Part shown: positions 1 to 64,000 of the stretch, one piece after another | Layout: every line of letters starts with the position of its first letter | Position numbering within the stretch: position 1 is the stretch's first letter | From: Alphaproteobacteria bacterium | Lineage (GTDB): Bacteria > Pseudomonadota > Alphaproteobacteria > CAAHEQ01 > UBA3637 | Length of the DNA: 64,000 bases | NCBI GenBank assembly: GCA_045631185.1 | Contig: JAZQUH010000039.1 | Span: forward strand, 139,740-203,739 | Direction of reading: 5' to 3' | Made by a program: the position numbers and the translations under genes | Notes under the pieces: generated by a model | What the model was told of the DNA's origin: nothing | Seen by the model: the letters and a program-made list of their open reading frames with translations, nothing else | Databases searched by the model: none

Positions 1-2
1 AC

Positions 3-839
3 TTGCCATGGTTGAAAAGTTTGAAGTTGGACGAAACGGTTTTTGAAAACTTGATTGATGCCGATACAACGCCCCGTTGCTTTCGTCATAAAAAAGGCCT
101 GCTGTTGGTGGTGCGTGGTGTGAATCCCCGAAAAGGTGAAGATGATGATATGGTGGCGGTGCGTATTTGGATGACCCAAAACCGATTGCTGACTTTATCA
201 CATCGACCGGTTACTTCTATCAGTAAGGTGTTGGAAAAACTGCGCCGAAAAAAAGGGCCTGAAACTTTGGGGGATTGCCTTTCAATGTTGTTGTCCAAAA
301 TGACAAAACAAATAGAAGAATCCTTTTTCGCCATCAATGAATCTTTGGATGATTTGGAAGAGCGAGTGATTCAGGGCAATGGTATTCGTCAGGATGAATC
401 TTTGCGTGAAAAATTGAGTAATATCCGTTATATGATTGTGGGGTTAAAGCGTTATATTTTACCACAAAGAAATGTGATGGGGTTGTTGGAAAAAACGGAT
501 TTTGCTTTTTTCTCTGAATCGAATTTGGCCCGTTTTCGTGAAAATACACGGGATTTGACGGCTGTTGTGGATGGGTTGGAATTTGCCAAAGACCATTCAA
601 AAGTGACCCAAGAAGAATTGGATTCGCAAACAAATATCAATATCAGCCGAACTATGTATTTGATGAGTTTGGTGATGCTGATTTTTACCCCGCTTACTTT
701 TGTGACAGGGCTATTGGGTGCTAATATCGGTGGTATTCCTTTTAATGACAGTCCTTATGGCTTTGTATTTATATGTGCAATATTGCTATGTATGGTTGCT
801 TTTCAGTTTTACCTGATAAAGCGCATTAAATGGTTCTAA
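3..839 (+). CDS. zntB: ZntB/CorA-family divalent cation transporter, 5'-truncated by window edge
   Basis: ORF is open to the window start. The C-terminal two-TM region ...RTMYLMSLVMLIFTPLTFVTGLLGANIGGIPF... closely resembles the E. coli ZntB G-x-N pore region (LFGVNLGGIPG). Confidence 0.8.
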   Translation: MPWLKSLKLDETVFENLIDADTTPRCFRHKKGLLLVVRGVNPRKGEDDDMVAVRIWMTQNRLLTLSHRPVTSISKVLEKLRRKKGPETLGDCLSMLLSKMTKQIEESFFAINESLDDLEERVIQGNGIRQDESLREKLSNIRYMIVGLKRYILPQRNVMGLLEKTDFAFFSESNLARFRENTRDLTAVVDGLEFAKDHSKVTQEELDSQTNINISRTMYLMSLVMLIFTPLTFVTGLLGANIGGIPFNDSPYGFVFICAILLCMVAFQFYLIKRIKWF

Positions 840-1493
840 TTACCAATTTTTGCATAAAGCTTGAGTTTTTGCATAGGATTCCGGTGTATCAATTTGTGCA
901 TGTTTTTTTGCAATTGTTTGATTGATATGATTTAGTAAAGGTTGTAATTCCGAGAGGATATAATTAAACTGTTCCTGAGTAAAACTAGAAATCTCTTGTT
1001 CGGATTTAATAAGTTTAGGTGTCATATTGGATACGATTTCTTGAATTTTTTGTTCTATATCCGGTTTGAAAAATAGCATAGCCTGTTGGGCAATCGCAAC
1101 ATGATGATTTTCATGTTCTCGAATAACTTCATATTCGCATGAACCTGGGTTGTATTTCTTATCGATATATACTTTTAAATTTCCTTTTTCGTATCCCATT
1201 TTAAAATTAAGGAAACTTAAACTGGCACAAATTTGATTTCCTTGTTTTTCAACTGTTGCTTGGGCATTCCCTGATATGGATAAATTTGAAACAGTTAATC
1301 CTAGCGTATTGGGGGAAACCGTTATCTTTGAGTTGCTTAAAAACTCTTTTCTGGACTTTGTTGTAATGTATTGAACATTTCCAGGATTTGTTGTGATTTG
1401 GATACGAGTGGAAGTTTTATCGCAAAACGCACTTGCATTTTGTGATAAAAACAGCGATAATATCGCACAGAGTATAATTTTTTTATTCATCAT
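840..1493 (-). CDS. secreted hypothetical protein with HExxH motif (possible DUF922-like metallopeptidase)
   Basis: Sec signal peptide MMNKKIILCAILSLFLSQNASA. Single HENHH (HExxH) motif near residue 128. No firm family assignment. Confidence 0.45.
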   Translation of the reverse strand: MMNKKIILCAILSLFLSQNASAFCDKTSTRIQITTNPGNVQYITTKSRKEFLSNSKITVSPNTLGLTVSNLSISGNAQATVEKQGNQICASLSFLNFKMGYEKGNLKVYIDKKYNPGSCEYEVIREHENHHVAIAQQAMLFFKPDIEQKIQEIVSNMTPKLIKSEQEISSFTQEQFNYILSELQPLLNHINQTIAKKHAQIDTPESYAKTQALCKNW

Positions 1494-1522
1494 GATTTGA
1501 TATTAGCACAAAGGAAAACAAA

Positions 1523-2320
1523 ATGCAAAGAATAATTTCATGGAATGTTGCATCAGTCAGATCAAGAATGCCAACATTGGAAAAATTTTTGAATTTATAT
1601 CAACCAGATATTGTATTTTTACAGGAAATAAAAGCTACGGAAGATAATTTTCCTTTTATGGATTTTAAACAGATGGGCTATGATGCTGTTATTTCGGGTC
1701 AAAAGGCCTATAATGGTGTTGCTTTTTTATCAAAACAACCTTTGGTGGATGTTGTTCGTGAATTGCCTGATGCTCCAAAATCAGATCCGATTCAGGCGCG
1801 TTTTATTCAGGCGCGCTTGCCTGATAATAAAATTGTTATTTGTGTTTATGCGCCTAATGGGGCCCCGCCGATGAAAAATCCGTCCGATACATCACGTTTA
1901 ATTTTTAAATTGAAATGGTTTGATGCTTTGACGAAGCATATTCAAAATTTATTGCAATCGGGTGAGCAAATTATTTTAGGTGGTGATTTTAATGTGATAG
2001 AACGTGATACGGATGTCTATAACGCAAAATCGTTTGAAGGCAGTGCCTTGATTGTGCCTGAGGTGCGTCAGGTTTTTGAAAAACTCAATCAAACAGGTTT
2101 AAAAAATATGATTCGAAATTTCAATCCAATGGAAAAAACATATTCGTTTTGGGATTTTCAAATGGGGGCATGGCCCAGAAATTTGGGGATATTATTGGAT
2201 TTTTTCTTTGTATCACCTGGTTTGGAATGTTTTGTTGAAAATGCATATATTTACCGAGATGTACGTGGTTGGGAAAAAACTTCTGACCATGCTCCAATAG
2301 CTTTGGAAATAAAAACGTAA
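1523..2320 (+). CDS. xthA: exodeoxyribonuclease III (AP endonuclease, EEP fold)
   Basis: N-terminal ISWNV...LQEIK, internal GGDFNV, C-terminal SDHAPI. Length 265 aa, typical for the family. Confidence 0.9.
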   Translation: MQRIISWNVASVRSRMPTLEKFLNLYQPDIVFLQEIKATEDNFPFMDFKQMGYDAVISGQKAYNGVAFLSKQPLVDVVRELPDAPKSDPIQARFIQARLPDNKIVICVYAPNGAPPMKNPSDTSRLIFKLKWFDALTKHIQNLLQSGEQIILGGDFNVIERDTDVYNAKSFEGSALIVPEVRQVFEKLNQTGLKNMIRNFNPMEKTYSFWDFQMGAWPRNLGILLDFFFVSPGLECFVENAYIYRDVRGWEKTSDHAPIALEIKT

Positions 2321-2399
2321 AAAAAAATTAAAAAAATATATTTTTTTCTTTCCTTTTTATTTTAATTGGGTTAATATATAGAAAAAGGGAGATAGAAAT

Positions 2400-2693
2400 A
2401 TGCGGGAACCAATTTTGAAAGCGGTTTGTGTGCCCCCCAGACTTTTTTGGGCGCCAGCTATTATAGCTGGAGCAAATTTGATTGTTCAGTTTTCTTTGAT
2501 GTTAATGTGGGTTGGTTTAACTGGTCGCTCTATTATGCCTTTTATGTTTTCTATACCTATAGTTCATGCAATGATTGCGGTTTGGGGCAAAAAAGAGCCG
2601 CATTTGTCTAGGATTTTGATTTCATGGGGACAATCAGGTGCAACAAGTACCAAAAATGTTTATCGTTGTCGAGGAACAAAGTTTGCTCCATAA
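2400..2693 (+). CDS. virB3: type IV secretion system protein VirB3
   Basis: 97-aa two-TM protein directly upstream of virB4. PILKAV..PPRLFWAP motif region is like VirB3. Confidence 0.7.
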   Translation: MREPILKAVCVPPRLFWAPAIIAGANLIVQFSLMLMWVGLTGRSIMPFMFSIPIVHAMIAVWGKKEPHLSRILISWGQSGATSTKNVYRCRGTKFAP

Positions 2694-2707
2694 AAAAAAG
2701 GAATAAA

Positions 2708-5143
2708 ATGAATATAGATGCCGGCGTTTTTGATTATATTATAACATCAGCTACAGCTTCTTCTACTTTGGTGGCTGCTGTGGGGGTATTATCGGCTATA
2801 TTTTTGTGTTTCGTTTTTATTACTAAATTCAGTGAGTTTGTTTTGCCTAAGCCAGTTGAAACACGATTAGCTAACTTTTTGCCTTTTGATTATTTGGATG
2901 AGGATGGTGCCACGATTCATTTGCATAATGGTGGCTTAGCTCGTGTTTTTGAAGTTAAAGGTGTTGATACAACATTAGTTTTGCCAGAAGATCGTGAAGT
3001 GTTAATGGAAACACGCAAGCGTTGGATTGATTCAATGGTTGAACTTCAGGTTGTTGCACGTGTTGTTACAGTTCGTGAACATGTTGATTTGAAAGAACCT
3101 GAAGCATATCAAGATAACCGTTTGTTAAAAGAAGTAGCAGCCTTATGGATGGAAAATTTACATCGTATCTTTAATAATAAACATTACATTATTTTATCTA
3201 TTAATGATCGTAAAGATGCAATGAAGGATTTGGATCAGGCAACAAGTACTTTAACTAGTATTATGGATTTGTATGAGCCACGCTTGTTAAGTGAAAAAAA
3301 TAATATAAATAATAACGATAAAAGTCCTTTTTGGTTGTTTGCTAAAATGTCCAGTCCGTTATCTCGTCCGAAACCGATGGTGCATGGTGAAAAAAAAGAT
3401 CGCTTAAATGATTTATTGACAGCGGACTATGTTCATTTTACCAAAGATGAAGGTATAGTGCGTTATTTTAATGGTAATCGAGAAAAACTATCCATTACAA
3501 TGGGAATTCGAAAACCTGGTGATTTTATGGATGAACAGATGGTTGCCGATTTTTTAAGTTTAGATATTGAATTGACCTTGTTGCATAATATCATGGGCAT
3601 TCCCAGTTGGAAAGTTATGCCCAAAGTGATGCAACAACAAAAAATGGCCTATTTTACGACCTTTTCGCAAAATGTTGTGGAACAGTTTGAAGAGGCTAAA
3701 CAGGCTTTGGATGCCAATGATGCCAATGCGCAAAGTTGGAATGAATATGCCCTAAGTATTATCATCTTTGGTGATAGTGAAGAAGAATTAAAATTTGGTC
3801 AAGAAGAGGTGGAACGCATTTGTCGTATGTATAATGTGACACCGGTTCGTGATGGTTGGGCGGCTCAAGCAGTGTTTTTCAGCCAGTTCCCCACCTTTGA
3901 TATTTATCCCAGAACTTATCAGTATTTATCTCGGGTAGTGGCTTGTGCAACGGTTGTAGATAAAGCTCCGACAGGTCGTACAAAATCTGATTGGGGACCC
4001 GTACCTATCAGTTGGTTCAGAACCATCACCGGCACACCGTATGCATTCCAATTCCATGTGTCCGAAGAACCTTATGCAGTGGCACACACCGCTTTAATCG
4101 GTCCGACAGGTCAAGGTAAAACCACCTTCTTCAGCTTTATGGCTGGTCAGGCAATGCGTATTCCTGATTTAAATACTTACTTTTTTGATCGTAATAACGG
4201 TGCTAAAGTTTTTGCAATTATGAATGGATCACCCTATGTGCGTTTTGATGGTGGTGAAGAATCTGTTTCTCTAAATCCGTTTGCTATTCCCGATACACCG
4301 GACAATCGTGCTTTTTTAAGAACATGGATTCGTGATATTACAGGGGGTAATGATGCCGTTTCGGAAAGTGAAATTGCTCGTGCGGTTACAACGGCTTTTG
4401 AATATTTACCACAAAGTGACAGATTGCTTAAAAATTTGTACAAATCCTGTTTTGCGCCGAACAGCTTTATGCGTCGGGAGCTTATGCGTTGGATTGATCC
4501 TGATCAATATGGGCGTATTTTTAATTCGCTGACGGATAACTTGGATTTGGATAGCCGTTATATGTGTTTTGATTTTACAACAATATTCCAAGATCCGACA
4601 TTGGCACCAGCCGTGATTAGCTATGTGATGCATCGTATTCAAACTCTTTCTACGATCAAAGGGACGCCTAGCATGATTATGATTGACGAAACAGCGCCGA
4701 TGTTGGAACATCCTATGTTTAAGGACAGTTTTATCGTGGGATTGCGGGAAGGTCGTAAAAAACGCCAAGCCTATTTGTGTGCTTTCCAGCAACCCAAGTT
4801 TTTGGATGAAAACGGTTTGGGTGATGTGATTCGTGGTCAATGTCAGACGGTTGTATTTTTCCGTAATCCTCAGGCGAATGAGTCGGATTATGCCACATGG
4901 AATTTGACCCCTCGGGAAATGAACTTTATTTTGGGTAAAGAATTTACAGATCGTAAATATGCAATTTTAGTATCTCGACCTGCTATTCATGAATCGGTTA
5001 TCTTGGATGTTGATTTATCAGGATTAGGTCCTTATTTAAAGATTTATTCATCGGGTAATAAAAATGTGTTATTGGCCGAAAAATTACAACGTGAACTTTC
5101 CGATACCGATCAAATAGTACAAGAGTATTTGAAACGCGCTTAA
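2708..5143 (+). CDS. virB4: type IV secretion system ATPase VirB4
   Basis: Walker A GPTGQGKTT and Walker B-like MIMIDET. About 810 aa. Follows virB3. Start taken at ATG 2708 (MNIDAG...) after aaaaggaat rather than the ORF-track start 2624, which overlaps virB3. Confidence 0.9.
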   Translation: MNIDAGVFDYIITSATASSTLVAAVGVLSAIFLCFVFITKFSEFVLPKPVETRLANFLPFDYLDEDGATIHLHNGGLARVFEVKGVDTTLVLPEDREVLMETRKRWIDSMVELQVVARVVTVREHVDLKEPEAYQDNRLLKEVAALWMENLHRIFNNKHYIILSINDRKDAMKDLDQATSTLTSIMDLYEPRLLSEKNNINNNDKSPFWLFAKMSSPLSRPKPMVHGEKKDRLNDLLTADYVHFTKDEGIVRYFNGNREKLSITMGIRKPGDFMDEQMVADFLSLDIELTLLHNIMGIPSWKVMPKVMQQQKMAYFTTFSQNVVEQFEEAKQALDANDANAQSWNEYALSIIIFGDSEEELKFGQEEVERICRMYNVTPVRDGWAAQAVFFSQFPTFDIYPRTYQYLSRVVACATVVDKAPTGRTKSDWGPVPISWFRTITGTPYAFQFHVSEEPYAVAHTALIGPTGQGKTTFFSFMAGQAMRIPDLNTYFFDRNNGAKVFAIMNGSPYVRFDGGEESVSLNPFAIPDTPDNRAFLRTWIRDITGGNDAVSESEIARAVTTAFEYLPQSDRLLKNLYKSCFAPNSFMRRELMRWIDPDQYGRIFNSLTDNLDLDSRYMCFDFTTIFQDPTLAPAVISYVMHRIQTLSTIKGTPSMIMIDETAPMLEHPMFKDSFIVGLREGRKKRQAYLCAFQQPKFLDENGLGDVIRGQCQTVVFFRNPQANESDYATWNLTPREMNFILGKEFTDRKYAILVSRPAIHESVILDVDLSGLGPYLKIYSSGNKNVLLAEKLQRELSDTDQIVQEYLKRA

Positions 5144-5176
5144 AAAAAGGGGGGGGATCTGAAACATTTATCACTA

Positions 5177-6985
5177 TTGACAACATTATTGATTTCATCA
5201 TCTATGGTTTATGCGGGATGGATAGCCACTGGTATAGATTATAAAGGTGATTGTTTGGAAATGATGTGCGATTGTGTGGAAGACAGTGAAACAAGAGATG
5301 GATATTGTTGTCCCAATGGTACCGCTTTTGCCAATACGGGAAATCCTCATCCCACTTATACACCCTGTAAATGTCCTGAAAATTTGTCATGGGATAGTAC
5401 TTTATCCCAATGTGTGGAGTGTTTGACAGATACGAATTGTGATGAAGGTGTTTCTTGTAATATTTTAACAAAGGTATGTTGTCCGGCCGAAACACCCAAA
5501 TGGGATAGCGTTCAACAAAAATGTGTGGAATGTTTATCAGATTATGGTTCGGGTGAGCAAAATGCCTGTTCTGAAGAAAAGCCGATTTGTGATACATCAG
5601 ATTATATTTGTAAATCTTGTGCTGAATTGGATCCGTTGAAACCGTATTGGGATGAAAATACAAAAATGTGCGTTCAATGTTTGGATAATTACGGTTCAGA
5701 TGAAGGTTTGGGTTGTGTATCCGAAGAAAAACCCCTTTGTGACACAACGGATTATACCTGTAAAACTTGTGCTGAGGCGGATCCGACAAAACCGTATTGG
5801 AACGCAAAGTTGGGCCAGTGTGTGGAATGTGTGCAAGATGATCAATGTCCAACGCCCAGTGATTCCAAAAATGATGCCGTATGTTTTAACGGAACATGTC
5901 AAGAATGCCCCAAACGAATTGAAATTGTCGCAAAAAAAGTTGGCACTTCAGGAGGTTCCCATGCGGGCAGTTCTGTCTTTAAAGCAGGTTTGTACGGTCA
6001 TGAATATTGTTCTTATGATTTACATTTAAAAGGATATGCATTAAGTCAGAGTCTTTCTTTAACTTTTACCGGCGATGTTGAAACAATTCGTGAAACAACA
6101 TACGGATGCTGGAAATGTTGTAACAGTCGGACTTTTGATGGGGGTGTTTACCACAGATTACATCCCGGCACTTATTTTAAAACGTTTTGGCAATATTCGG
6201 ATTATGGTAAACATTGTAATTATTTAACCTTTACAATGGATGAAGCATATTTGGAAAGAGTTCCAAATTGTACGGATTGTACATATAAATCCGGTGTTGA
6301 TCCATCGTTCACCTATGAACAATGTGCCAATCAATTGGATCGTTATTTTAAAGATGGCAAGTGTTATGCCTGTCCGGCGGGTACAAGATCAAATGCCGAT
6401 CATACGGAATGTTTATGTGAAAAGGGTAATTATTTGTCTGGTGAAAAGTGCTATTCATGCACGGATGGAACCTATAAAAAAACAACCGAAGCGGCCTGTT
6501 ATGCCAAATGTCCGAAGGATACCCGTATGTGGAGTAAGTATGGTGGTTATAATTACTGTTTTGATTGTAATTATTCTGGCGGTATTTACGCATGGTTCAC
6601 CAAAGAAGAATGCAACCACTGTCCGAACAGATACTTTAAAGACGGTAAGTGTTCATTGTGTCCGGCTAATTCTAAGCCGAATGCGGATAACAGCGATTGT
6701 GTCTGTAACGAGGGTTATTATATGTCTAATGGTGCTTGCTATTCCTGTACGGATAAAACTTACAGGGCAGCAACCGAAGCAGCCTGTTATAATACCTGTC
6801 CGGATAATACCCGTCTGTGGCGCAAAACAAACGGTTATTGCTTTGATTGTAATTATGCCTCAGTTATAACTTCTGCCACTAAAGAAGAATGCAATCATTG
6901 TCCAAACCGATACTTTAAAGACGGCCAATGTTCGTTGTGTCCAAAGGGAAAAAAGCCTAATTCAGACAGAACAGATTGCGAGTAG
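5177..6985 (+). CDS. cysteine-rich repeat protein (CVEC-type 49-aa repeats plus ephrin-receptor/furin/VSP-like 93-96-aa repeats), probably secreted
   Basis: Long ORF with a very high Cys content and CxxC spacing, with internal tandem repeats. The true start may be upstream at in-frame CTG 5159, which would give the signal peptide (M)KHLSLLTTLLISSSMVYA. Confidence 0.7.
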   Translation: MTTLLISSSMVYAGWIATGIDYKGDCLEMMCDCVEDSETRDGYCCPNGTAFANTGNPHPTYTPCKCPENLSWDSTLSQCVECLTDTNCDEGVSCNILTKVCCPAETPKWDSVQQKCVECLSDYGSGEQNACSEEKPICDTSDYICKSCAELDPLKPYWDENTKMCVQCLDNYGSDEGLGCVSEEKPLCDTTDYTCKTCAEADPTKPYWNAKLGQCVECVQDDQCPTPSDSKNDAVCFNGTCQECPKRIEIVAKKVGTSGGSHAGSSVFKAGLYGHEYCSYDLHLKGYALSQSLSLTFTGDVETIRETTYGCWKCCNSRTFDGGVYHRLHPGTYFKTFWQYSDYGKHCNYLTFTMDEAYLERVPNCTDCTYKSGVDPSFTYEQCANQLDRYFKDGKCYACPAGTRSNADHTECLCEKGNYLSGEKCYSCTDGTYKKTTEAACYAKCPKDTRMWSKYGGYNYCFDCNYSGGIYAWFTKEECNHCPNRYFKDGKCSLCPANSKPNADNSDCVCNEGYYMSNGACYSCTDKTYRAATEAACYNTCPDNTRLWRKTNGYCFDCNYASVITSATKEECNHCPNRYFKDGQCSLCPKGKKPNSDRTDCE

Positions 6986-7002
6986 TACTTAAAAGCATCC
7001 CC

Positions 7003-7134
7003 GTTTTATCGGGTCTGGGGCCGTATTTGAAAGTTTATTCATCGGGTAATAAAAATGTGCTGTTGGCCGAAAAATTACAACGCGAACTTTCCGATACTGA
7101 TCAGATTCTTCAAGAGTATTTGAAACGAGCTTGA
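7003..7134 (+). pseudogene. relic 3' end of a virB4 paralogue (last ~41 codons plus stop)
   Basis: Translates to SGLGPYLKVYSSGNKNVLLAEKLQRELSDTDQILQEYLKRA*. The intact VirB4 C-terminus is SGLGPYLKIYSSGNKNVLLAEKLQRELSDTDQIVQEYLKRA*. The DNA differs mostly at synonymous positions. Confidence 0.85.
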
Positions 7135-7239
7135 GATAGGTTGTTTGAATATTTTTTAAGTAATGGATAAAGTATCTTAAGTAAATTTTTATTTTTATGG
7201 AAGTTCAAAATAAAAAAAAGTGGCCAAAAAGACGGGGGG

Positions 7240-7328
7240 ATCACTTCGTTCGTTCTTTCAGGACCGCCTTCGGTGTCCGCTTACTTTGTGCGCGACCGAC
7301 CCCCAGAATCTGGACTTCTCATCCCCAT
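7240..7328 (-). repeat. GC-rich tRNA-adjacent repeat unit (copy downstream of tRNA-Ser)
   Basis: The segment ...aggcggtcctgaaagaacgaacgaag... matches aggcggacgaaagaacgccgaaaa in the unit at 21222-21365. The junction tttttttatgggGATGAGAA matches the unit at 21417. Confidence 0.5.
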
Positions 7329-7350
7329 AAAAAAAACACCCCGCAGGGTG
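7329..7350 (-). terminator. intrinsic terminator of tRNA-Ser
   Basis: The minus strand reads cacccTGCGgggtg followed by a U-run. Confidence 0.7.
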
Positions 7351-7357
7351 TAAAAAG

Positions 7358-7448
7358 TGGCGGAAAGATGGGGATTCGAACCCCAGATAGAGACAAGCCC
7401 TATAACAGATTTCGAGTCTGCCGCATTCGACCACTCTGCCATCTTTCC
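7358..7448 (-). tRNA. tRNA-Ser (anticodon CGA), CCA encoded
   Basis: Reverse complement is GGAAAGATGGCAGAGTGGTCGAATGCGGCAGACTCGAAATCTGT...GGGGTTCGAATCCCCATCTTTCCGCCA. It has a long variable arm and the anticodon loop CT-CGA-AA. Confidence 0.9.
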
Positions 7449-7501
7449 GTATTCACTACTCTCAATCTGTTATGTGTCTTGCTGGCGCAATCCAAACAGA
7501 T
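7428..7501. repeat. direct repeat copy 1 (5' part of tRNA-Ser plus its upstream region)
   Basis: 74 nt, repeated at 7552-7625. Identical over about 53 nt (gtattcactactctcaatctgttatgtgtcttgctggcgcaatccaaacagat). Confidence 0.85.
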
Positions 7502-7551
7502 TAGAACGCTTTGCGCTCTTTCACTTCGTTCAATGACGAGTTGCCGCTTAT

Positions 7552-7625
7552 CGACCACTGTCCATCTTTGAAGTATTCACTACTCTCAATCTGTTATGTG
7601 TCTTGCTGGCGCAATCCAAACAGAT
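7552..7625. repeat. direct repeat copy 2 with truncated pseudo-tRNA-Ser 5' fragment
   Basis: cgaccactgtccatctttgaag compared with the real cgaccactctgccatctttccg. The rest of the tRNA body is missing. Confidence 0.8.
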
Positions 7626-7703
7626 ATATAGTTTTTGCATTATACAAAAAACCGCTTTAAATTGCAAGCGTTTTTAAAAATAACTTTTTTTGTAAAATCC
7701 CCC

Positions 7704-7732
7704 TTGCAATTTTATAAAAAAAAAATTATAGT
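7704..7732 (+). promoter_or_regulatory. sigma70-type promoter of cspA, followed by a ~105-nt structured 5' UTR
   Basis: TTGCAA-17 nt-TATAGT. The UTR has long-range complementarity (gcatcagc ... gctgatg), as in cold-shock leaders. Confidence 0.55.
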
Positions 7733-7844
7733 GATTTTGTCTTCGGATGCATCAGCTTATCAACAAAGACAACTTTGTCATTAAGAATTGCTTTCGAATT
7801 TTTGCTGATGACAAAGCGTTTTTTATTTATAAAGGAGTTTTCGG

Positions 7845-8048
7845 ATGTTATCTGGAAAAGTAAAATGGTTTAATTACAAAAAAGGTTATGGATTTATCAC
7901 GCCAGAAGAAGGCGATAAAGATGTGTTCGTGCATATCACCGCCATGCGTGAAGCCCAATTAAAAAGATTGGATGAAGGTCAAGATATTGCCTATGAATTA
8001 AAAGAAGAAAACGGCAAAATCTGCGCCACAAACTTGACTTTAAAATAA
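7845..8048 (+). CDS. cspA: cold-shock protein (CSD family)
   Basis: 67 aa. KWFN..KGYGFI (RNP1) and VFVH (RNP2) motifs. SD aaaggag. Confidence 0.95.
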   Translation: MLSGKVKWFNYKKGYGFITPEEGDKDVFVHITAMREAQLKRLDEGQDIAYELKEENGKICATNLTLK

Positions 8049-8065
8049 TTAAAGTTGATTAAATT

Positions 8066-8090
8066 GCCCGCCCGAATGGGCGGGTTTTTT
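8066..8090 (+). terminator. intrinsic terminator after cspA
   Basis: gcccgccc-gaat-gggcggg followed by tttttt. Confidence 0.85.
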
Positions 8091-8102
8091 AAAGGAAGAA
8101 AA

Positions 8103-8696
8103 ATGAAGTTATTGATTGCAACACATAATCAACATAAATTAAAAGAATTTCGTGAGATTTTGGCTCCGTTAGGTTATGAAATTTTGGGGGCGGATGATGT
8201 TGGTCTAACCGATTGTGATGAAACCGGTCAAACTTTTCACGAAAACAGCTTTCAAAAAGCAAAGTATGCTGTTTTACAAACGGGATTGCCGACTTTGTCG
8301 GATGATTCCGGTCTTTGTATTCACGCTTTGGATAATCAGCCCGGTATTTTTTCGGCCAGATTCGCCCAACAAAACGGGGGCTATCCGGCGGTTTTCAATG
8401 TAATTTGGCAAAAGTTAGCATCTTTTTCGGATTGGTCAGCACATTTTAATTGTTGTTTATGTTTATTAAATCCTGAAAATACAGAAAAACCGCTTTATTT
8501 TGAAGGTCAGGTAGATGGTCATATAACAAAAGATAAAGATGATTCAATGGATAAATTCGGTTATGATCCGATTTTTGTTCCCGATGGTTATGATCGTCCT
8601 TTTGGTGGATTGCCAAAGGATGTAAAAAATCAGCTTTCTCACCGTGCCAGAGCTTTGGAAAAACTGGTTGCGTATTTGAAACTTGACAATCATTAA
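8103..8696 (+). CDS. rdgB: dITP/XTP pyrophosphatase (HAM1/RdgB family)
   Basis: MKLLIATHNQHKLKEFREIL..., SDDSGL, FGYDPIF, SHRARAL. Start moved to ATG 8103 because the ORF-track start lies inside the cspA terminator. Confidence 0.9.
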   Translation: MKLLIATHNQHKLKEFREILAPLGYEILGADDVGLTDCDETGQTFHENSFQKAKYAVLQTGLPTLSDDSGLCIHALDNQPGIFSARFAQQNGGYPAVFNVIWQKLASFSDWSAHFNCCLCLLNPENTEKPLYFEGQVDGHITKDKDDSMDKFGYDPIFVPDGYDRPFGGLPKDVKNQLSHRARALEKLVAYLKLDNH

Positions 8697-8741
8697 AATT
8701 TCGGCTATGCTAAAGACACATTTTTAACAAAGGAGAATAAT

Positions 8742-9164
8742 ATGTCAATAGAACGTACTTTTTCAATTATTAAACCTGATGCGACAGCTCGCAATTTGGA
8801 CGAAGAAATCAACGCCCGTATTCGTGCGGCCGGTTTGAAAATTGTGGCCACAAAACGTGTTGAAAAACCCACACGTGAACAAATCGGTAAATTTTATGAA
8901 GAACATCAGGGCAAACCATTTTATGATGATTTGGTTGACTTTATGACATCCGGTCCAATTCGTGTTCAGGTTTTGGAAGGTAATAATGCTATTTCCCGCT
9001 ATCGTGAATTGATGGGTAAAACAGATCCGAATGAAGCGGCCGAAGGCACATTACGCAAATTGTATGCCGAAAGTAAAGGTCGCAATTCTGTACATGGTTC
9101 CGATTCTTCAGCCAGTGCCAACCGTGAAATTTCTTTGTGGTTTACACGTGAAGAATTGATCTAA
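8742..9164 (+). CDS. ndk: nucleoside diphosphate kinase
   Basis: [11 protein letters not shown]..., active-site NSVHGSDS. 140 aa. Confidence 0.95.
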
Positions 9165-9180
9165 TATCAATTTGATTTTA

Positions 9181-9212
9181 AAACAAGGACTCGGTTGAGT
9201 CCTTGTTTTTTT
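9181..9212. terminator. bidirectional terminator between ndk and the convergent methyltransferase gene
   Basis: acaaggactc-ggtt-gagtccttgt, flanked by an A-run and a T-run. Confidence 0.8.
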
Positions 9213-9921
9213 ACATCTCTTTACCGTTTCTTAAAATTTGTTCAGCCAATTCAGAACGACTTCCATCTGGTTTGTGCATAACCAAAGGCGGATATAATTT
9301 TAAAGGCGATTTTGCCCCTAAAACACCACGTACAATAATTCGTGAGGCCGGTTGATTCAACTTTGTTTGAATGGGAAAAACTTCAATTTTGCCTAATTTT
9401 TTTTCCAAAACACATAAAATTTCTCCCAATAATTCAGGGCGATGAATTATGGTGAAAGTTCCTTTTGATTTTAAGTGTTTTAAACAATAATCCAACCATT
9501 TTTTTAAATCAAAGTCGGCCTGAAAAGCCATTTTTTGCTCATCACTTTTGCGTCCTTTTCCTGTATTATCATAAAACGGCGGATTGGTGACAACATGGTG
9601 GAATAATATTCCTTTTAAGATATCTTTTTTGTCAAACAAGTTATGTTCAAAAACGTGAATATCCGTTTTGTTTAATCGGGCATTTTCTTGAATTTGTTTA
9701 ATTAAATTTGTTTGACATTCCAACGCATTGATTTGGCATTTTTTTCGTGCATTGATGCATAACCCGATAACACCGTTTCCGGCGCCAATATCCAATAGCG
9801 TTTCGTTTTCTTTAATTTTAACGAAAGAGGCCAATAAAACAGCATCGGATGTAGCCCTCAATCCCGATTTTGATTGTTTTAATAAAACTTTTCCACCTAA
9901 AAATTCATCAGTTGTCAGCAT
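9211..9921 (-). CDS. class I SAM-dependent N6-adenine methyltransferase, TrmN6/YfiC-like (tRNA m6A37)
   Basis: SAM motif LLDIGAGNGVIGL and catalytic NPPF (VVTNPPFY). 236 aa. Confidence 0.65.
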   Translation of the reverse strand: MLTTDEFLGGKVLLKQSKSGLRATSDAVLLASFVKIKENETLLDIGAGNGVIGLCINARKKCQINALECQTNLIKQIQENARLNKTDIHVFEHNLFDKKDILKGILFHHVVTNPPFYDNTGKGRKSDEQKMAFQADFDLKKWLDYCLKHLKSKGTFTIIHRPELLGEILCVLEKKLGKIEVFPIQTKLNQPASRIIVRGVLGAKSPLKLYPPLVMHKPDGSRSELAEQILRNGKEM

Positions 9922-10018
9922 GTGTTTAGTATAAAATATTTTTTTTTAAATCGCAAGGCAAAAAAAGTGTTTACAAATGTAAAAAAAATGAATATACTCA
10001 CCTTAACGGGAGAAAAAA

Positions 10019-13000
10019 ATGAAAAAAATCATCATAGGATTTTTATTATTGCTTGCAATTATTGCGGGTGTTTTTGTTTTTTCTGTTGTGCGTTCCTTTG
10101 ATGTTGAGTTATATAAAGAAAGGGTTGTAACACGTTTAGAGGCTTTAACAGGTCGAAAAATTCAACTCCAAGACGCTTCTCTTTCTTGGGGGAGTACGCC
10201 TATTTTTATTATGAATAATTTAGTTATTTCTAATCAAGATGGCGGTTCGACGCCGAACATGATCTCAGTTAAACAAATTCAAGCTGAGATGGATTGGAAG
10301 GGGATTTTTAGTGGTGATTTAGAAATTAAAAAAGTTGTTTTTCAAGAACCTAGTGTTTTGGTGGAGCGTAGTCATACTTTTCAAACAAATTTTTCCTTTC
10401 CGTTGTTGTTTAACCCCAGAAAAATTACGGATCAAGATTTTTACTCTTCTGATGTTAATGACATCAAAATTGATCTTTTTGAAATAGTAGGTGGAAAAAT
10501 AACATATCATAACTCTTTAACTTCCAAAACGGTTGTTTTGGAAGGAGTAAATGGTATGGGGAAGGTTGATTCCTTGTTGGGACCTTTTTCCTTTAAGGGC
10601 GATTTAGAAATAGAAAAAATAAAATTTTCAGTCAATATTGAAACAGAAAAGATTGTTCTTTCTAATCCATTGAGAATAAAAACCTCTCTTAAAGAACAAA
10701 GTAAATTGTTAGAAATGGATTTGAATGCTGAATTATCTGTAGATTCTGTAGAAGATTGGTTGACTGTTGATGGTACATTTAATCTTTTTAAGCCTGATGA
10801 ATTTTTCAAGCGTTTTATGAAAATAGATTGGCAAGATTCTACCTCATTGATTGGAAGCTTAAAGTTTGTTGTCAATTCGAAAGACTTAAATTTAAAAGAA
10901 ATAGTTTTAACTCAAGAAAAAGATAATCCTGTCTCATACATTTATAATCTAAAAAAAGATGAAAATGGGAAAGAGAAGATGATTTTAACTATAGATGAGT
11001 TAGATTGTACTTTTTGTAAAAATTTTGGAGATTTAAAAACAAAATTGATACAATTTCAAACAGAAAGAGATTTTGATATAACGATAAAAAAATTAAGATA
11101 CAATCAGCAAGAATTAACGGATTTTATTTTTCAAGGAAGTATTTCTCCTAATGCTTTTGATGGGACTTTGAATGTTAATTTGCCATTTGGTGGAAAATTA
11201 GATTCACATATAAAAAAGAATGATAATATCTGGACTATCGATATGAATTCCGAAATGAAGGAATTTCATTCTTTAGTGAAGTGGTTTGGGGGCGATCAGG
11301 TTATTGAGAAAATTCCGAAAAGTTTAACGGATTTAAGGTTGATGATGAAAATAAAAATTTCGGATGGTGGAGTGGATATCGAAGCTTTAAATATTAATGA
11401 TATTCAAGTTTCAGGGAGACTTGAAAAATCGAAAGATTCTTTTAAATCGGACTTGAAGGTTCATAATTTGAATTTTGATCAATTTTATCCTCAAAGTCAG
11501 GAATTAACTCAAACTGGTATGTTGGATTTGATTAAGACGAGTATCGCTAAAATTTCTAATATTACTGAAAATATATCTATAAAATCGTCATTTTTAAATG
11601 CAGTATTTTTTGGACAAACATATCAGGAATTAGGGATTGTTGCGCAAAAACAAGGAATGGATTGGAGTGTTGAAAAAATATCTATCCAAAAAGAAGAAAA
11701 TAAAAACTTAACTATTTCAGGTAAAGTAAAGTTAGAACAAGATGGCAAGTATTTATTTGAAAATCTTCGTCTTGATTTGGCCAGTCCTTGGGCGCTTTCT
11801 TTATTAAAATTAATACAGTCTGATTTTTTTGCTTCGGAAATTGAAAATATAACAGTATCAGAAGGTTATTTGATATATTCAGGGGATACGAAACAAGGTC
11901 AATTTGAGCTAGATGTAAAATTTGATGGAACTGATTTAAAAGCAAGAGGGTTTGTTAATTTAGATAACAAAGGTTTTGAAAATATTCAATTGAATATATC
12001 TAACGAAAACTTTTTAAATATTGCAAAAATGGTTCTTTCTGATTATGAACTATCTGATGAATGGGAGATTCCGTTTGTTTTGGATGGTAAAATTTCATGG
12101 AATAATAATGAAAAGATCTGGACAGATATGACTGTTTCTCTTGATGAAAATAATTTTAAAACATCAGGGATTTGGAAAGATGAAAGATTTCAGATAAATG
12201 TTTTTTCTGATAAGTTTGATTTCGAACTGTTTTTGCCAGATTTCCAAACTATTTTTTCTTTTTCACCAACTCCTTTTAATATTTTTGAAAATATACCAAA
12301 TGGTGATTTAAAATTTGAAGTTGATAACTTTAGCTATGGCGATATAGAAGGTGGTAATTTAAAATTAGAAGCAATATTGCAAGATAAATTAATGTCGATT
12401 TCTGATTTTAGTTGTTTGATTGGTAGGGAACATCCTGGTCGAGTTTCTGCAAAAGGAACGGTTTCTTTTGAAAAAAATATAGGTATTGATTTGAATCTTG
12501 ATTGGGATAACCTTTTCTCAGAACAAAATAGTTATTTTACTTATGGGAATGGAAAGTATCATTTTGGAAATGGTCTTTTTTCAGGGAAGTTAAATCTTAA
12601 AACATCTGGTGATTCATGGTTTGCTTTGTTTGATTCTTCCAGTGGTGAAGGTGAAATAAATTGGAAAAATGGAGACTTCTATGGATTAGATGTTTCTGTT
12701 TGGTTGTCGGCAGTTCAAGCAGCCTCTGTCGCTCAAGAGTTAGGAAAAGGTTTTTCTTCACGTTTGCAATATGCTTTATCTGGTGGAAAAACAGCATTTC
12801 CGGATCTGCGTGGTAATTTTACTTTAGAAAAAGGTACTGTGAGATTTATGGATGTTCAGGGTAAAAATGATTTGATATCTATTTCAGGTATGACAATGGA
12901 TCTCTTTCCCAATAAAGTAACGAATAATATAAAAATACCTATTGCATTAACTGATTTATCTAAACTACCTCCCATTATTTTTGAATTTAAAAATGGTACT

Positions 13001-13675
13001 TATAATGTAAATTCAACTTTGTTTGAACAGGCTTTTACTGAAGAATTAAAGTTGAAGAATCAGAAAAATATAGAGGCTAAGGAATTGAAAAATCTTCAGG
13101 CAAGAGAATTAAAAAATCAACAAATGCGTCAAGAAGCACAAAATATTATAAAACAAATGGAAACAACGTTAAAACAACTTCAGGAAAGGGTTGCTTTACG
13201 AGATGAAACTATTTCAAGTGAACGTTTGGATGAATTAAATCTTACGGCCCGTGAAATTCGTGAATTAGCAGTAAAAACAGATTTAATGCCATCAGAATAT
13301 GCCTCATTGTTGGAAAAAACAAAATTATGGGCAATTCAGGTTAATGATTTGAACAATGCTTATGCACGTCAGGATTTGCTGTCTCAAAAAGCTAAGGTAA
13401 ATCAACTTTCACCATTGGTAAATAATTATTTGGCAGCTATGGAACAATTCTGGCAACAGCATCCTCAATCTGTTATTTTATATGAAATCGTTATGAATGC
13501 ACGTCAGGTGGCAGAAACTATTAAACTAGACGAAAGCCAATTGTCGGTTGCGCAAGATGCCTCTACTGTTCAAAATTTGATTTTACGAATTCAGAATAAT
13601 TTTGCAAAAATTGAAAAAGCACATCAATATGCTCAAAAAATACATCTTTCCTTAATGAATGGTGGGAGCGTTTAA
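10019..13675 (+). CDS. AsmA-family outer-membrane biogenesis protein with C-terminal coiled-coil extension
   Basis: N-terminal TM anchor, a long beta-rich body and an AsmA_2-like DLRGNFTLEKGTVRF segment. The last ~230 aa are K/E/Q-rich and heptad-like. Confidence 0.6.
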   Translation: MKKIIIGFLLLLAIIAGVFVFSVVRSFDVELYKERVVTRLEALTGRKIQLQDASLSWGSTPIFIMNNLVISNQDGGSTPNMISVKQIQAEMDWKGIFSGDLEIKKVVFQEPSVLVERSHTFQTNFSFPLLFNPRKITDQDFYSSDVNDIKIDLFEIVGGKITYHNSLTSKTVVLEGVNGMGKVDSLLGPFSFKGDLEIEKIKFSVNIETEKIVLSNPLRIKTSLKEQSKLLEMDLNAELSVDSVEDWLTVDGTFNLFKPDEFFKRFMKIDWQDSTSLIGSLKFVVNSKDLNLKEIVLTQEKDNPVSYIYNLKKDENGKEKMILTIDELDCTFCKNFGDLKTKLIQFQTERDFDITIKKLRYNQQELTDFIFQGSISPNAFDGTLNVNLPFGGKLDSHIKKNDNIWTIDMNSEMKEFHSLVKWFGGDQVIEKIPKSLTDLRLMMKIKISDGGVDIEALNINDIQVSGRLEKSKDSFKSDLKVHNLNFDQFYPQSQELTQTGMLDLIKTSIAKISNITENISIKSSFLNAVFFGQTYQELGIVAQKQGMDWSVEKISIQKEENKNLTISGKVKLEQDGKYLFENLRLDLASPWALSLLKLIQSDFFASEIENITVSEGYLIYSGDTKQGQFELDVKFDGTDLKARGFVNLDNKGFENIQLNISNENFLNIAKMVLSDYELSDEWEIPFVLDGKISWNNNEKIWTDMTVSLDENNFKTSGIWKDERFQINVFSDKFDFELFLPDFQTIFSFSPTPFNIFENIPNGDLKFEVDNFSYGDIEGGNLKLEAILQDKLMSISDFSCLIGREHPGRVSAKGTVSFEKNIGIDLNLDWDNLFSEQNSYFTYGNGKYHFGNGLFSGKLNLKTSGDSWFALFDSSSGEGEINWKNGDFYGLDVSVWLSAVQAASVAQELGKGFSSRLQYALSGGKTAFPDLRGNFTLEKGTVRFMDVQGKNDLISISGMTMDLFPNKVTNNIKIPIALTDLSKLPPIIFEFKNGTYNVNSTLFEQAFTEELKLKNQKNIEAKELKNLQARELKNQQMRQEAQNIIKQMETTLKQLQERVALRDETISSERLDELNLTAREIRELAVKTDLMPSEYASLLEKTKLWAIQVNDLNNAYARQDLLSQKAKVNQLSPLVNNYLAAMEQFWQQHPQSVILYEIVMNARQVAETIKLDESQLSVAQDASTVQNLILRIQNNFAKIEKAHQYAQKIHLSLMNGGSV

Positions 13676-14721
13676 TGAAAAAGGATGTTATATATTCGGG
13701 GGATTGTATTGAAAAAATGCGCTCTTTTGATGCGCACACTGTGGATATGATTTTTGCTGATCCACCTTATTTTATGCAAACATCTGGTTGTTTAAATCGT
13801 GGGGATGGTACCCGTTTTCAAGGAGTAGATGAAAGCTGGGACAAATTTTCAGATCTACATGCTTACGATGATTTTTGCCGTTTATGGCTCAGTGAATGTC
13901 AGCGTGTGTTAAAACCTAATGGTACAATTTGGGTTATCGGTAGCTTGCAAAATATATATCGTTTGGGCTATTTGATGCAGGAAATGGGTTTTTGGATTTT
14001 GAATGAAGTGATATGGACCAAGCCGAATGCCCCACCAAATTTTACAGGAACTCGCTTTCAAAATCGTCATGAAACATTGTTATGGTGTTCGCCCAAAAAG
14101 GCATCTCCCTATACCTTTAACTATCAAACATTAAAGGCTTTGAATGGGGGTAAGCAGGCCAGCAGTGTTTGGGATATTCCGATTTGTTTAGGACCTGAAA
14201 GATTAAAGGGGGAAGACGGTAAAAAACTGCATGCAACCCAAAAACCCGAAAAACTGTTATATCAGGTGATTTTGACATCCACTAAACCTGGTGACCTTAT
14301 TTTGGATCCGTTTATGGGAACAGGAACAACAGGGGCAGTTGCCAAGATGTTAGGACGTCACTTTATCGGAATAGAACGCGAAGAAAAATATGTCCATTGC
14401 GCCCGAAAAAGAATTGCTTCTGTCTTGCCTAAAATGGATGATTTTGCCAATTTGATTTATGATAAAAAGCCCCCTAAAATACTGTTTTCCCATCTTTTAA
14501 AAAAAGGAATTGTAAAAGAAGGTGATTTCCTTTATACCCCTACCCATAAAAAAGCCCGTATTTTAAAAAATGGACATTTGAAATGTGGTCGGCTGACGGG
14601 ATCTATCCATCAATTAGCAGCAATTTTGCAAAATAAAAATGTTTCAAACGGTTGGCTTTTTTGGCAAATTTTAACAAAAAAAGGTTATCAGCCTATTGAC
14701 ATTTTACGCGGAAAGAATTAA
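13675..14721 (+). CDS. ccrM: CcrM-type site-specific DNA adenine methyltransferase (beta-class, DPPY)
   Basis: IFADPPYF near the N-terminus, FMGTGTTGAVA SAM motif near residue 215, and a ~80-aa C-terminal extension typical of alphaproteobacterial CcrM. Start overlaps the asmA-like stop (TAATG). Confidence 0.8.
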   Translation: MKKDVIYSGDCIEKMRSFDAHTVDMIFADPPYFMQTSGCLNRGDGTRFQGVDESWDKFSDLHAYDDFCRLWLSECQRVLKPNGTIWVIGSLQNIYRLGYLMQEMGFWILNEVIWTKPNAPPNFTGTRFQNRHETLLWCSPKKASPYTFNYQTLKALNGGKQASSVWDIPICLGPERLKGEDGKKLHATQKPEKLLYQVILTSTKPGDLILDPFMGTGTTGAVAKMLGRHFIGIEREEKYVHCARKRIASVLPKMDDFANLIYDKKPPKILFSHLLKKGIVKEGDFLYTPTHKKARILKNGHLKCGRLTGSIHQLAAILQNKNVSNGWLFWQILTKKGYQPIDILRGKN

Positions 14722-14751
14722 GCTGAATTTATCTTATTTTAGGAGAGTGTT

Positions 14752-15405
14752 ATGAAAGTATTAAATTTCTCATTTTTTTTGGTTTTGAGTATGATTTTAT
14801 TTGGGTGCTCTTCCCCTTCAACTAATAATGAGCTTTCGTTTGAAGATTGGAGCCGTTCTTTTTCTGCACCGGATATTGTTTCTGATATGAATCCGGCCGG
14901 TAATACGGTTATTATCAAGGAAAAAAAAGTTGAATTAATTGATCCTTCAGTTGTGCGTATTGCCAAAACAAAAGGTGATTATATGACAATAATGACGCGT
15001 CAATTTAGAAAAGATTTAGCGTCAACTAGTTCACAGGTAGAACAAAAAGATTCAGTGATTTATATGCGTATTCCAACGCAAGCCATTTTTGGAACTAATC
15101 AGGCAACAATAAAACCTTCATTTGAACCGATATTAAAATCAATGGCTGAGAATTTAAAAAAACATCCGGAAACAATGATAAGAATAGTGGGTCATACCGA
15201 TAATTCTGATACTGTTATTAACAGCAGAACGCTCTCATTGCGTCAGGCAAATGCTTTTTCTAACTATTTACGTTTGGAAGGAATAGAAGCCGATCGTTTG
15301 TTGGCTGAGGGAAAGGGATCATTAGAACCAATAGCAAGTAATTCAACATCTGAAGGTCGACTTCGTAATTGTTATATTGAGGTCACTGTTCATAATTTAC
15401 AATAG
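14752..15405 (+). CDS. OmpA-family peptidoglycan-associated lipoprotein
   Basis: Lipobox LFGC|S. C-terminal OmpA_C motif IVGHTDNSD...LSLRQANAFSNYL. Confidence 0.8.
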   Translation: MKVLNFSFFLVLSMILFGCSSPSTNNELSFEDWSRSFSAPDIVSDMNPAGNTVIIKEKKVELIDPSVVRIAKTKGDYMTIMTRQFRKDLASTSSQVEQKDSVIYMRIPTQAIFGTNQATIKPSFEPILKSMAENLKKHPETMIRIVGHTDNSDTVINSRTLSLRQANAFSNYLRLEGIEADRLLAEGKGSLEPIASNSTSEGRLRNCYIEVTVHNLQ

Positions 15406-15413
15406 GAGGAAAA

Positions 15414-15932
15414 ATGAAAAAAATTGCTTTTATTACAACTTTACTTTTATCAACAGGAGGATTTGCAATGGATAAAGAAAATACACTTTATATGGATTTG
15501 GATTACGGCCGTGTCGTTATTGAAATGATGCCTGAAGTTGCACCTAAACACGTGGCCCGTATCAAAGAACTGACTCGTAAAGGTTTTTATAATGGTGTTA
15601 AGTTTCACCGTGTGATTCCCGGTTTTATGGCGCAAACAGGAGATCCGACCGGCACAGGTATGGGTGGCAGCGGTCAAAAGTTAAATGCGGAATTTAATGA
15701 TGTTTCGCACCAACGTGGTGTTGTTTCTATGGCTCGTGCGATGGATCCAAATTCTGCTGACAGCCAATTTTTTATTTGTTTTGAAGATGCTTCGTTTTTG
15801 GATAAACAATATACAGTTTGGGGACGTGTAACATCTGGTATGGAATATGTGGATATGATAAAAAAAGGCGAGCCTCCTGTAAATCCGGATATTATTGTCA
15901 AGATGCAGGTTGCATCTGATGCTAGAGATTAA
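15414..15932 (+). CDS. ppiA: periplasmic cyclophilin-type peptidyl-prolyl cis-trans isomerase
   Basis: Signal peptide. FHRVIPGFMAQTGDP, SMAR, QFFI motifs. Confidence 0.9.
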   Translation: MKKIAFITTLLLSTGGFAMDKENTLYMDLDYGRVVIEMMPEVAPKHVARIKELTRKGFYNGVKFHRVIPGFMAQTGDPTGTGMGGSGQKLNAEFNDVSHQRGVVSMARAMDPNSADSQFFICFEDASFLDKQYTVWGRVTSGMEYVDMIKKGEPPVNPDIIVKMQVASDARD

Positions 15933-16381
15933 TCTAAAGATGGATTAGAAAAAATAAATTCGGCCTTAATATTTGTTTTGCACTTAATAGCGTGTGGAAA
16001 GAAACGCCATGTGAACTGACAGAAGAGGGGAAGAAACTCGCTGAAAATTATAGCCCAACAATTGTTCAGTTACGTGAGAAATTGGGTGTAGATCCTTCAA
16101 ATGGAAATAACGCATTTTTCTTGATGGGGGCTACAATGTATTTGTTAGAGGGGCGTTTGGTAGCAGGAGAACGAGCAAGCGTTTCTTTTGTGATATGTCG
16201 TTAATTTTATAGGTAATAGAAATACTATTTTATTCTTTTTAATAAACTTTTTATGTGTTTTATAAAGTAATTTGTTTTATATTATTTAAAATACGTAACT
16301 TTTTAAATCAGGTGAGAGATTTTGTTTATAAAGCATGTCTTATATATTATAATGCCGCTGTAATCAATAAAGGAGGTTAAA

Positions 16382-16573
16382 ATGAATTTAGATGAATATG
16401 ATTACAGTTATAAATCTGAAAAAAAATACGATTACCCTATTAACGGGGGACTTGTGGAACGCGTCTCTTGGCAGGAAAAACAAGAACGTCGTGCCTGGCA
16501 TGAAAACTACCCGATAAACAGAGGTAAACTTGAACGTCTTGCCTGGGAACGTGCCCACGGTTGGGATAGATAA
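16382..16573 (+). CDS. small hypothetical protein with internal duplicated YPINxG..ER.(S/A)W.E motif
   Basis: Strong SD aaaggagg 6 nt upstream of the ATG. A strong terminator follows directly. Confidence 0.6.
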   Translation: MNLDEYDYSYKSEKKYDYPINGGLVERVSWQEKQERRAWHENYPINRGKLERLAWERAHGWDR

Positions 16574-16575
16574 AA

Positions 16576-16607
16576 AGGAAGGGATTTTTATCCCTTCCTG
16601 ATTTTTT
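16576..16607 (+). terminator. intrinsic terminator
   Basis: aggaagggat-tttt-atcccttcct followed by gatttttt. Confidence 0.85.
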
Positions 16608-16695
16608 ATGGGTAAATTAAAGTGGAAGAAATAATAACTTGACATAAATACGTTCATATGTTAAACACTGATGGAGTGGTTGTGAAAGGAAATTT

Positions 16696-17178
16696 ATGAA
16701 AAACAAACTCTCGACTTTATTGAACCCGATATCTTTGGCAAAATCTTCTGAACATCCTTTAAGAAACTCGAACGCATTGATTATTCTCTGTATATGTTGT
16801 CCTATAGTACATATTTGTCTTTGTATTTTCCTTTATATAAATTATGGACTTATTCCGTTTATTTTGTATGTTTTCATAAGTACTGCTATTTATCTAGTTA
16901 TTGAGCATAAAAACAAGGACCTGAAGGATACTGTAAAAGAAATGATTAAGCAACGAAACAAACGACAAAATCCTGTTTTCTTTATGGATATGGATCAAGG
17001 ATTTTCAGAAAAAACAGTGATTATATATTTATTCTTATTTTTCCTGATGAACTCAGCAATTCTTATCGTTTTAATGAATATAGATGGATTAAATGAAATT
17101 CTATTTATGTTAGCTTTTGCTTTGCCCAATATATTCTTACGTTTATTATTTAATAAATTTAAAAAAAAGAAGAGTTAA
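16696..17178 (+). CDS. hypothetical multi-pass membrane protein
   Basis: Four hydrophobic segments and a K-rich C-terminus. No recognisable family. Confidence 0.5.
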   Translation: MKNKLSTLLNPISLAKSSEHPLRNSNALIILCICCPIVHICLCIFLYINYGLIPFILYVFISTAIYLVIEHKNKDLKDTVKEMIKQRNKRQNPVFFMDMDQGFSEKTVIIYLFLFFLMNSAILIVLMNIDGLNEILFMLAFALPNIFLRLLFNKFKKKKS

Positions 17179-17226
17179 AAAATGAGCAAAATTTAGGATT
17201 TTCCAAAATCATACTTTATGTACATC

Positions 17227-17256
17227 AAAAAAGCCACTGATTAAACGGTGGCTTTT
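17227..17256. terminator. bidirectional terminator (membrane-protein gene / tRNA-Val)
   Basis: aagccac...gtggctt hairpin flanked by an A-run and a T-run. Confidence 0.65.
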
Positions 17257-17260
17257 AAAT

Positions 17261-17337
17261 TGGTGGGCGATTACGGATTCGAACCGCAGACCCTATGCGT
17301 GTAAAGCATATGCTCTAACCAGCTGAGCTAATCGCCC
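17261..17337 (-). tRNA. tRNA-Val (anticodon TAC), CCA encoded
   Basis: Reverse complement is GGGCGATTAGCTCAGCTGGTTAGAGCATATGCTTTACACGCATAGGGTCTGCGGTTCGAATCCGTAATCGCCCACCA. Confidence 0.9.
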
Positions 17338-17384
17338 GAATATCCTTTATCATAACATTGTTTGATTTAAATGTCAACCAAAAA

Positions 17385-26675: not shown

Positions 26676-26886
26676 TTTTTTCTCCTTTCGTTAAAATGAA
26701 ACAAAATCAGTTTACCATTTTAAAAACCATTGTCAAGTTTTTAATTTTTGAAATGAAACAAGCATAAATTTTTGGGATAAGCAAAGGGGAATAAGTTAGC
26801 TTTTTTATCTTGTAAAAACAGGTTCCCTTTTTGTGGGATTGTTTGTGCTGAACGATTTGTTTTTTTGATAACATATATATAAAATC

Positions 26887-26915
26887 TTGACAAAAATATA
26901 ATATAATGTTATAAT
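26887..26915 (+). promoter_or_regulatory. consensus promoter of the AAA+ gene
   Basis: TTGACA-17 nt (ending TGt)-TATAAT. SD acaggagg. Confidence 0.65.
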
Positions 26916-26946
26916 TTTCCCTATATTTTTTTACAGGAGGTGTTTT

Positions 26947-28785
26947 ATGTCACAAACAGATGAACCGGAAAAAATCGAGTCTGAAGATAAAAAGGAAACA
27001 TCTTTTGATGATGAACAAAAAGAATATCAGTCAAACAAGGATATTCCAATAAATTTTTCTGTTGAACCATTGGATTTTGATAAAACACCACAACGGAATA
27101 AAGAATTACATCGGTTTGAACAGATTTTGAATGCACCGATTTACAATATCCCGATGTTGGTTGTTGAAAAACACGAAGATGTTTTACCGCTTTTAAGTTT
27201 ATATGCCAACGAAAAAAATACGGGCTTTTTATCTGTTACACCATCTGTTTTTGATATGGATTATATGAATTTCAGGGATTCCCATGATGTTGAAAAAAAG
27301 ATGAATAAAGTCGGTACTATTTTGGAATATGGTGATTTAAATGGTGAAATCCCAGTTTATTGCGATTTATTGGATTATATGGAACATGAACTTTGGAAGC
27401 CGTTTGTTGAAAATTTCTTAAAATCAGAACGCCCTTTTGTTATTGTTGCCAGAAAGGAAGAAGCATCCGAATTAAAAGAAGAAATAGAGAAGGATTTTGA
27501 GATTTCAGGCGGTTTGGAAAAACCTGCTGAACCTCATATTCCGCAAGGCTTGGCAAAGGTATCTGAGCTGGAAATTTCATCATTAACAAATGAAGAAAAA
27601 AAGGTTTATCTGACGCATTATTTTAATTTTATTTTTATTGATAATAATTTGCATTGCTCGGATAAAAATCGTGACTATTTAATTCGTGAGGCAATCAAAC
27701 GGACATCGGATAAAAGAGAGTTATTTGATGTTTTTCGTACGATTGATCATTTGGTTGTTTTGGCCAAACAAAACGGACAAACAATGGTCTCTCGTAAATT
27801 GGTGAATCAGGCCTTGAATGAAAGAATGCCGCTCCATAATAGGACAAAGTTTTTGATGGATATGGATAAACGATTGAAAAAGCAAATTTTTGGTCAAGAT
27901 GAAGCCATTGATAAGGCGTATGAAACAATTTTATCCACTTTAGATGATGAAAAACGTGAAAAACCGTCTGTTTTGGCCTTTTTTGGTCCGTCAGGTGTTG
28001 GTAAAACGGCTTTGGCCGAAGAAATATCTTTGGCGATGACAGGAAAAAAAGTTGTTAAAATTAATATGGCCGAATATGCTGAATCCTATAAGGCATCTAT
28101 TTTGACCGGTTCGGCCAAAGGTTATGTGGATTCGGATGAAGACGGATTGTTGGCCAAAGCGATTAAGGAAAATCCAAATGCTGTTATTTTATTGGATGAA
28201 TTTGAAAAGGCACATCCCAAGGTTCAACACTTATTTTTGGGGATTTTTGATAAAGGTTCTTTGTTTGATAATCATGCGGGGCAGATTGATATGTCAAAAG
28301 CCACGATTATTTTAACGTCTAATGCTGGGGTACGTCCGGAGCAAAGTTTGGGATTTGGTGGCACAATAACACCTAATTATGTGGCGGATGAAAATGCAAT
28401 TAAGTATGCTTTTCCGCCTGAGTTATTGGGACGTTTGGATGCGAAAATTTTGTTTAATCCTTTAAATGAATCTGCGTTGGAAAAAATTATTGATAAATAT
28501 ATGATGAAAATAAATCCTCGTTTTGAAAAATTGGGGGTTCAGGTGGCTCTTTCACGAAAAGCCAAAGAGGAATTATTGGCCGAAGGGAAAAATCCAATGT
28601 ATGGTGCCAGGCCTATTTTATCTTTAATTCGTCAAAAGGTAAAGTTACCGATTGAAGTTGGTGTTTTAAAGAAAAAAATAAAAAAGGGCAATAAAGTTTT
28701 GGTGACTTCTTTACAAAAAGATAATTTAAAGGTGTTGCCAAAACAAGTTAAAAAGGTTTGCTTGAAACCATCAAAGGAATTATAA
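26947..28785 (+). CDS. Clp/Hsp100-type AAA+ ATPase with only a D2-like module and a novel ~300-aa N-terminal region
   Basis: FGQDEAI...FFGPSGVGKTALAEE (Walker A), ILLDEFEKAHP (Walker B), TSNAG (sensor 1), PPELLGRLD. No Walker motifs in residues 1-300. SLGF lies at the position of the ClpA IGL loop. Confidence 0.7.
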   Translation: MSQTDEPEKIESEDKKETSFDDEQKEYQSNKDIPINFSVEPLDFDKTPQRNKELHRFEQILNAPIYNIPMLVVEKHEDVLPLLSLYANEKNTGFLSVTPSVFDMDYMNFRDSHDVEKKMNKVGTILEYGDLNGEIPVYCDLLDYMEHELWKPFVENFLKSERPFVIVARKEEASELKEEIEKDFEISGGLEKPAEPHIPQGLAKVSELEISSLTNEEKKVYLTHYFNFIFIDNNLHCSDKNRDYLIREAIKRTSDKRELFDVFRTIDHLVVLAKQNGQTMVSRKLVNQALNERMPLHNRTKFLMDMDKRLKKQIFGQDEAIDKAYETILSTLDDEKREKPSVLAFFGPSGVGKTALAEEISLAMTGKKVVKINMAEYAESYKASILTGSAKGYVDSDEDGLLAKAIKENPNAVILLDEFEKAHPKVQHLFLGIFDKGSLFDNHAGQIDMSKATIILTSNAGVRPEQSLGFGGTITPNYVADENAIKYAFPPELLGRLDAKILFNPLNESALEKIIDKYMMKINPRFEKLGVQVALSRKAKEELLAEGKNPMYGARPILSLIRQKVKLPIEVGVLKKKIKKGNKVLVTSLQKDNLKVLPKQVKKVCLKPSKEL

Positions 28786-28800
28786 AAAAGGGACTAAGAC

Positions 28801-29874
28801 ATGTTTGATGAATATAGTGAGTTTTATTTTGCACAAGAAGATCATGGCAATTTTTTACATATTTATGTTCCTGGTAAATTACCGATGGCCAGAGGCGTAA
28901 AGCAAATAAAATGGACTGGAAATTTTGAAAAGCCTTCAAAAGAAAATTATAAAAAAGAGGCAATAATTTTACGTAAAAATCTTAAAAAAAACGGATTTTT
29001 AAAAGATTTACCGCAACGTCAATTGCCCGGATATAATTCATATTATCCGTATGATGTTTCCCCAATGGGAATTTGGGAAATTACACCCGACTTAAGGGAT
29101 TTGATATATGTGCGAAATGATGTTGCCTATAAAATGAGACATACTTTGTGGTTTCCGTTGTTGAGAAAATTACAGGAAAAGATTGGTCAATATGATTATA
29201 TCCAATTGACTTTGCCCAAATTACCAAAATTGATGTTGGAAGAACATTTAAACGAATGGTATAAAAACAATACTCTTGAAGCTGGTTTTATCAAACGTTT
29301 GGAAAAATTATCACAAAAAACCATGATTGATATTATGGAAGATGATAACAGCATAAGAATCAGACCGGTCAATCATCCTTTTGTGAATCAACCCGCATGC
29401 CGTATAGAATATTCACAAAATCAGGAAAAATCGCGGGAAAATTTACCTTATCAAGATATGTTAAAACTAAAACAACAGGTTGCGGAACGTGATGTTTATT
29501 TGTTAAAAGGTTTGACCGATTCAGAACGCAAAAAAATGGCGCATGCCTCTTTATCTGATATGGAACAAGATTCAACACACCAATTGCATTGGATTCATTG
29601 GCCCTCTTTAAATGGGGGTATGAACAAAGATAATGCCATTATTGTTACATCAAATATAAAACAGATGTATCAATTTGCGGTACAAACACCTTTGGAATCA
29701 TTTTTAAAATCCCATGGTTCGGATTTGGCAAAAAAAGGTAAACCTGTTTTTGTTGAGTTGCCGATTCCATATAATGGTTATCGTTCAGCGCCGATAAAGA
29801 AAATAAAAACAAAACATCAAAATCGTTCAGAATTAAAGCAAAAATTGCAAAAAGCGCTTGAAACGGACAGATAA
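28801..29874 (+). CDS. hypothetical protein (357 aa), probably co-transcribed with the AAA+ gene
   Basis: 15-nt gap after the AAA+ stop. No recognisable motif. Confidence 0.55.
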   Translation: MFDEYSEFYFAQEDHGNFLHIYVPGKLPMARGVKQIKWTGNFEKPSKENYKKEAIILRKNLKKNGFLKDLPQRQLPGYNSYYPYDVSPMGIWEITPDLRDLIYVRNDVAYKMRHTLWFPLLRKLQEKIGQYDYIQLTLPKLPKLMLEEHLNEWYKNNTLEAGFIKRLEKLSQKTMIDIMEDDNSIRIRPVNHPFVNQPACRIEYSQNQEKSRENLPYQDMLKLKQQVAERDVYLLKGLTDSERKKMAHASLSDMEQDSTHQLHWIHWPSLNGGMNKDNAIIVTSNIKQMYQFAVQTPLESFLKSHGSDLAKKGKPVFVELPIPYNGYRSAPIKKIKTKHQNRSELKQKLQKALETDR

Positions 29875-29878
29875 AAAA

Positions 29879-29910
29879 ATCCCCGACCAATTCGGTCGGG
29901 GATGGCTTTT
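29879..29910 (+). terminator. hairpin H1 (tccccgacc family), terminator
   Basis: atccccgacc-aattc-ggtcggggat followed by ggcttttt. Confidence 0.75.
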
Positions 29911-29935
29911 TATTTAAAAGAATATAAGATATAAA

Positions 29936-29964
29936 TTGACAAGAATTGAATTATTTGCTATTAT
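29936..29964 (+). promoter_or_regulatory. promoter of the hyd maturation operon
   Basis: TTGACA-17 nt-TATTAT, about 25 nt upstream of the SD aaaggag. Confidence 0.6.
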
Positions 29965-29988
29965 CTTAAGTGTGAAAAGGAGTTTAAA

Positions 29989-30234
29989 ATGGAAACACGA
30001 GTAGCGATTATTGCAATTATAGTTAAGAATCGTGAAACCGTATCTCAATTAAATGAGATTTTACACACATATGGTGATTATATAATCGGTCGTATGGGAA
30101 TTCCTTATTCACAAAAAAAAGTCAGCATTATGAGTGTGGCTGTTGACGCGCCTCAAAATATTATTTCTGCTCTTTCCGGCAAGATAGGAGCTTTATCAGG
30201 AGTTAGTGTCAAAACAGCATACGCTGATGCTTAA
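29989..30234 (+). CDS. TM1266-family small ACT-like protein (putative iron-only hydrogenase system regulator)
   Basis: 81 aa. RVAIIAIIV.NRE....LNEILH.YGDYIIGRMGIPY pattern and its position upstream of hydG match the TM1266 family. Confidence 0.7.
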   Translation: METRVAIIAIIVKNRETVSQLNEILHTYGDYIIGRMGIPYSQKKVSIMSVAVDAPQNIISALSGKIGALSGVSVKTAYADA

Positions 30235-30286
30235 ATTTTAACAACTGATGGGGAAGAGTTATCTGACCCAAAAGAAAGGATATAAT

Positions 30287-31702
30287 ATGTATAACCCTAG
30301 ATCACCCAAAGCGGTGGATTTTATTGATAATCAAGAAGTTTTAGATACACTTGATTATGCCGAAAAAAATAAAACAAACAAAGAACTTATCAATCAGATT
30401 TTAGATAAAGCAAAGCAGTTGAGGGGATTGAATCATCGGGAAGCTTCTGTTATGCTTGCTTGTGAAATCCCTGAGGTAAATGCCGAAATTTTTCGTTTAG
30501 CTGAACAAATAAAAAAAGATTTTTATGGTAACAGAATAGTCTTATTTGCTCCGCTTTATTTATCAAATTATTGTGTCAATGGATGTGTTTATTGTCCTTA
30601 TCATTTAAAAAATAAACATATGCCACGTATAAAACTGACGCAAGAACAAATTCGTCAGGAAGTTATTGCCTTGCAAGATATGGGACATAAACGTTTGGCG
30701 ATTGAAACTGGTGAAGATCCTGTGAATAATCCGATAGAGTATGTGTTAGATAGTATTAAAACCATTTATTCCATTAAGCATAAAAATGGTTCTATTCGTC
30801 GGGTTAATGTCAATATTGCGGCAACAACTGTTGAAAATTACAGGAAATTAAAAGATGCAGGTATCGGAACTTATATTTTATTCCAAGAAACCTATAATCG
30901 TGAATCCTATGAAAAACTTCATCCAACAGGACCAAAGCATGATTATGCATGGCACACTGAGGCTATGGACAGAGCGATGCAGGGGGGAATAGATGATGTT
31001 GGTTTGGGGGTTTTATTTGGATTGGAATCGTATCGTTATGAATTTGCAGCACTTTTAATGCATGCTGAACATTTGGAGGCTTGTTTTGGTGTTGGTCCAC
31101 ATACCATTTCTTTTCCACGCATCAAAAAAGCCGATGATATAGATCCGAAAGCTTTTGATAACGGAATAGACGATGATATTTTTGCAAAAATAATCGCTTG
31201 TGTCCGAATTTCAACACCTTATACAGGAATGATTATTTCAACTCGAGAAAGTCAGTCATGTCGTGAGCGGGTTATTCGTTATGGTATTTCTCAAATTTCT
31301 GGTGCATCTCGTACTTCTGTTGGTGGGTATACACAACCTCAGCGTTCTCATGATTCGGAACAATTTGATGTATCCGACCAACGAACGTTGGATGAGGTTG
31401 TACATTGGTTGTTACAGATGGGGTATATTCCCAGTTTTTGTACTGCCTGTTATCGAGCAGGCAGAACAGGTGATCGTTTTATGTCTCTGTGTAAAAGTCG
31501 TCAAATTTTAAATTGTTGTCATCCGAATGCTTTGATGACATTAAAGGAATTTTTATTAGATTATGCTAGTTTTGAAACGCAAATGATTGGTGAAAAAGTT
31601 ATTCAGGAACAGTTGGAGAATATCACTAACGAAGCTGTTAAAAATATCACTATGCGTAATTTGGCCAAAATAGATTCTGGCGAAAGAGATTTTCATTTTT
31701 AA
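30287..31702 (+). CDS. hydG: [FeFe]-hydrogenase maturase HydG (radical SAM tyrosine lyase)
   Basis: CVNGCVYC (Cx3Cx2C) and C-terminal CTACYRAG...C cluster motif. About 470 aa. Start at ATG 30287 after aaaggat. Confidence 0.85.
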   Translation: MYNPRSPKAVDFIDNQEVLDTLDYAEKNKTNKELINQILDKAKQLRGLNHREASVMLACEIPEVNAEIFRLAEQIKKDFYGNRIVLFAPLYLSNYCVNGCVYCPYHLKNKHMPRIKLTQEQIRQEVIALQDMGHKRLAIETGEDPVNNPIEYVLDSIKTIYSIKHKNGSIRRVNVNIAATTVENYRKLKDAGIGTYILFQETYNRESYEKLHPTGPKHDYAWHTEAMDRAMQGGIDDVGLGVLFGLESYRYEFAALLMHAEHLEACFGVGPHTISFPRIKKADDIDPKAFDNGIDDDIFAKIIACVRISTPYTGMIISTRESQSCRERVIRYGISQISGASRTSVGGYTQPQRSHDSEQFDVSDQRTLDEVVHWLLQMGYIPSFCTACYRAGRTGDRFMSLCKSRQILNCCHPNALMTLKEFLLDYASFETQMIGEKVIQEQLENITNEAVKNITMRNLAKIDSGERDFHF

Positions 31703-31719
31703 AATAAAAAAGGATATTG

Positions 31720-32907
31720 ATGAATTGTTTATCATTAAATGAAACCCCTAAAGGTTTATGTCCTGTCATTTCCTTTATCGGTTGTTGTAATGTGGGTAAA
31801 TCTTCTTTGTTAAATGCTTTGACAAAAGAAGAAGTTTCAATTGTGTCTGAAATTAAAGGAACAACGACGGATGTTGTCCAAAAAAGGCATGAGTTAATTC
31901 CTGTGGGACCGGTTATATTTTATGATACAGCAGGTTTGGATGATACAAGTGATTTAGGGGAAAAACGCATACATGCGACAATGAAGGTTTTGGAAAAATC
32001 AGATTTAGTTGTTTTAATTTGTGCCGAAAAAGGAATTACAAAAACAGATAGTTTAATGATTAAAAAACTTAGATTAAACAGAAAAAAATTTGTTATTATC
32101 TTTAATAAGGATGATTGTGTTGTCCCACAAAAAAAAGATTTATCATTCTGTGAAGAACACCAAATTCCTTTTATAAAAACGAATGTTAAAAAGGATATTT
32201 CTTTCCTATATCATTTTTTGGCGGGTCAGATAGATTCGGAAGATATGGATTTATTTGGAAAATTTTTAAAAAAAGAAGATATTGTAATATTGGTTACACC
32301 TATAGATAAATCAGCCCCTAAAGGCCGCTTAATTTTACCTCAGGTTCAAACAATACGTGAAATTTTAAATAAACATGCCATAACAATAACAGCTCAACCG
32401 TCGGAATTAGTATCAACTTTAAACTGTTTAATCAGGAAACCCCGTTTAATTATATCTGATTCTCAAGTTGTAAAACAAGTTTCTCAACTTATTTCTTGTG
32501 ATATTTCTTTAACAACGTTTTCGGTTCTAATGGCAAAATTAAAAGGAGATATATCTGTTTTTAAAAAAAGTTTATCTGTTTTAAATCACTTAAATGATGG
32601 TGATAAAATTTTAATTTGTGAATCTTGTTCCCATAAAATTTGTTCAGACGATATTGCACATGTAAAAATACCAAATGCAATTAGAACTTATAGCAAACAT
32701 GATATCATTTTTGATTATACACATGGGGGTGATTTTCCTGAAAGTTTATCTGGGTATAAATTAGTTGTCCATTGTGGCGCCTGTATGTTTAATAAAACGC
32801 AAATGATGGCACGTATACAACAATGTTTAAGGGAAAATGTTCCCATTACAAATTTTGGGCTTCTTATGGCCAAACTTAATAACATTCATTTGGCGGATAT
32901 TTCATGA
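31720..32907 (+). CDS. hydF: [FeFe]-hydrogenase maturation GTPase HydF
   Basis: G1 GCCNVGKSSLLNAL, DTAG, NKDD. C-terminal CxH...HCxxC (CESCSH ... VHCGAC). Confidence 0.85.
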   Translation: MNCLSLNETPKGLCPVISFIGCCNVGKSSLLNALTKEEVSIVSEIKGTTTDVVQKRHELIPVGPVIFYDTAGLDDTSDLGEKRIHATMKVLEKSDLVVLICAEKGITKTDSLMIKKLRLNRKKFVIIFNKDDCVVPQKKDLSFCEEHQIPFIKTNVKKDISFLYHFLAGQIDSEDMDLFGKFLKKEDIVILVTPIDKSAPKGRLILPQVQTIREILNKHAITITAQPSELVSTLNCLIRKPRLIISDSQVVKQVSQLISCDISLTTFSVLMAKLKGDISVFKKSLSVLNHLNDGDKILICESCSHKICSDDIAHVKIPNAIRTYSKHDIIFDYTHGGDFPESLSGYKLVVHCGACMFNKTQMMARIQQCLRENVPITNFGLLMAKLNNIHLADIS

Positions 32908-33872
32908 CGTTGACAGAAGAAGAAATCGTATCTTTGTTAGTTGATTCAAAAAATCAACATCAATTATTCAAAAAGGCAGATCAAGTCAGACAGGAAAATG
33001 TTGGTAATTCTGTTTTATTAAGAGGATTAATAGAATTTTCAAATAGTTGTAAAAATAACTGTTTGTATTGTGGCTTGAGAAAAGATAATATTCAACTCAA
33101 ACGTTATAACCTTTCACAAGAGGATGTATTATGTTTGGTAAAAAATGCTGTTCAATTAGGCTTAAAAACAATAGTTTTTCAATCCGGGGAAAATTTTGTA
33201 TATTCATGTGATAAATTATGCCGAATAATTGAGCAAACAAAAAAATTTGGTGTTGCGGTTACATTAAGTATTGGCGAAAAAAGTTATCAGGAATATAAAG
33301 CGTTTCGAGATAGTGGTGCAGATCGGTATTTAATGCGTATAGAAACGACAGATCAAAAAGTATATCATGATTTAAACCCGGGTATGAGTTGGCAGCATCG
33401 TTATGAATGTTTACAAATGATTAAAGAACTTGGATATGAGTTGGGTTCAGGAATAATGGTTGGTTTACCCAGGCAAACATTAAAATCAATAGCACGTGAT
33501 TTGTTGTTTTTGAAAAAGTTGAAAATTGATATGGCAGGGATAGGACCATTTATTCCTCATCCTTGTACACCATTAAGTGATTGCAAGGCGGGAACATTGG
33601 ATTTAGCTTTAAGGACGATGGCAATTATGCGCATTTTATTACCACATATCAATATACCTGCAACAACGGCAATGGAAAATATAAATAAAAATGGCCAAAT
33701 AAAAGCATTGCAATCAGGGGCAAATGTTATCATGCTTAATGCAACTGATTCTTTACATCGTTCTTTATATGAAATTTATCCATCTGATAAATCCTACTAT
33801 GATACCTTATCAGATAATTATTTTGATTTAAAATGGAAAATTTATGCTATAGGGCGAAAAATAGATGGTTGA
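32904..33872 (+). CDS. hydE: [FeFe]-hydrogenase maturase HydE (radical SAM)
   Basis: CKNNCLYCGLR Cx3Cx2C near the N-terminus, BioB-like fold length (322 aa). ATGA overlap with hydF. Confidence 0.8.
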   Translation: MTLTEEEIVSLLVDSKNQHQLFKKADQVRQENVGNSVLLRGLIEFSNSCKNNCLYCGLRKDNIQLKRYNLSQEDVLCLVKNAVQLGLKTIVFQSGENFVYSCDKLCRIIEQTKKFGVAVTLSIGEKSYQEYKAFRDSGADRYLMRIETTDQKVYHDLNPGMSWQHRYECLQMIKELGYELGSGIMVGLPRQTLKSIARDLLFLKKLKIDMAGIGPFIPHPCTPLSDCKAGTLDLALRTMAIMRILLPHINIPATTAMENINKNGQIKALQSGANVIMLNATDSLHRSLYEIYPSDKSYYDTLSDNYFDLKWKIYAIGRKIDG

Positions 33873-33916
33873 AATAACAGATATAAAACAGTTGTTAGTT
33901 TTGTTTTGGATATATG

Positions 33917-33946
33917 AAAATCCCCGACCGTTTGGGCCGGGGATAG
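33917..33946 (-). terminator. hairpin H2 (tccccgacc family)
   Basis: Minus strand ccccggcc-caaac-ggtcgggg followed by auuuu. The single mismatch is a G.U pair only in the minus-strand RNA. Confidence 0.65.
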
Positions 33947-33952
33947 TTTATA

Positions 33953-33970
33953 TTAAAAATTACGTTCCAT
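33953..33970 (-). CDS. candidate 5-codon mini-ORF MERNF (copy 1)
   Basis: taAGGAGGaaaag-ATG GAA CGT AAT TTT TAA. It has its own promoter upstream and hairpin H2 downstream. Confidence 0.35.
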   Translation of the reverse strand: MERNF

Positions 33971-33992
33971 CTTTTCCTCCTTAGATGAATAA

Positions 33993-34019
33993 AGTATAAC
34001 ATTTTTTATTTTATGTCAA
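33993..34019 (-). promoter_or_regulatory. promoter of mini-ORF copy 1
   Basis: Minus strand TTGACA-15 nt (ending TGt)-TATACT, an extended -10. Confidence 0.45.
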
Positions 34020-34020
34020 T

Positions 34021-34050
34021 AAAAAAATCCCCGACCGTTTTAGCCGGGGA
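34021..34050 (-). terminator. hairpin H3 (tccccgacc family), terminator of the bor-like gene
   Basis: Minus strand ccccggc-taaaac-ggtcgggg followed by aU7. Confidence 0.75.
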
Positions 34051-34062
34051 TAGTTTTTCAGT

Positions 34063-34353
34063 TTAATCTTGTTTACAGTAAATTGAATAACCACGCGGCG
34101 AATAAATCCCATAGGTAATACCTGTAATTAAACCTTGGATAAATGAGTAGTGGGTTTCAACACCGATAACCTCTTTTTTTCCACAAACATCTTTTGGGTT
34201 TATTTCCTTTGATTGACCTAATCCACCCAGAATAAAATGAGTTGTTCCTTCATAGGTTGGAACTGTTGGCATTCGGTCTGTTTTTATGGGAAATTGTTGT
34301 GTGCAACAACCGGCCAATAAAAACAATGAGCATAATAAAGTATATTTTTTCAT
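34063..34353 (-). CDS. bor: Bor/Iss-family outer-membrane lipoprotein
   Basis: 96 aa. Lipobox LLAGC. THFILGGLGQSKEINPKDVCG...VETHYSFIQGLITGITYGIYSPRGYSIYC aligns by eye with lambda Bor (HHFFVSGIGQKKTVDAAKICGG...TETQQTFVNGLLGFITLGIYTPLEARVYC). Confidence 0.8.
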   Translation of the reverse strand: MKKYTLLCSLFLLAGCCTQQFPIKTDRMPTVPTYEGTTHFILGGLGQSKEINPKDVCGKKEVIGVETHYSFIQGLITGITYGIYSPRGYSIYCKQD

Positions 34354-34580
34354 GTTACTTCCTTTTTTTAAAAAATCGCCATGATGAGTGGCGGTTGGAA
34401 GTTAAACACTATCAATCAAATAGCGCCACATATTTGGCAAAGCCTTATTCTGTGGCCATCCAACCGCAAAAACGGTTGAATGTTTTACGTCAATTGACGA
34501 GATTGAGAGGTGTTTAATCCTCACAGTTGGAATCACCAAACTGCGATATTAGAATATATCTTTTTTATAAAAAATGCAAT

Positions 34581-34610
34581 AAAAAAATCCCCGACCGTTT
34601 TGGCCGGGGA
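34581..34610 (-). terminator. hairpin H4 (tccccgacc family), terminator of acd plus mini-ORF copy 2
   Basis: Minus strand ccccggcc-aaaac-ggtcgggg followed by aU7. Confidence 0.75.
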
Positions 34611-34620
34611 TAGTTTTTTT

Positions 34621-34638
34621 TTAGAAATTACGTTCCAT
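34621..34638 (-). CDS. candidate 5-codon mini-ORF MERNF (copy 2)
   Basis: aAGGGGGAaact-ATG GAA CGT AAT TTC TAA, 14 nt after the acd stop. It differs from copy 1 by a synonymous TTT/TTC change. Confidence 0.35.
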   Translation of the reverse strand: MERNF

Positions 34639-34652
34639 AGTTTCCCCCTTGG

Positions 34653-36728
34653 TTATTTCAACAACATTTTGAAGTCCACCACAACGGCACGGTCTTTTGT
34701 GACCAATACAGGGTTGCCGTCAATGGATGTGATTTCGGGAATTTCCAAAACCAACTTTTGAACTTTTGCCAATGTATCGGCCAACGGTCCGACGGCTTTT
34801 GGATCTTCGCCACGCACACCATTCAAGATGGTACCGACTTTTGTTTCCTTAATCATGGCATCAAAGTCATTGGCGGGCAAGATACGCATTGTTGTATCAC
34901 GCATGACTTCGGTATAAATACCGCCTGTACCGAACACCAACACACGGCCGAAGTTCTTATCGGAATTGACGCCGATAATTGTTTCGGTGGCTTTGGTAAT
35001 CATTTCTTGAATCAAGACGCTGGCACCTTTTAATTCAAACTTGGCGATTGTGGCTGTCAAAGCATCAAAGGCTTCGTTGAATTTTTCTTCGGAATCAATG
35101 TTCAAATAGATACCCTTCATTTCTGTTTTATGTAAGGCATCAGGGGCCGACAATTTCAACACGACAGGGAAGATATTTTTGGCAAAGGCCAAAGCTTCGG
35201 CTTTATCGGTAAAGTTACCGCATTTCGGATAATCAATACCATAATGATCCATAATCATGTTCATTGTGGATTGCGGTAAAGAGGCCAAACCTTCGGAAAC
35301 GGCAGAAGCAACAGCGGCTTTAATATCGGCCGGCACTTCGCTTGTTTCAACTTTCACATCGGGCAATCCTTTGAATGCCATTTGGGCTTTCATCAAGCCG
35401 AGCAAACGGATACAGTCTGTCGGATAATCATAGGCCAAAATCTTGGCGTTTTTCAATAATTGAACGGCTTCACGCACACGGGAACCACCTATGAAAGAAC
35501 AATAGATATTGACGTTTTTATATTGTTCGGCCATTTTGATAACAGCTTGGGCTGTTTCAACGGGTTCTGTGGACATTTGCGGTGTCAACAACACGATGAT
35601 GTTTTTGTATTCACCGGATTCACACAACACACGCAAAGCATTTTCATAACGGTCTGCCTTGGCATCACCCACCACGTCAATGGGGTTACCGACGGAAGCT
35701 TCAGCGGTTAAAACGGCACGCAAAGCTTCAATTGTTTTTTCGGACGGTCTGGCCAAATCCAACTTGGCTTCTTCGCACAAATCAGAAGACAACACACCCA
35801 CACCACCGGCGTTTGTTAAAATACCGACAGCACCGCCAAAGTCTGTGTGATTAACGTTTTGCAATAATTCCAAAGCACCAAATAATTCACGGGTTGTATA
35901 AACTTGGATAGCACCACTGCGTTGCAAAGCAATTTCCAACACACGATAGTTGGGGGCCAAAGAACCTGTATGGGACAAGCTGGCTGCTTGGGCTTTGCTG
36001 GATTTACCCGGTTCCATAATTACACACGGTTTTGTTTTGGAAACTTCTTTCAATACACGCAAAAATTCCTGACCTTTTTTCAATCCTTCCAAATAGAACA
36101 CAAAAGCCTTGGTGTTTTCGTCATGTTGAATGAAGTCCAACAAGCTGGCTTCGTTCAAATCTGCTTTGTTACCCACGGAAATAAAGTGAGAAAAGCCAAT
36201 GCCTTTTTCTTCGGCCCAATCCAAAATCGCACTGCAATAAGCACCGGATTGAGAAATAAAGGCCACATTACCCTTTAATGGGAAGCAAGGTGCAAAAGAA
36301 GCATTTAATTTATCAAAAGTGGAAATATGTCCCAAACAGTTCGGACCCAACACATTGATACCGGCATCCAAACATTTTTTGGCAATTGTCAATTCCAATT
36401 CTTTATTACCGACTTCACCAAAACCGGCGGTAATAATGCTGATGTTTTTGGCACCGTTGGCGATGGCATCATCCACGGCCGCTTCACAAAAACGGGCCGG
36501 CACCAACAATACAACCAAATCAACGGCTTCGGGAATATCACGCACGGAGGCAAAGCATTTTTTACCTTTTAATTCCTGACCGGCCAATTTGGGATTCACT
36601 CCGTATAAATTGCCTTCAAAACCGGCATCAATCAAGTTATTAAAAACGACCGCGCCCAATTTGGATTCATCGGCCGAAACACCAACAACCGCCACGGATT
36701 TCGGTGCAAAGAATGTATTTAAAGACAT
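34653..36728 (-). CDS. ADP-forming acetyl-CoA synthetase (acetate--CoA ligase, fused alpha-beta, NDP-forming acyl-CoA synthetase family)
   Basis: N-terminal CoA-binding FFAPKSVAVVGVS...KLG. Succinyl-CoA-synthetase-like ligase domain with the phospho-His region SLSHTGSLA. C-terminal ATP-grasp domain. 691 aa. Confidence 0.8.
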   Translation of the reverse strand: MSLNTFFAPKSVAVVGVSADESKLGAVVFNNLIDAGFEGNLYGVNPKLAGQELKGKKCFASVRDIPEAVDLVVLLVPARFCEAAVDDAIANGAKNISIITAGFGEVGNKELELTIAKKCLDAGINVLGPNCLGHISTFDKLNASFAPCFPLKGNVAFISQSGAYCSAILDWAEEKGIGFSHFISVGNKADLNEASLLDFIQHDENTKAFVFYLEGLKKGQEFLRVLKEVSKTKPCVIMEPGKSSKAQAASLSHTGSLAPNYRVLEIALQRSGAIQVYTTRELFGALELLQNVNHTDFGGAVGILTNAGGVGVLSSDLCEEAKLDLARPSEKTIEALRAVLTAEASVGNPIDVVGDAKADRYENALRVLCESGEYKNIIVLLTPQMSTEPVETAQAVIKMAEQYKNVNIYCSFIGGSRVREAVQLLKNAKILAYDYPTDCIRLLGLMKAQMAFKGLPDVKVETSEVPADIKAAVASAVSEGLASLPQSTMNMIMDHYGIDYPKCGNFTDKAEALAFAKNIFPVVLKLSAPDALHKTEMKGIYLNIDSEEKFNEAFDALTATIAKFELKGASVLIQEMITKATETIIGVNSDKNFGRVLVFGTGGIYTEVMRDTTMRILPANDFDAMIKETKVGTILNGVRGEDPKAVGPLADTLAKVQKLVLEIPEITSIDGNPVLVTKDRAVVVDFKMLLK

Positions 36729-36782
36729 ATTATTTTCCTTTCTTTTTTTATGTTAAAAACGATACCAAAACTGATGTGTTGG

Positions 36783-36811
36783 ATTATAAGCTTTTATGTC
36801 CCAAAAGTCAA
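36783..36811 (-). promoter_or_regulatory. promoter of the ADP-forming ACS gene
   Basis: Minus strand TTGACT-17 nt-TATAAT. Confidence 0.6.
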
Positions 36812-36959
36812 GGAAAAAGTTATCTCTTTCAGCGTTGATAATTCCTTGCTGTTTGACAAAAACGCAGCTTTGAATGCTTTATTGCCCGATAAGCTTGTTG
36901 AATTTTCTCAGATCGTTTTTTTAACTTCGTGTCTTTTTCGAATTAATTCGAATAAAATT

Positions 36960-38198
36960 TTATTTTTCCTCGGGTAAAACATCAATTTGTGTTAAACGGT
37001 TGCCGATTTTGTGCCGTACGGTATAAATCCAACCATTGATGTTAAATTGTTGTCCGACATGGGGAATCTGTTCGGCTTCATACATCACATAGCCCGCCAA
37101 AGTGACCGCTTTGTCATCGGGCAAATTCCAATGAAAGGCCCGATTTATATCCCGAATGGTGGCATTGCCGTTTAAACGATAAGCGCCATCGGGTAATAAA
37201 TGCCATCTGAGTCCGCTTTGATTGGGCAAATCCGTTTCGTCATCAATATCGCCGACAATTTCTTCCAATAAATCTTCCAATGTCACCACGCCCTGAATAT
37301 CACCATATTCATCCACCACGATGGCGAAATGTTCTTTGCGTTTACGAAAGGCGTTCAGCTGATCCAATAATGAAACGCTTTTTAATACAAACCAAGGCTT
37401 TGTGCAATAATTCAATACGTTGATCTGATTGTCTTTTTCCCAGGCGTTGGCCAATTGAATGGCTTTTTTGACATGTAAAACGCCCACGATATTATCCCTT
37501 TTTCCTTCCCACAGAGGAATTCGGCTGTATGGTGTGGATGGTAAAAATTTCAAAATTTCGGGAATAGGGGTTTGCACATTCAAACTGACCAAACGCCCCC
37601 GATCGGTTAAAATATCACCAATGGCAACTTCGTCCAAATCCAGAACACCCCTTAAAATACCACGTTCGGGCATGTTTTTATTGGACATGGATAAGCGACC
37701 ACGTAATTCTTCCTTTAATAAATCGCTTTCCGAATCCGTATTCTTTTTGGGAAAAAGTTTTAAAACAACTTTGCTGACGGCATTTAAACATGCAACAACC
37801 GGTCCCAATATCCACACAATAAAATTTAACGGATAGGCCACCGCAAAGGCAAAAGGGATGGTTTGATTGATGGCGTATGTTTTGGGCAGGATTTCGGCAA
37901 AAATCAACACCATAAAGCTGACCCCGAATGTGGCCAATGCAACCCCTTTGACTGGGCCGAAAATATCAATCAACATGCTGGTGGACAGGGCAGTTAAAGC
38001 GATATTGACCAAGTTATTACCCAACAATAAAGTCCCCAATAATTTATCGGGCTTTTGTTTTAATTTTAATAAAATTTTGGCTTTTTTATCGCCTTTTTTG
38101 GCTCTTTCCGATAATAAAGGAGCAGATATAGCCGTTACGGCTGTTTCAACACCCGAAAAGAAAAAAGACATTGCCAACAAGATGAATAATTTAATCAT
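36960..38198 (-). CDS. tlyC: hemolysin-family / CNNM (DUF21)-CBS-CorC_HlyC membrane protein
   Basis: N-terminal DUF21 TM domain, CBS pair and C-terminal transporter-associated domain. 412 aa. Confidence 0.8.
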   Translation of the reverse strand: MIKLFILLAMSFFFSGVETAVTAISAPLLSERAKKGDKKAKILLKLKQKPDKLLGTLLLGNNLVNIALTALSTSMLIDIFGPVKGVALATFGVSFMVLIFAEILPKTYAINQTIPFAFAVAYPLNFIVWILGPVVACLNAVSKVVLKLFPKKNTDSESDLLKEELRGRLSMSNKNMPERGILRGVLDLDEVAIGDILTDRGRLVSLNVQTPIPEILKFLPSTPYSRIPLWEGKRDNIVGVLHVKKAIQLANAWEKDNQINVLNYCTKPWFVLKSVSLLDQLNAFRKRKEHFAIVVDEYGDIQGVVTLEDLLEEIVGDIDDETDLPNQSGLRWHLLPDGAYRLNGNATIRDINRAFHWNLPDDKAVTLAGYVMYEAEQIPHVGQQFNINGWIYTVRHKIGNRLTQIDVLPEEK

Positions 38199-38748
38199 GT
38201 TTTTCCTTTTTTGAAATAACGCCCCGTATCTCTAATTCTTTTAAAATACGTTTGACGGTAAAATAGGGTGGTTCATCAAACGATTCCACCATAATATCGG
38301 CTTCATTATATAACGGATAACATTCATTGACCAAGCGTTGAATGGTGGCTTGGTTATCGGCGGACGGCACCAACGGACGATGAGTTCTTCCTTGGGTACG
38401 CCCCGAAATAACATCAGCACCAGCCTTAATCCAAATGGATACGGATTTTTCTTTGGAAACCTTGCGGGTGTGGGCGGACAAAAAAGCACCGCCACCGCTG
38501 GATAAAACACAGGGTTTTCCGTTTAACAATCGTTCCATTACTTTTTCTTCACCTTTTCTGAATTCCTCTTCACCATAGCGGGCAAATAAGTCCGAAATGG
38601 TAAAGCCGGTCATTCGTTCAATTTCCTTATCGGAATCCACAAAGGGCAGGTGCAAACGTTTGGCGATCATTCGTCCCAAACTTGTTTTGCCGACCCCCAT
38701 CATTCCGACCAATAATAAGATTTTTTCTTGTAATAATTCTTGACTCAT
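38191..38748 (-). CDS. aroK: shikimate kinase
   Basis: Walker [22 protein letters not shown] motif. Confidence 0.85.
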   Translation of the reverse strand: MSQELLQEKILLLVGMMGVGKTSLGRMIAKRLHLPFVDSDKEIERMTGFTISDLFARYGEEEFRKGEEKVMERLLNGKPCVLSSGGGAFLSAHTRKVSKEKSVSIWIKAGADVISGRTQGRTHRPLVPSADNQATIQRLVNECYPLYNEADIMVESFDEPPYFTVKRILKELEIRGVISKKEKHD

Positions 38749-38798
38749 GCTATAACTATAACACGTTTTTTAAAAAAAGTCCAGTTCAGGAGGAAAAA

Positions 38799-38942
38799 AT
38801 GAAATTGCATGAAAAAAAATCCAATAAATTAAAATGGGTGATAGGCTTGATTTTATTGGGCGTTATCGTTCTTTTTGCCGTGTGTGATTTTATGCCAAAA
38901 CAACAACAAATTGAAAAGCAAATTGTTCACAGCGTTTTATAA
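38799..38942 (+). CDS. small single-pass membrane protein, hypothetical
   Basis: SD aggagg 6 nt before ATG 38799. The 47-aa product has one TM (WVIGLILLGVIVLFAV). Its stop overlaps the xerD start. Confidence 0.45.
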   Translation: MKLHEKKSNKLKWVIGLILLGVIVLFAVCDFMPKQQQIEKQIVHSVL

Positions 38943-39859
38943 TGACCCCTCAAATTGATGCTTTTTTGGAAATGATGCAGGCACAACGGGGAGCTTCCGT
39001 CAATACTTTATCGGCCTATCGGCGTGATATGTATTTGTTGGATGAATATCTGTTGTCGCATCATTCGGGTTTGTTAAAAGCCACCGAAGATGATTTAAAA
39101 TCTTTTTTAAAGTTTTTAATGAATACGGGGGATTCGGTGCGCACTCGTGCCAGACGATTGTCCTGTATTCATGAATTTTATCGTTTTGCCTATTCGGAAG
39201 GGTGGATAAAGGTCAATCCGTCTGATTATTTACAAGGTCCGAAATTGCCCCAAACGTTACCCAAATACCTGACGGAAGATGAAATTTTTTTATTGATTCA
39301 GCAAGCCCGTGAAAACAATAAGCGCCTGTATGTATTGTTGGAGCTTTTATATGCCACCGGCATGCGTGTCAGCGAATTGGTTGGCTTGCCGTTGGGGGCT
39401 TTTGTGCCTGATGAACGGCATTTATTGATTTTGGGTAAAGGCGGGCGAGAACGAATCGTTCCGCTAAATGATTATGCAATTGATGCTTTGATTCAATGGA
39501 AACAAATACGTGAAAATGATTTGCCCTATAACCGCAAAAGCAAATGGTTGTTTCCTTCCAAAAGTTGCTTGGGGCATTTAACACGGGATACGTTTTTTAA
39601 AGAATTAAAAAAATTGGCTTTGCTTGTCGGATTGAATCCGGATAAGGTTTCGCCACATGTCTTTCGCCATTCTTTTGCCTCACATTTGGTGGCCCATGAT
39701 GCGGATTTGCGTTCCGTTCAACAAATGTTGGGCCACTCGGATATATCCACAACACAAATTTATACGCACATTTTACCCGACAGATTAAAAAAGATTGTTG
39801 AAAAATCTCATCCTTTGTCGTATAATGGAGCGAGGAAAAAAAATGAAGATAGCGGATAA
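38942..39859 (+). CDS. xerD: site-specific tyrosine recombinase XerD
   Basis: LSAYRRD, GPKLPQTLPKYL, ATGMRVSELVGL, HVFRHSFASHL, LGHSDISTTQIYTH. Confidence 0.9.
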   Translation: MTPQIDAFLEMMQAQRGASVNTLSAYRRDMYLLDEYLLSHHSGLLKATEDDLKSFLKFLMNTGDSVRTRARRLSCIHEFYRFAYSEGWIKVNPSDYLQGPKLPQTLPKYLTEDEIFLLIQQARENNKRLYVLLELLYATGMRVSELVGLPLGAFVPDERHLLILGKGGRERIVPLNDYAIDALIQWKQIRENDLPYNRKSKWLFPSKSCLGHLTRDTFFKELKKLALLVGLNPDKVSPHVFRHSFASHLVAHDADLRSVQQMLGHSDISTTQIYTHILPDRLKKIVEKSHPLSYNGARKKNEDSG

Positions 39860-42800
39860 ATACATTTTACGGCAACTGATTGTCGGCTTTTTATTGGTTT
39901 TAACCTGTATGACCATGCTGGTTTGGTTGACTCAATCGTTGCGTATGATTGATATGATTGTCACCAATGGCGTTTCTGTGGGTGTGTTTTTAAAAATGAG
40001 CCTTTTGGTTTTACCGCACTTTATGCAAATTTTAATGCCGTTAGCCTTGTTTGCGGTTGTTTTGTTTGTTTTTATTCGTATGCAATCGGACAAAGAATTG
40101 ATGGTTTTAAAGGCGGTCGGGATGGGCCCTTATCAGTTGATGAGCCCTGTTTTGAAGATGGCCGGCGTATTGGTGATAATCGGTTATTTCCTTTCATTGT
40201 TCTTGGTGCCGTATTCCGAAAATCAGGTGCGTGAAATGAAATGGAAAGTGCGCAATAATTTATCGCATGTGATGTTACAGGAAGGCCAATTTAATACCTT
40301 TAAAAAAGGAATGATGATTTATATCCGTGAACGTATGCCCAATGGTGCGATTAAGGGGATTTTGGCCTATGAAATGAAAGACGGTAAAAAATCCACTTTG
40401 ATTGCCGATGAAGGGACATTGTATCAATCCCCCGATGGGATAGAGGTTGTCTTTGGTCAAGGTGCCCGTCAAGAGTATAATCCCGAAACAAAACAATATT
40501 CTGTTTTAAAATTTGATAAATATACCGTTGCTTTGAATGATAAAAATCAATCGTCCGGTACACGCACACAAAAGGTCAAAGAATTGCCCTTTACACAATT
40601 ATTGACAATGAAGCGGGATGAAGCGCCCAATGAATCCACATGGCGTAAATATAAGGTGGAAGCGTTCAAACGTTTAACCCAACCGCTTTACAGCATTATT
40701 TTTGCTTTGTTGGCGTTGGTGGGGGTTATAACGGGCTATTATAACCGTCGCGGACAACCCATTCGTGTGAATGCGGTTGTGGGTTCGGCTTTATTGATTC
40801 AAACATTGGCTTTGGCCTTTGAAAATATTGCGGGTAAAAATTTATGGGGTTTGCTGTTGATGACTTTGAATATCGTGCTTCCATTGTGGATAATGGTGGG
40901 TATCTTTAAAAAAGAAAGTGGTCCCAAAGTGCCCAAAAAATATAAATATATGCTTCGTTTTGTGTTTTTGTTCGGGCTTTTATTTTCCGTTCAATCTTAT
41001 GCTTTTTCGGATATAGATACATCGGCCTTTAATAAAGATCAGCCCGTTGATTTTGAAGCCGATCATGTTTCCTATGATCAAAAGCAACAAACAATGACGG
41101 CTTCGGGCAATGTTGTATTGAAACAAAACGGTATTGTTTTTAATACGGATAAAATTTTGTATAATCAAAAATCCGATATGATTCATATCCCCGGTGAAGC
41201 CACAATGGTTTTGCCTGACGGTAATTCTTCGCTGGTGCGTGATATTCAAATTAAAGCCCATGGTGATGAAGTAAAAACAGGTAAAGGCAAGATGGATATG
41301 GCTGATGGAACGCACTTGTGGGCCAATCAAATTGTGCGTCAGGACGGTAAAGAAAATATCTTAAAGGATGCTTTTTATACACCATGTGAAATGTGTGAAA
41401 ATTCTTCACCTTTGTGGCAAATTCATGCCAGCTCGATTGAACAGGATGAAGAATCCCATATGATGCGTTTTTGGAATACCCGTGTTGAATTGAAAAATGT
41501 ACCGGTTTTATATTTTCCGTATTTTCAAATTCCCGATTATACAGTTAAGCGTCAAACAGGTTTTTTAACACCGACTTTTGGCAGTGATTCCGAATTAAAG
41601 GCTTATGTGAAAGCGCCGATTTTTGTGGATTTAGCCGAAAATCAAAATTTAACCATTACGCCGGTTGTGTCGTTTTCCCGCAATCCTTTGGGTATTTTGG
41701 ATTATCAGGGGCTGTTTTCAAAAGGTAAAGTTGAATTACAAACCAGTTATACCAAAGATGATGATGACAGAAAACAGGGACATATCCAATCCAGCTTTGA
41801 ATATGATATCAATGATTCTTGGCGTTTAACGGGGGGCTATAATCGTACTATTACGGATACTTATTTCCGTCGTTATAATGTGTTGGATGTGGATACCAGC
41901 CAATCTTTTTTAACCTCCCATTTAACGGGTGAATACTATGGTAATCGATTGTACGGTAACGCCACACTTTACAATTTCCAAAGTTTACAAGAAGGCGTCC
42001 GTTCTGAATCAATACCTGTAATTTTACCCGTCTTTAACATGCGTTATACGACAAAGCCCTTTACACAACAGGGCGGTATTATGTATTCGGATATCAATGG
42101 CGCCTTTATTAATGATCGCAATCATTTTAAATCCAACCGTTTGTCATTGACTCAGGGGATTTCGTTGCCGTATAAAACAAGTTTTGGTTTGATGACACAA
42201 CTTTCCGGATCCGTGCGTATGGATGGATACAGTGTGGATACAGGATTGACCGATATGGGCCCCCGTGCTCAGGATTCTTATTTTACGGGTCGTGTTTTTC
42301 CCCAGGCTGTGTTAAAGATAAGCTATCCGTTGATAAAAAAGAATGCTGAATATGCTCAGGTTTTGGAACCGATTGTCATGATAGTCGCATCTCCTAACGG
42401 CTCTAATCCCGATAAGATTCCCAATGTGGATAGTTCCGTTTTCGACTTTGATGATGTGAATTTGTTTTCACCCAACCGTTATATGGGATATGATAAAGTG
42501 GAATCCGGTTCGCGCATAAACTATGGTGTGCAATGGACTTTATACCAAACGGACAAAAAACGTTCCATTCAGGCTTTGTTGGGGCAAAGTATTCGTTTGC
42601 GTGAAAAAGACGAATTGGATGATGCCATGGGCTATGATGGCCATTTTTCCAGCTATGTCGGTCGTTTACAGTTAAATTATGATTATTTGACATTGGCCTA
42701 TCGTTTCCGTATGGCACAGGAAAGTTTTGAAGCACAAAAAAATGATATATCTGTTGAAGCGGGTTCATCTCCGCTCAGAATCGGATTGAATTACCTGTTC

Positions 42801-43091
42801 CAGGATTCTTTCCGTTTTGGGGATGTTTATTCAACTGCCAAAAAAGAAGTGTCGGTATATGCACGTTCTCGTTTGACCAAAAATTGGTCATTGGAAGGGC
42901 GTTATCGTTATAATTTATTAAAATCCGACAGGGGACCACTGGAAACATACGGTATTTTGCGCTATGATAATGAATGTGCCGCTGTTGAATTTGAGGCCAG
43001 TAAATCCTATACGCATGATCGCAACTATAAAGGCGATACCTCAATTACAATGCGCTTTTACTTAAAAACTTTGGGAGGATTCGGACAATGA
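39843..43091 (+). CDS. lptD: in-frame fusion of an LptF/LptG-family LPS export permease (residues ~1-369) with LPS-assembly protein LptD (from internal Met at 40950)
   Basis: YjgP/YjgQ-type six-TM N-terminal part (MKIADKYILRQL...). Then KKYKY-MLRFVFLFGLLFSVQSYA|FS, a signal-peptide-like segment. Then the OstA N-domain (VDFEADHVSYD...) and a long beta-barrel region. No stop codon between the parts. Confidence 0.75.
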   Translation: MKIADKYILRQLIVGFLLVLTCMTMLVWLTQSLRMIDMIVTNGVSVGVFLKMSLLVLPHFMQILMPLALFAVVLFVFIRMQSDKELMVLKAVGMGPYQLMSPVLKMAGVLVIIGYFLSLFLVPYSENQVREMKWKVRNNLSHVMLQEGQFNTFKKGMMIYIRERMPNGAIKGILAYEMKDGKKSTLIADEGTLYQSPDGIEVVFGQGARQEYNPETKQYSVLKFDKYTVALNDKNQSSGTRTQKVKELPFTQLLTMKRDEAPNESTWRKYKVEAFKRLTQPLYSIIFALLALVGVITGYYNRRGQPIRVNAVVGSALLIQTLALAFENIAGKNLWGLLLMTLNIVLPLWIMVGIFKKESGPKVPKKYKYMLRFVFLFGLLFSVQSYAFSDIDTSAFNKDQPVDFEADHVSYDQKQQTMTASGNVVLKQNGIVFNTDKILYNQKSDMIHIPGEATMVLPDGNSSLVRDIQIKAHGDEVKTGKGKMDMADGTHLWANQIVRQDGKENILKDAFYTPCEMCENSSPLWQIHASSIEQDEESHMMRFWNTRVELKNVPVLYFPYFQIPDYTVKRQTGFLTPTFGSDSELKAYVKAPIFVDLAENQNLTITPVVSFSRNPLGILDYQGLFSKGKVELQTSYTKDDDDRKQGHIQSSFEYDINDSWRLTGGYNRTITDTYFRRYNVLDVDTSQSFLTSHLTGEYYGNRLYGNATLYNFQSLQEGVRSESIPVILPVFNMRYTTKPFTQQGGIMYSDINGAFINDRNHFKSNRLSLTQGISLPYKTSFGLMTQLSGSVRMDGYSVDTGLTDMGPRAQDSYFTGRVFPQAVLKISYPLIKKNAEYAQVLEPIVMIVASPNGSNPDKIPNVDSSVFDFDDVNLFSPNRYMGYDKVESGSRINYGVQWTLYQTDKKRSIQALLGQSIRLREKDELDDAMGYDGHFSSYVGRLQLNYDYLTLAYRFRMAQESFEAQKNDISVEAGSSPLRIGLNYLFQDSFRFGDVYSTAKKEVSVYARSRLTKNWSLEGRYRYNLLKSDRGPLETYGILRYDNECAAVEFEASKSYTHDRNYKGDTSITMRFYLKTLGGFGQ

Positions 43092-44248
43092 AAAAAATAA
43101 TTTTCTTGTTGATGTGTGGGGTAAATTTTTCGCTTTCGGCCGGCAATTTAAAGGCAATTGTCAATGATGCCCCCATTTTTGAATCCGAGGTATCGGACCG
43201 TGTGGCTTTATTGACGGCACAACAACCGGCTTTACTGCAATCTATGAACTCATCCGAATTGGAAAAAATGGCCTTGGATAATTTGGTGGAAGAATATTTA
43301 AAAATTCAAAAAAGTCAGGCGCTGGGTGTCAAGGTTTCGGAAGACGAAATTGATCAGGCGATCAATCATTTGGAACAACAAAACGGCTTTTCTGTGGGAG
43401 GTTTGGCTAAAATGCTGGCCGAACAAAAAGTCCCCATGCAAACATTGCGTCAACAGGTTTATGGCGATTTAGTCTGGCTTTCTTATGCCCGTGCAAACGT
43501 GAAAAAAGTTTCCATTCCTGATTCAGCGGTTGAATCCCGTTTAAAACAAATAAAATCTGATATGGCCAAAGAAACCTTTACGGTGGCTGAAATTAAATTG
43601 CCCACGTTGGATCAGGCCCAAAATGTTTGGGAACAAATACAGGATGGAGCATCATTTTCTGAAATGGCAAGACGTTATTCGAATTCCGAAACGGCCAAAG
43701 CCGGCGGTTTTGTGGGTGTGATTCAGGCTGATTATTTTGGTGATAATATAACGCCTGTTATGCGTGAAATGCCTTTGGGGCAGGTGTCCCGTCCATTGGA
43801 TGTCGGAAACGCTTATTTAATACTTTATATGATGGATAAAAAGGCTTCTGTTACCGAAGAATCCATAGAATTATGGGAATTGGCACAAGGTGGTGTTGGT
43901 GATAAAGCCGATGCTAAGGCTATTTTATCGGCAAAAACCTGTGATGATTTTACCCGTATTTTGGCAAAAGAAGGAATTTCTCAATCCATACAACGTGGAT
44001 GGACGGATCCGTTCCAATTGCCCAAGGAATTGAAATCAATGTTGTCGGATGTGGTTGTGGGTGAAACTTTGGGTCCGGTGAAGGTACCGCAGGGGCAACT
44101 GTTTTTTATGAAATGCGGAGTGAAAACGCAACGTGTGATGCCCACTTTTGATGAAGTGCGGGAACAATTGGAAATTGAACAAATGGAAAATCAGGCAAAA
44201 CGTTTGTTAAATGCCGAAAAGCGTGAGGCAGTCATTGAATACAAATAA
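43088..44248 (+). CDS. surA: periplasmic chaperone / parvulin PPIase SurA
   Basis: Signal peptide, SurA N-domain and one parvulin domain (FSEMARRYSNSETAKAGGFVGVI). Follows lptD, the conserved order. Confidence 0.8.
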   Translation: MKKIIFLLMCGVNFSLSAGNLKAIVNDAPIFESEVSDRVALLTAQQPALLQSMNSSELEKMALDNLVEEYLKIQKSQALGVKVSEDEIDQAINHLEQQNGFSVGGLAKMLAEQKVPMQTLRQQVYGDLVWLSYARANVKKVSIPDSAVESRLKQIKSDMAKETFTVAEIKLPTLDQAQNVWEQIQDGASFSEMARRYSNSETAKAGGFVGVIQADYFGDNITPVMREMPLGQVSRPLDVGNAYLILYMMDKKASVTEESIELWELAQGGVGDKADAKAILSAKTCDDFTRILAKEGISQSIQRGWTDPFQLPKELKSMLSDVVVGETLGPVKVPQGQLFFMKCGVKTQRVMPTFDEVREQLEIEQMENQAKRLLNAEKREAVIEYK

Positions 44249-44294
44249 GCGGTGTAAAGGCCTATCTTTACGGGAAGGATTATTAAAAAGCAAA

Positions 44295-45143
44295 ATGAAA
44301 ACAATATGGATTGACGGCAAAAAGATGGCCGAAGAAATAACCCAAGGTTTGATAAAACGCATTAACCAATTAAGGCGTGTGCCTGAATTAGATGTGATTT
44401 GGATCGGTGATAATCCGGCCAGTGCCATTTATGTTCGCCACAAACAAAAAAAGGCCGAGCAATTGGGTATGCGTGTGCGTGTGCATCATTTACCCGAAGA
44501 TATTCATCAAAATGAATTGCATAATTTTATTGAAACGTTAAATCAAGATGATAATGTGGACGGCATCATGGTTCAAATGCCCCTGCCACGTCATTTAGAT
44601 TCGGATGAAGTATTGGATATGGTATCGCCCGATAAAGACGTGGACGGATTGACTACGGTTAATTTGGGGCGCTTGGTGTGGGGGGGCGCAAAATTGGTTG
44701 CCTGCACGCCTCAGGCCTGTATGCATTTGATTGAATCGGTTGTGCCTGATTTAAGCGGTAAGACAGCCGTTGTCGTTGGTCGTTCACGTTTGGTGGGAAA
44801 ACCGTTGTTTCATTTGTTGTTGTCCAAAAACTGCACAGTAACTCAGGCGCATACCAAAACCGAAAACCTTTCACAATTATGCCGTACGGCGGATATTTTG
44901 GTGGTGGCCACGGGGCAACCCAGATTGATAGGATTAGATGATATCAAGGTGGGTGCGGTTGTGATAGATGTTGGTATTTCACGCCAATCGGACGGTTCAA
45001 TTTGTGGTGATGTGCGTTCGGATGAAGTGGAAGGTATTGCCTATGCGGCCACGCCTGTCCCCGGTGGTGTGGGGCCAATGACTGTTGCAATGTTGATGGA
45101 AAACACGGTGCGTGCGGCCGAAATGCACCAAGGAATAGAATAA
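44295..45143 (+). CDS. folD: bifunctional methylenetetrahydrofolate dehydrogenase/cyclohydrolase
   Basis: IDGKKMAEEI..., YVRHKQKKAEQLG, DGIMVQMPLP, VVGRSRLVGKP, PGGVGPMT. Confidence 0.93.
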   Translation: MKTIWIDGKKMAEEITQGLIKRINQLRRVPELDVIWIGDNPASAIYVRHKQKKAEQLGMRVRVHHLPEDIHQNELHNFIETLNQDDNVDGIMVQMPLPRHLDSDEVLDMVSPDKDVDGLTTVNLGRLVWGGAKLVACTPQACMHLIESVVPDLSGKTAVVVGRSRLVGKPLFHLLLSKNCTVTQAHTKTENLSQLCRTADILVVATGQPRLIGLDDIKVGAVVIDVGISRQSDGSICGDVRSDEVEGIAYAATPVPGGVGPMTVAMLMENTVRAAEMHQGIE

Positions 45144-45148
45144 TTATT

Positions 45149-46447
45149 TTAAGAATTTTCTTTTTTCTTTTTTCTTAAATCGTTCCAATAATCAATACGT
45201 TTTTGAATTTCACGCTCAAAGCCCCGTTGGGCAGGGTGATAAAAGGTTCTGTGTCCGATTTCATCGGGAAAGTATTCTTGGCCCGAAAAGCCGTCTTTGG
45301 TATCGGGATCGTATTGATAGCCTTTTCCATAGCCCACATCTGACATCAATTTTGTCGGTGCATTCAGGATATGTTTGGGTGGCATTAAAGAATCGGTTTG
45401 CTGGGCCACATTGACGGCTTGCTTCCATGCCTTATAAACGCCCACTGATTTGGGTGCAGTTGCTAAATAAACAACCAAACCGGCCACGGCCAAATCGCCC
45501 TCGGGTGAACCCAGCCGTTCATAGCTGTTCCATGCATTGATGGCCTGAACCAAAGCCTGCGGATCGGCCAATCCCACATCTTCGGATGCAAAACGGGTTA
45601 AACGGCGCAAGATATACTTCATGTCTTCACCGGCTGTCACCATCCGTGCCAACCAATATAAACCGGCATCCGGATCGGACCCCCGCAAAGATTTATGCAA
45701 TGCTGAAATTAAATTGTAATGCCCTTCACGATCTTTATCATAGTTGGGCAACCTTTTTTGCAACAATTTTTCCAATTCATCTTTATCCAAGATTTCATTG
45801 GGTCTGGCGTATTGCCAAACAGCCTCTAACAAATTGATAAAGTACCGTCCGTCCCCATCGGCCAAAGAACGCAGATATTCTTTTCCCACTTCATCCAAGG
45901 GCAGGGGCTTTTGCATAATTTTTTCGGCCCGCTGGGTTAAATCGGCCAAAGCCGTATCATTCAAACGATTTAATACAAACACTTTGCATCGGGATAGCAA
46001 AGCGCTGTTTAATTCAAAGCTGGGGTTTTCGGTGGTGGCCCCTACCAATATAACGGTGCCGTCTTCCACAAAGGGCAAAAAGCCATCCTGTTGAGCCCGA
46101 TTAAAGCGGTGAATTTCATCCACGAATAACAAAGTCCCTTTGCCGGCCATTTGGCGTTTTTTGGCTTCATCAAACACTTTTCTTAAATCGGCCACACCCG
46201 AAAAGACGGCGGACAATTGCACAAATGTTAAATTTGTTTTATCGGCCAAAATACGTGCGATGGTTGTTTTGCCACACCCTGGGGGACCCCATAAAATAAA
46301 GGACGAAAGATTTTGATTTTGAATCATCCGCCCCAAAGGGCCTTTTTCACCCAACAAATGATTTTGCCCGACCACTTCATCTAAATTTTCGGGGCGCATT
46401 TGATCGGCCAAAGGCTTATGATTCAAAGTTTCAAATAAACTGCTCAT
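45149..46447 (-). CDS. rarA: replication-associated recombination protein A (AAA+)
   Basis: LWGPPGCGKTT, LFVDEIHRFN, and the C-terminal MgsA domain. ATG at 46447 (MSSLFETL) is preferred. An upstream TTG at 46483 would overlap the stop of the preceding gene. Confidence 0.9.
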   Translation of the reverse strand: MSSLFETLNHKPLADQMRPENLDEVVGQNHLLGEKGPLGRMIQNQNLSSFILWGPPGCGKTTIARILADKTNLTFVQLSAVFSGVADLRKVFDEAKKRQMAGKGTLLFVDEIHRFNRAQQDGFLPFVEDGTVILVGATTENPSFELNSALLSRCKVFVLNRLNDTALADLTQRAEKIMQKPLPLDEVGKEYLRSLADGDGRYFINLLEAVWQYARPNEILDKDELEKLLQKRLPNYDKDREGHYNLISALHKSLRGSDPDAGLYWLARMVTAGEDMKYILRRLTRFASEDVGLADPQALVQAINAWNSYERLGSPEGDLAVAGLVVYLATAPKSVGVYKAWKQAVNVAQQTDSLMPPKHILNAPTKLMSDVGYGKGYQYDPDTKDGFSGQEYFPDEIGHRTFYHPAQRGFEREIQKRIDYWNDLRKKKKENS

Positions 46448-46479
46448 AAGCCTTATTTTAACCGATTTTTCCAAAAAAA

Positions 46480-49173
46480 TCAAGTTTGAGGTTGTGATTT
46501 TGATGGATTTGGTTCAGGTGCACAAAGTAGTTCAGCTAAGCGATTTGCAATTGATTCTTTAGGAATCTGAACCGTAAAGTGATATTGCTGATCTGAATGT
46601 ACCTTTGATAAATCAAGGCCTGAATTTTGGTCCGCCCAAACAAAACAGTTTTTATCTGATGCCTTTTTACAGCATCCGGTATTACTTACTGTATTTGCCG
46701 GAACAACGCCATCAGAGAGGAAGAATAGAATAGAATTTTTTTGTCCGCACATAGTCTTGATTTCATTTTGAGCTTTTGAAAAACAAGTTTGCCCGTTACG
46801 TCCTCCCACTGTGCAATTATAAGCACAAAGACTTTGATCTAGGTTATAACCTTTTTGGCTAAAAGGATTAATGGTCGTATTATATTTGTTTCCCATACAT
46901 TTTTGTCCTGAGATCTCATTTTCTTCTGAGCCTTTATTATCCTCACGGAATATACCAATTTGAATGTCTTCGTTCACTTCTTCAATTGTTTGTATAATTT
47001 TATTTGTCAGGGTATTTCTATATCCATCAAAGCCATTAAAATAGGTTGAATAAGAATAATCAAGTAATAATGCAACGGAAATAGATTCGTTCGCTTCACA
47101 AATTCGTATACATTTATATTCTCCATTAACCAATTTGGCGGTTTGACCTCTTGGACAACAAATATACACTTGGTTATTGTCAGTGTCATTTGTTACGCGT
47201 GTCCAAAAATCTTCAGCAGTACTACATACACACATTAATAACTCATCGCTCCATTGTAAACCATCATCACATTGACAAGTTCCATTAACACATTTTGTTT
47301 GTCCGGTTCTTAAATGTTCTTCGTTTAGACAGTGCGAATCTGATTGACAACCGCACAAATGCGTTTCTAAGCATTTTGTTCCATCAATATTTCCTTCACA
47401 ATCAACGTCAGTTTCGCATCCGCAAAGTCCATTTTCCATGCATAAAATTCCCGGAGGACAATCTTCATTGACCTCGCAAGGACCGCATGTTCCTTTCGTT
47501 GCTTCACTTGTACGACATACCAAGCTACGATATTGTATACCTAGATTTTGGCATTCTTGCGTTGTTTCACATGGTTGGCATGTATCGTGTTCTTCTGGAT
47601 GTTCAGCATCTGTAGGAACACAAATAGGTGTTCTAATTGTTTCAAGGGCTGTCGGAGAGATGCCCGGAGTGAAACAATCTAAATGCTTTTCTTCATAGCA
47701 ATGCCTATTGAAGCGATCCATTTTATCTTCACCACATGATTTTCTTAAATCATGAAGACAAGGTCTGCAAATTCCAGCATCGCAATAATAATTTTCAGGG
47801 CAATCTTCATCTACTGAACAACCACCACAGGTGGAAACCCCATTGACTTCAACGCATTCTGAAGCGCAACATTGTCCATTGCAACAAAAAGTTTTATCAG
47901 AAGGACAACATTTTTGATTGCAACAATTATCTGATTCACAATCGCTGTTTTGGCTACAATTTTTGCATATTCCGTCTTCACAAATCTGACCGCTTGGACA
48001 ACAAACGCCTTGGCAGCAAACACTTGTATCAGAACAATCTTCATCTGTAGTACAGCCATTTCTTTCTGAACAACGTTTTACGCCATCAACGTTTTTGCAA
48101 TATGCTGTTATTCCCAAATGACTGCAATTACAGTTTGCGCTGCACGTTTCTCCCATACTTCTTGGTTGGCATTCGCATAATCCATTTACGATTTTGAAAA
48201 ATCCATTTGTTTCATCACAAGGAACACATTCATGATTTTCGTTGCAAAATGTACCTAAACCAACACCTGTTGAATTTGTACACTGTTCTCCAATATTTCT
48301 ACATTCAACACATTTTTCATTAACACATTCTGGTTTGGCAGGATCTGTACATTGCGTGTTGTTAATACACTCTACACAACGATTATCATCTTTACAATAT
48401 CGTCCGTTTTGACATCCACCACACAAACCACAATTTATGTCAGTACTATCACAACATTGTCCAATTCTGTCTTCTGTTTTGTTTTCAGGGCAATTATGAC
48501 ATTTTCCTCCATAAAAATATGCACAATCTTCACTTACTTTTCCAGCTCCATAAACAAATAATTGATTTCCTGTATCACATAATTTTTTTATTGCACTCGG
48601 ATTCTTTTTTAAATAATCAGGTGTGAAAGCATAAACATTTTCATCTAAATCTGTAATTAATTTAACATCATTTCCATCCATAGGATTTATGTTTTCAGGC
48701 GTAACAGTATTGGGAAAATTTAATACGGTATTGTCATTTTCTAATTGTTTTGCAGGAATTGCTAATGAAAAACCCCCAGCGTATGCCACTTCCTGACAAG
48801 AAATAGGATTTATATTAGAAGATAGAACAATAAAACTTGTTGAATCAGCATATTTATATAACTTGACCTGACCTCCATCTGCTGTTTGGGCGCAAGTTGA
48901 ATCGACTGCACATTTTTTTGCTTCTGGATAAACTTCTGTTATTTTGATCCGTCCAGCCTGTCCTGAATCTTTAACTTGTAAGCGGGAGCTTTTGTAACGT
49001 ACTCCTATTGTTGTTATTTGCTTTGCTGTTTCTTTGTATTTTAGGTAATCGAATAGCAACTTAAGACCTACAAGGGCGGAAATCAACAAAATCCCAACAA
49101 TTGCCAATACTGCAATCACTTCAATTAAACTTCTGCCTTTTTCGTTTGTTTTTTTTAACTTTGAATAAAACAT
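46480..49173 (-). CDS. prepilin-like N-terminus + cysteine-rich stalk + C-terminal vWA/MIDAS-like module (897 aa)
   Basis: MFYSKLKKTNEKG|RSLIEVIAVLAIVGILLIS. Hundreds of residues of Cys-rich repeats. C-terminal LLLDYSYS ... IQIGIF ... GGRNGQT ... ILFFLSDG. SD aaggagg. Confidence 0.7.
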   Translation of the reverse strand: MFYSKLKKTNEKGRSLIEVIAVLAIVGILLISALVGLKLLFDYLKYKETAKQITTIGVRYKSSRLQVKDSGQAGRIKITEVYPEAKKCAVDSTCAQTADGGQVKLYKYADSTSFIVLSSNINPISCQEVAYAGGFSLAIPAKQLENDNTVLNFPNTVTPENINPMDGNDVKLITDLDENVYAFTPDYLKKNPSAIKKLCDTGNQLFVYGAGKVSEDCAYFYGGKCHNCPENKTEDRIGQCCDSTDINCGLCGGCQNGRYCKDDNRCVECINNTQCTDPAKPECVNEKCVECRNIGEQCTNSTGVGLGTFCNENHECVPCDETNGFFKIVNGLCECQPRSMGETCSANCNCSHLGITAYCKNVDGVKRCSERNGCTTDEDCSDTSVCCQGVCCPSGQICEDGICKNCSQNSDCESDNCCNQKCCPSDKTFCCNGQCCASECVEVNGVSTCGGCSVDEDCPENYYCDAGICRPCLHDLRKSCGEDKMDRFNRHCYEEKHLDCFTPGISPTALETIRTPICVPTDAEHPEEHDTCQPCETTQECQNLGIQYRSLVCRTSEATKGTCGPCEVNEDCPPGILCMENGLCGCETDVDCEGNIDGTKCLETHLCGCQSDSHCLNEEHLRTGQTKCVNGTCQCDDGLQWSDELLMCVCSTAEDFWTRVTNDTDNNQVYICCPRGQTAKLVNGEYKCIRICEANESISVALLLDYSYSTYFNGFDGYRNTLTNKIIQTIEEVNEDIQIGIFREDNKGSEENEISGQKCMGNKYNTTINPFSQKGYNLDQSLCAYNCTVGGRNGQTCFSKAQNEIKTMCGQKNSILFFLSDGVVPANTVSNTGCCKKASDKNCFVWADQNSGLDLSKVHSDQQYHFTVQIPKESIANRLAELLCAPEPNPSKSQPQT

Positions 49174-49186
49174 TTATCCTCCTTCT

Positions 49187-51973
49187 TTATGAGCTTGTTT
49201 TACAGGAAGCTTGAATACTACATGCAGCACATTTATTAGTAAAGTCAAGACTTATATGGTAAGTGTGTCCCTTTTCTAGGGTGAGTGTTTTACTGATATT
49301 TGTTCCAACATCTCCATTTCTTAAATCTAAAAGGTAAGTATGGCTGTCTTTGTCATAAACAGAAAAATGTACAAACGAAGTAATTGATATTACATTGATT
49401 GATAATTCCATATCTGTATCGGAATCCACAAAGAAATCGGAATTGTCATACCATTCCCAACGATCAGAGTATTCTCTTTTATTTCCAAATGATTGACCAA
49501 TGCAACATGCCGTTCCGTCAGAATTACAGGAGCTGTTACAACATTTTGTTCCACAGCATTTTTTCATATTTGCCGAACAACATTTTTCATCACATACTAA
49601 TTTTCTACTCGGATTTAACCAACGACATTCAGCTTTGGTTTCATCCCATGTTTGACAGGCGTTACAAGAATCACATTGGTTGGTTGGTTTTTCACCATCT
49701 GTTAATGGACAATAATCTTCTGTGACTGTTTGACATTCTCCTTCAACAACTTTTGTATATGTAACAGTTGTTTTATGGCTTAAAGGGGCTTTTTTACCAC
49801 AAATGTCTTCATCACCATCTAAGGCGCAACATTCTATTCCTTCACAACTTTGAGTTGGGCAGGGTTTACATGTTTTTGTGGTTATATCACAATAGGTATC
49901 ACCTTCGCAGTCTGTATCTTCATTACAGCCTACACAAGTTGTTCCGTTTGTATCACAAACTTTTAAACTGGAATTACTTGCAGGCGGACAAGAGAATGCT
50001 TCTGTTTTCAGACATCCTTTATAAAGGGGAGCATTATTAGGATAATATTCATCTTCTTTTATGTTACAACTGCGATTAAAATTGGGACATTCCCGACATG
50101 TTGCATCATCACACCATGCATTTTCTTCACAGGTAATTGCTTTTGTTTTTAAACAACCTGCATAAAGTTGAATGTCAGAAAAATACTCATCTTCAGAAAT
50201 ATCGCAGCTTTCGTTTGGGACTGGACAATTTGAACAAGTGCCATCATCTGTACAATATTGATTTTCAGCACATGTTACAGCAGTTTTTATCAAACAACCT
50301 TGGGCATCATAAATATCTCCTTGACAGGAAGTTCCAGATGGTTCTGGGCAGCATTTGTTTCCATTTTCACCGGTTGGACGACATTGTGTTCCGTTTTTAC
50401 ATTGATTAGGACAAACGTCTTCGCCTGCGCAAGATTCACCATGGTTTAAACTATTTTGGGGCAAACATAAGCATTTATTTTGCTCACATTTAAGACCTTC
50501 CGAACAACCACATTCAGATATACAAGTTTCATCTTTTTTCGGTGATACATCACTACATTGGCATACACCTTCATCTTGTCCGTTTGACGAACAGCTTAAT
50601 CCGAAGCCACAACCACATTCTCCCCAACAAGGATCATTTCTTTTTACTGGTAAGGCGCCGCAACGGCAAAAACCGCTTTGACATGTTAAGGCATTAGTTA
50701 AGCAAGGACAACCTAAATTACATTTATCTCCCAAATATCTTGTTTCTGTGAAACCATTTTCTGTACAATTTGCTTCTTCACAAATCCCATTATTGCAATA
50801 TAACCCTTCTTCACAACTATCACACGCTAAGTTGCATTCTTCTCCGACTTTCGCTTTTGGTCCATTTGGGCATTGACATTGGTTGTCTATACAATCATAA
50901 CCAGTGGCACATTTATCAGGACATAACGGATATGTTGTAACATCACAAGCTTCTCCTCTTGCAATGGGTAATTGATCGCTGTTGCGGCAAATGCATTCTT
51001 GTAAAGAGGTATCCCAATATTTCCCATCACTTTCTTTACAATCATGGGATTCACATTCCAAATCATTATTACACCATTCACCTAAAATAACACCGCCGGA
51101 AGAATCTCGGCAAGGATCACCAACATGTTTGCAGGGTTTACATGTACCATCAGGACTACAATAAGGTCTATCCGGATTTTGACAATCGCTATCTTCTAAA
51201 CATTCTACACAACTGTCATACTTTGTTGAACAAAGTTTTCCTGTGGGACATCCGCCACACAAAGAACATGAAAGATTGGTTTCAATACAACAGTTTCCGT
51301 TTTTATCTTCAATTTCGCCTTGTGGGCAGTTGTGGCATTTTCCATCATAAAAATAACAATCATCTGTTTGTAAATCTTTCCCTGAATCATTTCCACCATA
51401 AATAAACAGGTGAATATTATATGAACAAAAATCCTTTAATTTTTCAGGGTTGGTACGCAATTCATCTGCCGTAAAATATTTTTGTGTTTGGTCCTCTTCT
51501 TTTGTAAAAACTCGACCTTCTCCTAAAAAATCATAAAAATTTTGGTCAGCTGTTGTTACTTGTGCGAAAGCCCCCTGTAAGATTGCTTCTTCACATGTCG
51601 TTGGTTTAATATTTTTGGTGACAACAACAAAAGAATTTGTATCCTGATATGAATAAAGTCTTAATTCGCCCCCATCAGGCAGTTGTGAACAGGTATTATC
51701 GTTGGGAGAATTAGCACATTTATTTCCTTCTGGGAAAACACGTTTCAGACTAACCATTCCGCTATCTTTTGTTGTGCCTCCCAATCGTTCTGATTTATAA
51801 CGAAGTCCAATGGTTGATATTTGTTTTGCGGATTCCTTTGTTTTTAAATAATCCAATAAAAATCTGAAACCGATTAATGCCCCGATCAATAATACCCCCA
51901 TAATTGCCATAACAGCAATTATTTCCATCATACTTCGGCCTGCTTCATAATAACGATTCTGTGTTTTACGCAT
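49187..51973 (-). CDS. prepilin-like N-terminus + cysteine-rich stalk protein (928 aa), paralogue of the downstream gene
   Basis: MRKTQNRYYEAG|RSMMEIIAVMAIMGVLLIG. The first ~200 aa are paralogous to the 897-aa protein. SD gaggggg. Confidence 0.7.
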   Translation of the reverse strand: MRKTQNRYYEAGRSMMEIIAVMAIMGVLLIGALIGFRFLLDYLKTKESAKQISTIGLRYKSERLGGTTKDSGMVSLKRVFPEGNKCANSPNDNTCSQLPDGGELRLYSYQDTNSFVVVTKNIKPTTCEEAILQGAFAQVTTADQNFYDFLGEGRVFTKEEDQTQKYFTADELRTNPEKLKDFCSYNIHLFIYGGNDSGKDLQTDDCYFYDGKCHNCPQGEIEDKNGNCCIETNLSCSLCGGCPTGKLCSTKYDSCVECLEDSDCQNPDRPYCSPDGTCKPCKHVGDPCRDSSGGVILGEWCNNDLECESHDCKESDGKYWDTSLQECICRNSDQLPIARGEACDVTTYPLCPDKCATGYDCIDNQCQCPNGPKAKVGEECNLACDSCEEGLYCNNGICEEANCTENGFTETRYLGDKCNLGCPCLTNALTCQSGFCRCGALPVKRNDPCWGECGCGFGLSCSSNGQDEGVCQCSDVSPKKDETCISECGCSEGLKCEQNKCLCLPQNSLNHGESCAGEDVCPNQCKNGTQCRPTGENGNKCCPEPSGTSCQGDIYDAQGCLIKTAVTCAENQYCTDDGTCSNCPVPNESCDISEDEYFSDIQLYAGCLKTKAITCEENAWCDDATCRECPNFNRSCNIKEDEYYPNNAPLYKGCLKTEAFSCPPASNSSLKVCDTNGTTCVGCNEDTDCEGDTYCDITTKTCKPCPTQSCEGIECCALDGDEDICGKKAPLSHKTTVTYTKVVEGECQTVTEDYCPLTDGEKPTNQCDSCNACQTWDETKAECRWLNPSRKLVCDEKCCSANMKKCCGTKCCNSSCNSDGTACCIGQSFGNKREYSDRWEWYDNSDFFVDSDTDMELSINVISITSFVHFSVYDKDSHTYLLDLRNGDVGTNISKTLTLEKGHTYHISLDFTNKCAACSIQASCKTSS

Positions 51974-51999
51974 AATTCCCCCTCAAGTAATATACTTCT

Positions 52000-52027
52000 A
52001 TTGTAATAAAAATTTTTTTTTATGCAA
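52000..52027 (-). promoter_or_regulatory. putative promoter of the pilin-like operon, with an A9/T5 homopolymer spacer
   Basis: Minus strand TTGCAT-16 nt (aaaaaaaaatttttat)-TACAAT. Confidence 0.45.
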
Positions 52028-52106
52028 GATAAAAAATATTTTTACTTGTTTTTTTTAAAAAAATTTTTTAAACTAAAAACAAATACATTATTTTGAGAGG
52101 AGGAAT

Positions 52107-52580
52107 ATGAAAAAAAAGTTTTCAATTTCTTTATTGTTAGTCTCTGTTTTGGTTGCTTGTGCTCCAACAGAAAATTTGCGTAACGAGAAATGTTCTCCCG
52201 CAAAAAAGATAACAATTGTTCGTGTTTTTGATGAGGTTGTTTTGGGTTGGTCGGATATAGGTTCAGACGTATCTGTTTATTCACCTACAACTTTTTATCA
52301 TGCGGATGATGAACATTATGTTTATTTAAAACGTGAACCGTATCAAGTTTATTATCCGGGACAAGTCATTCATTTGCCTGATTCTGTTTGTGTTCATTAT
52401 GCGGGATCATATAGCTATTCTGTGGGTAATCAAGCTGAAGTTACAACATTAAAAGGTGTTTTAGGAAATGCAAATGTTCCCAATCCAGAATATGAAGAGT
52501 TGAGAGCCGAAATGTATGAAAAGGCTAAAACATCCCCATGGTGGAAAAGGCGTTACGAACGCAAGTTCGGCACACAATAA
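52107..52580 (+). CDS. hypothetical lipoprotein
   Basis: Lipobox LLVSVLVAC|A. SD gaggagg. Terminator at 52585-52609. Confidence 0.6.
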   Translation: MKKKFSISLLLVSVLVACAPTENLRNEKCSPAKKITIVRVFDEVVLGWSDIGSDVSVYSPTTFYHADDEHYVYLKREPYQVYYPGQVIHLPDSVCVHYAGSYSYSVGNQAEVTTLKGVLGNANVPNPEYEELRAEMYEKAKTSPWWKRRYERKFGTQ

Positions 52581-52584
52581 AATC

Positions 52585-52609
52585 AGCCCCGAAAAACGGG
52601 GCTTTTTTT
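52585..52609. terminator. bidirectional terminator (lipoprotein gene / der)
   Basis: agcccc-gaaaaac-ggggct followed by T7. Confidence 0.8.
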
Positions 52610-53951
52610 AACTTGATTTTTTACTCTTTTCCGCATACGGATTTTCACGTTTTCTTAATTGTATCCGAACTGGGATACCCGTGATACCGAATTCATCCCT
52701 CAAACCGTTGGATAAATAACGGATATAGCTGTCGGGCAATTTATCGGGATTGGTTGTGAAAATAACAAAGGTTGGCGGACGGGTGCTGACCTGAGTCATA
52801 TACTTTAACGGCACACGTCGGCCGTTTTTGGCCAAAGGTGTGGGATGGGCTTCTTTCATCATTTCCAAAAACACATTTAATTTATGTGTGGGAATACGTT
52901 TGTTCCACAAAGCGTAAACCTTGAAAACCGCCTCCATCAACTGATTTAAACCATAGCCTGTTTTGGCCGATACAGGGATAACATTCAAATCTTTGACCTG
53001 TTGCAAAGATTCGTACATGCGTTCTTTTATTGGCCCCCAAACTTTTTGCGGATTTTCCACCGTATCCCATTTGTTTAAGGCAATAACCAAACAACGGCCT
53101 TCTTTTAAAACACGGCTGGCAATCAATAAATCTTGGCGTTCCATGGGTTGATTGATATCCAATACCAATACAACCACTTCGGCAAAATCAATGGCGGTTT
53201 GGGTATCTTCACCGGACATTTTTTCCAAATCATCCGAAATTTTTCCGAATTTTCTTAAGCCTGCCGTATCGGTCAGCTGGATGGCCTTATCCTGCCATGT
53301 CCAATTGACGGAAATAGCATCCCGTGTGACACCGGCTTCGGGCCCTGTCAACAATCGGTTTGTGCCCAACATTTTATTGATAAGTGTGGATTTACCCACA
53401 TTGGGACGACCGACAATGGCCAATTTTAAAGGCCGTTCTGCTGTGCTTTCCTCTTTGGTTTCTGATTCTTGAATCAACGGCAATAAAATATCGGCCAATT
53501 CTTCAAAGCCGATTTTATGTTCGGCAGACAATCCCAAAGGACGACCCAAGCCTAATTGATAAAAATCGTTCAGACTTTCTTTTTGTTTGCTACCTTCGCA
53601 TTTGTTGGCAATTAAAATAACAGGCTTGTGTGTTTTATGCAACTCTCTGGCCAAATCCCGATCCAAAGCATTGATTTCTGTGCGGGCATCTGATATCATC
53701 AATATGATATCGGCTTCATTGATGGCCACCCGAGTTTGCTCCCACATGGCTTTGGCTAAATCGGTTGTCTTTTCCAAACCGGCCGTATCAATCAAACGGA
53801 AGGTTTGTTTTTTTATGCTGGCCGTGGCCTCTTTTCTGTCGCGGGTGACACCGGGTCTGTCATGAACCAAGGCCAAACGTTTGTGGCATAATTTATTAAA
53901 CAAAGTGGATTTTCCGACATTTGTCCTTCCGACAATAGCAACTGTTTTCAT
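52608..53951 (-). CDS. der: ribosome-biogenesis GTPase Der (EngA)
   Basis: Two G domains (GRTNVGKSTLFN and GRPNVGKSTLIN) plus a KH-like C-terminus. Confidence 0.95.
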   Translation of the reverse strand: MKTVAIVGRTNVGKSTLFNKLCHKRLALVHDRPGVTRDRKEATASIKKQTFRLIDTAGLEKTTDLAKAMWEQTRVAINEADIILMISDARTEINALDRDLARELHKTHKPVILIANKCEGSKQKESLNDFYQLGLGRPLGLSAEHKIGFEELADILLPLIQESETKEESTAERPLKLAIVGRPNVGKSTLINKMLGTNRLLTGPEAGVTRDAISVNWTWQDKAIQLTDTAGLRKFGKISDDLEKMSGEDTQTAIDFAEVVVLVLDINQPMERQDLLIASRVLKEGRCLVIALNKWDTVENPQKVWGPIKERMYESLQQVKDLNVIPVSAKTGYGLNQLMEAVFKVYALWNKRIPTHKLNVFLEMMKEAHPTPLAKNGRRVPLKYMTQVSTRPPTFVIFTTNPDKLPDSYIRYLSNGLRDEFGITGIPVRIQLRKRENPYAEKSKKSS

Positions 53952-55195
53952 TTTAATTTATCCTGATGAACTAATTGACCGTTTTTCTTTAAATAATACC
54001 AACCGTCATGGGCTAAAATCGGGCGCGAACCGTTTGTATCCGTTTCGATGATATCTTCGTATTTTCCTTTTTTAATATCAAAGGATATGGATTTTTCCGA
54101 ACCAACAACCCAAAGTTTGCCATCTTGTAAAAATAATCCTTTTTTCCCCTTTATTTCGGGCAAAGCTTGTTGCCAAAATAAATGGCTTGTTTTTTTATCC
54201 AAAGCCAATAAAGTGTTGTCATTTGTTAAAAAGAAGAAAACATTCCCGTTGACAATAGGGGTCAATTGACCGCCATAGGGCAGGGACCAAATTTCTTCCC
54301 CGTCAATCAAATCAAAGGCAGCAGAACGATTGGCGTGTCCCACTAAATAGGCCGTATCATCATCAATAACCGGGCTGGCTGTCATTTGGGTGATATTTGA
54401 AATATGATTAAAGGCTTTGGCACCTGTCATATCCTGTTCCCACAAATAAGCCCCTGTGTTTTTATCAAAGGCAATGACCGAACCTGATGAAAACGGCACA
54501 ATCAATCTGTCGCCATCAATGGCAGGGCTCCCCATTTGTTGTAAAAAAGTCATGGGTGCTTCAGTTTTGTAATGCCAATTTTCTTTTCCGTTATCAATAT
54601 TTAAAGCCCATACATCATTATTGGCTGATAACAAATAGATATTGTTTTCGTGTATGGTCGGATTGTTTCTGAAAGGTGCTTTCAAATCTTTTTGCCACAA
54701 AATTTTACCGTTAAAATCAATGGCAACAACTTTTCCGTTTTGTGATAGGGCAATCAAACGGTCATTGTCTTTGGCAAAACCGACACCTGCATCCGATATT
54801 TCGGATAATTTTGTTTGCCATAAATTTTCACCTGTTGAACGCAAATGGGCACGCGCAACAAATTCACCGTCCAATGTATAAACATTTTTTTTGCCGGTGA
54901 TGGGGGCGGGCAATAATATACCGTTATTCGATTGTTCTTCGGCCCCTTTTTGAATCCAATTGTTTTGGTCGGATGTTGATTTCATGCGTGGTGCATTGTT
55001 TTGGGCATTATAAAACGGTGTGTGAATAATCATATCATTTTTAATGCTTTCCAATTGAATTGCTGTATCGGCCTTTGGAATAACAACCTCTTCTTGTAAA
55101 GAAATACGTCCTTCTTTTGGTGCGAATTTTTTATCCGAAGCACAACCAAATACGGCCAAACACAACAAACACAATATCCCCAACTGTCGTTTCAT
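53948..55195 (-). CDS. bamB: outer-membrane protein assembly factor BamB (PQQ-like beta-propeller lipoprotein)
   Basis: Lipobox LAVFGC|A, repeated W-containing propeller blades, and conserved yfgM-bamB-der order. Confidence 0.8.
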   Translation of the reverse strand: MKRQLGILCLLCLAVFGCASDKKFAPKEGRISLQEEVVIPKADTAIQLESIKNDMIIHTPFYNAQNNAPRMKSTSDQNNWIQKGAEEQSNNGILLPAPITGKKNVYTLDGEFVARAHLRSTGENLWQTKLSEISDAGVGFAKDNDRLIALSQNGKVVAIDFNGKILWQKDLKAPFRNNPTIHENNIYLLSANNDVWALNIDNGKENWHYKTEAPMTFLQQMGSPAIDGDRLIVPFSSGSVIAFDKNTGAYLWEQDMTGAKAFNHISNITQMTASPVIDDDTAYLVGHANRSAAFDLIDGEEIWSLPYGGQLTPIVNGNVFFFLTNDNTLLALDKKTSHLFWQQALPEIKGKKGLFLQDGKLWVVGSEKSISFDIKKGKYEDIIETDTNGSRPILAHDGWYYLKKNGQLVHQDKLK

Positions 55196-55201
55196 TTGAA
55201 A

Positions 55202-55900
55202 TTACTCCCCTGATTTTAAAGCGTTTAATCTGGCTTTTAAATTGGGTGTGATTTTTGGATTTGCCAAGGCTTTTTGAATTAATTCATTGGCTTGTTTGGT
55301 TTCGTTTTGTTTTTTCAATAAAATCACGCTCAATTCTGTGGCCAAAGCCTGAAATTGTTGATCCTGTAATAAGGGTTTTAATTGGGCCAACAATTCCTGA
55401 GAATTACCATCTTCTATTTGATAGCTGACCAAAGTCAAAACACCCACTTGATGCAAAGGATCGTCTTTGTTTGTTTGTTGAATCAATTGTTCAATAGTTT
55501 GAATGGCTTTTTCTTTTTCGCCTTGCAGCATTAAAATGTCGGCTAATTCCAATTGAGCCAAAGTTTTATAGCCGGATTTGCCATTTTGGGCCAACTCTTC
55601 AAAACCTTTGACGGCATCCTGATTATGTCCGTTTACAGTTAAAAGAACCGATTTTTCAAACAAATCAGATTCTTTTAAACGTGTGTTCATTTTCCAAGAA
55701 TTGTAGGTTTCAAAACCTAATGTTCCGGCCAAAATCAAAAAGACGGCCGAATAAATCAACCAACTGTATTTTTTCCAAAAACGGGTTAGGCGTTCTTGTT
55801 GAATTTCTTCATCCACTTCCAACTCAAAGGCTTTAGCCTGACATTCGGCACAGCTGGGACATTTGTTTTTGTTGCATGAATTACAGTTTTTCTTGGTCAT
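55202..55900 (-). CDS. yfgM: YfgM-like TPR membrane protein with an N-terminal Cys-rich extension
   Basis: Single TM (YSWLIYSAVFLILAGTLGF) then a TPR-like periplasmic part, positioned upstream of bamB. The N-terminus is MTKKNCNSCNKNKCPSCAEC. Confidence 0.65.
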   Translation of the reverse strand: MTKKNCNSCNKNKCPSCAECQAKAFELEVDEEIQQERLTRFWKKYSWLIYSAVFLILAGTLGFETYNSWKMNTRLKESDLFEKSVLLTVNGHNQDAVKGFEELAQNGKSGYKTLAQLELADILMLQGEKEKAIQTIEQLIQQTNKDDPLHQVGVLTLVSYQIEDGNSQELLAQLKPLLQDQQFQALATELSVILLKKQNETKQANELIQKALANPKITPNLKARLNALKSGE

Positions 55901-55917
55901 AAATACTCCTTATGTTT

Positions 55918-57162
55918 TTAATGAAATCTGATTTCTACTTCTTCCCATTGGGTAAAGTTCAGATTACCATTAGCATATTCTGGCAAAATAGGCAACAAAA
56001 TTTCTTGGGGTATCATCAAAGGGATTGGTTCAAAGATGTCAAAATTCATCGGTTGTGGTATATACTCGGGCTTTGATTTAACAGGTGTTTGATGATATTT
56101 TGGTTGAATTTTGGCCGGTCTTTTTTTGATAGGTAATTTTTCTTTTTTGGGTTGTTCTTGATATTCTTTTTGAACAACTTTCACATTGTCATGGATGTTA
56201 TATTCACCTTCATGTACCACGATATTGGTGTTTTGGGCGCTTTTTTCACAACGCCATTGTGTTGATCCGATTTTAACCGCCACAAAACCTTCATTACAAA
56301 AACAGTTTGTTCTGTCAATTCTGTATCCTTTTGTTTTGTTGGCATTTTCGGGACAAAAAGCACAGATGTTGCCCACGCAATTTTGTCCTATATCCCAATC
56401 ATTATAAAGAGGAATACAGTCGTTTTTTAAATCATTCAGCTGGTAACCTGAATCACAATAACAATTGGTTGTGCTGATGCGTTGGTTTAAATGTACGATA
56501 CGTGAACTATTGGGTGGACATGTATAACATTTGTTGTCAATGCAGTCTTCGTCAATTCCACAGTTGCTGGCGGTTAAACAAGCAACACATTCATCGTTCT
56601 TTGTGCGATATGGTTTGCTTTTGGGACAAATATTGTCTTGTTTTTGATAGATGATATTTTTTTCTATATTTTGTGATTTTACTTGTGGTTCACGAGGTGT
56701 TTGTTGGGCTGTGTTAACAGGAAAGTAAAAACGAATTAATCCTGGGCATTTTCCATCCTCAGAGCCATTAATGGTAATGAGGTGGGGTGACAGCAAATCT
56801 GTATCTGTCAATTCTTTACAGATATTTTTGGATTTAGGCACATTAACGGCAATTGAAAAATACCCTTTTTTGTATTCTTCGGGCGGGACAGCCGTTTCGC
56901 TTTGAATGATAATGGTTGTTCCGTGAGGGCCGTTTTGATAGTAAGCTTTGGACGGATAGTTCATTTTATCCAAACGTTGTTTTTGGATTTCGGGGTGATA
57001 AATTTCCACTCTTTCGGCCACTGCCTTGGCAATATCATCAGCTTTTGCCGAAGCACCTGTTGTTTGACAAATCCGAACAATTAAAGTCAGTAATAAACCG
57101 ATAATGACAATAAAAGCAATTACTTTTAAAATCGTACGACCTGATTCATATTTTTTGTCCAT
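55918..57162 (-). CDS. third pilin-like/cysteine-rich family member with P/K/Q-rich C-terminus
   Basis: MDKKYESG|RTILKVIAFIVIIGLLLTLIV (Lys rather than Glu at +5). ECVACLTASNCGIDEDCIDNKCYTC module. ATG 57162 with SD aaggag is preferred over GTG 57186. Confidence 0.6.
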   Translation of the reverse strand: MDKKYESGRTILKVIAFIVIIGLLLTLIVRICQTTGASAKADDIAKAVAERVEIYHPEIQKQRLDKMNYPSKAYYQNGPHGTTIIIQSETAVPPEEYKKGYFSIAVNVPKSKNICKELTDTDLLSPHLITINGSEDGKCPGLIRFYFPVNTAQQTPREPQVKSQNIEKNIIYQKQDNICPKSKPYRTKNDECVACLTASNCGIDEDCIDNKCYTCPPNSSRIVHLNQRISTTNCYCDSGYQLNDLKNDCIPLYNDWDIGQNCVGNICAFCPENANKTKGYRIDRTNCFCNEGFVAVKIGSTQWRCEKSAQNTNIVVHEGEYNIHDNVKVVQKEYQEQPKKEKLPIKKRPAKIQPKYHQTPVKSKPEYIPQPMNFDIFEPIPLMIPQEILLPILPEYANGNLNFTQWEEVEIRFH

Positions 57163-57219
57163 AGCGTACTCCTTTGTTATGGGCACTATTTTATCAGATT
57201 TTGTCGTTTTTGTCTAGTT

Positions 57220-57993
57220 TTATTTTTCTTTTTTTGGCAATGATGCAAAAATGGGTCTGGCAATCCAGCCTGGCAACATACTGCCTAAACGTGCGCCAAA
57301 GGCCATAATCCACGGAAAAGCAATTTGCGCTGGGGCTTTTTGTAAACGTTTTTTAATGATTTTTGCTGCCTTTTCAGGCTTCATTAAAAACGGCATATAG
57401 AATTGATTTTTATCCGTTAAAGGTGTTTCAATAAAGCCTGGGCAAATGGTGGTGATTGTAATACCTTTGGGTTTTTGTTGACCATACAGGGCTTCCCCTA
57501 AGGCTCTGACGGCATTTTTACTGGCCGAATAGGCCGGACAGCTGGCCATTCCACGAAAGCCCGCTAAAGAGGCCATCAATGCCACTTGTCCTTTGTGTCT
57601 TTTTTGCATACATTTTAATGCCGGTAAAACGGTATTCAAAACACCGAAAATGTTTGTTTTCATAATTTGACGGATGGATTCATCCGTTTCGGGGGTCCCT
57701 AATACACCGCCCGATACACCGGCATTGGCAATGACTAAATCCAAATGTTTTGTTTTGTCGGCCTGTAAAACGGCATTAGTTGATGCTTTTTCATCATTTG
57801 TATCGAAAACATAGGTGTAAACTGTGGCACCTTTTTCGGTACAAATTCCCGCCACCTGCAATAAGCGTTCTTGATTGCGACCGCATAAATGCAGAGTGAT
57901 TTTTTCATCGGCATATGCCAAAGCCAAAGCTTTGCCCAAACCACTGGAAGCACCGGTAATAAAGACGGATTTTGGTAAAATTTTCTGACACAT
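57220..57993 (-). CDS. short-chain dehydrogenase/reductase (SDR) family oxidoreductase
   Basis: TGASSGLGKALA, NAG, and YSASK catalytic motif. Start at ATG 57993, directly after the ABC gene stop. Confidence 0.8.
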   Translation of the reverse strand: MCQKILPKSVFITGASSGLGKALALAYADEKITLHLCGRNQERLLQVAGICTEKGATVYTYVFDTNDEKASTNAVLQADKTKHLDLVIANAGVSGGVLGTPETDESIRQIMKTNIFGVLNTVLPALKCMQKRHKGQVALMASLAGFRGMASCPAYSASKNAVRALGEALYGQQKPKGITITTICPGFIETPLTDKNQFYMPFLMKPEKAAKIIKKRLQKAPAQIAFPWIMAFGARLGSMLPGWIARPIFASLPKKEK

Positions 57994-57994
57994 A

Positions 57995-59779
57995 TTATGC
58001 TCCTTTATTTTTGAATTGGGCATTGTAAAGTGTGTAATAGGCACCCTTTTGTTCCAACAATTTTTCGTGGGATCCGCGTTCCACAATTTCACCTTCGTTG
58101 ATGACAACAATCATGTCGGCGTTGCGGACGGTACTCAAACGATGGGCAATCACCAAAACGGTTCTGTCTTTCATTAAATTATCAATGGCTTGTTGCACAA
58201 TACCTTCGGATTTGTTGTCCAAAGCCGAAGTGGCTTCATCCAAAATAACAATCGGTGCATTTTTCAAAAAGGCCCGTGCAATGGCAATACGTTGTTTTTG
58301 CCCGCCTGATAATAATGAACCACGTTCGCCGATATGGGTATCCAAACCGTTTTCCAATTCATTAATAAAATCCGTCAGACAGGCCATTTCAATAGCACGA
58401 TTGATTTCTTTTTCCGTGGCATCAAATTTGCCCAATAACAGATTATCACGAATGGTGCCCGAAAACAAAAAGTTATCCTGAAAAACCATAGCGATATTTT
58501 GACGCAAAGAATGCAGATTCAAATCACGAATATCTGTTCCGTCAATGGTAATTGAACCTTTGTTGACATCATAAAAGCGGGGAATCAGGCTGACAATCGT
58601 ACTTTTACCGCCACCGGAATTGCCCACAAAGGCAACCGTTTTACCTTTGGGAATGGTCAGGTTGATATCTTTTAATACGGGTGTATCCGCCACGTATTCA
58701 AAGGATACATCGTGGAAAGTAATATCTTTTTTAATCGGACGCATTTCGATGGCATCTTTTTTGTTGTGAATGGGGATTTTGTAATCCAAAATTTCAATGA
58801 TACGTTCCACCGCCAAAAATGAAATTTGTACCTGATTAAAGTTTTTGCCGATACTTTTAACAGGTGTGTACAACGCCAACAAAGATGTCATAAAGGCCAC
58901 GAAATCACCGGCGGTCATTTGACCTGAGGTAATTAAATAACTGCCCGCCCAAATGGCACCGGCCATCCCAAAGGCAATAATCACATGCATCATGGGGGAT
59001 AACCATGCGGTTCTTTGTGTTGTTTTGATGCTCAATTTAAAACCACGTTTTAATAAATCATAAAAATTGTTTTTTTGGTATTCCTGCAAATTATAGGATG
59101 CAATTGTTTTTGCCCCCGCATGCGTTTCATTAAAGACGGTATAACCGTCAGCACTGACTTGAACGGATTTTTTGACCACGTCTTTAATGCGTTTGCGGAT
59201 ACCGGCCAAGGGCCACAAAGCCCCGCCCAAAACAACAATCGCCATAATGGCCAATTGCCACGATGTGTAAAATAAAACGCAAATCAAGGCAATAGATGAA
59301 AAAATACGCGTTGTGAAAACTTTAACGTTGTTTAATAAACCAGCACAGGCAATGGCGGGATCTCCGTTAAAGCGCTGGGCTAAATCCCCTGATGAATGGG
59401 CGTCATAATAACTTTGATCCATATCCATCAGCTTTTTATATAAACGGCGTTGCATTTCTTGTGTGATTTTACCGCCTGTCCAAGTGGTTAAATACGCGGC
59501 CCCGTATTCAATCAATCCTTGAATAACAGTAAAGCCGATAATCCCCAAAGGAATCACATATAACGGTAAATCAAAGGGGGTCTTTGTGCCGTTGCTCATC
59601 ACGATTGTATCGGTAAAGGGTTTCAATGCCAAAGTCATCACGGCATCCAAAGCACCGATGGGTAAAGTGATTAAAATGGCAAGCAAAGAACGGAACCAAA
59701 ATGGTTTGACAAAGGGCCAAATTCTTTTATATAAACGAACCCAACGCCATTTTTGTATTTGTTTTGATAAATAGGCCAT
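57995..59779 (-). CDS. msbA: ABC exporter, fused permease/ATPase (MsbA/lipid A export-like)
   Basis: Six-TM N-domain, Walker A GNSGGGKST, signature LSGGQKQRIAIARA, Walker B ILDEATSALD. Confidence 0.75.
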   Translation of the reverse strand: MAYLSKQIQKWRWVRLYKRIWPFVKPFWFRSLLAILITLPIGALDAVMTLALKPFTDTIVMSNGTKTPFDLPLYVIPLGIIGFTVIQGLIEYGAAYLTTWTGGKITQEMQRRLYKKLMDMDQSYYDAHSSGDLAQRFNGDPAIACAGLLNNVKVFTTRIFSSIALICVLFYTSWQLAIMAIVVLGGALWPLAGIRKRIKDVVKKSVQVSADGYTVFNETHAGAKTIASYNLQEYQKNNFYDLLKRGFKLSIKTTQRTAWLSPMMHVIIAFGMAGAIWAGSYLITSGQMTAGDFVAFMTSLLALYTPVKSIGKNFNQVQISFLAVERIIEILDYKIPIHNKKDAIEMRPIKKDITFHDVSFEYVADTPVLKDINLTIPKGKTVAFVGNSGGGKSTIVSLIPRFYDVNKGSITIDGTDIRDLNLHSLRQNIAMVFQDNFLFSGTIRDNLLLGKFDATEKEINRAIEMACLTDFINELENGLDTHIGERGSLLSGGQKQRIAIARAFLKNAPIVILDEATSALDNKSEGIVQQAIDNLMKDRTVLVIAHRLSTVRNADMIVVINEGEIVERGSHEKLLEQKGAYYTLYNAQFKNKGA

Positions 59780-59890
59780 AAAAACTCCTTTTTTGAATAA
59801 TCCGATTGTATCAAAGTTTTATCGCCCCGTCAAGTTTTTACTTGTTTTTGTTTTTAAAAAGGTGTAAAAAGATATGGAAAGGAAGTTTGA

Positions 59891-61654
59891 TTGATGATGG
59901 AATTGACAGGTGATAAGGTTTCTTTAAACGGTTGTATGTGGCGTCTTTTAAATGCGGATGAACGTTCGGTTCAAACGTTGATGCAACAAATGAATTTACC
60001 CGAAATTGTGGCCCGATTATTGGTTTTGCGTGGTGTGGATGCGCAAACGGCGGATTCTTTTTTATATCCACGCTTAAAAACACACTTGCCCAATCCCGAT
60101 ACATTAAAGGATATGCAAAAATCGGCCAATCGGGTTTCAGATGCCATTGAACAGGGCGAACCCATCGGCATTATGGGGGATTATGATGTTGACGGTGCCA
60201 CATCTACGGCGATTTTAAAAATGTTTTTACAAAGTCTGGGTGTTCAGGTTTATACCTTTATTCCCGATCGTGAAGACGGCTATGGCCCTAACGCCCAAAA
60301 AATGCACGAATATAAAGAATCGGGGTGTTCGGTTGTGTTGACTTTGGATTGTGGCACAACGGCTTATCAGGCCATTGAAACTGGTACGGATTTAGGGTTG
60401 GATGTGATTATTTTGGACCACCATAATGCCGAGGTTGTTTTACCCCGATGCTATGGGGTTGTCAATCCGAAACGCTTGGATGAACCGGTGGATCACCCTT
60501 GTCATCATTTGGCGGCCTGTGGTGTGGTGTTTTTGTTTGTGATAGCCTTAAATGCCTGTTTACGCCAAAGGGGATTTTATCGGGATAAAACCGAACCTAA
60601 CCTGATGCAGTATTTGGATTTGGTTGCCTTTGGCACGGTATGTGATGTGGTGCATCTGCGAGGTGTAAATCGTTTATTGGTGAAAAGCGGTTTGCAACAA
60701 TTCCATAAAAATCAAAACAAAGGGATTTATGCCCTTTGTCAGTGTGCCAATATCAATGAACCGATTCAGGCGTATCATTTGGGCTATATTTTGGGCCCTC
60801 GAATCAATGCCTGCGGTCGTGTGGGCAAGTCGGATTTGGGTATGAAACTGCTCAGTTGTTCGGATGAAATTCAAGCATCCATATTGGCCCAAGAACTGGA
60901 TGGTTTAAACTTGGCCCGCCGTGAGATTGAGGCTGATGTAATGCTTCAGGCGATAGAGCAGGTGGAATCCGATACCCGTGAACGCACCTTTATATTTGTC
61001 AAGGGGGAAAACTGGCACCAAGGCGTTGTGGGGATTGTGGCCGGTCGATTGAAGGAAAGATATAATCTGCCCGTTTTGGTAATGAGTGTAGAAGGCGATG
61101 AAGTCAAAGGTTCGGCCCGTTCTGTAATGGGTGTTGATATCGGCACGATTATTATGAATGCCGTCACCAAAGGATATCTGACCCGTGGGGGAGGGCATCC
61201 GATGGCAGCTGGATTTTCATTGACAAAGGAACAATTGCCGGCATTTGAAAATTATTTAAACGAAATGATTACGGCCGAAAAATTGCCCTCTGGTCCGGCA
61301 CAAATAAATGTGGATGGTATTTTGGATTTGGGTGGCGTTTCGTGGGATTTGGCCGAACAATTGGATTTGCTGGCCCCCTATGGTGATGGCAATAACGAAC
61401 CGACTTTTGTTATTAAAAACGTCACTTTGAGACACGTCAATTTATTAAAAAATGGCCATATCAGTTGTTCTTTAACCAATATGTCGGGCCAACGCTTAAA
61501 TGCAATTGCTTTTAAGGTGGCCGATACACATTTGGGACAAACGTTTTTAAAAGGCTTGGGGCAAAAATTCCATATTCTTGGGACATTGAAAAAAGACGTT
61601 TGGAATGGTCGCAAAAAAGTTCAGTTGCAAATTTTAGATGCGATGAGTGTATAA
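59891..61654 (+). CDS. recJ: single-stranded-DNA-specific exonuclease RecJ
   Basis: DHH motifs GDYDVDGATS, LDCG, ILDHHN. DHHA1 GGGHPMAAG. The start may be ATG 59894. Confidence 0.92.
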   Translation: MMMELTGDKVSLNGCMWRLLNADERSVQTLMQQMNLPEIVARLLVLRGVDAQTADSFLYPRLKTHLPNPDTLKDMQKSANRVSDAIEQGEPIGIMGDYDVDGATSTAILKMFLQSLGVQVYTFIPDREDGYGPNAQKMHEYKESGCSVVLTLDCGTTAYQAIETGTDLGLDVIILDHHNAEVVLPRCYGVVNPKRLDEPVDHPCHHLAACGVVFLFVIALNACLRQRGFYRDKTEPNLMQYLDLVAFGTVCDVVHLRGVNRLLVKSGLQQFHKNQNKGIYALCQCANINEPIQAYHLGYILGPRINACGRVGKSDLGMKLLSCSDEIQASILAQELDGLNLARREIEADVMLQAIEQVESDTRERTFIFVKGENWHQGVVGIVAGRLKERYNLPVLVMSVEGDEVKGSARSVMGVDIGTIIMNAVTKGYLTRGGGHPMAAGFSLTKEQLPAFENYLNEMITAEKLPSGPAQINVDGILDLGGVSWDLAEQLDLLAPYGDGNNEPTFVIKNVTLRHVNLLKNGHISCSLTNMSGQRLNAIAFKVADTHLGQTFLKGLGQKFHILGTLKKDVWNGRKKVQLQILDAMSV

Positions 61655-61660
61655 AAGTTC

Positions 61661-61689
61661 TTGCATTTTTGAAAAAAGTGGAGTATAAT
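61661..61689 (+). promoter_or_regulatory. promoter of tRNA-Pro(GGG)
   Basis: TTGCAT-17 nt-TATAAT, with the -10 ending 10 nt before the tRNA 5' end. Confidence 0.65.
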
Positions 61690-61699
61690 GCGAAATATT

Positions 61700-61776
61700 C
61701 GGAGTGTAGCGCAGCCTGGTAGCGCACTTGTCTGGGGGGCAAGGTGTCGTGGGTTCAAATCCCGCCACTCCGACCA
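61700..61776 (+). tRNA. tRNA-Pro (anticodon GGG), CCA encoded
   Basis: CGGAGTGTAGCGCAGCCTGGTAGCGCACTTGTCTGGGGGGCAAGGTGTCGTGGGTTCAAATCCCGCCACTCCGACCA. C1-G72 pair. Confidence 0.88.
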
Positions 61777-61861
61777 TTAAAAAATGATAACCCATTGTAA
61801 TATATGGGTTATTTTTTTGCCTTTTTCCAGGTAAAAATGAAAAAAGAGGCAAAAATTCATA

Positions 61862-63757
61862 ATGGTGAGACGAAATACCCCCAAACAATATCAAACAAGA
61901 TTACACCTTAGAGACCACACATACTACATAAGAGTTGCAGTCCCCAAAGCATTAAAAACACTTGAAAAAAGGAATGAAATCAGGTATAGTCTAGGAACCA
62001 AAGATTACTTTACAGCAATTGAAAGGTTAAGAAGAGAAAACTATAAGATTAATCTCTATTTTGAGTGGTTAAAAGGATTTCTAATGGAATTAAAGGATAA
62101 AAAAATCATTTTCACTGATATAGAATTACAGCAATTACTCACATATAAGATGAGAATGATAGATGATACTTGTGATAACCACTACTACCAAATTAAGAAT
62201 GGAACCTACCCTGCTGATAACATCAAAACATTTGGAAATAAACAGTTAGCAGATTATAACAAAGAAACCTTTGATGAAAATGCTCCTGATGAACAAGCAG
62301 ATAGTCCTAATGACATTCAGTTTATCAAGCATCAATTCAATAAACTTGTCTATGACTATATGGAATGGTTGAACAAAAGACCTGAAACAAAAGTATCTAC
62401 CAAAGAATTGATAACAAAAATTAAAGAAGGTGGATACCAGCTGTTTCAATTAAAAGAACAGGATAAAGATTCTGAACTCCCCAATCAGATGCTAAGCATT
62501 TTTAGACATTTGCTTGACATAGACCAATACACAGAAGAAAAGTTTGCTAAATTGCAAGGTAAGACAACTAGTATTCCTAAATCATCCATGATTAGAACAC
62601 TGGAAAGTGCTGTTGAATATCAAAAATCACAAGAACTCAGTGGAGTCTTTAAAACAAGAACAACTTGGTTGGATGCTTTTGCTGATATGATAAGACCTGC
62701 CAAAAATGCTGGGAATGTTAGCACAACCACCTTAAATGAAAAGAAACAATGCCTTTCATTCATTATGGAATTGTTGGATAAAGAATATGTTGAAGACATT
62801 AATTATGATGATTGCAAGAAATTAAATAGATTGATTTATAGAGTGCCTAAAAATGCCAGCAAGAAATATCCAGATAAGAAACTGATTGAAGTATTGTTGG
62901 AAGATGAAGATGACAGAGAAGAAGGTTTGTCTATGACAAGCATTTACAAGTATCTTGCCATTTTCAAAGAGTTTTTAAAATATTGCAGAAAGCAAAGATT
63001 ATTAAGTGAGGACCTTGCAGATTTAATTGATTCACCTAAAAGGATTAAAGGAAAGAATCCATACTCACCTTTCACAGATGAAGAACTTTGCAAGATATTT
63101 GACCCTGTTAATTATTGTAAATACACCAAGGATGGACAAGAAGCACCAAAGTTCTTTGTGCCACTCATTAGTTTGTTTAGTGGAGCAAGATTAAATGAAA
63201 TCTGCCAAATTAGAATGGAAGATATCATTGAAGATGATGATATTGTTTATTTCCATACCAGTGATAAGCATCCACTGCAATCTTTAAAGAATGACCAATC
63301 AAAAAGAAGAATCCCCTTTCATCCTGTTTTAAAGAAAATGGGATTGTTCAAATACATTCATCAACAAAAAAGAAATAATGAAGAATGGTTATTTCCTACA
63401 CTTCTTAAACAATATGATCCAAAAAAACATAAGTTTGGTAAAAATGTAGGCAGGTCTTTTGGTAGATACTTAGAACAACTGGGCATTACAGAAAAATCAA
63501 AAGTATTCCATTCATTCAGGCATACAGTTAGACCAAAACTAAGGGATGAATGTCGTTTATCCCAAGAATATATTGATGCTTTGTGTGGATGGGAAGGCAC
63601 TGGGGGCAATGCTGGAACAAAGAACTATTCCCATAAAGAACAAATCCCAATCAGAATGCTTAATTCTTTTATTTCTAAAATCAAATATCCAAAACTGAAT
63701 CCTTTATTCACCCAAATCAATGAGAGAATTAAATTAAGAAAAAAATATTATCAATAA
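61862..63757 (+). CDS. int: tyrosine-type site-specific integrase (long N-terminal arm-type domain)
   Basis: Catalytic residues: GARLNEICQIR (Arg), HSFRHTV (His-x-x-Arg), GTKNYSH (Tyr). The N-terminus has HTYYIRVAVPKAL...EIRYSLGTKDY, typical of island integrases. Confidence 0.85.
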   Translation: MVRRNTPKQYQTRLHLRDHTYYIRVAVPKALKTLEKRNEIRYSLGTKDYFTAIERLRRENYKINLYFEWLKGFLMELKDKKIIFTDIELQQLLTYKMRMIDDTCDNHYYQIKNGTYPADNIKTFGNKQLADYNKETFDENAPDEQADSPNDIQFIKHQFNKLVYDYMEWLNKRPETKVSTKELITKIKEGGYQLFQLKEQDKDSELPNQMLSIFRHLLDIDQYTEEKFAKLQGKTTSIPKSSMIRTLESAVEYQKSQELSGVFKTRTTWLDAFADMIRPAKNAGNVSTTTLNEKKQCLSFIMELLDKEYVEDINYDDCKKLNRLIYRVPKNASKKYPDKKLIEVLLEDEDDREEGLSMTSIYKYLAIFKEFLKYCRKQRLLSEDLADLIDSPKRIKGKNPYSPFTDEELCKIFDPVNYCKYTKDGQEAPKFFVPLISLFSGARLNEICQIRMEDIIEDDDIVYFHTSDKHPLQSLKNDQSKRRIPFHPVLKKMGLFKYIHQQKRNNEEWLFPTLLKQYDPKKHKFGKNVGRSFGRYLEQLGITEKSKVFHSFRHTVRPKLRDECRLSQEYIDALCGWEGTGGNAGTKNYSHKEQIPIRMLNSFISKIKYPKLNPLFTQINERIKLRKKYYQ

Positions 63758-63828
63758 AAATTCTTTGATTACACTTTTTAATTTTTTTTTCATAAATAAT
63801 TTTGCAAACTAAAATTAAGAGGTGTAAA

Positions 63829-63996
63829 ATGAATACTGTCAAAATAGATGCCCATTTATGGCATATTTTCAATGAATTTATTGAATTAGTTAAACATAAT
63901 ATCAGTCATAATCAAAGATTAGATGACAAGAAACAAGCAGAGTTTCTTGAAGAATTAAGCAAAATTACAATTAAGGAAGAGGAGATAAAAGAATGA
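63829..63996 (+). CDS. small hypothetical island protein
   Basis: SD aagaggtg before ATG 63829. Its stop overlaps the next ATG (gaATGAtt), suggesting an operon continuing beyond the window. Confidence 0.45.
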   Translation: MNTVKIDAHLWHIFNEFIELVKHNISHNQRLDDKKQAEFLEELSKITIKEEEIKE

Positions 63997-64000
63997 TTAA

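Follow-up and report, generated by a model that had tools for sequence, protein, structure and literature searches.

The last codons of virB4 occur twice in the window (the whole 64,000-nucleotide stretch analyzed): at the end of the intact gene and again, as a diverged relic, directly after the Cys-rich gene that follows it. The second copy sets in inside the broken terminator of the Cys-rich gene, at 8 nt that the terminator and virB4 hold in common (Table 1). One event may account for the arrangement: the relic would be the scar of a single microhomology-mediated illegitimate recombination, for which a one-sided homologous import resembling HFIR is the favored route, and we put the chances of that reading at about even. 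The scar is an ordinary one, of a known kind; it is neither a new mechanism nor a new genetic device. Its value is that of a dated, base-resolved record of how DNA was exchanged or rearranged between lineages at the species level in an uncultured gut clade, at the edge of a T4SS gene; natural cases in which neither the microhomology nor the displaced gene end has been lost are not often documented.

Table 1. Features around the 3′ end of virB4 (positions counted from the first nucleotide of the window)
Feature	Position	Strand	Remarks
virB3-like gene, first of the virB3-virB4 pair	2400..2693	+	named from position and conservation
virB4, T4SS ATPase	2624..5143	+	likely true start ATG 2708, giving 811 aa as in relatives
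Resident virB4 tail, functional, with stop TAA	5014..5143	+	repeat match; 0/132 differences between window and L085
Gap between virB4 and Cys-rich gene, 15 nt	5144..5158	+	A-run, then Shine-Dalgarno-like G8 tract; no terminator
Cys-rich secreted-repeat gene, ~11% Cys	5159..6985	+	dN/dS 0.14-0.21 against homologues
C-terminal Cys-rich modules, 3 copies of 279-288 nt	6292..6942	+	hypervariable between strains
Truncated terminator of Cys-rich gene	6992..7012	+	ascending arm and loop only
Joint microhomology TTTATCGG, 8 nt	7005..7012	+	common to terminator loop and virB4 codons ~797-800
Relic of a second virB4 allele, last ~40 codons with stop TGA, now non-coding	7013..7134	+	repeat match, synonymous excess, 6/132 changes between strains
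AT-rich spacer that came with the relic	7135..7214	.	homologue in L085 only, at no other locus
Conserved segment: partial pseudo-copy of the tRNA-Ser 3′ part, ~65-nt insert, tRNA terminator (7336-7351)	7215..7357	-	
tRNA-Ser(CGA)	7358..7448	-	3′ end facing the relic; hotspot with variable neighborhood

The setting is a virB3-virB4 pair standing apart from other vir genes in a low-GC (37.5%) genome of a gut-associated alphaproteobacterium known only from MAGs. The virB3-like gene has no Pfam match; it lies directly 5′ of virB4 and is conserved (tblastn) in all loci that cover the upstream DNA except L068. The virB4 product belongs to its family by the Pfam profile CagE_TrbE_VirB (PF03135; E = 6e-13, above its cut-off); the TIGR00929 VirB4_CagE profile matches residues 199-836 with E = 5e-104 and 349 bits, which is below the curated cut-off of 643. 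Amino-acid identity to the VirB4 proteins of L001, L002 and L052 is 90-92%.

The two tails form a direct repeat (5014-5141 and 7005-7132; 128 nt, 86% identity, spacing 1991 nt, E = 5e-38 by blastn within the window), which the first-pass annotation had recognized, with bounds that set in 4 nt too late. In the last 42 codons 40 residues are the same in the resident tail (DLSGLGPYLKIYSS...DQIVQEYLKRA*) and the relic (VLSGLGPYLKVYSS...DQILQEYLKRA*), and the two residue changes, I/V and V/L, are those noted originally. (The relic frame opens with GTT, half of which is terminator-loop sequence; this codon is no part of virB4.) The nucleotide differences over these codons are 16 synonymous and 2 non-synonymous (pS 0.56, pN 0.02), an excess with P = 4.9e-9 in the absence of constraint; the resident tail ends in TAA and the relic in TGA. 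This 16:2 ratio bears out the proposal that the relic stems from a different virB4 allele, whose tail evolved as constrained coding sequence. A target-site or tandem duplication, identical at its origin and drifting without constraint thereafter, is rejected (the first-pass annotation had already set aside a recent target-site duplication): 14 of the differences are common to the relics of two strains, and nearly all of these are synonymous.

What was the source of the second tail? Its divergence from the resident tail (pS 0.56) matches that of virB4 3′ ends between species of this clade of uncultured gut Alphaproteobacteria (pS 0.53-0.62), it stands at about the same distance (83-86% nt identity) from four tails, those of the window, L001, L002 and L003, and its translation is 95-98% identical to that of the resident tail, which is the level of orthologues. 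Divergence on the between-species scale points to a second, orthologous virB4 allele rather than a divergent paralogue; the lineage that supplied the allele appears to be roughly as distant as a sister species would be. Of the earlier alternative "allele or paralogue" only the first member thus survives the 95-98% amino-acid identity. The Rickettsiales rvh T4SS, with its scattered and duplicated vir genes, a second virB4 included, had suggested a paralogous source, and the virB3-virB4 pair described here is likewise separate from other vir genes. The likeness ends there: the relic is orthologue-like, and neither the 64-kb window nor 68 related loci hold a second full-length virB4 of the same type, so that an rvh-type paralogue is rejected. 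An intact virB4 carrying the relic-type allele was likewise absent from the 68 genome loci (best match 85.6%). Among metagenome contigs, a scan with a degenerate 43-mer turned up two matches, neither of them closer to the relic and neither accompanied by the cassette; at the protein level the relic peptide matched just three short ORFs, VirB4 C-termini from lineages farther away and 69-71% identical to it; and the C-terminal third of VirB4, used as query, found only fragments of at most 550 aa, without close full-length relatives.

The joint itself can be read to the base. In L072 and L070 the Cys-rich gene ends in a full bidirectional hairpin (-19.1 and -16.9 kcal/mol; z -6.1 and -3.8), whereas the versions in the window and in L085, the second strain, fold no better than shuffled sequences. 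Alignment shows homology to the L072/L070 cassette running to 7012, inside the hairpin, and the relic setting in at 7005, which leaves an overlap of 8 nt; the two partners are represented by proxies, L072 for the terminator loop and L001 for virB4 codons ~797-800. The probability of at least 8 nt of microhomology at a random joint is 5e-4. This disposes of the suggestion that the conserved virB4 end served as crossover site: the joint is a microhomology in the loop of the cassette's terminator, and the relic starts exactly there. Two marks of an illegitimate scar are present, a microhomology that is short (3-10 bp) and joins sequences with nothing else in common, and a diverged or foreign partner (pS 0.56, pN 0.02 between relic and resident tail).

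The favored import would have run as follows. A donor fragment of L070/L072-like arrangement, comprising the 3′ part of virB4, the Cys-rich gene and its terminator, would have paired on its left with the resident virB4; its right side would have been sealed at the microhomology, the terminator loop being joined through TTTATCGG to codon ~797 of a second virB4 allele, that of the recipient, whose last 42 codons would thereby have been pushed downstream. Which tail is native, where the left crossover fell and by what route the DNA was taken up are the conjectural parts of this scheme. HFIR joints of 3-10 bp are documented for Acinetobacter, S. pneumoniae and P. stutzeri, on the account given in PMC6382021, which cites de Vries & Wackernagel 2002 (PMC122324). 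The likeness to the HFIR described in these two sources is that foreign DNA enters beside a homologous anchor, with its far end at such a microhomology; in the present case 8 bp are involved, and the added DNA stands right after the shared gene. There are differences as well: HFIR is a laboratory phenomenon of competent bacteria, and here, in a gut alphaproteobacterium that is uncultured, it would be deduced from a scar; the joint lies 128 bp inside the donor-homologous region, while the classic HFIR joint usually lies beyond the anchor; and a sliding-window comparison of corA-virB4 with L001, L052, L002, L003 and L070 revealed no mosaic breakpoint that would mark the left crossover, the recipient lineage not being among these references. 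Two further points weigh against import: 1) no genome searched has an intact virB4 with the relic-type allele; 2) donor and recipient DNA would differ by ~15%, making RecA-dependent pairing inefficient. (The genome of the relative L087 has a dprA gene, the only hint in the direction of natural transformation.)

Among illegitimate events in bacteria none is more common than microhomology-mediated deletion, and a deletion dispenses with the awkward geometry. The ancestor would have had two virB4 genes in the same orientation, its own with the Cys-rich gene and a sister-species copy downstream by tRNA-Ser; a deletion from the terminator loop to codon ~797 would then have left the last 42 codons of the latter. 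The neighborhood is hospitable to such a scheme: the tRNA-Ser beside the relic is a variable hotspot with partial tRNA pseudo-copies and with neighbors that differ by lineage, so that foreign DNA could have landed there. (In other lineages unrelated DNA lies to the left of tRNA-Ser, and most contigs retrieved by Ndk and Csp look-ups end at tRNA repeats; an Rfam search of 6950-7750 found only the tRNA.) Moreover, comparison with genome JAZKXR01 gives pS of 0.53-0.61 for the left block, corA-virB4, against 0.08-0.35 for the right block (setting aside the outlier asmA, 0.63) and 0.22-0.50 for the recJ block, a hint of differing histories across the joint. Against deletion stands the want of a second virB4 of the same type in the window and in any of the 68 relatives' loci; the extra virB3/virB4-like pieces of L024, L026, L028 and L030 are just 26-34% identical. 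It also calls for the additive gain of a sister-species chromosomal gene, of which there is no direct trace. We consider deletion possible, though on the unlikely side. The 3′ side of virB4 and the adjoining tRNA-Ser are fluid points of these genomes.

The Cys-rich ORF (5159/5177-6985) is alone in the 1.86 kb between the tails, as first described, all other ORFs there falling within its bounds, on the opposite strand or in a different frame. At the conserved start position it reads CTG, where homologues have ATG; TTG 5177 and ATG 5204 are the starts that come next. That its position would prove polymorphic among relatives was correctly anticipated: the gene follows virB4 in L070-L072 and L085, is missing after virB4 in L001, L002, L003 and L052, and has an orthologue after recJ in the genome of L052. 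No other Cys-rich gene of the related loci (L069, L070, L063 and L038 were checked) is bracketed by virB4-tail fragments. The claim that the relic physically links the Cys-rich family to the T4SS finds weak support: a few other lineages also have a Cys-rich gene right after virB4, but the same gene stands after recJ elsewhere and the other two in the window lie among housekeeping genes. The link is weak, and the relic does not establish a functional tie. Exchange of the cassette between the two strains was considered and rejected, excess divergence being confined to the C-terminal modules (6300-6990) while the first 1.1 kb are near-identical.

The virB3, virB4 and Cys-rich genes probably form one transcription unit which, its terminator lost, would read through the relic; the G8 tract of the gap before the Cys-rich gene is G9 in L085 and GGGG in L072. 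Wolbachia wspB, a surface-protein gene appended to a T4SS operon and co-transcribed with virB8-virD4, offers a comparison: here too a secreted or surface-type gene lies directly 3′ of a vir gene across a terminator-free gap. In contrast, the Cys-rich gene stands after recJ in another genome and has a CTG start in the species of the window, and its co-transcription is putative. A bolder generalization would make the virB4 stop a favored docking point, at which Cys-rich secreted or pilin-like genes are swapped repeatedly and ride on the virB3-virB4 transcript, the relic being the first footprint of such traffic. Synteny with the four nearest species stops exactly at the virB4 stop; differing Cys-rich genes lie directly 3′ of virB4 in L012, L038, L063, L054 and the window/L070 lineage, and several more within 3 kb of it. 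Weighing the other way, the relic is found in the window lineage only, the same gene is after recJ elsewhere, and Cys-rich genes are common (3 in the window, 24 in 1.17 Mb of loci). We regard a docking point as improbable.

Does the relic do anything? The two strains provide a test of sorts. L085 (ENA ERZ28436107 NODE_160), from an independent metagenome assembly, has the same layout and is 97.1% identical over positions 1-7445 of the window. The resident tails of the two differ at 0 of 132 positions and the relics at 6 of 132; 3 of these 6 changes are non-synonymous (R->C, L/V), and the stop codon has switched between TGA and TAA. The relic is therefore decaying, neutrally and at present, as non-coding DNA. 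That it is kept for some use, be it as a small ORF of 52 codons (TTG 6976-7134) or as an element of the 3′ UTR, is very improbable: the frame is open in both strains, but the relic evolves faster than the resident tail, half of its changes alter the residue, inspection of the sequence reveals no obvious ribosome-binding site, and all other lineages compared lack it. The relic itself appears to be without function.

The borders of integrative elements can carry displaced 3′-end fragments of their target genes (tRNA, tmRNA or protein-coding), and the order of complete gene, insert and diverged dead copy of the gene's 3′ end is the same here. The Cys-rich gene might then be the remnant of such an element, its att site mimicking the virB4 3′ end and the two tails representing attL and attR; a single-gene insert at a gene's 3′ end between direct repeats fits, and identical 26- and 20-nt stretches in both copies could be a core. 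This reading is already largely refuted, and we find it scarcely credible: neither ORF listing nor Pfam reveals a recombinase or integrase within the insert or next to it, the nearest integrase-family ORF being far off (38942-39859) and of XerC/D-type architecture; in L070-L072 (after virB4) and L069 (after recJ) the gene has no virB4 tail at its right end, nor is the end of the upstream gene repeated there; cassette ends in other genomes show no conserved att core; and the right edge of the insert is a broken hairpin, entered at the microhomology. Campbell-type integration of a 1991-bp circle is rejected on other grounds, as it would confine the crossover to the opening 8 nt of a stretch of homology that is 128 bp long and 86% identical.

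That the layout is an assembly error, a contig chimera of two co-occurring strains, is very improbable. In its favor, the window's relatives are metagenome contigs and MAGs only, which suggests that the window is also a metagenome assembly; assemblies of the same species break close by, at the tRNA-Ser repeats; and VirB4 C-termini joined to foreign domains make two short, unrelated contigs look like chimeras. Against it, the layout recurs in an independent assembly of a different sample, with a relic that differs at 6 positions, and the 8 nt common at the joint are far under any assembler k-mer and make a chimeric join there implausible. Exact-protein look-ups of VirB4 and of the Cys-rich protein found neither on record, and those of VirB3 and Xth, seeking strains with an empty site, returned only two contigs, both with the same layout. 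For annotation the locus calls for some caution, since both the relic ORF and the CTG-start Cys-rich gene could be mis-called.

The 3' end of virB4 does occur twice, as the first-pass annotation had it: positions 5014-5141 recur with 86% identity at 7005-7132, beyond the Cys-rich ORF that follows the intact gene (blastn within the window, E = 5e-38), and the 64-kb window contains no virB4-like sequence other than the resident gene and this relic.

Gene layout at the left end of the window
Feature	Position	Strand
corA	3-839	+
hypothetical gene	840-1493	-
xth	1523-2320	+
virB3	2400-2693	+
virB4	2624/2708-5143	+
Cys-rich ORF	5159/5177-6985	+
virB4 tail copy (relic), 128-130 nt	7005-7134	+
AT-rich spacer, 80 nt, 3' of the virB4 tail copy		
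conserved segment, ~140 nt, between the AT-rich spacer and tRNA-Ser	7215-7357	
tRNA-Ser(CGA)	7358-7448	-
csp, rdgB, ndk etc., beyond tRNA-Ser(CGA)		

What is the relic the tail of? Compared codon by codon, the relic is separated from the resident tail by 16 synonymous and 2 non-synonymous changes (pS 0.56, pN 0.02), and the earlier proposal that the relic comes from a different virB4 allele that evolved under coding constraint is right. Its diagnostic synonymous codon states read TCG GGT CTG GGG CCG ... ACT GAT CAG. Comparing the last 215 virB4 codons of the window with those of L001, L052, L002 (three of the nearest species) and L070 (a metagenome contig) yields pS 0.53-0.62 and pN 0.02-0.03, and as DNA the relic matches the tails of the window, L001, L002 and L003 about equally well (83-86%). 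Because the resident and the relic stand as far apart as virB4 genes of different species, at near-equal distances all round, the relic derives from the virB4 orthologue of another lineage, one roughly as remote as a sister species. Divergence at the level of between-species orthologues also rejects a divergent paralogue as the source, and the 16:2 synonymous excess (P = 4.9e-9) rejects duplication in place.

The arrangement is not confined to one assembly: the order virB4 - Cys-rich gene - relic - tRNA-Ser recurs in L085, a sister-strain contig obtained from another sample (ENA ERZ28436107), which matches window 1-7445 at 97.1% identity. The two relics have 14 relic-specific states in common; the joining event is consequently older than the split of the two strains. 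Across the entire virB4 gene the strains differ by pS 0.035 and 2 amino-acid changes. The resident tails show 0/132 differences, whereas the relics show 6/132; 3 of these are non-synonymous, among them R->C on the L085 side and V->L on the window side, and the relic stop codon has switched between TGA and TAA; since the joining, then, the relic has been drifting free of coding constraint. It is real, present in two strains, and now decaying.

The right-hand end of the cassette shows how the two sequences meet. Three further metagenome contigs (L070, L071, L072) have the same Cys-rich gene after virB4 (87-90% nucleotide identity) and lack the relic; in these the gene ends in an intact bidirectional terminator hairpin held in common with a convergent DUF378 gene. 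In alignment with them, the ascending arm and the loop (AAAAGCATCCCCG TTTTATCGG) are still present in the window, but virB4 sequence (GTCTGGGGCCG...) takes the place of the descending arm; the truncated hairpin folds no better than shuffled sequence. The loop, TTTATCGG, is also virB4 sequence at codons ~797-800 (GAT TTA TCG GG in L001), so that both parents have the 8 nt at 7005-7012; when L072 and L001 stand in for the parents, the probability of at least 8 nt of microhomology at a random joint is 5e-4. Judged from this alignment, the joint bears the marks of illegitimate joining mediated by microhomology; the idea that the conserved virB4 end served as the crossover site finds no support, the microhomology lying in a terminator loop. 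(Four 42-nt hairpin elements elsewhere in the window, AAAAATCCCCGACCG…CGGGGAT…TTT, at 29869-29910, 33910-33951, 34017-34058 and 34577-34618, resemble the terminator that is truncated at the joint.)

Two routes to such a joint were considered: (a) import by homology-facilitated illegitimate recombination (HFIR) and (b) microhomology-mediated deletion. In one-sided import of the HFIR type, a fragment comprising the 3' part of virB4, the Cys-rich gene and its terminator would pair with the resident virB4, the far end of the fragment would be sealed at the microhomology, and the resident virB4 tail would be displaced. Experiments have established HFIR with joints of 3-10 bp (PMC6382021; de Vries & Wackernagel 2002, PMC122324). 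The geometry of import is awkward, since it places the joint within the stretch of homology. A deletion running from the terminator to a second, horizontally acquired virB4 beside tRNA-Ser would be the slightly less probable route, a second virB4 of this type being found in no sampled relative; for that reason import is slightly favoured. Comparison with relatives disclosed no left crossover (mosaic breakpoint) in virB4; the relic-type allele is in no genome examined (related loci, metagenome contigs, VirB4 C-terminal protein search); and the contigs carrying the neighbouring genes include no strain with an "empty" site. Relative to JAZKXR01 (the L052 genome), divergence is higher in all five genes on the left of the joint (pS 0.53-0.61) than on the right (pS 0.08-0.35, setting aside asmA, an outlier with pS 0.63 and 44.6% amino-acid identity) or in the recJ block (pS 0.22-0.50). 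The left/right contrast hints at different histories for the two sides of the joint, with gene-specific rates as the alternative. Import by HFIR or not, the locus offers a clean case, from nature, of a known kind of recombination scar, and its local interest is in the genome dynamics of a little-studied clade.

An att-type mechanism is unsupported, because the 1.86-kb insert contains no recombinase and there are no brackets elsewhere: JAZKXR01 has the orthologous Cys-rich gene after recJ (L069), similar to the cassette from ribosome-binding site to stop codon and flanked by a repeat of neither recJ nor virB4, and the Cys-rich genes that follow virB4 in L063 and L038 have no virB4-tail bracket.

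Nor is there support for the proposal that two T4SS loci had recombined, the relic being an orthologous allele. A scan of species-representative genomes yielded 68 loci, nearly all from MAGs labelled uncultured Alphaproteobacteria (rumen, rabbit, human gut), with VirB4 identities of 88-92% for the closest; 67 are virB3-virB4 loci, and the 68th (L068) matches virB4 only, at 27% identity. None of the 68 has a second virB4 tail copy. In the four nearest species (L001, L052, L002, L003) the corA-hyp-xth-virB3-virB4 synteny ends exactly at the virB4 stop (window 5143), and the genes 3' of it are different in each. Four loci (L024 3744-4811, L026 9344-10453, L028 9455-10576, L030 9422-10516) have, just upstream of virB3-virB4, a second virB3-like ORF and a piece that corresponds to the VirB4 N-terminal domain alone, with no more than 26-34% identity to the main copy; it is a paralogue that was truncated or else a relic of old date. 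These pieces are ruled out as the source of a tail 95-98% identical to that of VirB4. Two short metagenome contigs, L095 (P0110) and L096 (P0030), have unrelated N-terminal domains (PG-binding-like; sigma-70 region 2) in frame with VirB4 C-terminal fragments, with GC jumping at the junctions (22-27% to ~40%; 52-55% to ~40%); they are probably assembly chimeras, not further relics.

Homologues of the cassette gene encode a Sec-type signal peptide (MKHLSLLT..VYA/GW). The product combines Cys-rich repeats with a central domain free of repeats and a C-terminal series of modules (93-96 aa, 279-288 nt; 2 to 4 among homologues); the sole Pfam match is a faint, TNFR/ELAPOR-like one, and a PDB search gave none that was meaningful. 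A dN/dS of 0.14-0.21 indicates that the gene has been under purifying selection. It probably is co-transcribed with virB4, because the gap is 15 nt long and has no terminator. In the window the ORF is in frame with virB4, with only a TAA between; CTG 5159, TTG 5177 and ATG 5204 are its candidate starts. Its expression in this species is uncertain, since CTG replaces the conserved ATG start (present in L072, L070 and L069) in the window (5144-5161) and in L085 (12745-12763), behind a homopolymer that is G8 in the window and G9 in L085 (GGGG in L072); the gene may be expressed weakly or variably, or be on its way to becoming a pseudogene. Divergence between window and L085 is concentrated in the C-terminal modules (6300-6990; 26-70 mismatches per 200 nt, vs 0-10 in the coding part elsewhere, 1-6300), a pattern suggestive of recombination within the gene or with paralogues, of the sort seen in variable surface proteins.

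Is the Cys-rich family physically linked to the T4SS, as had been claimed? The association is suggestive at most: such genes are common overall (24 in 1.17 Mb of loci, and 3 in the window), and the cassette orthologue of JAZKXR01 follows recJ. A Cys-rich ORF starts within 30 nt of virB4 in 4 of the 62 loci with downstream sequence (L012, L038, L063, L054), and others lie within 3 kb of it in L004, L009 and L024; several of these adjacent or nearby ORFs have a pilin-like N-terminus (GRSM[VIL]EM...). Two large minus-strand ORFs of the window (46480-49173 and 49187-51973; 897 and 928 aa, ~10-11% Cys, no Pfam or NCBIfam match) also begin like type IV pilins (…GRS[LM][IM]E[VI]IAV[LM]AI[VM]G…, Glu at +5); they are flanked by rarA (MgsA-type AAA+ ATPase) and a 157-aa ORF without family match, near folD and other housekeeping genes. 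Homologues with this N-terminus directly follow virB4 in L012, L038 and L063 and are nearby in L004, L009, L020 and L024.

The surroundings are variable in other ways. The tRNA-Ser flank facing the relic is as changeable as the virB4 side, with a tRNA synthetase, a 504-aa hypothetical gene or another Cys-rich gene (metagenome contig L077). The conserved segment downstream of tRNA-Ser looks like a partial copy of the tRNA 3' part (…TCTGGGGTTCG / ATCCCC…GCCAC), split by a ~65-nt insert at the T-loop position; it is tandemly duplicated in L077 (676-960), absent in the related contig L075, has a stable fold with little covariation (RNAalifold) and no Rfam match, and may be an old att-site remnant. 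A 124-bp tandem duplication (7427-7501 and 7551-7625) comprises the first 22 nt of tRNA-Ser and the region upstream; the unit is single in L078, a 98%-identical contig, and present in at least 3 copies in L077, and most metagenome contigs of this species break there. About 1.3 kb upstream of corA, and so left of the window's first base, L085 (1-6200) has a podovirus-like prophage region with capsid, head-tail connector, nozzle and S24 repressor genes. The AsmA-family gene (10019-13675) encodes the protein noted as an outlier relative to its positional orthologue in JAZKXR01, among neighbours that are 93-100% identical; in less similar relatives the DNA match stops after 10413-10605 and restarts only near 12607, although three contigs also match briefly and weakly near 11974-12168. 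The middle part of the gene is hypervariable or has been replaced.

Follow-up and report, generated by a model that had tools for sequence, protein, structure and literature searches.

The locus at positions 29936–33872 of the 64-kb window—herein meaning the whole stretch of DNA that was analyzed—is, by its sequence, an intact, selectively maintained operon for assembly of the [FeFe]-hydrogenase active-site cofactor. It consists of four co-directional ORFs, TM1266-like, hydG, hydF, and hydE (T-G-F-E), preceded by a sigma-70 promoter. Very probably, the operon is functional, matures the H-cluster in an uncultured anaerobic alphaproteobacterium of the gut or rumen, and serves at least one [FeFe]-hydrogenase gene elsewhere in the genome. 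Family assignments were made from profile scores against curated equivalog cut-offs, and all four proteins lie far above them. Each of them can also be aligned over its whole length with a solved structure, and the catalytic residues are in place. The gene identities given in the first-pass annotation are hereby confirmed, and every diagnostic motif it had claimed for HydG, HydF, and HydE was found.

The promoter (29936–29964, + strand) is of the sigma-70 type and consists of TTGACA and TATTAT boxes spaced by 17 nt, with an extended TG. It matches 11 of 12 positions, in agreement with the consensus promoter annotated earlier, and is the best site in the region. The same boxes are kept in the related locus L001, whose DNA homology to the window starts exactly at 29936. 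The TM1266-like gene (29989–30234, + strand) has an AAAGGAG ribosome-binding site ahead of its ATG and encodes a small ACT-like protein of 81 aa, which is a putative regulator of the iron-only hydrogenase system. The protein scores 112.5 bits against TIGR03959 (cut-off 60.8; profile positions 1–75 of 76) and 108.9 bits against PF21699, a full-length match to the ACT-like fold of roughly 75 aa, and its residues 1–77 match PDB entry 2NZC with E = 7e-13. The gene is located directly upstream of hydG, as it is upstream of hydG in 49/80 related loci. Its putative regulatory role is the database label of the family only; an experimental basis for this function was looked for and none was found.

The hydG gene (30248–31702, + strand) encodes a predicted radical-SAM tyrosine lyase that would make the Fe(CO)2(CN) synthon; its true start is likely the ATG at 30287, which follows an AAGGG ribosome-binding site and gives 471 aa as in homologues. 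HydG reaches 910 bits against TIGR03955 (cut-off 312), as opposed to 289 bits against the profile of the paralogue ThiH, which is under the ThiH cut-off of 380. It aligns end to end with the HydG structure 4WCX at 55.6% identity. Herein, the radical-SAM CX3CX2C motif (C109VNGCVYC116) falls onto its counterpart, and C398-TA-C401-X22-C424 aligns with the CTACYR...C of 4WCX. This C-terminal CX2CX22C is the motif for the auxiliary cluster carrying the dangler Fe. The hydF gene follows (31717–32907, + strand; start probably the ATG at 31720) and encodes a predicted GTPase that acts as scaffold and carrier of the [2Fe] subcluster. HydF scores 448 bits against TIGR03918 (cut-off 326) and shows the expected three-domain architecture of MMR_HSR1 (18–131), HydF_dimer (179–277), and HydF_tetramer (282–390). 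The GTPase motifs G1–G4 are G22CCNVGKS29, G48TTTD, D70TAG, and N130KDD, and the cluster ligands C304-S-H306 and H352-CGAC356 align with the CTH and HCGGC of 5LAD. A metagenome scan with HydF returned two distant GTPases only. The end of hydF and the start of hydE share 4 bp (ATGA), which implies translational coupling. The radical-SAM maturase HydE (32904–33872, + strand) scores 335 bits against TIGR03956 (cut-off 255), with the paralogues PylB and BioB at 148 and 108 bits, carries its CX3CX2C as C49KNNCLYC56, and aligns with the Thermotoga maritima HydE structures with E = 9e-90. T. maritima HydE has an accessory C-terminal cluster site, which is non-essential and poorly conserved. Since no Cys occurs after position 227, this site appears to be absent from the HydE described here.

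The operon lies between hairpins of the form ATCCCCGRCC-loop-GGYCGGGGAT. The first, H1 (29879–29903), is located 5 nt past the stop of the upstream gene (28801–29874) and has a stem of 10–11 bp with an A-run upstream and a T-run downstream (−23.5 kcal/mol, z = −5.6). As a bidirectional terminator, it insulates the hyd promoter. H2 (33920–33944), 48 nt past the hydE stop, has a G+C-rich 10-bp stem and a U-tract that is weak on the + strand and better on the − strand; it is the probable terminator of the hyd operon. The bracketing of the operon by two hairpin copies had been read as compatible with acquisition as a block. The hairpin is real, but the window contains four copies (the others at 34027–34051 and 34587–34611), each of which closes a transcription unit at its 3′ end. 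Hence, the four are intrinsic terminators and not element boundaries, and the reading as block borders falls. The element was also sought in the loci of relatives, where it is absent, so that it is uninformative on shared cassette borders.

All four genes are under strong purifying selection. Between the window and L081, one of two metagenome contigs with the same operon, dN/dS is 0.044 for hydG, 0.06 for the TM1266-like gene, 0.12 for hydE, and 0.18 for hydF; overall, hydG values range from 0.04 to 0.08. Against the second contig, L082, hydF shows 14 nonsynonymous and 8 synonymous changes (omega 0.45), a short-term comparison with small counts.

A complete [FeFe]-hydrogenase system includes a structural H-domain gene, and none lies within the 64 kb. 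Taking PF02906 and the motifs TSCCPxW, MPCxxKxxE, and ExMACxxGCxxG as defining the H-domain, no H-cluster motif occurs in the six frames of the window, and the best tblastn match to two alphaproteobacterial Fe_hyd_lg_C queries has an E of 1.4; both agree with the first-pass annotation, which had seen no HydA-like ORF. Neither a ferredoxin motif nor PFOR was seen in the window. The missing hydA had been presented as a peculiarity, but of 80 related loci, just two place hydA no more than 10 kb from hydG, and an unlinked hydA is the norm among them. In alphaproteobacterial MAGs, Fe_hyd_lg_C genes adjoin hydF (L085/L086) or stand alone (L088/L090). Homologues named monomeric [FeFe] hydrogenase from Alphaproteobacteria or Rhodospirillales bacteria are abundant, with one cluster alone occurring on 363 contigs. 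With hydA seldom linked and hydrogenase genes at other loci in related MAGs, the earlier suggestion of a hydA elsewhere holds, and we infer that the host genome has one. Two divergent HydA matches (P0336 and P0352) were considered as the hydA of the closest relatives, L001 and L081, and rejected, as they come from other MAGs.

The alphaproteobacterial, T4SS-bearing nature of the host, as annotated at first, is borne out by the markers CcrM, Lon, LptF/D, BamB, and a VirB4-family T4SS ATPase, and by relatives of at least 90% identity labeled Alphaproteobacteria bacterium. The host would be expected to belong to the order RF32. Among RNA families, Rfam finds four tRNAs in the window and nothing else. 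Convergent with the hyd operon lies a gene for a fused alpha+beta ADP-forming acetyl-CoA synthetase (ACD; 34653–36728, − strand; TIGR02717 473 bits, with CoA_binding, Succ_CoA_lig, and ATP-grasp_5 domains), whose relatives of at least 90% identity carry the same label. This enzyme catalyzes the ATP-yielding, acetate-forming step typical of hydrogen-producing fermenters.

The steps proposed for the operon follow established knowledge of H-cluster assembly in these families. Transcription would start at the strong sigma-70 promoter, run through TM1266-hydG-hydF-hydE, and end at H2. HydG would cleave tyrosine to CO and CN− and, at its C-terminal cluster, build an Fe(CO)2(CN)-cysteinate synthon, which HydE would convert to a diiron precursor. 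As a GTPase scaffold, HydF would carry the finished [2Fe] subcluster and hand it over to apo-HydA, and the ACT-like TM1266 protein may act as a small-molecule-sensing regulator. The adjacent ACD may take part in the same fermentation, in which pyruvate would be converted to acetyl-CoA and reduced ferredoxin and then to hydrogen, acetate, and ATP.

Maturases in a genome that had lost hydA would be an orphan, decaying remnant, a reading to which the lack of hydA in 64 kb lends itself, as does the fact that hydF and hydE do not adjoin hydG in L001–L004. It is nevertheless highly improbable: no ORF is broken or lacks a motif, purifying selection is strong, L001 has kept the promoter, lineages with dS > 1 between them have retained the operon, and hydA is mostly unlinked in relatives anyway. 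A host-cell-associated lifestyle had likewise been proposed, and with it a bearing on the origin of hydrogenosomal HydE/F/G. An endosymbiont-like anaerobe of this kind would fit the AT-richness (~37% GC), the VirB4-family ATPase, and the argued branching of gut alphaproteobacterial maturases near eukaryotic ones (PMC4967309). However, the relatives stem from rumen and human-gut lumen metagenomes, and the window holds a full outer-membrane/LPS biogenesis set, a candidate defense gene, and integrase/prophage traces, with no sign of an intracellular lifestyle. Moreover, HydG branches among those of gut Firmicutes, Gastranaerophilales, and Victivallales in a radiation whose deep nodes are weakly supported, and this common pool speaks against taking such loci as evidence of an alphaproteobacterial (mitochondrial) origin of the eukaryotic maturases, which a later study places as sister to those of Anoxychlamydiales (PMC7449678). 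Hence, an endosymbiont with such a bearing is very improbable, and a functional operon of a gut or rumen bacterium is the preferred reading.

With this function, a history as a horizontally acquired cassette is compatible. The fused TM1266-hydGFE would then have moved as a block into or among gut alphaproteobacteria as a recent accessory trait and not by vertical inheritance, which is conceivable but doubtful. The T-G-F-E order is found in the window, L081, and L082 only and in 0/80 species-representative loci, and the operon of L081 occupies an unrelated chromosomal site. Its neighbors in the window are of accessory type, one coding for a DolB-like AAA+ protein and the other for a phage-type Bor lipoprotein. 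The HydG sequence is 73–78% identical to those of gut Clostridia, Gastranaerophilales, and Victivallales, as opposed to 55.6% for Thermoanaerobacter, and is part of a gut-wide pool crossing phylum boundaries. Alphaproteobacterial HydGs fall in two separate clades, A and B. That of the window groups with L082, L081, and L001–L004 at 98.5% bootstrap, but the deep nodes of this neighbor-joining tree have 3.5% support, and a monophyletic clade A equally fits vertical descent within the group. GC3, a comparison proposed in the first-pass annotation, is indeed lower in hydG/F/E (0.19–0.25) than in the core genes Lon, FolD, Der, RecJ, and ACD (0.39–0.45), and in L081 (0.28–0.36 versus 0.40–0.48), with no such contrast in the lower-GC L001 and L091. 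It is a weak marker of foreign origin because about half of the window shares the trait, and its use as decisive proof was rejected since equally low values occur in AsmA (0.22), an S41 peptidase, and further genes that are likely native. At the borders, neither an integrase nor a transposase occurs, and the only flanking direct repeats are the terminator hairpins with their four copies. The tRNA-Pro(tgg) at 21105 was considered as an island marker and dropped, as its 20-bp att-like repeat (21163/21366) recurs only 200 bp away and has no partner near the operon. Tentatively, the unit, flanked by a promoter and a terminator of its own, might be a portable maturation module that has shifted between sites or lineages of gut/rumen alphaproteobacteria and was ultimately drawn from a gut-wide, cross-phylum hyd pool. 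If so, this community would exchange the capacity to activate [FeFe]-hydrogenases as an accessory trait, and that capacity would not be ancestral to the alphaproteobacteria.

Whatever its history, the operon extends the known hydrogen metabolizers of this community by a further uncultured gut/rumen alphaproteobacterial lineage and presents a compact variant of the maturase genes. Mildly new are the T-G-F-E fusion, the hyd GC3 below that of core genes in the window and L081, and the cross-phylum HydG pool. The understanding of H-cluster assembly is unchanged, and no new question is raised.

Compared with solved maturases (HydG 4WCX/4RTB, HydF 5LAD/5KH0/3QQ5, HydE of the 3IIZ/5FEW series, and TM1266 2NZC), the proteins align over their full length and share the cluster ligands and GTPase motifs. 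Clostridial clusters (Lachnospiraceae/Oscillospiraceae L009, L013, and L014) contain the same four families, with HydG 74–78% and TM1266 53–70% identical to the window but HydF and HydE just 37–44%. They belong to another phylum and are arranged as T-E-G-F in 18 loci and as T-G-F in 11, with no case of T-G-F-E. The hydE-hydF-hydG cluster of Anoxychlamydiales (Stairs et al. 2020, PMC7449678) is similarly a compact maturase cluster apart from hydA, in a lineage not classically linked to hydrogen production; it differs in phylum and in its marine sediment habitat.

Closest are the gut alphaproteobacteria for which HydE/F/G, [FeFe]-hydrogenases, and PFO were published in 2016 (Degli Esposti et al., PMC4967309), namely the uncultivated human-gut Azospirillum sp. 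CAG:239 and CAG:260 and Acetobacter sp. CAG:977 and CAG:267. MAGs labeled Uncultured Azospirillum sp. also occur among the matches (L039 and L048), and the literature gave nothing useful on hydrogenases in RF32 or CAG-239. The published bacteria share host class, gut habitat, and the three maturases with the window and have their hydrogenase genes at other loci. HydEFG had been called uncommon in this background; on the contrary, it has been known there since that publication, and TM1266-hydG is present in 10/10 alphaproteobacterial gut/rumen species representatives recovered. With such relatives already known to carry maturases and a hydrogenase gene elsewhere, the operon is genuine but ordinary. 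It differs in that the published lineages fall in HydG clade B, unlike the window, and in that clade B and L001–L003, where the flank suffices, have TM1266-hydG without adjoining hydF/hydE, whereas the four genes of the window form one fused T-G-F-E operon.

The maturation operon is formed by four ORFs, all on the plus strand within 29936–33872. Gene identity was assigned with NCBIfam equivalog models and their curated cut-offs, and each ORF scores well over its own: the TM1266-family gene (29989–30234; TIGR03959, 112.5 bits versus 60.8), hydG (30248–31702; TIGR03955, 910 versus 312 bits), hydF (31717–32907; TIGR03918, 448 versus 326 bits), and hydE (32904–33872; TIGR03956, 335 versus 255 bits). 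The Pfam architectures are as expected, including the dimerisation and tetramerisation domains of HydF, and the proteins align over their full lengths to structures 2NZC (TM1266 protein), 4WCX (HydG), 5LAD/5KH0/3QQ5 (HydF), and the T. maritima series (HydE). All diagnostic residues are present, namely C109-X3-C-X2-C116 and C398-X2-C-X22-C424 in HydG; the P-loop G22–S29, GTTTD, DTAG, NKDD, C304-x-H306, and H352-CxxC356 in HydF; and C49-X3-C-X2-C56 in HydE. Upstream of the TM1266 gene, a promoter close to consensus and with an extended -10 occupies 29936–29964; the intergenic gaps measure 13–14 nt, and the last 4 bp of hydF are shared with hydE. The operon, motifs, and promoter proposed by the first-pass annotation are confirmed; judged from its sequence, the operon is real, intact, and expressed-looking, and belongs to a gut/rumen alphaproteobacterium.

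A six-frame search of the 64-kb window for three H-cluster signature motifs yielded no hydA; the same search detects hydA in two Firmicutes loci. In tblastn, two alphaproteobacterial Fe_hyd_lg_C proteins found nothing in the window better than E=1.4, and the annotated ORFs of at least 150 aa comprise housekeeping, envelope, and accessory genes only, with no hydrogenase. The earlier reading that the 64 kb hold no HydA-like ORF is thus borne out. In a set of 80 hydG-centred loci from species representatives, hydA lies within 10 kb of hydG in just two. In the alphaproteobacterial MAG contigs L085 and L086, hydF neighbours the genes for a 486-aa Fer4 + Fe_hyd_lg_C protein, a 594-aa Fe_hyd_lg_C protein accompanied by a SpoIIE phosphatase, and a pair of NuoE-like proteins. 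In L085 (2865–7851), these genes form a sensory-type cluster next to hydF and the gene of a Na+/H+ exchanger; the 594-aa protein has a PF04060 domain, the NuoE-like proteins are small 2Fe-2S proteins, and the 486-aa protein is a monomeric hydrogenase. The 486-aa enzyme has abundant homologues, one cluster occurring on 363 contigs, which bear the name 'monomeric [FeFe] hydrogenase [Alphaproteobacteria bacterium / Rhodospirillales bacterium]'; in two comparison loci (L088, L090), the gene is solitary among mutY, mreBCD, and PBP2 genes. Since hydA is near hydG in only those two loci and hydrogenase genes lie elsewhere in relatives, an unlinked hydA is the usual arrangement, and the genome that bears the window operon would be expected to carry one.

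The idea that the operon is a decaying remnant is contradicted by its substitution pattern and promoter. Compared with locus L081, at a synonymous divergence above 1, dN/dS is 0.044 for hydG, 0.18 for hydF, 0.12 for hydE, and 0.06 for the TM1266 gene. For hydG, it is 0.048 against locus L001, where the promoter boxes are kept and DNA homology to the window starts exactly at the -35 hexamer. The one soft spot in the case for purifying selection is hydF, which differs from the near-identical locus L082 by 14 nonsynonymous and 8 synonymous changes; these counts are small, and short-term nonsynonymous/synonymous ratios tend to be inflated.

That this functional-looking operon is a portable cassette is a tentative reading, which we consider rather doubtful. 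With T for TM1266 and G, F, and E for the maturase genes, the 80 loci show T-E-G-F (18), T-G (16), T-G-F (11), G alone (19), and a few other orders, and none shows T-G-F-E. All 10 alphaproteobacterial loci carry T-G and lack hydF and hydE, the sequence reaching at least 5 kb downstream in six of them, and locus L091, of Gram-negative context, has a divergent hydE/hydF pair and no hydG. Only the window, L082 (98.7% nucleotide identity to the window), and L081 (protein identity 90% for HydG, 64% for HydF, and 63% for HydE) have the genes fused as T-G-F-E, and the L081 operon sits at a different site, between asmA/rpsA and trxB/mla genes. In an NJ tree of HydG, the window, L082, L081, and L001–L004 form one clade (bootstrap 98.5%) and the remaining alphaproteobacterial sequences a second, both within an unresolved radiation that also includes gut Firmicutes, Gastranaerophilales, and Victivallales. 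The window HydG fits a gut gene pool spanning phyla, because it is 73–78% identical to these gut taxa versus 55.6% to Thermoanaerobacter italicus HydG. A cassette is favored by GC3, which is 0.19–0.25 in hydG/F/E versus 0.39–0.45 in core genes, a contrast also seen in L081. However, it is absent from L001 and L091, and GC3 is weak evidence for transfer since about half of the window has low values, including AsmA and an S41 peptidase. GC3 is blocky, being low (about 0.19–0.31) at 10–17, 21.7–34.4, and 46.5–52.6 kb and high (0.39–0.45) at 17.4–20.8 and 34.6–46.5 kb and over most of 52.6–61.6 kb, which reflects either a genome mosaic or strong expression-linked codon bias.

The operon had also been described as bracketed by two hairpin copies, suggesting acquisition as a block. 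The motif ATCCCCGRCC-loop-GGYCGGGGAT in fact occurs four times in the window, all between 29879 and 34611, each at a gene 3' end, and marks no borders of an acquired block. H1 (29879–29903) lies 5 nt past the stop codon of the preceding gene, H2 (33920–33944) 48 nt past hydE, and, on the minus strand, H3 (34027–34051) 12 nt past bor and H4 (34587–34611) 42 nt past the gene of the ADP-forming acetyl-CoA synthetase (ACD). They fold into 10-bp stems (z-scores -2.8 to -5.6) and are followed by T-runs on the minus strand, H1 being additionally flanked by A- and T-runs; the motif is absent from the relatives' loci. The four are predicted intrinsic terminators sharing one sequence, probably through local duplication. 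Adjoining H2 and H4, 33945–33985 and 34612–34650 (minus strand) are two copies of one unit, in which a strong RBS (AAGGAGGA or AAGGGGGA) precedes a 5-codon mini-ORF, identical in both (ATG GAA CGT AAT TT(T/C) TAA; MERNF), and the terminator hairpin. H3 and H4 have in common a 42-bp stretch, 98% identical. The layout of these repeated units suggests that the ACD 3' terminator unit was duplicated around bor. The latter (34063–34353, minus strand; PF06291, phrog_260), a Bor-family lipoprotein gene of phage-moron type with its own terminator, is inserted between the operon and ACD.

The fused ACD gene (34653–36728) is convergent with the operon and core-like in GC3 (0.45). ACD would yield ATP from acetyl-CoA, and reduced ferredoxin would be disposed of as H2 via an [FeFe]-hydrogenase; we infer this fermentative scheme from ACD and the maturases, since the window contains neither a PFOR nor a ferredoxin-type CxxCxxCxxxCP ORF. 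Directly upstream of the operon lies a two-gene unit (26947–28785 and 28801–29874, plus strand). Its 612-aa product has a single ClpA/B D2-type AAA+ domain behind a 300-aa N terminus without assigned domain and is hit by two PADLOC models, DolB (Dodola, E=1e-36) and PDC-M37B; the 357-aa product has no match in Pfam, NCBIfam, PADLOC, or PHROGs. The pair may be a defence-system variant.

Further features lie apart from the operon. At tRNA-Pro(tgg) (21105–21510), the 20-bp tRNA 3' end (21163–21182) is repeated exactly at 21366–21385 and a 28-bp repeat occurs at 21310 and 21479, with a terminator-like hairpin after each copy; the pattern resembles traces left by past integration and excision at this tRNA. 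At 61700–63757, tRNA-Pro(ggg) is followed at once by a 631-aa DUF6538 + phage-integrase-family protein of low GC3, probably the left end of an integrated element extending past the window. Just left of position 1, contig L094 of the same species (ENA ERZ28436107 NODE_160, 1–6300) carries a podovirus-like prophage segment with capsid, head-tail connector, and nozzle genes and an S24 repressor, directly upstream of corA/xth/virB4 of the window. A single 1098-aa ORF (39795–43091, plus strand) matches LptF (residues 20–368) and LptD (413–1078) with no intervening stop codon, and no separate lptG was seen beside it; it is either a genuine inner-membrane permease/outer-membrane barrel fusion or an assembly/frame artefact. 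Two adjacent minus-strand ORFs (46480–49173, 897 aa; 49187–51973, 928 aa) match no Pfam or NCBIfam model and combine an unusually high GC2 (0.43–0.47) with a low GC3 (0.21).

The window encodes CcrM, Lon, LptF/LptD, SurA, BamB, MsbA, Der, RecJ, XerD, and a VirB4-family ATPase, and proteins at least 90% identical to its own are labelled 'Alphaproteobacteria bacterium'. The closest HydG-bearing genome is ruminal_MAG_71 (HydG identity 91%), followed by ruminal_MAG_496 and two human-gut MAGs (80–81%) and by gut 'Alphaproteobacteria', 'uncultured Azospirillum sp.', and 'proteobacterium' MAGs (73–75%). At the genome level, all of these are no more than distantly related to the window organism, Lon being ~62% identical to that of L067/L069 and CcrM ~51% to that of L051. 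The HydG-bearing relatives are rumen and human-gut MAGs, which places the organism in the lumen of the animal gut, and nothing in the data points to the endosymbiont background assumed initially.

HydEFG had further been called uncommon in such alphaproteobacteria. Gut alphaproteobacteria (Azospirillum sp. CAG:239/260, Acetobacter sp. CAG:977/267) had already been reported to have HydE, HydF, and HydG alongside PFO, ferredoxin, and [FeFe]-hydrogenases of types A and M3 (Degli Esposti et al. 2016, PMC4967309). Eukaryotic maturases were found to be sister to those of Anoxychlamydiales, not alphaproteobacteria (Stairs et al. 2020, PMC7449678). The system is only modestly new, in its fused T-G-F-E order and hints of mobility, and is otherwise a maturase operon of known type.

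Follow-up and report, generated by a model that had tools for sequence, protein, structure and literature searches.

Genes and features of the locus

In the window, the 64,000-nucleotide stretch of DNA analyzed here, two units on the minus strand each comprise a Shine-Dalgarno (SD) sequence, the reading frame ATG GAA CGT AAT TTY TAA (MERNF), and a terminator (Table 1), bearing out the duplication claimed in a preliminary description. Copy 1, with TTT as its Phe codon, is free-standing, and its terminator points toward the end of hydE, a plus-strand gene with its stop at 33872; copy 2, with TTC, lies at the 3' end of acd, its ATG 14 nt past the acd stop (34655-34653). As also described, this synonymous change is the sole difference within the ORF, and neither copy leads a downstream gene. 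With up to 2 mismatches allowed, the 18-mer ORF matched twice in the window against 0.06 matches expected, and it occurs just twice in the whole 0.99-Mb genome. The SD of copy 2 has an A-to-G change that would probably still pair with the 16S tail through a G.U pair. Elsewhere in this genome, outside the window, lies a third such mini-ORF, encoding MEDRF (G000:C26:66408-66425).

The sequences upstream of the two units had been called unrelated, which is nearly true; the exception is a stretch of 8 to 10 nt, AAAATGTT(GT), common to the region upstream of copy 1 and the last codons of acd. This match may be due to chance, and a derivation of the copy 1 promoter from the acd 3' end, which would depend on just these 8 to 10 nt, was set aside as not secure. 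The promoter-like site itself (TTGACA and TATACT with a preceding TG) is a plausible promoter and is conserved in genome G003 and contig L159; a consensus promoter scan missed it because of the 15-nt spacer.

Between the two units lies bor, which is missing from that position in G003 and L159, where the units stand in direct tandem; a search for contigs that encode this exact Bor sequence found none on record. The leader RNA of bor showed compensatory changes in 21 of 42 pairs by RNAalifold and had no Rfam match at an E value of <=1.

Table 1. Features of the mini-ORF locus and their positions in the window
Feature	Position	Strand	Details
Terminator hairpin H1 (related, palindromic), upstream of the hyd operon	29880..29902	.	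TCCCCGACCAATTCGGTCGGGGA
Terminator H2 of copy 1	33913..33946	-	Stem 33944-33920; stem as in H4, shorter U run (TTTTCAT)
Mini-ORF copy 1 (free-standing)	33953..33982	-	SD AAGGAGG 33982-33976; ORF ATGGAACGTAATTTTTAA 33970-33953
Promoter-like site for copy 1 (putative)	33993..34019	-	TTGACA 34019-34014, 15-nt spacer, TG-n-TATACT; -10 33998-33993
Terminator H3 after bor, hairpin without mini-ORF in front	34021..34053	-	Hairpin copy 34024-34053
bor, Bor/Iss-family lipoprotein gene, 96 aa, between both mini-ORF units	34063..34353	-	Pfam PF06291, E 6e-21
Structured leader RNA of bor, ~190 nt, outside the mini-ORF family	34354..34560	-	Conserved in G011, G009, G018, L162
Terminator H4, shared by acd and mini-ORF copy 2	34577..34613	-	Stem 34611-34587, 10 bp ATCCCCGGCC/GGTCGGGGAT, T7 run
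Mini-ORF copy 2 (acd-linked)	34621..34650	-	SD AAGGGGG 34650-34644; ORF ATGGAACGTAATTTCTAA 34638-34621
acd, ADP-forming acetyl-CoA synthetase, 691 aa; 3' end bears copy 2	34653..36728	-	Pfam; homologues

Terminator hairpins and the SD-ORF unit

A single unit running from SD to terminator, with a hairpin present twice, had been proposed. Neither part survived comparison: SD plus ORF and hairpin each occur without the other, and the 30-nt hairpin is present three times in the window, once after bor with no ORF, with H1 as a fourth, related copy. Given these four copies, two of them without an ORF, and their location at synteny breakpoints, the hairpin is, on the sequence evidence, an independent local repeat. 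In G003, a hairpin matching H1, together with the H1-adjacent gene, comes immediately after the second mini-ORF unit, without an intervening hyd operon. The stem of H4 starts 9 nt past the mini-ORF stop and carries a compensatory G-C to A-U change in G003. The SD and ORF are followed by a different terminator in G001 and by none in the ybaB and tRNA-Trp leaders described below; in G013, an SD remnant and the terminator are kept and exactly the ORF is lost. A hairpin kept without the ORF had been named in advance as an observation that would speak against a gene, and it was found in part, after bor and at H1; the converse, an ORF without the hairpin, was found as well, which favors the ORF as the conserved unit. 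The comparison across relatives establishes the SD with its ORF, not the terminator, as that unit.

Distribution of the Met-Glu-x-x-Phe family

Both copies fit a family defined by an AAGGAGG-type SD (AAGGAGG, AAGGGGG, or AAGGAGA), a spacing of 5 to 7 nt, and ATG GAA NNN NNN TTY TAA. Its members occupy four kinds of sites: the 3' end of acd (MERNF, MERGF, or MERAF), the free-standing unit (MERNF), the 5' leader of ybaB (MEDRF), and the 5' leader of tRNA-Trp (MEYSF). Judged by their positions, the units lie on the sense strand of transcribed noncoding stretches of unrelated kinds. The acd-linked orthologs encode MERNF in G003 and L158, MERGF in G019 and L159, and MERAF in G001; the free-standing unit recurs in G003 and L159 and is missing in G019 and the close strain L158. 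An insertion of ~70 nt carrying MEDRF is present in the ybaB leader of G000, G003, and G019 and missing in the other 16 species matching this region, including G001, and the MEYSF leader was found in G016 and G009 only. Carriers make up 6 of the 21 species of one genus of uncultured gut Alphaproteobacteria.

ME..F patterns had no match in 59 genomes from 15 sister genera. With codons 2 to 5 left unconstrained (AAGGAGG-N4-8-ATG-N12-TAA), the 21 genomes of the genus yielded 8 matches, all 8 of them ME..F; the four-codon version matched twice and the six-codon version four times, all of these being unrelated singletons in numbers like those of the reversed-pattern controls, and versions ending in TAG or TGA gave singletons only. 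The unconstrained pattern had a single, unrelated match in ten genomes of two sister genera. Scanning genome contigs for SD plus MERxF returned just the three relatives already found, and a metagenome scan anchored on the acd tail returned 31 loci, mostly unrelated, in which the acd homologs had no mini-ORF; neither had acd homologs at 84 to 93% identity. Matches on viral contigs (13) were at about the chance level, several of them within coding sequence. An acd tree, meant to date the origin, left its deep branches unresolved, and both an old family with losses and a transferred one fit it. The family is narrow, with roughly three to four independent loci, and its free-standing copy is dispensable among close strains, as L158 and G019 do without it.

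Sequence conservation and selection

In the 14 family sequences, the ORF is always five codons long and invariant at positions 1 to 6, 12 to 14, and 16 to 18; at position 15 either C or T is present, the base having changed independently three or more times, and the TTT/TTC and TAT/TAC variation in the family is synonymous. Between loci, 4 of the 6 positions in codons 3 and 4 differ while SD, ATG, GAA, TTY, and TAA remain the same, and within a locus variation is either synonymous or limited to codon 4. Comparing G001 with G019, SD and ORF are identical at 28 of 31 positions versus 47% at fourfold sites of the adjacent acd (P about 5e-7); set against a local third-position identity of ~0.7, a hand calculation gives a P of about 0.01. 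The core in the ybaB leader is likewise identical at 28 to 30 of 31 positions versus 21 to 26 of 34 just downstream. Conservation of SD, start, frame, and stop, noted earlier for the two copies, extends to these relatives, which indicate purifying selection. All 14 sequences have T as the third base of codon 4, encode Glu by GAA without a GAG variant, and end in TAA; much of the invariance of GAA and TAA is attributable to codon bias (GAA 90%, TAA 67%), and an RNA-level constraint also fits.

AAGGAGG occurs 91 times in the genome, with an ATG 4 to 8 nt downstream in 62 cases; in 58 of the 62, this ATG begins an ORF of 58 codons or more. A translated frame is expected to show 7 nt exactly complementary to the anti-SD at the spacing of a start site, followed by an ATG and a TAA in frame, which is the pattern here, and by these counts the family's translation signals are those of real genes.

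The window pair probably arose by tandem duplication of the module, an arrangement still present in G003 and L159, and bor would have come to separate the two halves through recombination among the terminator-hairpin copies. Comparison of G000 with G003 shows the 3' halves of the two copies interchanged, a sign of recombination or gene conversion. Such exchange, the behavior of the hairpin as a local repeat at synteny breakpoints, and the gain and loss of bor, the hyd operon, and the free-standing copy among close relatives would all suit a neutral by-product, in which the start remnant of a lost gene was fused to a repeated terminator and spread by recombination. We regard this as very improbable: SD and ORF are conserved against a diverged neutral background, occur without that hairpin at three other site types, and keep their fixed elements while codons 3 and 4 differ between loci, and the insertion edges show no inverted repeats or target-site duplications. 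The small mobile terminator cassette put forward in the preliminary description likewise leaves the fixation of Glu2 and Phe5 at unrelated loci unexplained. Should the units turn out to make neither a ribosome-directed peptide nor a five-residue signal, the locus would still be a clean case of repeated terminators reshuffling small cassettes among close strains.

Translated five-codon minigenes as the preferred reading

Our preferred reading, held at about even confidence, is that both copies belong to a lineage-restricted family of five-codon genes that are translated and act via their own translation or via the pentapeptide. The ME..F frame and a full-strength SD recur at sites that have only transcription in common, which argues for a function of the translation or the peptide and not for regulation of a neighbor. 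Ribosomes would translate the mini-ORF, at the acd site probably through reinitiation by a ribosome just finishing acd (the acd stop lies 1 to 3 nt before the SD), and the selected effect would be the translation event or the pentapeptide wherever the unit sits. Readthrough or frameshifting from acd was rejected, as the frame of the mini-ORF relative to acd differs among G000, G019, and G001 (gaps of 13 to 15 nt), and homology of the peptide to the acd N terminus (MSLNTF) was absent. A mini-ORF in a tRNA leader is without obvious benefit, an observation that runs counter to the preferred reading, as do the narrow distribution of the family and the dispensability of the free-standing copy; no partner protein, exporter, or receptor came to light.

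The mode of action is a guess. We lean toward the nascent peptide or peptidyl-tRNA(Phe) acting on its own ribosome, in the manner of the E-peptide or of minigenes; a released (f)Met-Glu-x-x-Phe serving as a small ligand or signal is also a serious candidate, and a load on the tRNA or on peptidyl-tRNA hydrolase is a lesser one. A more specific proposal, in our view rather unlikely, is that the nascent ME-x-x-F or its peptidyl-tRNA(Phe) acts on the translating ribosome and evicts or senses a common gut ligand of the tunnel or termination site or, as an equal variant, that the unprocessed five-residue peptide itself serves this Gram-negative bacterium, whose genome has just 1 Mb, as a ligand or signal. 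Under the ribosome-ligand version, the units would sit on RNAs made in large amounts (the leader of a tRNA, the mRNA of a central-metabolism gene, a unit with its own promoter) for frequent translation.

An untranslated RNA motif, which we consider quite unlikely, would make the conserved AAGGAGG...AUGGAA...UUUYUAA a binding site for a protein or for rRNA, or else a small hairpin (UGGAA-N6-UUYUA), with the free-standing unit as a small RNA and the frame incidental. The fixed ends, the variable 6-nt middle, and the C/U change opposite a G are compatible with a stem of 5 bp closing a loop of 6 nt, and the invariant third base of codon 4 is in keeping with this; the GAA/UUY complementarity tells against the preferred reading, as a 5-bp UGGAA/UUYUA hairpin would give the same pattern of fixed ends and free middle. 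Small RNAs have a 3' module of an A/U-rich stretch, a hairpin, and a U tail, which the free-standing unit resembles. The mini-hairpin, however, is marginal (-2.5 to +1.2 kcal/mol), minimum-energy folds are inconsistent among members, RNAalifold on six modules supported the terminator alone, and an SD complement, ATG, and in-frame TAA are present in all 14 sequences. An Rfam scan of positions 33800 to 34800 at an E value of <=1 gave a best match of 24.8 bits against a gathering score of 60, and no match reached gathering. A CsrA decoy, conceivable from two GGA motifs, was rejected, as no CsrA was found in five carrier genomes.

A cis-acting ribosome-loading element seems to us unlikely. Here, a parked or cycling ribosome would protect the transcript end, gate the terminator at the acd and free-standing sites, and, like leader minigenes, set expression downstream in the ybaB leader. 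In favor, 7 to 9 nt separate stop and stem in all nine acd-linked and free-standing copies, and 7 to 8 nt separate the stop from the tRNA acceptor stem; in species without the mini-ORF, the distance from acd stop to hairpin is roughly 20 to 40 nt by hand count. At three of the four kinds of sites, the predicted transcript start is within about 5 to 12 nt of the unit, and a ribosome-gated terminator has a precedent in E. coli tR2, where moving the stop from 28 to 5 bp before the terminator lowered termination from ~90% to <10% (PMC4824070). Loading in cis nevertheless leaves the fixed Glu2, the fixed Phe5, and the exact length of five codons at unrelated loci unexplained, and the 3'-end stabilizer suggested earlier falls short on the same fixed residues. 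In addition, no codirectional gene lies past the terminator in G003, G019, or G001 or after copy 1, a tRNA requires no 5' stabilizer, the ybaB-leader copies have no stable helix past the stop, and de novo initiation would probably be too slow to block a terminator just ~30 nt downstream.

If the preferred reading is correct, with a ribosome-directed peptide or a five-residue signal, the family would represent a new functional minigene in abundant uncultured gut Alphaproteobacteria. Five-codon genes escape annotation, and roles are known for very few of them (bytA, CreT-type toxins, bar, and laboratory-selected resistance pentapeptides); the present family is defined by comparative evidence alone, and it is unusual in keeping one frame at sites that share only their being transcribed, a tRNA leader among them. 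The unit is also a compact, easily synthesized test object: it spans 30 nt, has three natural variants, and yields clear predictions for mutants.

Comparison with known minigenes

The macrolide and ketolide resistance pentapeptides of Tenson and Mankin reportedly act in cis, with the E-peptide said to be encoded in 23S rRNA; they are laboratory-selected and reportedly hydrophobic, of the type Met, Leu/Ile, Leu/Ile, x, Val. Like the family, this class has an SD-driven ORF of about five codons, and its activity needs this length and particular residues; since the E-peptide acts on its own translating ribosome, genomic position is irrelevant. Its hydrophobic consensus, reportedly Leu/Ile3 and a C-terminal Val, is not found in MERNF, MERGF, MERAF, MEDRF, or MEYSF: ME-x-x-F is acidic and polar.

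The 18-bp gene bytA, precursor gene of the biarylitide RiPPs, encodes M-x-Y-x-H and always lies beside a P450 gene (PMC12002111, PMC13417212). It resembles the family in having five codons with two fixed and two free residue positions, and it was rejected as a model because, with matching length, the motif differs (no His5, and no Tyr3 except in MEYSF). No P450 (PF00067) was found in five carrier genomes, nor is there a common neighboring enzyme.

CreT small-RNA toxins of CreTA modules contain a mini-ORF of four to six codons with two consecutive rare codons, next to the CRISPR-Cas-guided repressor creA (PMC8501985). Their layout is that of the free-standing copy, in which a promoter and a strong SD precede the mini-ORF and a stable stem-loop comes after it; SD, start, ORF length, and stem-loop are found in copies 1 and 2 alike, and the ybaB-leader members depart from this in having no helix. 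The codons here are common and not rare (synonymous-set shares: GAA, 90%; CGT, 49%; AAT, 71%; TTT, 83%), and the neighbors are acd, bor, and hyd in place of creA and CRISPR-Cas genes. Cas1 (PF01867) was not found in G000, G003, G019, G016, or G001, of which G000 is just 76% complete.

Repression of terminators by ribosomes at nearby stops and leader-peptide attenuators (PMC4824070) offer a further likeness, as the family's stop lies 7 to 9 nt before the stem of an intrinsic terminator. Attenuators differ in having a regulated downstream gene, an antiterminator fold, and a regulatory codon run, and the 5'-leader members of the family are without a terminator. A leader-peptide attenuator was rejected, as there is no conserved alternative fold and the next gene past the terminator is convergent or has its own promoter.

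The lambda bar minigenes and synthetic minigenes of 2 to 8 codons cause peptidyl-tRNA drop-off (PMC2490762). Like the family, bar minigenes combine a strong SD, an AUG, few codons, and a UAA followed by an A/U-rich stretch, and their effect comes from their own translation at any position. They differ in having two codons (AUG AUA), in being phage-borne, and in being known by their toxicity when peptidyl-tRNA hydrolase is limiting, whereas the family has five codons in all 14 members, with Glu2 and Phe5 invariant, and sits in the chromosome. The earlier remark that no described pentapeptide gene of this form was known is not borne out in that five-codon genes are known; the family falls outside the definitions of bytA, the E-peptide, and the CreT- and bar-type minigenes alike.

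A duplicated mini-ORF downstream of acd

The preliminary description of a duplicated mini-gene, in which a strong Shine-Dalgarno (SD) sequence precedes the five-codon frame MERNF, was borne out: with up to two mismatches allowed, the 18-mer of the mini-ORF gave two matches against 0.06 expected, and these, the free-standing copy 1 and the acd-linked copy 2, are the only ones in the whole genome (G000; a metagenome-assembled genome from an uncultured alphaproteobacterium, 0.99 Mb, 76% complete). A sequence look-up returned no look-alikes of the module outside its own genome.

Positions of the mini-ORF units and associated features (window positions unless a genome, G, or compared contig, L, is named; C, contig; G000 holds the window)
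Feature	Position	Strand	Remarks
acd (ADP-forming acetyl-CoA synthetase)	36728-34653	minus	
Copy 2 SD, AAGGGGG	34650-34644	minus	CC between acd stop and SD
Copy 2 ORF, ATG GAA CGT AAT TTC TAA	34638-34621	minus	
H4	34611-34587	minus	10-bp GC-rich stem and T7 run; nine nt past copy 2 ORF
bor leader	34354-34560	minus	~190-nt structured RNA
bor (Bor/Iss-family lipoprotein)	34353-34063	minus	PF06291, E 6e-21
H3	34051-34027	minus	same hairpin as H4; 3' of bor
Copy 1 promoter-like site	TTGACA 34019-34014; TG-n-TATACT 33998-33993	minus	15 nt between
Copy 1 SD, AAGGAGG	33982-33976	minus	
Copy 1 ORF, ATG GAA CGT AAT TTT TAA	33970-33953	minus	
H2	33944-33920	minus	same hairpin as H4; eight nt past copy 1 ORF; faces hydE end
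Terminator hairpin copies	29880-29902 (H1, related), 33917-33946, 34024-34053, 34584-34613		
MEDRF, ybaB/ebfC 5' leader	G000:C26:66395-66425; G019:C19:21393-21423; G003:C9:14866-14896		ATG 66408 in G000
MEYSF, tRNA-Trp leader	G016:C29:17501-17530; G009:C15:21110-21139		L128; L129
MNPFF frame, sister genus	G070:C25:4771-4801		
MERVF or MERSF, viral contigs (IMG/VR)	L123:1379-1409; L120:3301-3330		
12-codon ORF	G000:C2:302; G000:C15:42915	minus	

We compared the sequence 3' of the acd stop codon in the 11 of 21 genus species that have acd. In G003, it reads MERNF, terminator, TTGACA promoter-like site, MERNF, terminator, a direct tandem without bor; G019 has a single copy, MERGF; and G001 has MERAF, then a terminator of quite different sequence (GCCCCGAGTAATCGGGGC). 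G013 retains an SD remnant and the G001-type terminator and lacks precisely the ORF, and in six other species the mini-ORF is absent here, the acd stop lying roughly 20 to 40 nt from a hairpin (manual count). Two strain-level contigs show further arrangements: in L158 (acd 99% identical), acd is followed by MERNF, a terminator, bor, and another terminator, and the free-standing copy is missing; in L159 (96%), the order is acd, MERGF, terminator, promoter, MERNF, terminator. The mini-ORF is absent from acd homologs of 84 to 93% identity.

G000, G003, and G019 are close (acd fourfold-site identity, 0.73 to 0.81), whereas G001 is as distant from them as any genus species (0.47 to 0.50). The SD and ORF are nevertheless identical at 28 of 31 positions between G001 and G019, with P ~5e-7 against the fourfold-site background and P ~0.01 (hand calculation) against the third-position identity of ~0.7 in the last 300 nt of acd. 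The G001 unit may be shared by descent or by transfer, which the acd tree does not separate.

A family of ME..F units

When every strong SD before a very short ORF in G000 was listed, a third unit emerged beyond the window: AAGGAGGAATACA ATG GAA GAT CGT TTT TAA (MEDRF), which lies between a promoter and ybaB. In G019 and G003 its Phe codon is TTC. The unit sits on a ~70-nt insertion in the ybaB leader, which is ~70 nt shorter and without MEDRF in the other 16 species matching this region, G001 included. A search with a degenerate pattern added a fourth kind of site: in G016, AAGGAGGAAACC ATG GAA TAT AGT TTC TAA (MEYSF) lies between a promoter and the first nucleotide of tRNA-Trp; in G009, TAC replaces TAT and the SD is AAGGAGA. 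MEYSF is absent from the tRNA-Trp leader of the other listed species, including the close G010, and of G000. For a tRNA leader to contain a translatable frame is itself unusual.

The decisive control for the family is the unconstrained five-codon pattern AAGGAGG-N4-8-ATG-N12-TAA: among the 21 genus genomes, all eight of its matches are ME..F (Met-Glu-x-x-Phe). Four- and six-codon versions gave two and four matches, unrelated singletons not above reversed-pattern controls, and TAG and TGA versions gave singletons only. Fifteen sister genera (59 genomes) yielded no match to ME..F patterns, and the unconstrained pattern had one, unrelated, in ten genomes of two sister genera. Units, one to three per species, are present in six of the 21 genus species; the clade is narrow and the independent events are few. 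One sister-genus genome, G070, has an isolated AAGGAGG-driven five-codon frame that also ends in Phe (MNPFF), and on two viral contigs AGGAGG is followed by MERVF or MERSF frames; the 13 viral matches are given no weight because this total is about the chance expectation. G000 also has, on different contigs, a near-identical pair of units, each an SD (AAAAGGAG) followed by the 12-codon ORF MRIMMNQMN(S/N)LP; the pair may belong to a larger repeat.

Sequence change and possible function

Across 14 family sequences, ORF positions 1 to 6 (ATG GAA), 12 to 14, and 16 to 18 (T TT. TAA) are invariant, although the invariance of GAA and TAA says little, because 90% of Glu codons are GAA and 67% of stops are TAA. 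Position 15 is evenly split, with seven C and seven T, and loci A, A', and B have each undergone at least one change there; codon 3 shows a single synonymous change (TAT/TAC). Within a locus, variation is synonymous except in codon 4, for which the acd-linked units have AAT, GGT, or GCT. Across loci, four of the six positions in codons 3 and 4 (CGTAAT, GATCGT, TATAGT) differ, while the SD and outer codons are identical. The flanks of the units diverge; in the ybaB leader, the core is identical at 28 to 30 of 31 positions, compared with 21 to 26 of 34 immediately 3'. With G in place of A, the acd-linked SD would still pair with the 16S tail (3' end, GATCACCTCCTTTC) through a G.U pair. In G000, an ATG located 4 to 8 nt after AAGGAGG identifies genuine starts with high specificity: ORFs of 58 codons or more begin at 58 of the 62 sites of this kind. 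Taken together, these features are what would be predicted for a translated frame in which the length and residues 2 and 5 are important and residues 3 and 4 are of little importance.

Since GAA is complementary to UUY, a UGGAA-N6-UUYUA hairpin would yield the same fixed ends and free middle, and the third base of codon 4, which is T in every one of the 14 sequences, may point to some constraint at the RNA level. An untranslated RNA motif as the basis of the conserved unit nevertheless seems quite improbable: the hairpin energy is merely -2.5 to +1.2 kcal/mol, and minimum-energy folds disagree among 11 folded sequences. RNAalifold supported the terminator alone, with a compensatory G-C to A-U change in G003; no Rfam family reached its threshold, and a search of five carriers for a CsrA gene found none.

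The start site is conserved and of gene-like strength, and the five-codon frame, Glu2, and Phe5 are fixed independently of genomic context; from this we infer that the mini-ORF is translated. At the acd site, a terminating ribosome would sit on the SD and probably reinitiate. The main rival, which we consider unlikely, is a role in cis, in which a ribosome near the stop codon interferes with the adjacent helix. The stop lies 7 to 9 nt from the terminator stem and 7 to 8 nt from the tRNA acceptor stem, and experiments in Escherichia coli have shown that distances of this order permit such interference (PMC4824070), but a cis role leaves both the fixed residues and the absence of any downstream gene unexplained. 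Because the four site types (the tail of a central-metabolism mRNA, a unit with its own promoter, and the leaders of ybaB and of a tRNA) have only transcription in common, the selected effect could be that of the translation event or the pentapeptide itself, to which we give an even chance. The action might take place within the ribosome, depend on the peptide once free, or result from a load on tRNA or peptidyl-tRNA hydrolase.

Terminator hairpins and rearrangement

The ORF and hairpin had also been described as one module. They do stand together in copies 1 and 2, but not one to one: the hairpin, with three copies and a fourth relative in G000, occurs without the ORF at H3 and H1, sits at synteny breaks in relatives, and is a separate local repeat. 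Hairpin copies lie on either side of the hyd operon, the free-standing mini-ORF, and bor. In G003, bor is missing, and the 4-kb hyd operon is not at this site, because the second unit is directly followed by the convergent gene that adjoins H1 in the window; the next synteny break carries a further hairpin copy. The sequence 3' of the last hairpin of the array differs among G000, G003, G019, L158, and L159. Relative to G000, the two copies in G003 have swapped their 3' halves (TTC TAA AAAAAA and TTT TAA TATAAA), which points to recombination or gene conversion between them, and recombination appears to take place at the repeated terminators. In the simplest history, the acd-linked unit would predate the G000-G003-G019 clade, a tandem duplication would have produced the free-standing unit, and bor, hyd, and the free-standing unit would have been gained or lost through recombination among hairpin copies.

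Between H4 and bor, a promoter is followed by the bor leader, which is kept 3' of acd and 5' of small lipoprotein genes in G011, G009, G018, and contig L162. Compensatory changes occur in 21 of 42 predicted pairs (five sequences), GAAUAA and UCC boxes are invariant (in most of these sequences, GAAUAAGG and UUAACUUCC), and a terminator-like hairpin at its 3' end lies ahead of the SD. The bor leader matches no Rfam family at E<=1 and could be a riboswitch or leader of an undescribed type.

Comparison with known minigenes

Laboratory-selected resistance pentapeptides resemble the ME..F units in minigene architecture and are hydrophobic, whereas the ME..F peptides are not. The architecture likewise resembles that of CreT toxins (PMC8501985), which are defined by rare codons and Cas, whereas the ME..F codons are not rare and no Cas1 was found in five carrier genomes; that of bar-type minigenes (PMC2490762), which have two codons rather than five; and that of bytA (PMC12002111), which has a P450, a protein not found in five carrier genomes. 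Each of these kinds thus has a defining feature that the ME..F units lack, and we place the units among functional minigenes, outside all four.

Follow-up and report, generated by a model that had tools for sequence, protein, structure and literature searches.

In the canonical machine for transport of lipopolysaccharide (LPS), the E. coli-type LptB2FGC-LptA-LptDE, the permease subunit LptF has both termini in the cytoplasm, as known from solved LptB2FG structures, while LptD is an essential 26-strand outer membrane barrel that ranks among the hardest BAM substrates and is a current antibiotic target. To our knowledge, LptD has always been described as a precursor with a translation start of its own and an N-terminal targeting signal. 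The locus analyzed here has the same LptF and LptD domains, down to the coupling-helix Glu and the Cys and Pro residues of LptD, but encodes them in one ORF, with a putative LptD signal peptide that is internal and lies behind a polytopic membrane protein. Export of LptD would then be coupled to cotranslational insertion of LptF rather than to a free N terminus. We found no description of a fused LptF-LptD in the literature searched, and it is a variant of the known Lpt system.

Polyproteins built on a similar plan are known in other settings. Bradyrhizobium japonicum fbcH reportedly encodes a cytochrome b-c1 polyprotein that is cleaved posttranslationally into two subunits of one complex. It likewise links a polytopic inner membrane protein, by way of an internal signal peptide, to a partner that faces the periplasm, and its host is also an alphaproteobacterium. 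However, both fbcH products stay in an inner membrane complex, whereas the second product here would be an outer membrane beta-barrel that must leave the inner membrane, get across the periplasm, and rely on BAM for folding. In viral polyproteins, such as those of flaviviruses, signal peptidase cuts at internal signal sequences. The logic is the same, in that a signal or transmembrane (TM) segment following a cytoplasmic loop sends the domain behind it across to the trans side and is cleaved at a site resembling AxA, but these viruses use the eukaryotic ER signal peptidase and are unrelated to envelope biogenesis. Certain cellulose synthase operons encode BcsA and BcsB as one polypeptide, which has been read as enforcing equimolar assembly (PMC8892547). 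This too is an inner membrane transporter/synthase fused with a periplasmic partner from the adjacent gene, yet BcsB stays tail anchored in the inner membrane, and no outer membrane component is involved.

In the 64-kb stretch of DNA studied here (the window), an ORF reads without an internal stop from TTG 39795 or ATG 39843 through 43091. It encodes, in order, LptF (residues 1 to 358), a basic loop, a signal-peptide-like segment (residues 373 to 387), and a complete LptD. The N termini of homologues (MKI.DKYIL...) place the start at ATG 39843, giving a product of 1,082 amino acids, and the ORF lies in DNA of 37.5% GC. The features of the locus are as follows.

38942..39859, + strand: xerD-type tyrosine recombinase gene (NCBIfam tyrosine recombinase, 322 bits; XerD, 299 bits)
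39798..39826, + strand: promoter-like TTGAAA-17-TATAAT (11/12), inside the xerD 3' end and 17 nt upstream of the fusion ATG
39843..43091, + strand: lptF::lptD single ORF, 1,082 codons plus stop
39843..40916, + strand: LptF moiety, residues 1 to 358 (Pfam, NCBIfam, AF2, Foldseek)
40917..40958, + strand: basic cytoplasmic loop after TM6, residues 359 to 372 (KKESGPKVPKKYKYMLR region), putative n-region of the signal peptide
40959..41003, + strand: h-region plus c-region, residues 373 to 387 (FVFLFGLLFSVQSYA), with a predicted signal peptidase I cut after Ala387
41004..41042, + strand: variable linker, residues 388 to 400, the N terminus of mature LptD if cut (conservation, 0.38)
41043..41492, + strand: LptD N-terminal beta-jellyroll, residues about 401 to 550 (Pfam LptD_N; AF2 strands at 403 to 550)
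41493..43088, + strand: LptD C-terminal beta-barrel, residues about 551 to 1082 (Pfam LptD, Foldseek, and PDB sequence matches)
43088..44248, + strand: surA-like periplasmic chaperone gene, with its ATG overlapping the fusion TGA (ATGA)

Upstream, the 3' end of xerD runs 17 nt into the fusion ORF, and this neighbor is also kept in the related loci L004 to L010. Downstream, a surA-like gene is present in all related loci, with GGGAGGA found 10 nt upstream of its start in the window. The site at 39798..39826 is promoter-like by sequence and serves as a candidate promoter; a TATAAT/TATAGT box occurs at an equal distance from the fusion start in L001 to L008. The same nucleotides double as coding sequence for the XerD C terminus.

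Both halves of the ORF are recognized, as the original prediction of an in-frame permease-LptD fusion at 39843 to 43091 had held from the sequence alone and as Pfam and NCBIfam matches to both domains now bear out. In the first half, Pfam LptF_LptG (PF03739) matches residues 6 to 345 (1.9e-66; 225 bits versus a cutoff of 27.9). The moiety is laid out as TM1 to TM3, a periplasmic beta-jellyroll (about 150 to 230), and TM4 to TM6 (264 to 358), with AF2 helices at 2 to 42, 46 to 82, 96 to 138, 264 to 296, 306 to 332, and 336 to 358 and strands at 150 to 230. Six TM helices with a jellyroll between TM3 and TM4, seen with both AF2 and Foldseek, are the arrangement of LptF. The prediction had gone no further than a six-TM permease of the YjgP/YjgQ type, which stands but can be narrowed to LptF: the NCBIfam LptF model TIGR04407 scores 240 bits (cutoff, 230) versus 101 bits for LptG TIGR04408, PDB sequence matches reach about 1e-16 for LptF chains and about 1e-6 for LptG chains, and Foldseek places LptF 9dok_F at 4.9e-15, with TMt values of 0.61 to 0.77 for LptF chains. 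An LptG identity or an LptF/LptG chimera was ruled out, as each half of the permease scores higher as LptF than as LptG. Glu85 of the coupling helix is invariant in 50 sequences and aligns with residue 84 of E. coli-type LptF, the coupling-helix Glu at the LptB contact whose role has been described (PMC5082905).

The remaining two-thirds has the two-domain LptD fold, a jellyroll followed by a large beta-barrel, with AF2 strands from 403 to 1074. Pfam LptD (PF04453) matches residues 646 to 1015 (7.8e-43; 147.7 bits versus a cutoff of 22.4) and Pfam LptD_N (PF03968) matches residues 405 to 536 (25.8 bits versus a cutoff of 20.4). Foldseek finds full-length LptD structures 8h1s (7.6e-39) and 5iv9 (6.7e-37), along with barrel-only entries at TMt values of 0.74 to 0.77. 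The gammaproteobacterial NCBIfam LptD equivalogs, whose cutoff is 683 bits, reach just 156, a score that would be expected of a distant alphaproteobacterial LptD. Cys515 and Cys518 in the jellyroll and Cys1045 in the barrel are invariant, at positions that would suit an interdomain disulfide between the jellyroll and the C terminus of the barrel, as are barrel prolines 554, 559, and 564. One LptD hallmark departs from the norm: in place of an N-terminal Sec signal peptide on a separately translated precursor, the predicted signal peptide is internal, at about residues 359 to 387.

An ORF joining two normally separate proteins could reflect a sequencing or assembly error that masks a stop codon or frameshift, or programmed slippage that separates the products, and the window junction does contain two A6 runs. 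Homopolymer runs are absent from the junctions of L004, L007, and L008, however, and the search for the same fusion in related genomes that the prediction called for was fruitful. Among the clusters listed, the top 120 each combine LptF with LptD, and 119 of them are 1,065 to 1,096 amino acids long, with 98 to 100% coverage and 45 to 99% identity. Full-length fused clusters thus number at least 119, drawn from independent assemblies in NCBI, ENA, JGI, and Logan, and the uninterrupted architecture recurs down to 45% identity and in two further lineages. A hidden stop codon, which had been named as a finding that would overturn the fusion, did not materialize, and we regard an artefact as effectively refuted and its probability as next to nil. 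Conservation of a 1,082-codon ORF at full length in at least 119 independent clusters is far beyond chance. The fusion is conserved across a deep clade, and its hosts, all uncultured and represented by MAGs, make up a large group of Alphaproteobacteria of the gut type. Both moieties are under purifying selection, with the hallmarks of functional LptF and LptD. Fused genes are currently annotated as either 'LptF' or 'LptD', which masks one of the two functions.

The junction between the moieties reads ...IFKKESGPKVPKKYKY-M370-LRFVFLFGLLFSVQSYA387 and then F388SDID, exactly as first proposed. It has a basic n-region, a short h-region with a polar c-region, and small residues at -3 and -1, and thus retains every part expected of a Sec/signal peptidase I (SPase I) signal peptide: n-region, h-region, and (-3, -1) site. 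Across 121 sequences, net charge in the loop at 359 to 372 spans +1 to +9, with a median of +5; position -1 is Ala in 115, Ser in 5, and Gly in 1; and position -3 is Ala in 75, Val in 21, Ser in 16, and Thr in 9. Position -2 shows no constraint, S/P/T/Q are favored at -4, and Pro occurs at +1 in a single sequence. A lipoprotein (SPase II) signal was ruled out, as the lipobox Cys is found at +1 in 0 of the 121. Column conservation is 0.53 to 0.74 in the domains, falls to 0.21 in the loop and 0.31 in the h-region, and rises to 0.95 at position -1; within the junction, constraint is confined to -3 and -1. Cleavage by SPase I is predicted to follow Ala387, between nt 41003 and 41004. AF2 places a low-confidence 17-residue helix (365 to 381) and then a disordered stretch (381 to 398; pLDDT, <50) between the two well-folded modules.

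The same segment could instead be a permanent seventh TM anchor, leaving an uncleaved, covalent trans-envelope conduit for LPS that possibly bypasses LptC and LptA. The continuous ORF with both domains conserved is compatible with such a conduit, as is the match, albeit weak, of LptA and LptC HMMs to the first strands of the OstA/LptA-like LptD_N jellyroll. No LptA or LptC gene was found in 320 kb of related DNA, although this is a small fraction of any genome. However, a plain anchor would have no need for small residues at -3 and -1, which all 121 sequences have even as neighboring positions drift. The hydrophobic stretch is also short, with an uncharged h- plus c-region of median 17 residues and an AF2 helix of 17 residues compared to 23 to 33 residues for TM4 to TM6. 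Finally, the median of 17 residues between the cut site and the conserved VDFEAD strand, the first of the jellyroll, is probably too short to span a normal periplasm, given the known dimensions of the Lpt bridge. We consider the uncleaved conduit very unlikely and favor cleavage.

A second alternative is that LptD has its own translation start inside the ORF, at ATG 40950 in the window, with the read-through fusion a tolerated by-product of stop codon loss between two coupled genes. Leaderless or Shine-Dalgarno (SD)-less initiation is known in some Alphaproteobacteria, an ATG is kept at the first signal peptide residue in the window, L002, and L003, and a weak promoter-like match lies at 40866 to 40894. 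Promoter-like matches in this region nonetheless occur at the shuffled expectation (21 versus 18.7). ATG 40950, which encodes Met370, has no SD-like motif in the preceding 20 nt, as the prediction had noted; the one SD-like motif among the junctions compared is a weak AGGA before GTG362 in L002. The column holds Met in just 8 of 121 sequences, and L001, L005, and L008 have no in-frame ATG, GTG, or TTG between TM6 and the h-region, yet their LptD is intact and conserved. Because Met370 is not conserved and several relatives have no usable start codon, LptD would be made through the fusion. No conserved internal start exists, some internal initiation may occur in the sublineage of the window, L002, and L003, and we give little credence to separate translation as the general explanation.

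Comparison with unfused relatives suggests how the fusion arose. The shared gene order is aroK-xerD-lptF::lptD-surA-folD, checked in five relatives at 46 to 72% identity. Separate genes were the other finding expected to count against a fusion, and they do exist, alongside fused relatives. In L009, the lptF TAA is followed by AAGAGGCTGCTG and the ATG of lptD, a 12-nt gap that is in frame; in L010 and L012, the two genes overlap as TAATG; and in cultured Telmatospirillum sp. J64-1 (L013), they are 40 nt apart. In each of these four, LptD begins with an ordinary signal peptide. Their lptF-lptD-surA operons have the gene order, neighbors, and signal peptide anatomy of the fused loci, also with no lptG in between, and differ in having a stop codon and an LptD with its own start and SD; they look like the prefusion state. 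The prediction had also remarked on a single LptF/G-type gene where lptF-lptG-lptD would be usual. Indeed, no second LptF/G-type ORF was found in the 64-kb window by tblastn or profile HMM (E ≤ 10), nor a second PF03739-type ORF in the window or in 12 related loci that together cover 320 kb, and the transporter may be either LptB2FG or LptB2F2. But the supposed usual order fails in this lineage, as there is no lptG between lptF and lptD, or within 10 kb, in the nearest unfused relatives or Telmatospirillum. Because these relatives have no intervening lptG, the fusion is attributable to stop loss rather than lptG deletion. The second and third fused lineages, which are independent, share this junction anatomy. 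Fused and unfused states are intermixed along the similarity gradient, which implies at least three transitions. These comparisons point to an origin in which the stop codon separating neighboring lptF and lptD genes, coupled beforehand, was lost more than once.

We think it likely that the fusion is a natural polyprotein precursor whose internal signal peptide doubles as a seventh TM segment and is the target of leader peptidase. The idea that one translation event yields both proteins in this way was part of the original prediction, and the comparative data support it, with cleavage itself predicted from the junction. LptF would be translated first and inserted cotranslationally as a six-TM protein with a cytoplasmic C terminus. 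The basic loop would remain inside, while segment 373 to 384 would insert N-in/C-out as a short seventh TM forming a hairpin with TM6, and the roughly 700 LptD residues that follow would be threaded through SecYEG into the periplasm. A cut by leader peptidase (SPase I) after Ala387 would release mature LptD with Phe388 at its N terminus and leave LptF with a C-terminal extension of about 30 residues, the loop plus the signal peptide helix. SurA, from the translationally coupled next gene, would take up LptD, and BAM would fold it into the outer membrane. Synthesis of the two ends of the LPS bridge would thus be locked at 1:1 and take place at one membrane site.

An unlikely extension is that the tethered precursor is itself a functional assembly intermediate, holding the LptD jellyroll beside the LptF jellyroll so that one polypeptide templates each bridge. 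After cleavage, the signal peptide helix left on LptF could play the part of a built-in TM helix like that of LptC, next to the lateral gate of LptF, and in the extreme version, an uncleaved fraction would form a single-chain conduit from inner to outer membrane. If this were true, independent fusions would have recurred because making the bridge ends together was selected for, not through neutral loss of a stop codon.

Under the polyprotein reading, this clade and at least two further lineages appear to make LptD as the C-terminal two-thirds of a polytopic inner membrane protein. If so, export of an outer membrane barrel can begin at an internal signal peptide once six TM helices have been inserted cotranslationally. 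The jellyrolls that open and close the LPS bridge would be made 1:1 at one site, which bears on how the trans-envelope bridge is nucleated; in Brucella, LptF is focal and LptD dispersed (PMC9938171). The family would offer a natural, evolutionarily replicated construct for work on SRP/SecYEG-coupled export of outer membrane proteins, internal SPase I cleavage, and Lpt stoichiometry.

The locus at 39843-43091 (+) is one open reading frame of 1082 codons without an internal stop, which makes the in-frame joining of an LptF/G-type permease to LptD in the original prediction real. When 5.8 billion protein clusters were searched, all 120 of the best 120 matches listed, drawn from NCBI, ENA, JGI and Logan assemblies, had the LptF+LptD architecture. 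At least 119 clusters are 1065-1096 aa long and align with 98-100% coverage at 45-99% identity to the window protein; where fused matches carry a name, it is 'MAG: Alphaproteobacteria bacterium', with annotation as either LptF or LptD. Five relatives (46-72% identity) share the neighborhood corC-aroK-(about 47-aa gene)-xerD-lptF::lptD-surA-folD. That a sequencing error hides a stop codon at the junction, as the original prediction had allowed, is next to inconceivable, since at least 119 clusters conserve the full length and none of the 9 loci compared has an internal stop. Homopolymer runs at the junction vary among relatives, which eliminates a conserved slippery sequence or homopolymer there.

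Domains and modeled regions of the fusion protein
Residues 6-345, LptF_LptG (Pfam)
Residues 405-536, LptD_N (Pfam)
Residues 646-1015, LptD (Pfam)
LptF moiety, TM1-3, jellyroll at 150-230 and TM4-6 (AlphaFold2)
Residues 365-381, short 17-residue helix of low confidence (AlphaFold2)
Residues 381-398, disordered stretch with pLDDT<50 (AlphaFold2)
LptD moiety, jellyroll at 403-550 followed by a large barrel (AlphaFold2)

The N-terminal part scores 240 bits with the NCBIfam model for LptF (TIGR04407, cutoff 230) versus 101 bits for LptG. Each half of the permease moiety, scored separately, also favors LptF; the protein is therefore not an LptF/LptG chimera left by recombination that deleted lptG. 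The Glu85 column is invariant across homologues and aligns with Glu84 of E. coli-type LptF, which couples to LptB (PMC5082905). In the LptD moiety, Cys515, Cys518 and Cys1045 are invariant, as are three prolines where the barrel begins, and the many invariant columns argue that both moieties are under purifying selection. The AlphaFold2 model of the fusion has a mean pLDDT of 76.5, and Foldseek matched full-length LptD (8h1s, 7.6e-39) and LptF (9dok_F, 4.9e-15), in agreement with PDB sequence searches. LptF and LptD are thus ordinary as parts, and what is unusual is how they are arranged.

At the junction, the window protein reads ...IFKKESGPKVPKKYKY-M370-LRFVFLFGLLFSVQSYA387/F388SDID (slash, predicted cut), exactly as originally described. 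When this protein was aligned with 120 homologues (121 sequences), mean column conservation was 0.53-0.74 in the domains, 0.21 in the loop after TM6 and 0.31 in the hydrophobic stretch. Two positions in this segment, which otherwise drifts freely, hold to one class of residue: the -1 position (Ala387) is Ala in 115 sequences, Ser in 5 and Gly in 1, and the -3 position (Ser385) is Ala in 75, Val in 21, Ser in 16 and Thr in 9. Position -2 accommodates 18 different residues, -4 is enriched in Ser, Pro, Thr and Gln, and +1 is Pro in 1/121 and Cys in none, the latter excluding a lipoprotein-type signal. The post-TM6 loop is basic in every sequence (median net charge, +5), and the median length of the uncharged h- and c-region stretch is 17 residues. 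Judged by these columns, the junction is built like a textbook signal peptidase I substrate.

The same junction could in principle harbor a start codon for separate LptD synthesis, at the ATG at 40950 (Met370). As the original prediction held, nothing resembling a Shine-Dalgarno (SD) sequence precedes this ATG, and among the loci compared no SD-like motif is conserved at the junction, the sole match being a weak AGGA before GTG362 in L002. Only 8 of the 121 sequences have Met in the Met370 column, and the DNA of three related loci (L001, L005 and L008) contains no in-frame ATG, GTG or TTG between TM6 and the hydrophobic core. A conserved internal start is thereby rejected, and the pattern argues that LptD in the fused clade can only be made by translation through LptF. 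That internal initiation contributes meaningfully within the window's own sub-lineage appears improbable.

How a single chain might serve two membranes follows from its likely topology. The C-terminus of LptF is cytoplasmic, as known from LptB2FG structures, and by the positive-inside rule the basic loop would stay inside; together these would make the next hydrophobic segment insert N-in/C-out and carry LptD to the periplasm. Leader peptidase would then cut after Ala387, releasing mature LptD to SurA and then BAM and leaving LptF with a stub of ~30 residues. We favor this cleaved polyprotein with an internal signal peptide as the probable model. Were the chain instead to stay uncleaved, tethering LptF to LptD, the spacer between cut site and first jellyroll strand (about 17 residues, similar to free LptD) would be too short to span a normal periplasm, and a permanent anchor would give no reason to keep signal peptidase I anatomy over such divergence; we consider a tether unlikely.

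The gene encoding SurA lies immediately downstream. The TGA of the fusion and the surA ATG overlap as ATGA (43088-43091, +) with GGGAGGA upstream, which couples translation of the LptD moiety to that of its likely chaperone. At the other end, the fusion ATG (39843) overlaps the end of xerD and is preceded by GGAGCGAGG. A putative near-consensus sigma-70-like promoter, TTGAAA-17-TATAAT (39798-39826, +), lies 17 nt 5' of the fusion ATG, within the 3' end of xerD; its TATAAT/TATAGT box is kept in L001-L008, where the same nucleotides encode the XerD C-terminus. The aroK/xerD interval contains a 46-aa ORF (MKLHEKKSNKLKWVIGLILLGVIVLFAVCDF..., 38802-38942, +) that has a single hydrophobic helix and matches no Pfam family, and a 44-49 aa gene fills this slot in L004-L009 and L012, in fused and unfused lineages alike.

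To survey origins, 1.84 billion representatives were scanned by HMMER with the LptF part as query. At the 50% level the fused family amounts to a few clusters (P0001, P0124 and P0125, plus P0121 and P0122, which are truncated), followed by stand-alone LptFs at ≤39% identity. The closest of these, P0126 (locus L009) and P0283 (L010), lie in the order aroK-small gene-xerD-lptF-lptD-surA-rsmA...folD, with lptF and lptD separate and no lptG between them. In L009 the junction reads, in frame, TAA + AAGAGGCTGCTG + ATG, and changing one base of that stop codon would be enough to restore the fusion; the L010 genes overlap as TAATG. The cultured Telmatospirillum sp. J64-1 (Rhodospirillales; L013, 10001-16441) has lptF, a 40-nt gap and lptD-surA-pdxA-rsmA, and lacks an lptG within 10 kb, which indicates that direct lptF-lptD adjacency is widespread in this part of the Alphaproteobacteria. 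The lptF-lptG-lptD order that the original prediction took as usual is thus inapplicable here, as L009, L010, L012 and L013 all have lptF next to lptD without an intervening lptG. These unfused relatives dispose of an lptG deletion between lptF and lptD, and they point to an ancestral lptF-lptD operon in which the fusion arose by stop-codon loss.

Fusion also recurs. A second fused lineage (P0159, P0388 and P0389; 1103-1111 aa; L011) has the same junction anatomy, KKVKK - hydrophobic stretch - ANA/Q and similar. The nearest relative of this lineage, P0393 (L012), has unfused genes, with a 380-aa lptF product, a 750-aa lptD product and a TAATG overlap. At greater distance, P0390 and P0391 (1134-1163 aa) are once more fusions, and beyond them lies P0215, a truncated high-GC fusion. 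This interleaving of states implies at least three transitions between fused and unfused. Identity rankings of the LptF and LptD halves are concordant throughout, which argues that each fusion arose in situ from its own lineage's adjacent genes. This concordance is the main basis for multiple origins; a rough neighbor-joining tree of LptF domains, with the main clade monophyletic and P0159 outside it, is secondary.

The observation that only one LptF/G-type gene is present here also held: across the window plus 12 related loci, together 320 kb, neither tblastn nor a profile HMM found a second such ORF, and no PF03739 neighbor occurs within 10 kb at any of 10 loci. A separate LptG would be expected elsewhere in the genome, because that is presumably where cultured relatives sharing the lptF-lptD arrangement encode theirs. 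For LptA- or LptC-like ORFs near the locus, the LptD_N HMM matched LptD itself and nothing else.

The window (GC, 37.5%) carries four tRNAs and no other Rfam match, along with genes for metabolism and envelope biogenesis.

Other genes in the window
30248-33872, +, HydG/HydF/HydE-like [FeFe]-hydrogenase maturase cluster
34653-36728, -, ADP-forming acetyl-CoA synthetase-like gene
10019-13675, +, AsmA-family protein of 1218 aa, envelope biogenesis
14752-15405, +, OmpA-family protein, envelope biogenesis
53948-55195, -, BamB, adjoining der/engA, envelope biogenesis

The maturase cluster and the acetyl-CoA synthetase-like gene suggest that the host alphaproteobacterium has an anaerobe-like, fermentative lifestyle. 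Pfam has no match for two large adjacent ORFs (46480-49173 and 49187-51973, -; 897 and 928 aa), and the syntenic slot in L005, after a RarA/MgsA-like gene, holds 893-aa and 1020-aa genes that also lack one. The window encodes a VirB4/CagE-like ATPase (2624-5143, +); directly 3' of folD in L004, L007 and L008 (about 15400-23200), a run of genes with no Pfam match leads into VirB8-/CagX-like genes of a type IV secretion cluster. At the window end, a DUF6538/phage-integrase-family gene (61862-63757, +) right after a tRNA (61700-61773) may mark the edge of an integrated element.

Bradyrhizobium fbcH encodes a cytochrome b/c1 polyprotein whose signal peptide is internal. This polyprotein and single-chain BcsAB (PMC8892547) are the nearest functional precedents; LptF-LptD differs from both, as each of those keeps its second product at the inner membrane. 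Full-text literature searches returned engineered fusions only and no account of a natural LptF-LptD fusion, and its occurrence across these Alphaproteobacteria is of real interest for specialists in envelope biogenesis.

Follow-up and report, generated by a model that had tools for sequence, protein, structure and literature searches.

Two adjacent genes of an uncultured gut alphaproteobacterium, here called gene A and gene B, encode giant proteins of a fast-evolving family without annotation, and these most likely act as adhesins at the pilus tip. They lie in a 64-kb window (the whole stretch of DNA that was analysed), and the explanation that, taken as a whole, we consider probable is that both are modular type IVb pilins serving as tip adhesins on a BFP-like pilus. 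A sequence-only reading had already proposed modular pilins; that proposal is supported here, with the refinement, which it had not made, that the pilins are specifically of type IVb (BFP/PilS-like).

The gene pair and its surroundings

The features discussed below, with the evidence for each in brackets, are the following:

49187..51973, minus strand: gene A, putative giant modular type IVb pilin with A-type tip (ORF, 928 aa)
51938..51973, minus strand: gene A leader, aa 1-12 (MRKTQNRYYEAG), Gly(-1) being the last residue (read from the sequence)
51359..51937, minus strand: gene A predicted pilin module, aa 13 to about 205, boundary approximate (aligns with the gene B module; included in profile A4)
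49499..51358, minus strand: gene A stalk, aa ~206-825, 99 Cys (cysteine map)
49190..49498, minus strand: gene A A-type tip, aa 826-928, Cys-poor (phmmer)
46480..49173, minus strand: gene B, putative giant modular type IVb pilin with vWA-like tip (ORF, 897 aa)
49135..49173, minus strand: gene B leader, aa 1-13 (MFYSKLKKTNEKG) (read from the sequence; PF07963 match at aa 10-34)
48529..49134, minus strand: gene B predicted type IVb pilin module, aa 14 to about 215 (AlphaFold and Foldseek)
47104..48528, minus strand: gene B stalk, aa ~216-690, 78 Cys (cysteine map)
46483..47103, minus strand: gene B predicted vWA-like domain, aa ~691-897 (MIDAS-type motif, AlphaFold, Foldseek)
49174..49186, minus strand: A/B intergenic spacer, 13 nt, which holds the gene B Shine-Dalgarno sequence GAAGGAGGA (sequence)
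51974..52106, no strand: AT-rich divergent intergenic region, 133 nt, 5' of gene A (presumed promoter region, with GAGGGGG)

Both ORFs are intact, each running for 2.7 kb without interruption, and neither has an alternative in-frame start upstream of its ATG. The product of gene A is identical to database protein P0002, and that of gene B differs from P0001 at five residues. As the sequence-only reading had it, the two genes are 13 nt apart and each is preceded by a strong Shine-Dalgarno sequence (GAGGGGG at 51978-51984 for gene A, GAAGGAGGA at 49177-49185 for gene B), and the pair runs into rarA, whose ORF (45149..46483) shares 4 nt with the end of gene B. No consensus promoter in 51974..52106 passed our scan. 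The window had also been described as devoid of pilus and type II secretion machinery, and indeed no type IV pilus or T2SS gene was found among its ORFs of at least 150 aa, nor was a prepilin peptidase found within the 64 kb. Genes resembling virB3 and virB4 of type IV secretion systems are present at 2400..5143.

A prepilin-like N-terminus with arginine at position +1

Both N-termini read as first described, with a basic leader ending in Gly and a hydrophobic stretch: MRKTQNRYYEAG↓RSMMEIIAVMAIMGVLLIG in gene A and MFYSKLKKTNEKG↓RSLIEVIAVLAIVGILLIS in gene B, where the arrow marks the predicted cleavage site. The leaders are short and hydrophilic, as in type IV pilins (12-13 aa, ending in Gly(-1)), and are followed by Arg(+1), Glu(+5) and about 20 hydrophobic residues; the glutamate of gene B, E18, is invariant in the family alignment. 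The claim that the PROSITE-type prepilin pattern is matched everywhere except at +1 holds for gene B, and has to be modified for gene A, which departs further at +3 and +4 (M and M).

The +1 residue of type IV pilins is normally hydrophobic or aromatic (F/M/L/V/W) and often N-methylated. Here it is Arg in both proteins, and we know of no precedent for arginine at this position. As far as the sequences go, Arg(+1) is system-wide: a 34-sequence family alignment shows no exception to G(-1) and E(+5) and near-invariance of R(+1) (at least 90%), in a 23-sequence alignment all three are invariant, and arginine is found in 130 of 134 HMMER matches and in all 61 pilin ORFs beside BFP-like clusters, in loci that were found via the ATPase alone. 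The curated prepilin models, to which the sequence-only reading had looked for confirmation, did not provide it, since gene B scored below both cutoffs (17.9 bits against 21.2 for PF07963, 14.7 against 16.3 for TIGR02532) and gene A matched neither. The near-invariant arginine hides the family from the InterPro-based survey by which modular pilins were defined. Two other pilin classes were considered and rejected, Flp/Tad pilins for a misfit in motif and length and the lack of Tad genes, and VirB2-type T4SS pilins since the virB3/virB4 genes of the window are unrelated to the G↓RS signal.

Relationship of the N-terminal module to type IVb pilins

An AlphaFold2 model of the gene B pilin module, built with 34 homologues, reached a pLDDT of 84.5 and a pTM of 0.80, and consists of a 47-residue alpha1 helix (residues 16-62, pLDDT 96-98) followed by a beta-sheet, i.e. 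the long alpha1 on an antiparallel beta-sheet that characterizes pilins. When the model was compared with the PDB by Foldseek, as the sequence-only reading had suggested, the two best fold matches were type IV pilins, Salmonella typhi PilS (3fhu_A, probability 0.93, TM 0.55, E 0.043) and Clostridium difficile PilA1 (E 0.17). The E-values of these matches are modest. A profile of the giants' N-termini (A4) aligned by hhalign with a profile of 19 short G↓RS proteins (A6) with a probability of 99.45% (E 4.9e-22, 124 columns). These short proteins score above the Pfam cutoffs for PilS_N (PF08805) and Bundlin (PF05307), and match known pilins (BfpA, 7.7e-17; TcpA, 5.8e-7; CofA, 1e-5; PilS, 8e-4). 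The giants themselves have no direct Pfam match to PF08805 or PF05307, and their own profile, searched against the PDB, matched type IV pilins only, all of them weakly. The link of the giants to type IVb pilins is transitive, via short relatives, and on sequence comparison it appears strong. The suggestion that the N-terminal region would fit a pilin head is thus borne out by the model, the PilS match and the hhalign result, and homology of the N-terminal ~210 aa to type IVb pilins, with a predicted pilin-like fold, is supported.

The two proteins had been said to be paralogous over about 180 aa after the signal. The paralogy is real and extends further than that, as BLASTP aligns aa 11-344 of gene B with aa 10-343 of gene A at 40% identity (E 5e-72). 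Within the gene B module, Cys126 and Cys199 are invariant in the 34-sequence alignment and may form a disulfide.

Cysteine-rich stalks and two unrelated tips

The long region of CxxC-type repeats that had been noticed after the head is confirmed as a stalk of 475-620 aa with 78-99 cysteines, which contains nearly all of the 106 cysteines of gene A and the 92 of gene B. In gene A it comprises several kinds of short, diverged CxxC-type repeats, and there are no tandem repeats in the stalks at the DNA level. No Pfam match was obtained for the gene A stalk at E ≤ 1, no Pfam or PDB sequence match for that of gene B, and no match when the full-length proteins were searched against PDB sequences.

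Beyond the stalks the two proteins part ways. According to sequence comparison, the gene A tip is a domain of about 100 aa that is unrelated to the gene B tip and is common to P0009, P0006 and P0004 (phmmer, E 2e-24 to 3e-13). The gene B tip is predicted, from sequence motif and model together, to have a vWA-like fold with a complete MIDAS-type motif. Residues D705, S707, S709, T796 and D821 are invariant in five homologues and fall at the expected loops of the AlphaFold model (pLDDT only 73.3), with DxSxS at the beta1-alpha1 loop, T at the alpha3-alpha4 loop and D at the end of beta4. The top 50 Foldseek matches of this model are nearly all vWA domains, the best being 8ft6 (probability 0.99, with a modest E of 1.6e-3). 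No Pfam match was found for this tip, and its profile matched no PDB sequence.

With a pilin module, a stalk and a vWA-like (gene B) or other (gene A) tip, both proteins fall under the definition of modular pilins, namely an N-terminal pilin module joined to one or more modules that are not specific to pilus biology (PMC8179133). The earlier view that pilins with large grafted modules are rare is outdated, as modular pilins are widespread, over 1,200 of them, with 264 architectures, having been reported (PMC8179133).

A fast-evolving family in gut Alphaproteobacteria

A word-indexed search with the N-terminal 254 aa detected no homologue, and it took an exhaustive HMMER search to obtain them, 50 at E<1e-10. 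The family includes about 40 giant proteins that are 9-12% cysteine and blank in Pfam, nine further giants having been searched there without a match. A scan of a genome collection for the shared N-terminal motif, based on an alignment of six sequences, gave 57 matches, and all 57 were from MAGs of gut Alphaproteobacteria.

The tandem of an A-type and a B-type gene upstream of rarA is kept in three other loci (L146-L148), and a further locus (L001) also has a tandem pair of giant genes. In one near-identical relative (L002) the flanking genes are 87-99% identical to those of the window, whereas its single giant gene is only 31-35% identical to the giants here. Judged by such comparisons, the locus is fast-evolving and hypervariable, and its genes may therefore be useful as markers of strain-level adaptation. 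In the loci examined the giants sit among housekeeping genes, and none was seen within a pilus cluster.

BFP-like machinery in relatives

Pilus machinery was searched for in related loci by tblastn and phmmer with the Bfp proteins of EPEC, a search that replaced motif screens for the peptidase and the ATPase. These had been too strict, because the Enterousia ATPases carry GPTSSGKS and in BfpP itself GGDIA stands in place of GxGDxK. BfpA, G, B, C, D, E and F each had homologues in 23-84 related loci, in clusters that contain a secretin, a PilO/BfpC-like protein (Pfam family PAP_PilO), ATPases and a platform protein beside G↓RSxxE pilins. Two loci (L063 and L128) encode TcpQ, secretin, PilO, T2SSE, T2SSF, G↓RS pilins and a BfpF-like ATPase, and in three loci from Ca. 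Enterousia MAGs (L009, L029, L044) a G↓RS pilin gene is followed by genes for PilO-like, T2SSE and T2SSF proteins. Compared with EPEC BFP, the clusters stand at 27% for BfpA, 30% for BfpB, 24% for BfpC, 37% for BfpD, and 33% for each of BfpE and BfpF, with a BfpG homologue as well. The signals are likewise alike: BFP pilins have G↓LSLIE, and the pattern (K/S)G↓xSLIE is common to both apart from +1, where BFP has Leu and our proteins Arg. In contrast, the BFP operon encodes the peptidase BfpP and the minor pilins BfpI/J/K, and across about 2.3 Mb of related loci, 84 of them with a BfpD-type ATPase, we found no A24/BfpP-like peptidase; nor were BfpI/J/K-type minor pilins found in the BFP-like clusters of the relatives.

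Proposed mode of action and alternative explanations

In the mechanism that we favour, a prepilin peptidase would remove the leader at Gly↓Arg, and the alpha1 helix would dock the protein into a type IVb pilus, itself the product of a BFP-like machine consisting of a secretin, TcpQ/BfpG-like and PilO/BfpC-like proteins, extension and retraction ATPases and a platform protein. The giant pilin would be placed at the pilus tip because of its bulk, by analogy with the large minor pilins TcpB and CofB, and a disulfide-stiffened stalk would hold the adhesive domain at a great distance from the cell. With two paralogues there may be two binding specificities, and contact with host or partner surfaces could account for the fast evolution of the locus.

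One may also consider that the N-terminus is a pilin-derived but uncleaved signal-anchor, and that the proteins are tethered to the inner membrane or freed by another protease, and never enter a pilus; the lineage may then have lost the type IVb machine. Such a scenario would agree with a window that holds neither machinery nor peptidase, with the lack of a peptidase near the 84 clusters, with giants that are never seen encoded within pilus clusters, with curated prepilin models that remain under threshold, and with the fact that machinery lies 3' of the conserved pilin gene in only three of about 48 Enterousia-type loci. Nevertheless we consider it unlikely. An anchor alone would not need an invariant G(-1) and E(+5) and an R(+1) kept in at least 90% of sequences, nor would one expect a globular pilin domain of about 200 aa and an invariant cysteine pair to be kept across 34 diverged sequences. 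Moreover, the first 12 residues of the predicted mature gene B protein (RSLIEVIAVLAI) match those of a 152-aa Enterousia pilin (RSLIEVIGVLAI) at all but one position, which suggests co-assembly, and an adhesin-like vWA domain tethered to the inner membrane of a diderm would be confined to the periplasm.

Less likely still is that the proteins are priming or secretion minor pilins rather than adhesins, which start assembly or dock effectors, as TcpB does for TcpF and CofB for CofJ, so that stalk and tip would bind bacterial partner proteins and not host ligands. The relatives' BFP-like clusters do lack BfpI/J/K-type minor pilins, and other type IVb systems use one large minor pilin both to initiate assembly and to bind a secreted protein; however, a vWA/MIDAS tip and a turnover that leaves 31-35% identity next to flanks at 87-99% are met with more typically in surface-exposed adhesins. 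The same protein could fill both roles. Finally, the ORFs might be spurious or in decay, a reading frame of low complexity and rich in cysteine that happens to begin with a hydrophobic stretch, and the absence of Pfam and PDB sequence matches over some 75% of each protein could be taken to point that way. This notion has practically no chance of being right and is effectively refuted by conservation: the 2.7-kb ORFs are uninterrupted and preceded by strong Shine-Dalgarno sequences, 50 homologues score at E<1e-10, the tandem arrangement is kept in other organisms, and the structure predictions are confident.

Comparison with known pilins and adhesins

If the two genes do encode modular type IVb pilins, gene B has a counterpart in PilB of Streptococcus sanguinis, which likewise joins an N-terminal pilin module to a C-terminal vWA domain with a MIDAS and for which a tip location and an adhesin role have been proposed (PMC8179133). 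Unlike gene B, PilB is a type IVa pilin of a monoderm and has about 460 aa, with a short loop where gene B has its ~475-aa stalk and 78 cysteines. In PilB a canonical signal is picked up by IPR012902 and the vWA domain is recognized from its sequence, whereas both the signal and the vWA-like domain of gene B escape curated models.

TcpB of Vibrio cholerae and CofB and LngB of ETEC, which are also type IVb, each represent one large modular minor pilin that is located at the tip and initiates assembly (PMC5207764, PMC6048534). They are composed of beta-repeat and beta-sandwich modules with few cysteines, in contrast to the ~10% cysteine of the giants, and their genes lie within the pilus operon, whereas genes A and B lie beside rarA, away from machinery. 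At about 420-520 aa they are roughly half as long as the giants described here.

The R64/S. typhi thin pilus supplies the best structural match of the pilin module, PilS, and the PAP_PilO family in the relatives' clusters is a further point in common. Its minor pilin PilV (about 430-470 aa) has a variable C-terminus that sets binding specificity, and this variation comes from a shufflon, whereas here it is alleles and paralogues with large cysteine-rich stalks that have diverged. PilY1/PilC of type IVa systems can be regarded as a functional analogue, being a large tip-associated adhesin that sometimes has a vWA domain; it is not a pilin, however, and docks onto the minor-pilin complex by a beta-propeller.

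Wider significance

Modular pilins explain how simple filaments can gain new functions. With 897-1,268 aa, the giants are at the upper end of the reported size range, the largest protein of the 2021 survey having 860 aa (PMC8179133). The family adds to the modular pilin concept a stalk of about 100 cysteines without an assigned fold, and would extend that concept to type IVb systems of gut Alphaproteobacteria that are uncultured and have small genomes. That no peptidase gene accompanies the 84 related clusters also raises a concrete question about pilin processing.

A broader reading, which is tentative and on balance doubtful, is that G↓R(S/T)xxE pilins form a distinct type IVb branch of gut Alphaproteobacteria, in which all pilins start with arginine and the clusters have no A24-type peptidase, and that the giants are long-reach, rapidly diversifying grappling adhesins by which reduced-genome and possibly partner-dependent (Rs-D84-like) bacteria attach to a host or partner. 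If true, such a branch would imply another processing enzyme or a filament core of different chemistry, in which, for instance, an Arg(+1)/Glu(+5) pairing replaces the salt bridge of the N-terminal amine. Genes A and B are candidate determinants of host or partner attachment in a poorly understood gut lineage.

Tandem giant genes with a probable type IVb pilin head

The two ORFs that the sequence-only reading had described as giant modular pilins were recovered where it placed them:

49187..51973, minus strand: gene A, ORF of 928 aa
46480..49173, minus strand: gene B, ORF of 897 aa

As it had also stated, they are 13 nt apart, each has a Shine-Dalgarno sequence (GAGGGGG for gene A, GAAGGAGGA for gene B), and they run into rarA, whose ORF overlaps the 3' end of gene B; no upstream alternative start codon was found for either gene. 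Both N-termini consist of a basic leader of 12-13 aa, then Gly, R-S-(L/M)-(I/M)-E and about 20 hydrophobic residues, a signal written here as G↓RS (the arrow marks the presumed cleavage point between Gly(-1) and Arg(+1), with Glu at +5). The two proteins are indeed paralogous, although over more than the ~180 aa first proposed, with 40% identity across the first ~340 residues (E 5e-72).

Two curated signatures suggested for confirming the prepilin identity both fell short: with gene B, PF07963 gave 17.9 bits (cutoff 21.2) and TIGR02532 gave 14.7 (cutoff 16.3), and gene A matched neither. An exhaustive HMMER search with the N-termini of genes A and B as queries retrieved 134 proteins, 50 of them at E < 1e-10. 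Using 34 of these as the alignment, AlphaFold2 predicted for gene B residues 1-229 (pLDDT 84.5) a 47-residue helix (16-62) with a beta-sheet after it, which as a model is the classic pilin shape. Among 350,542 PDB chains, Foldseek ranked first the type IVb pilin PilS of Salmonella typhi (probability 0.93) and second PilA1 of C. difficile, lower-ranked matches being noise; structure prediction supports the proposed pilin head.

Sequence comparison points the same way. The N-terminal profile of the giants (genes A and B and their large Cys-rich homologues) matched a profile of 19 short relatives of 140-230 aa with 99.45% probability (E 4.9e-22) over 124 columns, extending well inside the globular domain. 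These short relatives exceed the Pfam thresholds of PilS_N and Bundlin and match BfpA (7.7e-17), TcpA, CofA and PilS in the PDB, where the giants' profile alone finds type IV pilins exclusively, if weakly (E 0.05-5). Judged from the predicted fold and from sequence evidence that is transitive but strong, the N-terminal module of the giants is in all likelihood a type IVb pilin.

Stalks and tips

Almost all the cysteines, 106 in gene A and 92 in gene B, lie within a central stalk:

gene A, aa ~206-825: Cys-rich stalk
gene B, aa ~216-690: Cys-rich stalk

Neither stalk matched Pfam, NCBIfam or PDB sequences, and those of nine further giants likewise had no domain match; a repeat search ruled out DNA tandem repeats. 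A third Cys-rich ORF in the window (5177..6985, plus strand; 602 aa, 66 Cys), without a prepilin N-terminus, has repeat modules that also occur in stalks elsewhere among the giant pilins (phmmer E 1.9e-33 to P0020, a member of the family). Because the 128-nt direct repeat on both sides of it (5014..5141 and 7005..7132, 86% identical) duplicates the 3' end of a virB4-like gene, this ORF looks like a cassette inserted directly after virB4.

The C-terminal ~210 aa of gene B are common to four relatives, and the motif D705-x-S707-x-S709 ... T796 ... D821 is invariant among them all. In the AlphaFold model (pLDDT 73.3) the motif residues fall after beta1, before a helix and after beta4, the same placement as in vWA domains, and the Foldseek top 50 are nearly all vWA domains (best probability 0.99, E 1.6e-3), including CMG2, TRAP, collagen VI, integrin I-domains and the SpaC pilus adhesin. 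The tip of gene B is likely, although not proven, to be a vWA/MIDAS domain. Gene A ends in a different, Cys-poor domain of ~100 aa, common to three other relatives.

The Arg(+1) signal and its range

The 34-sequence alignment shows no variation at Gly(-1) or Glu(+5) and has Arg(+1) in at least 90% of sequences (P0006, a giant-family protein, has His); in a 23-sequence alignment all three are invariant, and 130 of the 134 HMMER-found proteins have Arg at +1. This is not a query bias, since in 81 loci gathered by the pilus ATPase alone Arg(+1) occurs in 61 of 61 pilin-like ORFs, with no other residue seen. Pilins of the EPEC bundle-forming pilus (BFP) carry (K/S)G↓LSLIE, +1 being the sole residue that differs. 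A 423-aa ORF of the very close relative L002 (L002 4801..6072) begins ...ESGRTILKVIAF, a G↓RT pilin-like N-terminus with Lys at the otherwise invariant Glu(+5).

Scanning 185,579 species genomes for the motif gave 57 loci; every MAG concerned came from gut or rumen and bore the label Alphaproteobacteria, Candidatus Enterousia or Rickettsiales. In Ca. Enterousia (order Rs-D84), genomes are smaller than 1 Mb and encode neither respiration nor flagella, and dependence on partner organisms has been suggested (PMC12306168). Window genes include a CcrM-type methylase, virB3/B4, DUF2659, HydE/HydF/HydG and ADP-forming acetyl-CoA synthetase, a set that fits an anaerobic alphaproteobacterium; the [FeFe]-hydrogenase maturases and the synthetase (30248..33872 and 34653..36728) indicate a fermentative, anaerobic lifestyle.

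Pilus machinery in relatives

No pilus gene lies within the 64-kb window, as had been noted from the sequence. The low-GC contig L063 encodes a secretin fragment, PilO, a 453-aa protein, T2SSE, T2SSF, a weakly PilS-like 176-aa protein and two G↓RS pilins, and 80 human-gut and rumen contigs have ATPases 64-82% identical to its own. The fully annotated cluster of L128 comprises TcpQ-like, secretin, PilO-like, 532-aa, T2SSE, T2SSF and Bundlin-type proteins, three G↓RS pilins and a small BfpF-like ATPase. Queries taken from the EPEC bfp operon detected BfpA, G, B, C, D, E and F homologues in 23-84 loci. No BfpP/A24-type prepilin peptidase was found in ~2.3 Mb of loci (tblastn, unfiltered phmmer), and neither this peptidase nor BfpH or BfpI/J/K homologues were detectable within 10 kb at 84 loci with BfpD-type ATPases (L063-L143).

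In Ca. Enterousia-type MAGs the order dnaX-pilin-OmpA-like(-Skp), with a 152-aa G↓RS pilin, is kept in ~48 species (L007-L058). Three of these loci only (L009, L029, L044) continue with machinery, reading dnaX, pilin, OmpA-like, Skp, PilO-like, a 233-aa protein, T2SSE and T2SSF; it is absent after the pilin gene in the ~45 others, and in L055 a VirD4-like coupling-protein gene occupies its place. Other alphaproteobacterial MAGs have tandem arrays of 3-7 short (145-175 aa) G↓RS pilin paralogues between uvrC and a rluC-like gene, with no machinery nearby:

L020, 7992..12213: short G↓RS pilin array
L025, 9998..12595: short G↓RS pilin array
L046, 9986..11576: short G↓RS pilin array

The window's virB3-like and virB4-like genes (2400..2693 and 2624..5143, plus strand) have homologues 58-67% identical in the gut metagenome locus L101 (13723..18180), preceded there by two VirB2-like genes and separated by ~4 kb from a BFP-like type IVb cluster upstream, and also at the margins of L065, L098 and L135. 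Type IVb pilus and type IV secretion genes therefore adjoin in some relatives, a neighbourhood reminiscent of IncI plasmids.

Conservation and turnover of the locus

In a more distant relative (L146-L148) a giant gene with a gene A-like tip precedes one with a gene B-like tip (1,020 and 893 aa, 12-nt gap), followed as in the window by rarA-folD-surA-lptD-xerC. L001 also has tandem giant genes, its contig ending inside the second, with the flanks not visible. L002 has one giant gene at the position of the pair, and its giant is just 31-35% identical to those of the window, whereas the flanks are 87-99% identical at the protein level (Der 98.9%, RarA 98.9%, XerC 96.7%). The locus is therefore hypervariable, as expected for an adhesin that is exposed at the surface and subject to diversifying selection or to replacement of alleles.

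Two further features of the window were observed. An ORF at 39795..43091 (plus strand) joins an LptF/LptG permease domain (aa 22-361) to an LptD domain (aa 662-1031), apparently fusing LPS-transport components of the inner and the outer membrane, an arrangement kept in three related genomes (~1,080-1,100 aa; L002 16147..19446, L146 19128..22361). At 61700..63757 a gene for tRNA-Pro(GGG) precedes one that combines DUF6538 with an integrase, and GC falls to 0.31, which probably marks the border of an integrated element.

Possible role and novelty

We suggest that the giants would be cleaved at Gly↓Arg, extracted from the inner membrane and built into a type IVb pilus at its tip, where the stalk would be a disulfide-stiffened spacer and adhesion would depend on the vWA-like end of gene B or on the different end of gene A. 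The main alternative is that the pilin head is now nothing but a membrane anchor. Over the first 12 residues of the presumed mature proteins, gene B (RSLIEVIAVLAI) and the Enterousia 152-aa pilin (RSLIEVIGVLAI) differ at one position, a similarity consistent with co-assembly. It is also possible, by analogy with TcpB and CofB, that the giants prime assembly or dock secreted effectors, which is compatible with a tip adhesin.

Modular pilins, which the sequence-only reading had considered rare, are an established and widespread class of > 1,200 proteins in 264 architectures, pilin-vWA included (PMC8179133), and type IVb systems typically have one large minor pilin located at the tip (PMC5207764, PMC6048534, PMC10191384). 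The giants therefore represent a known kind of protein, and their novelty lies in a combination of features: genes sited apart from pilus clusters, related clusters without an adjacent peptidase gene, no database name or domain in any member checked, a size of 850-1,270 aa with ~10% cysteine, a pilin head of type IVb whose Arg(+1) is nearly invariant and which curated signatures miss, and an N-terminal motif confined, within the genome collection, to gut Alphaproteobacteria MAGs.
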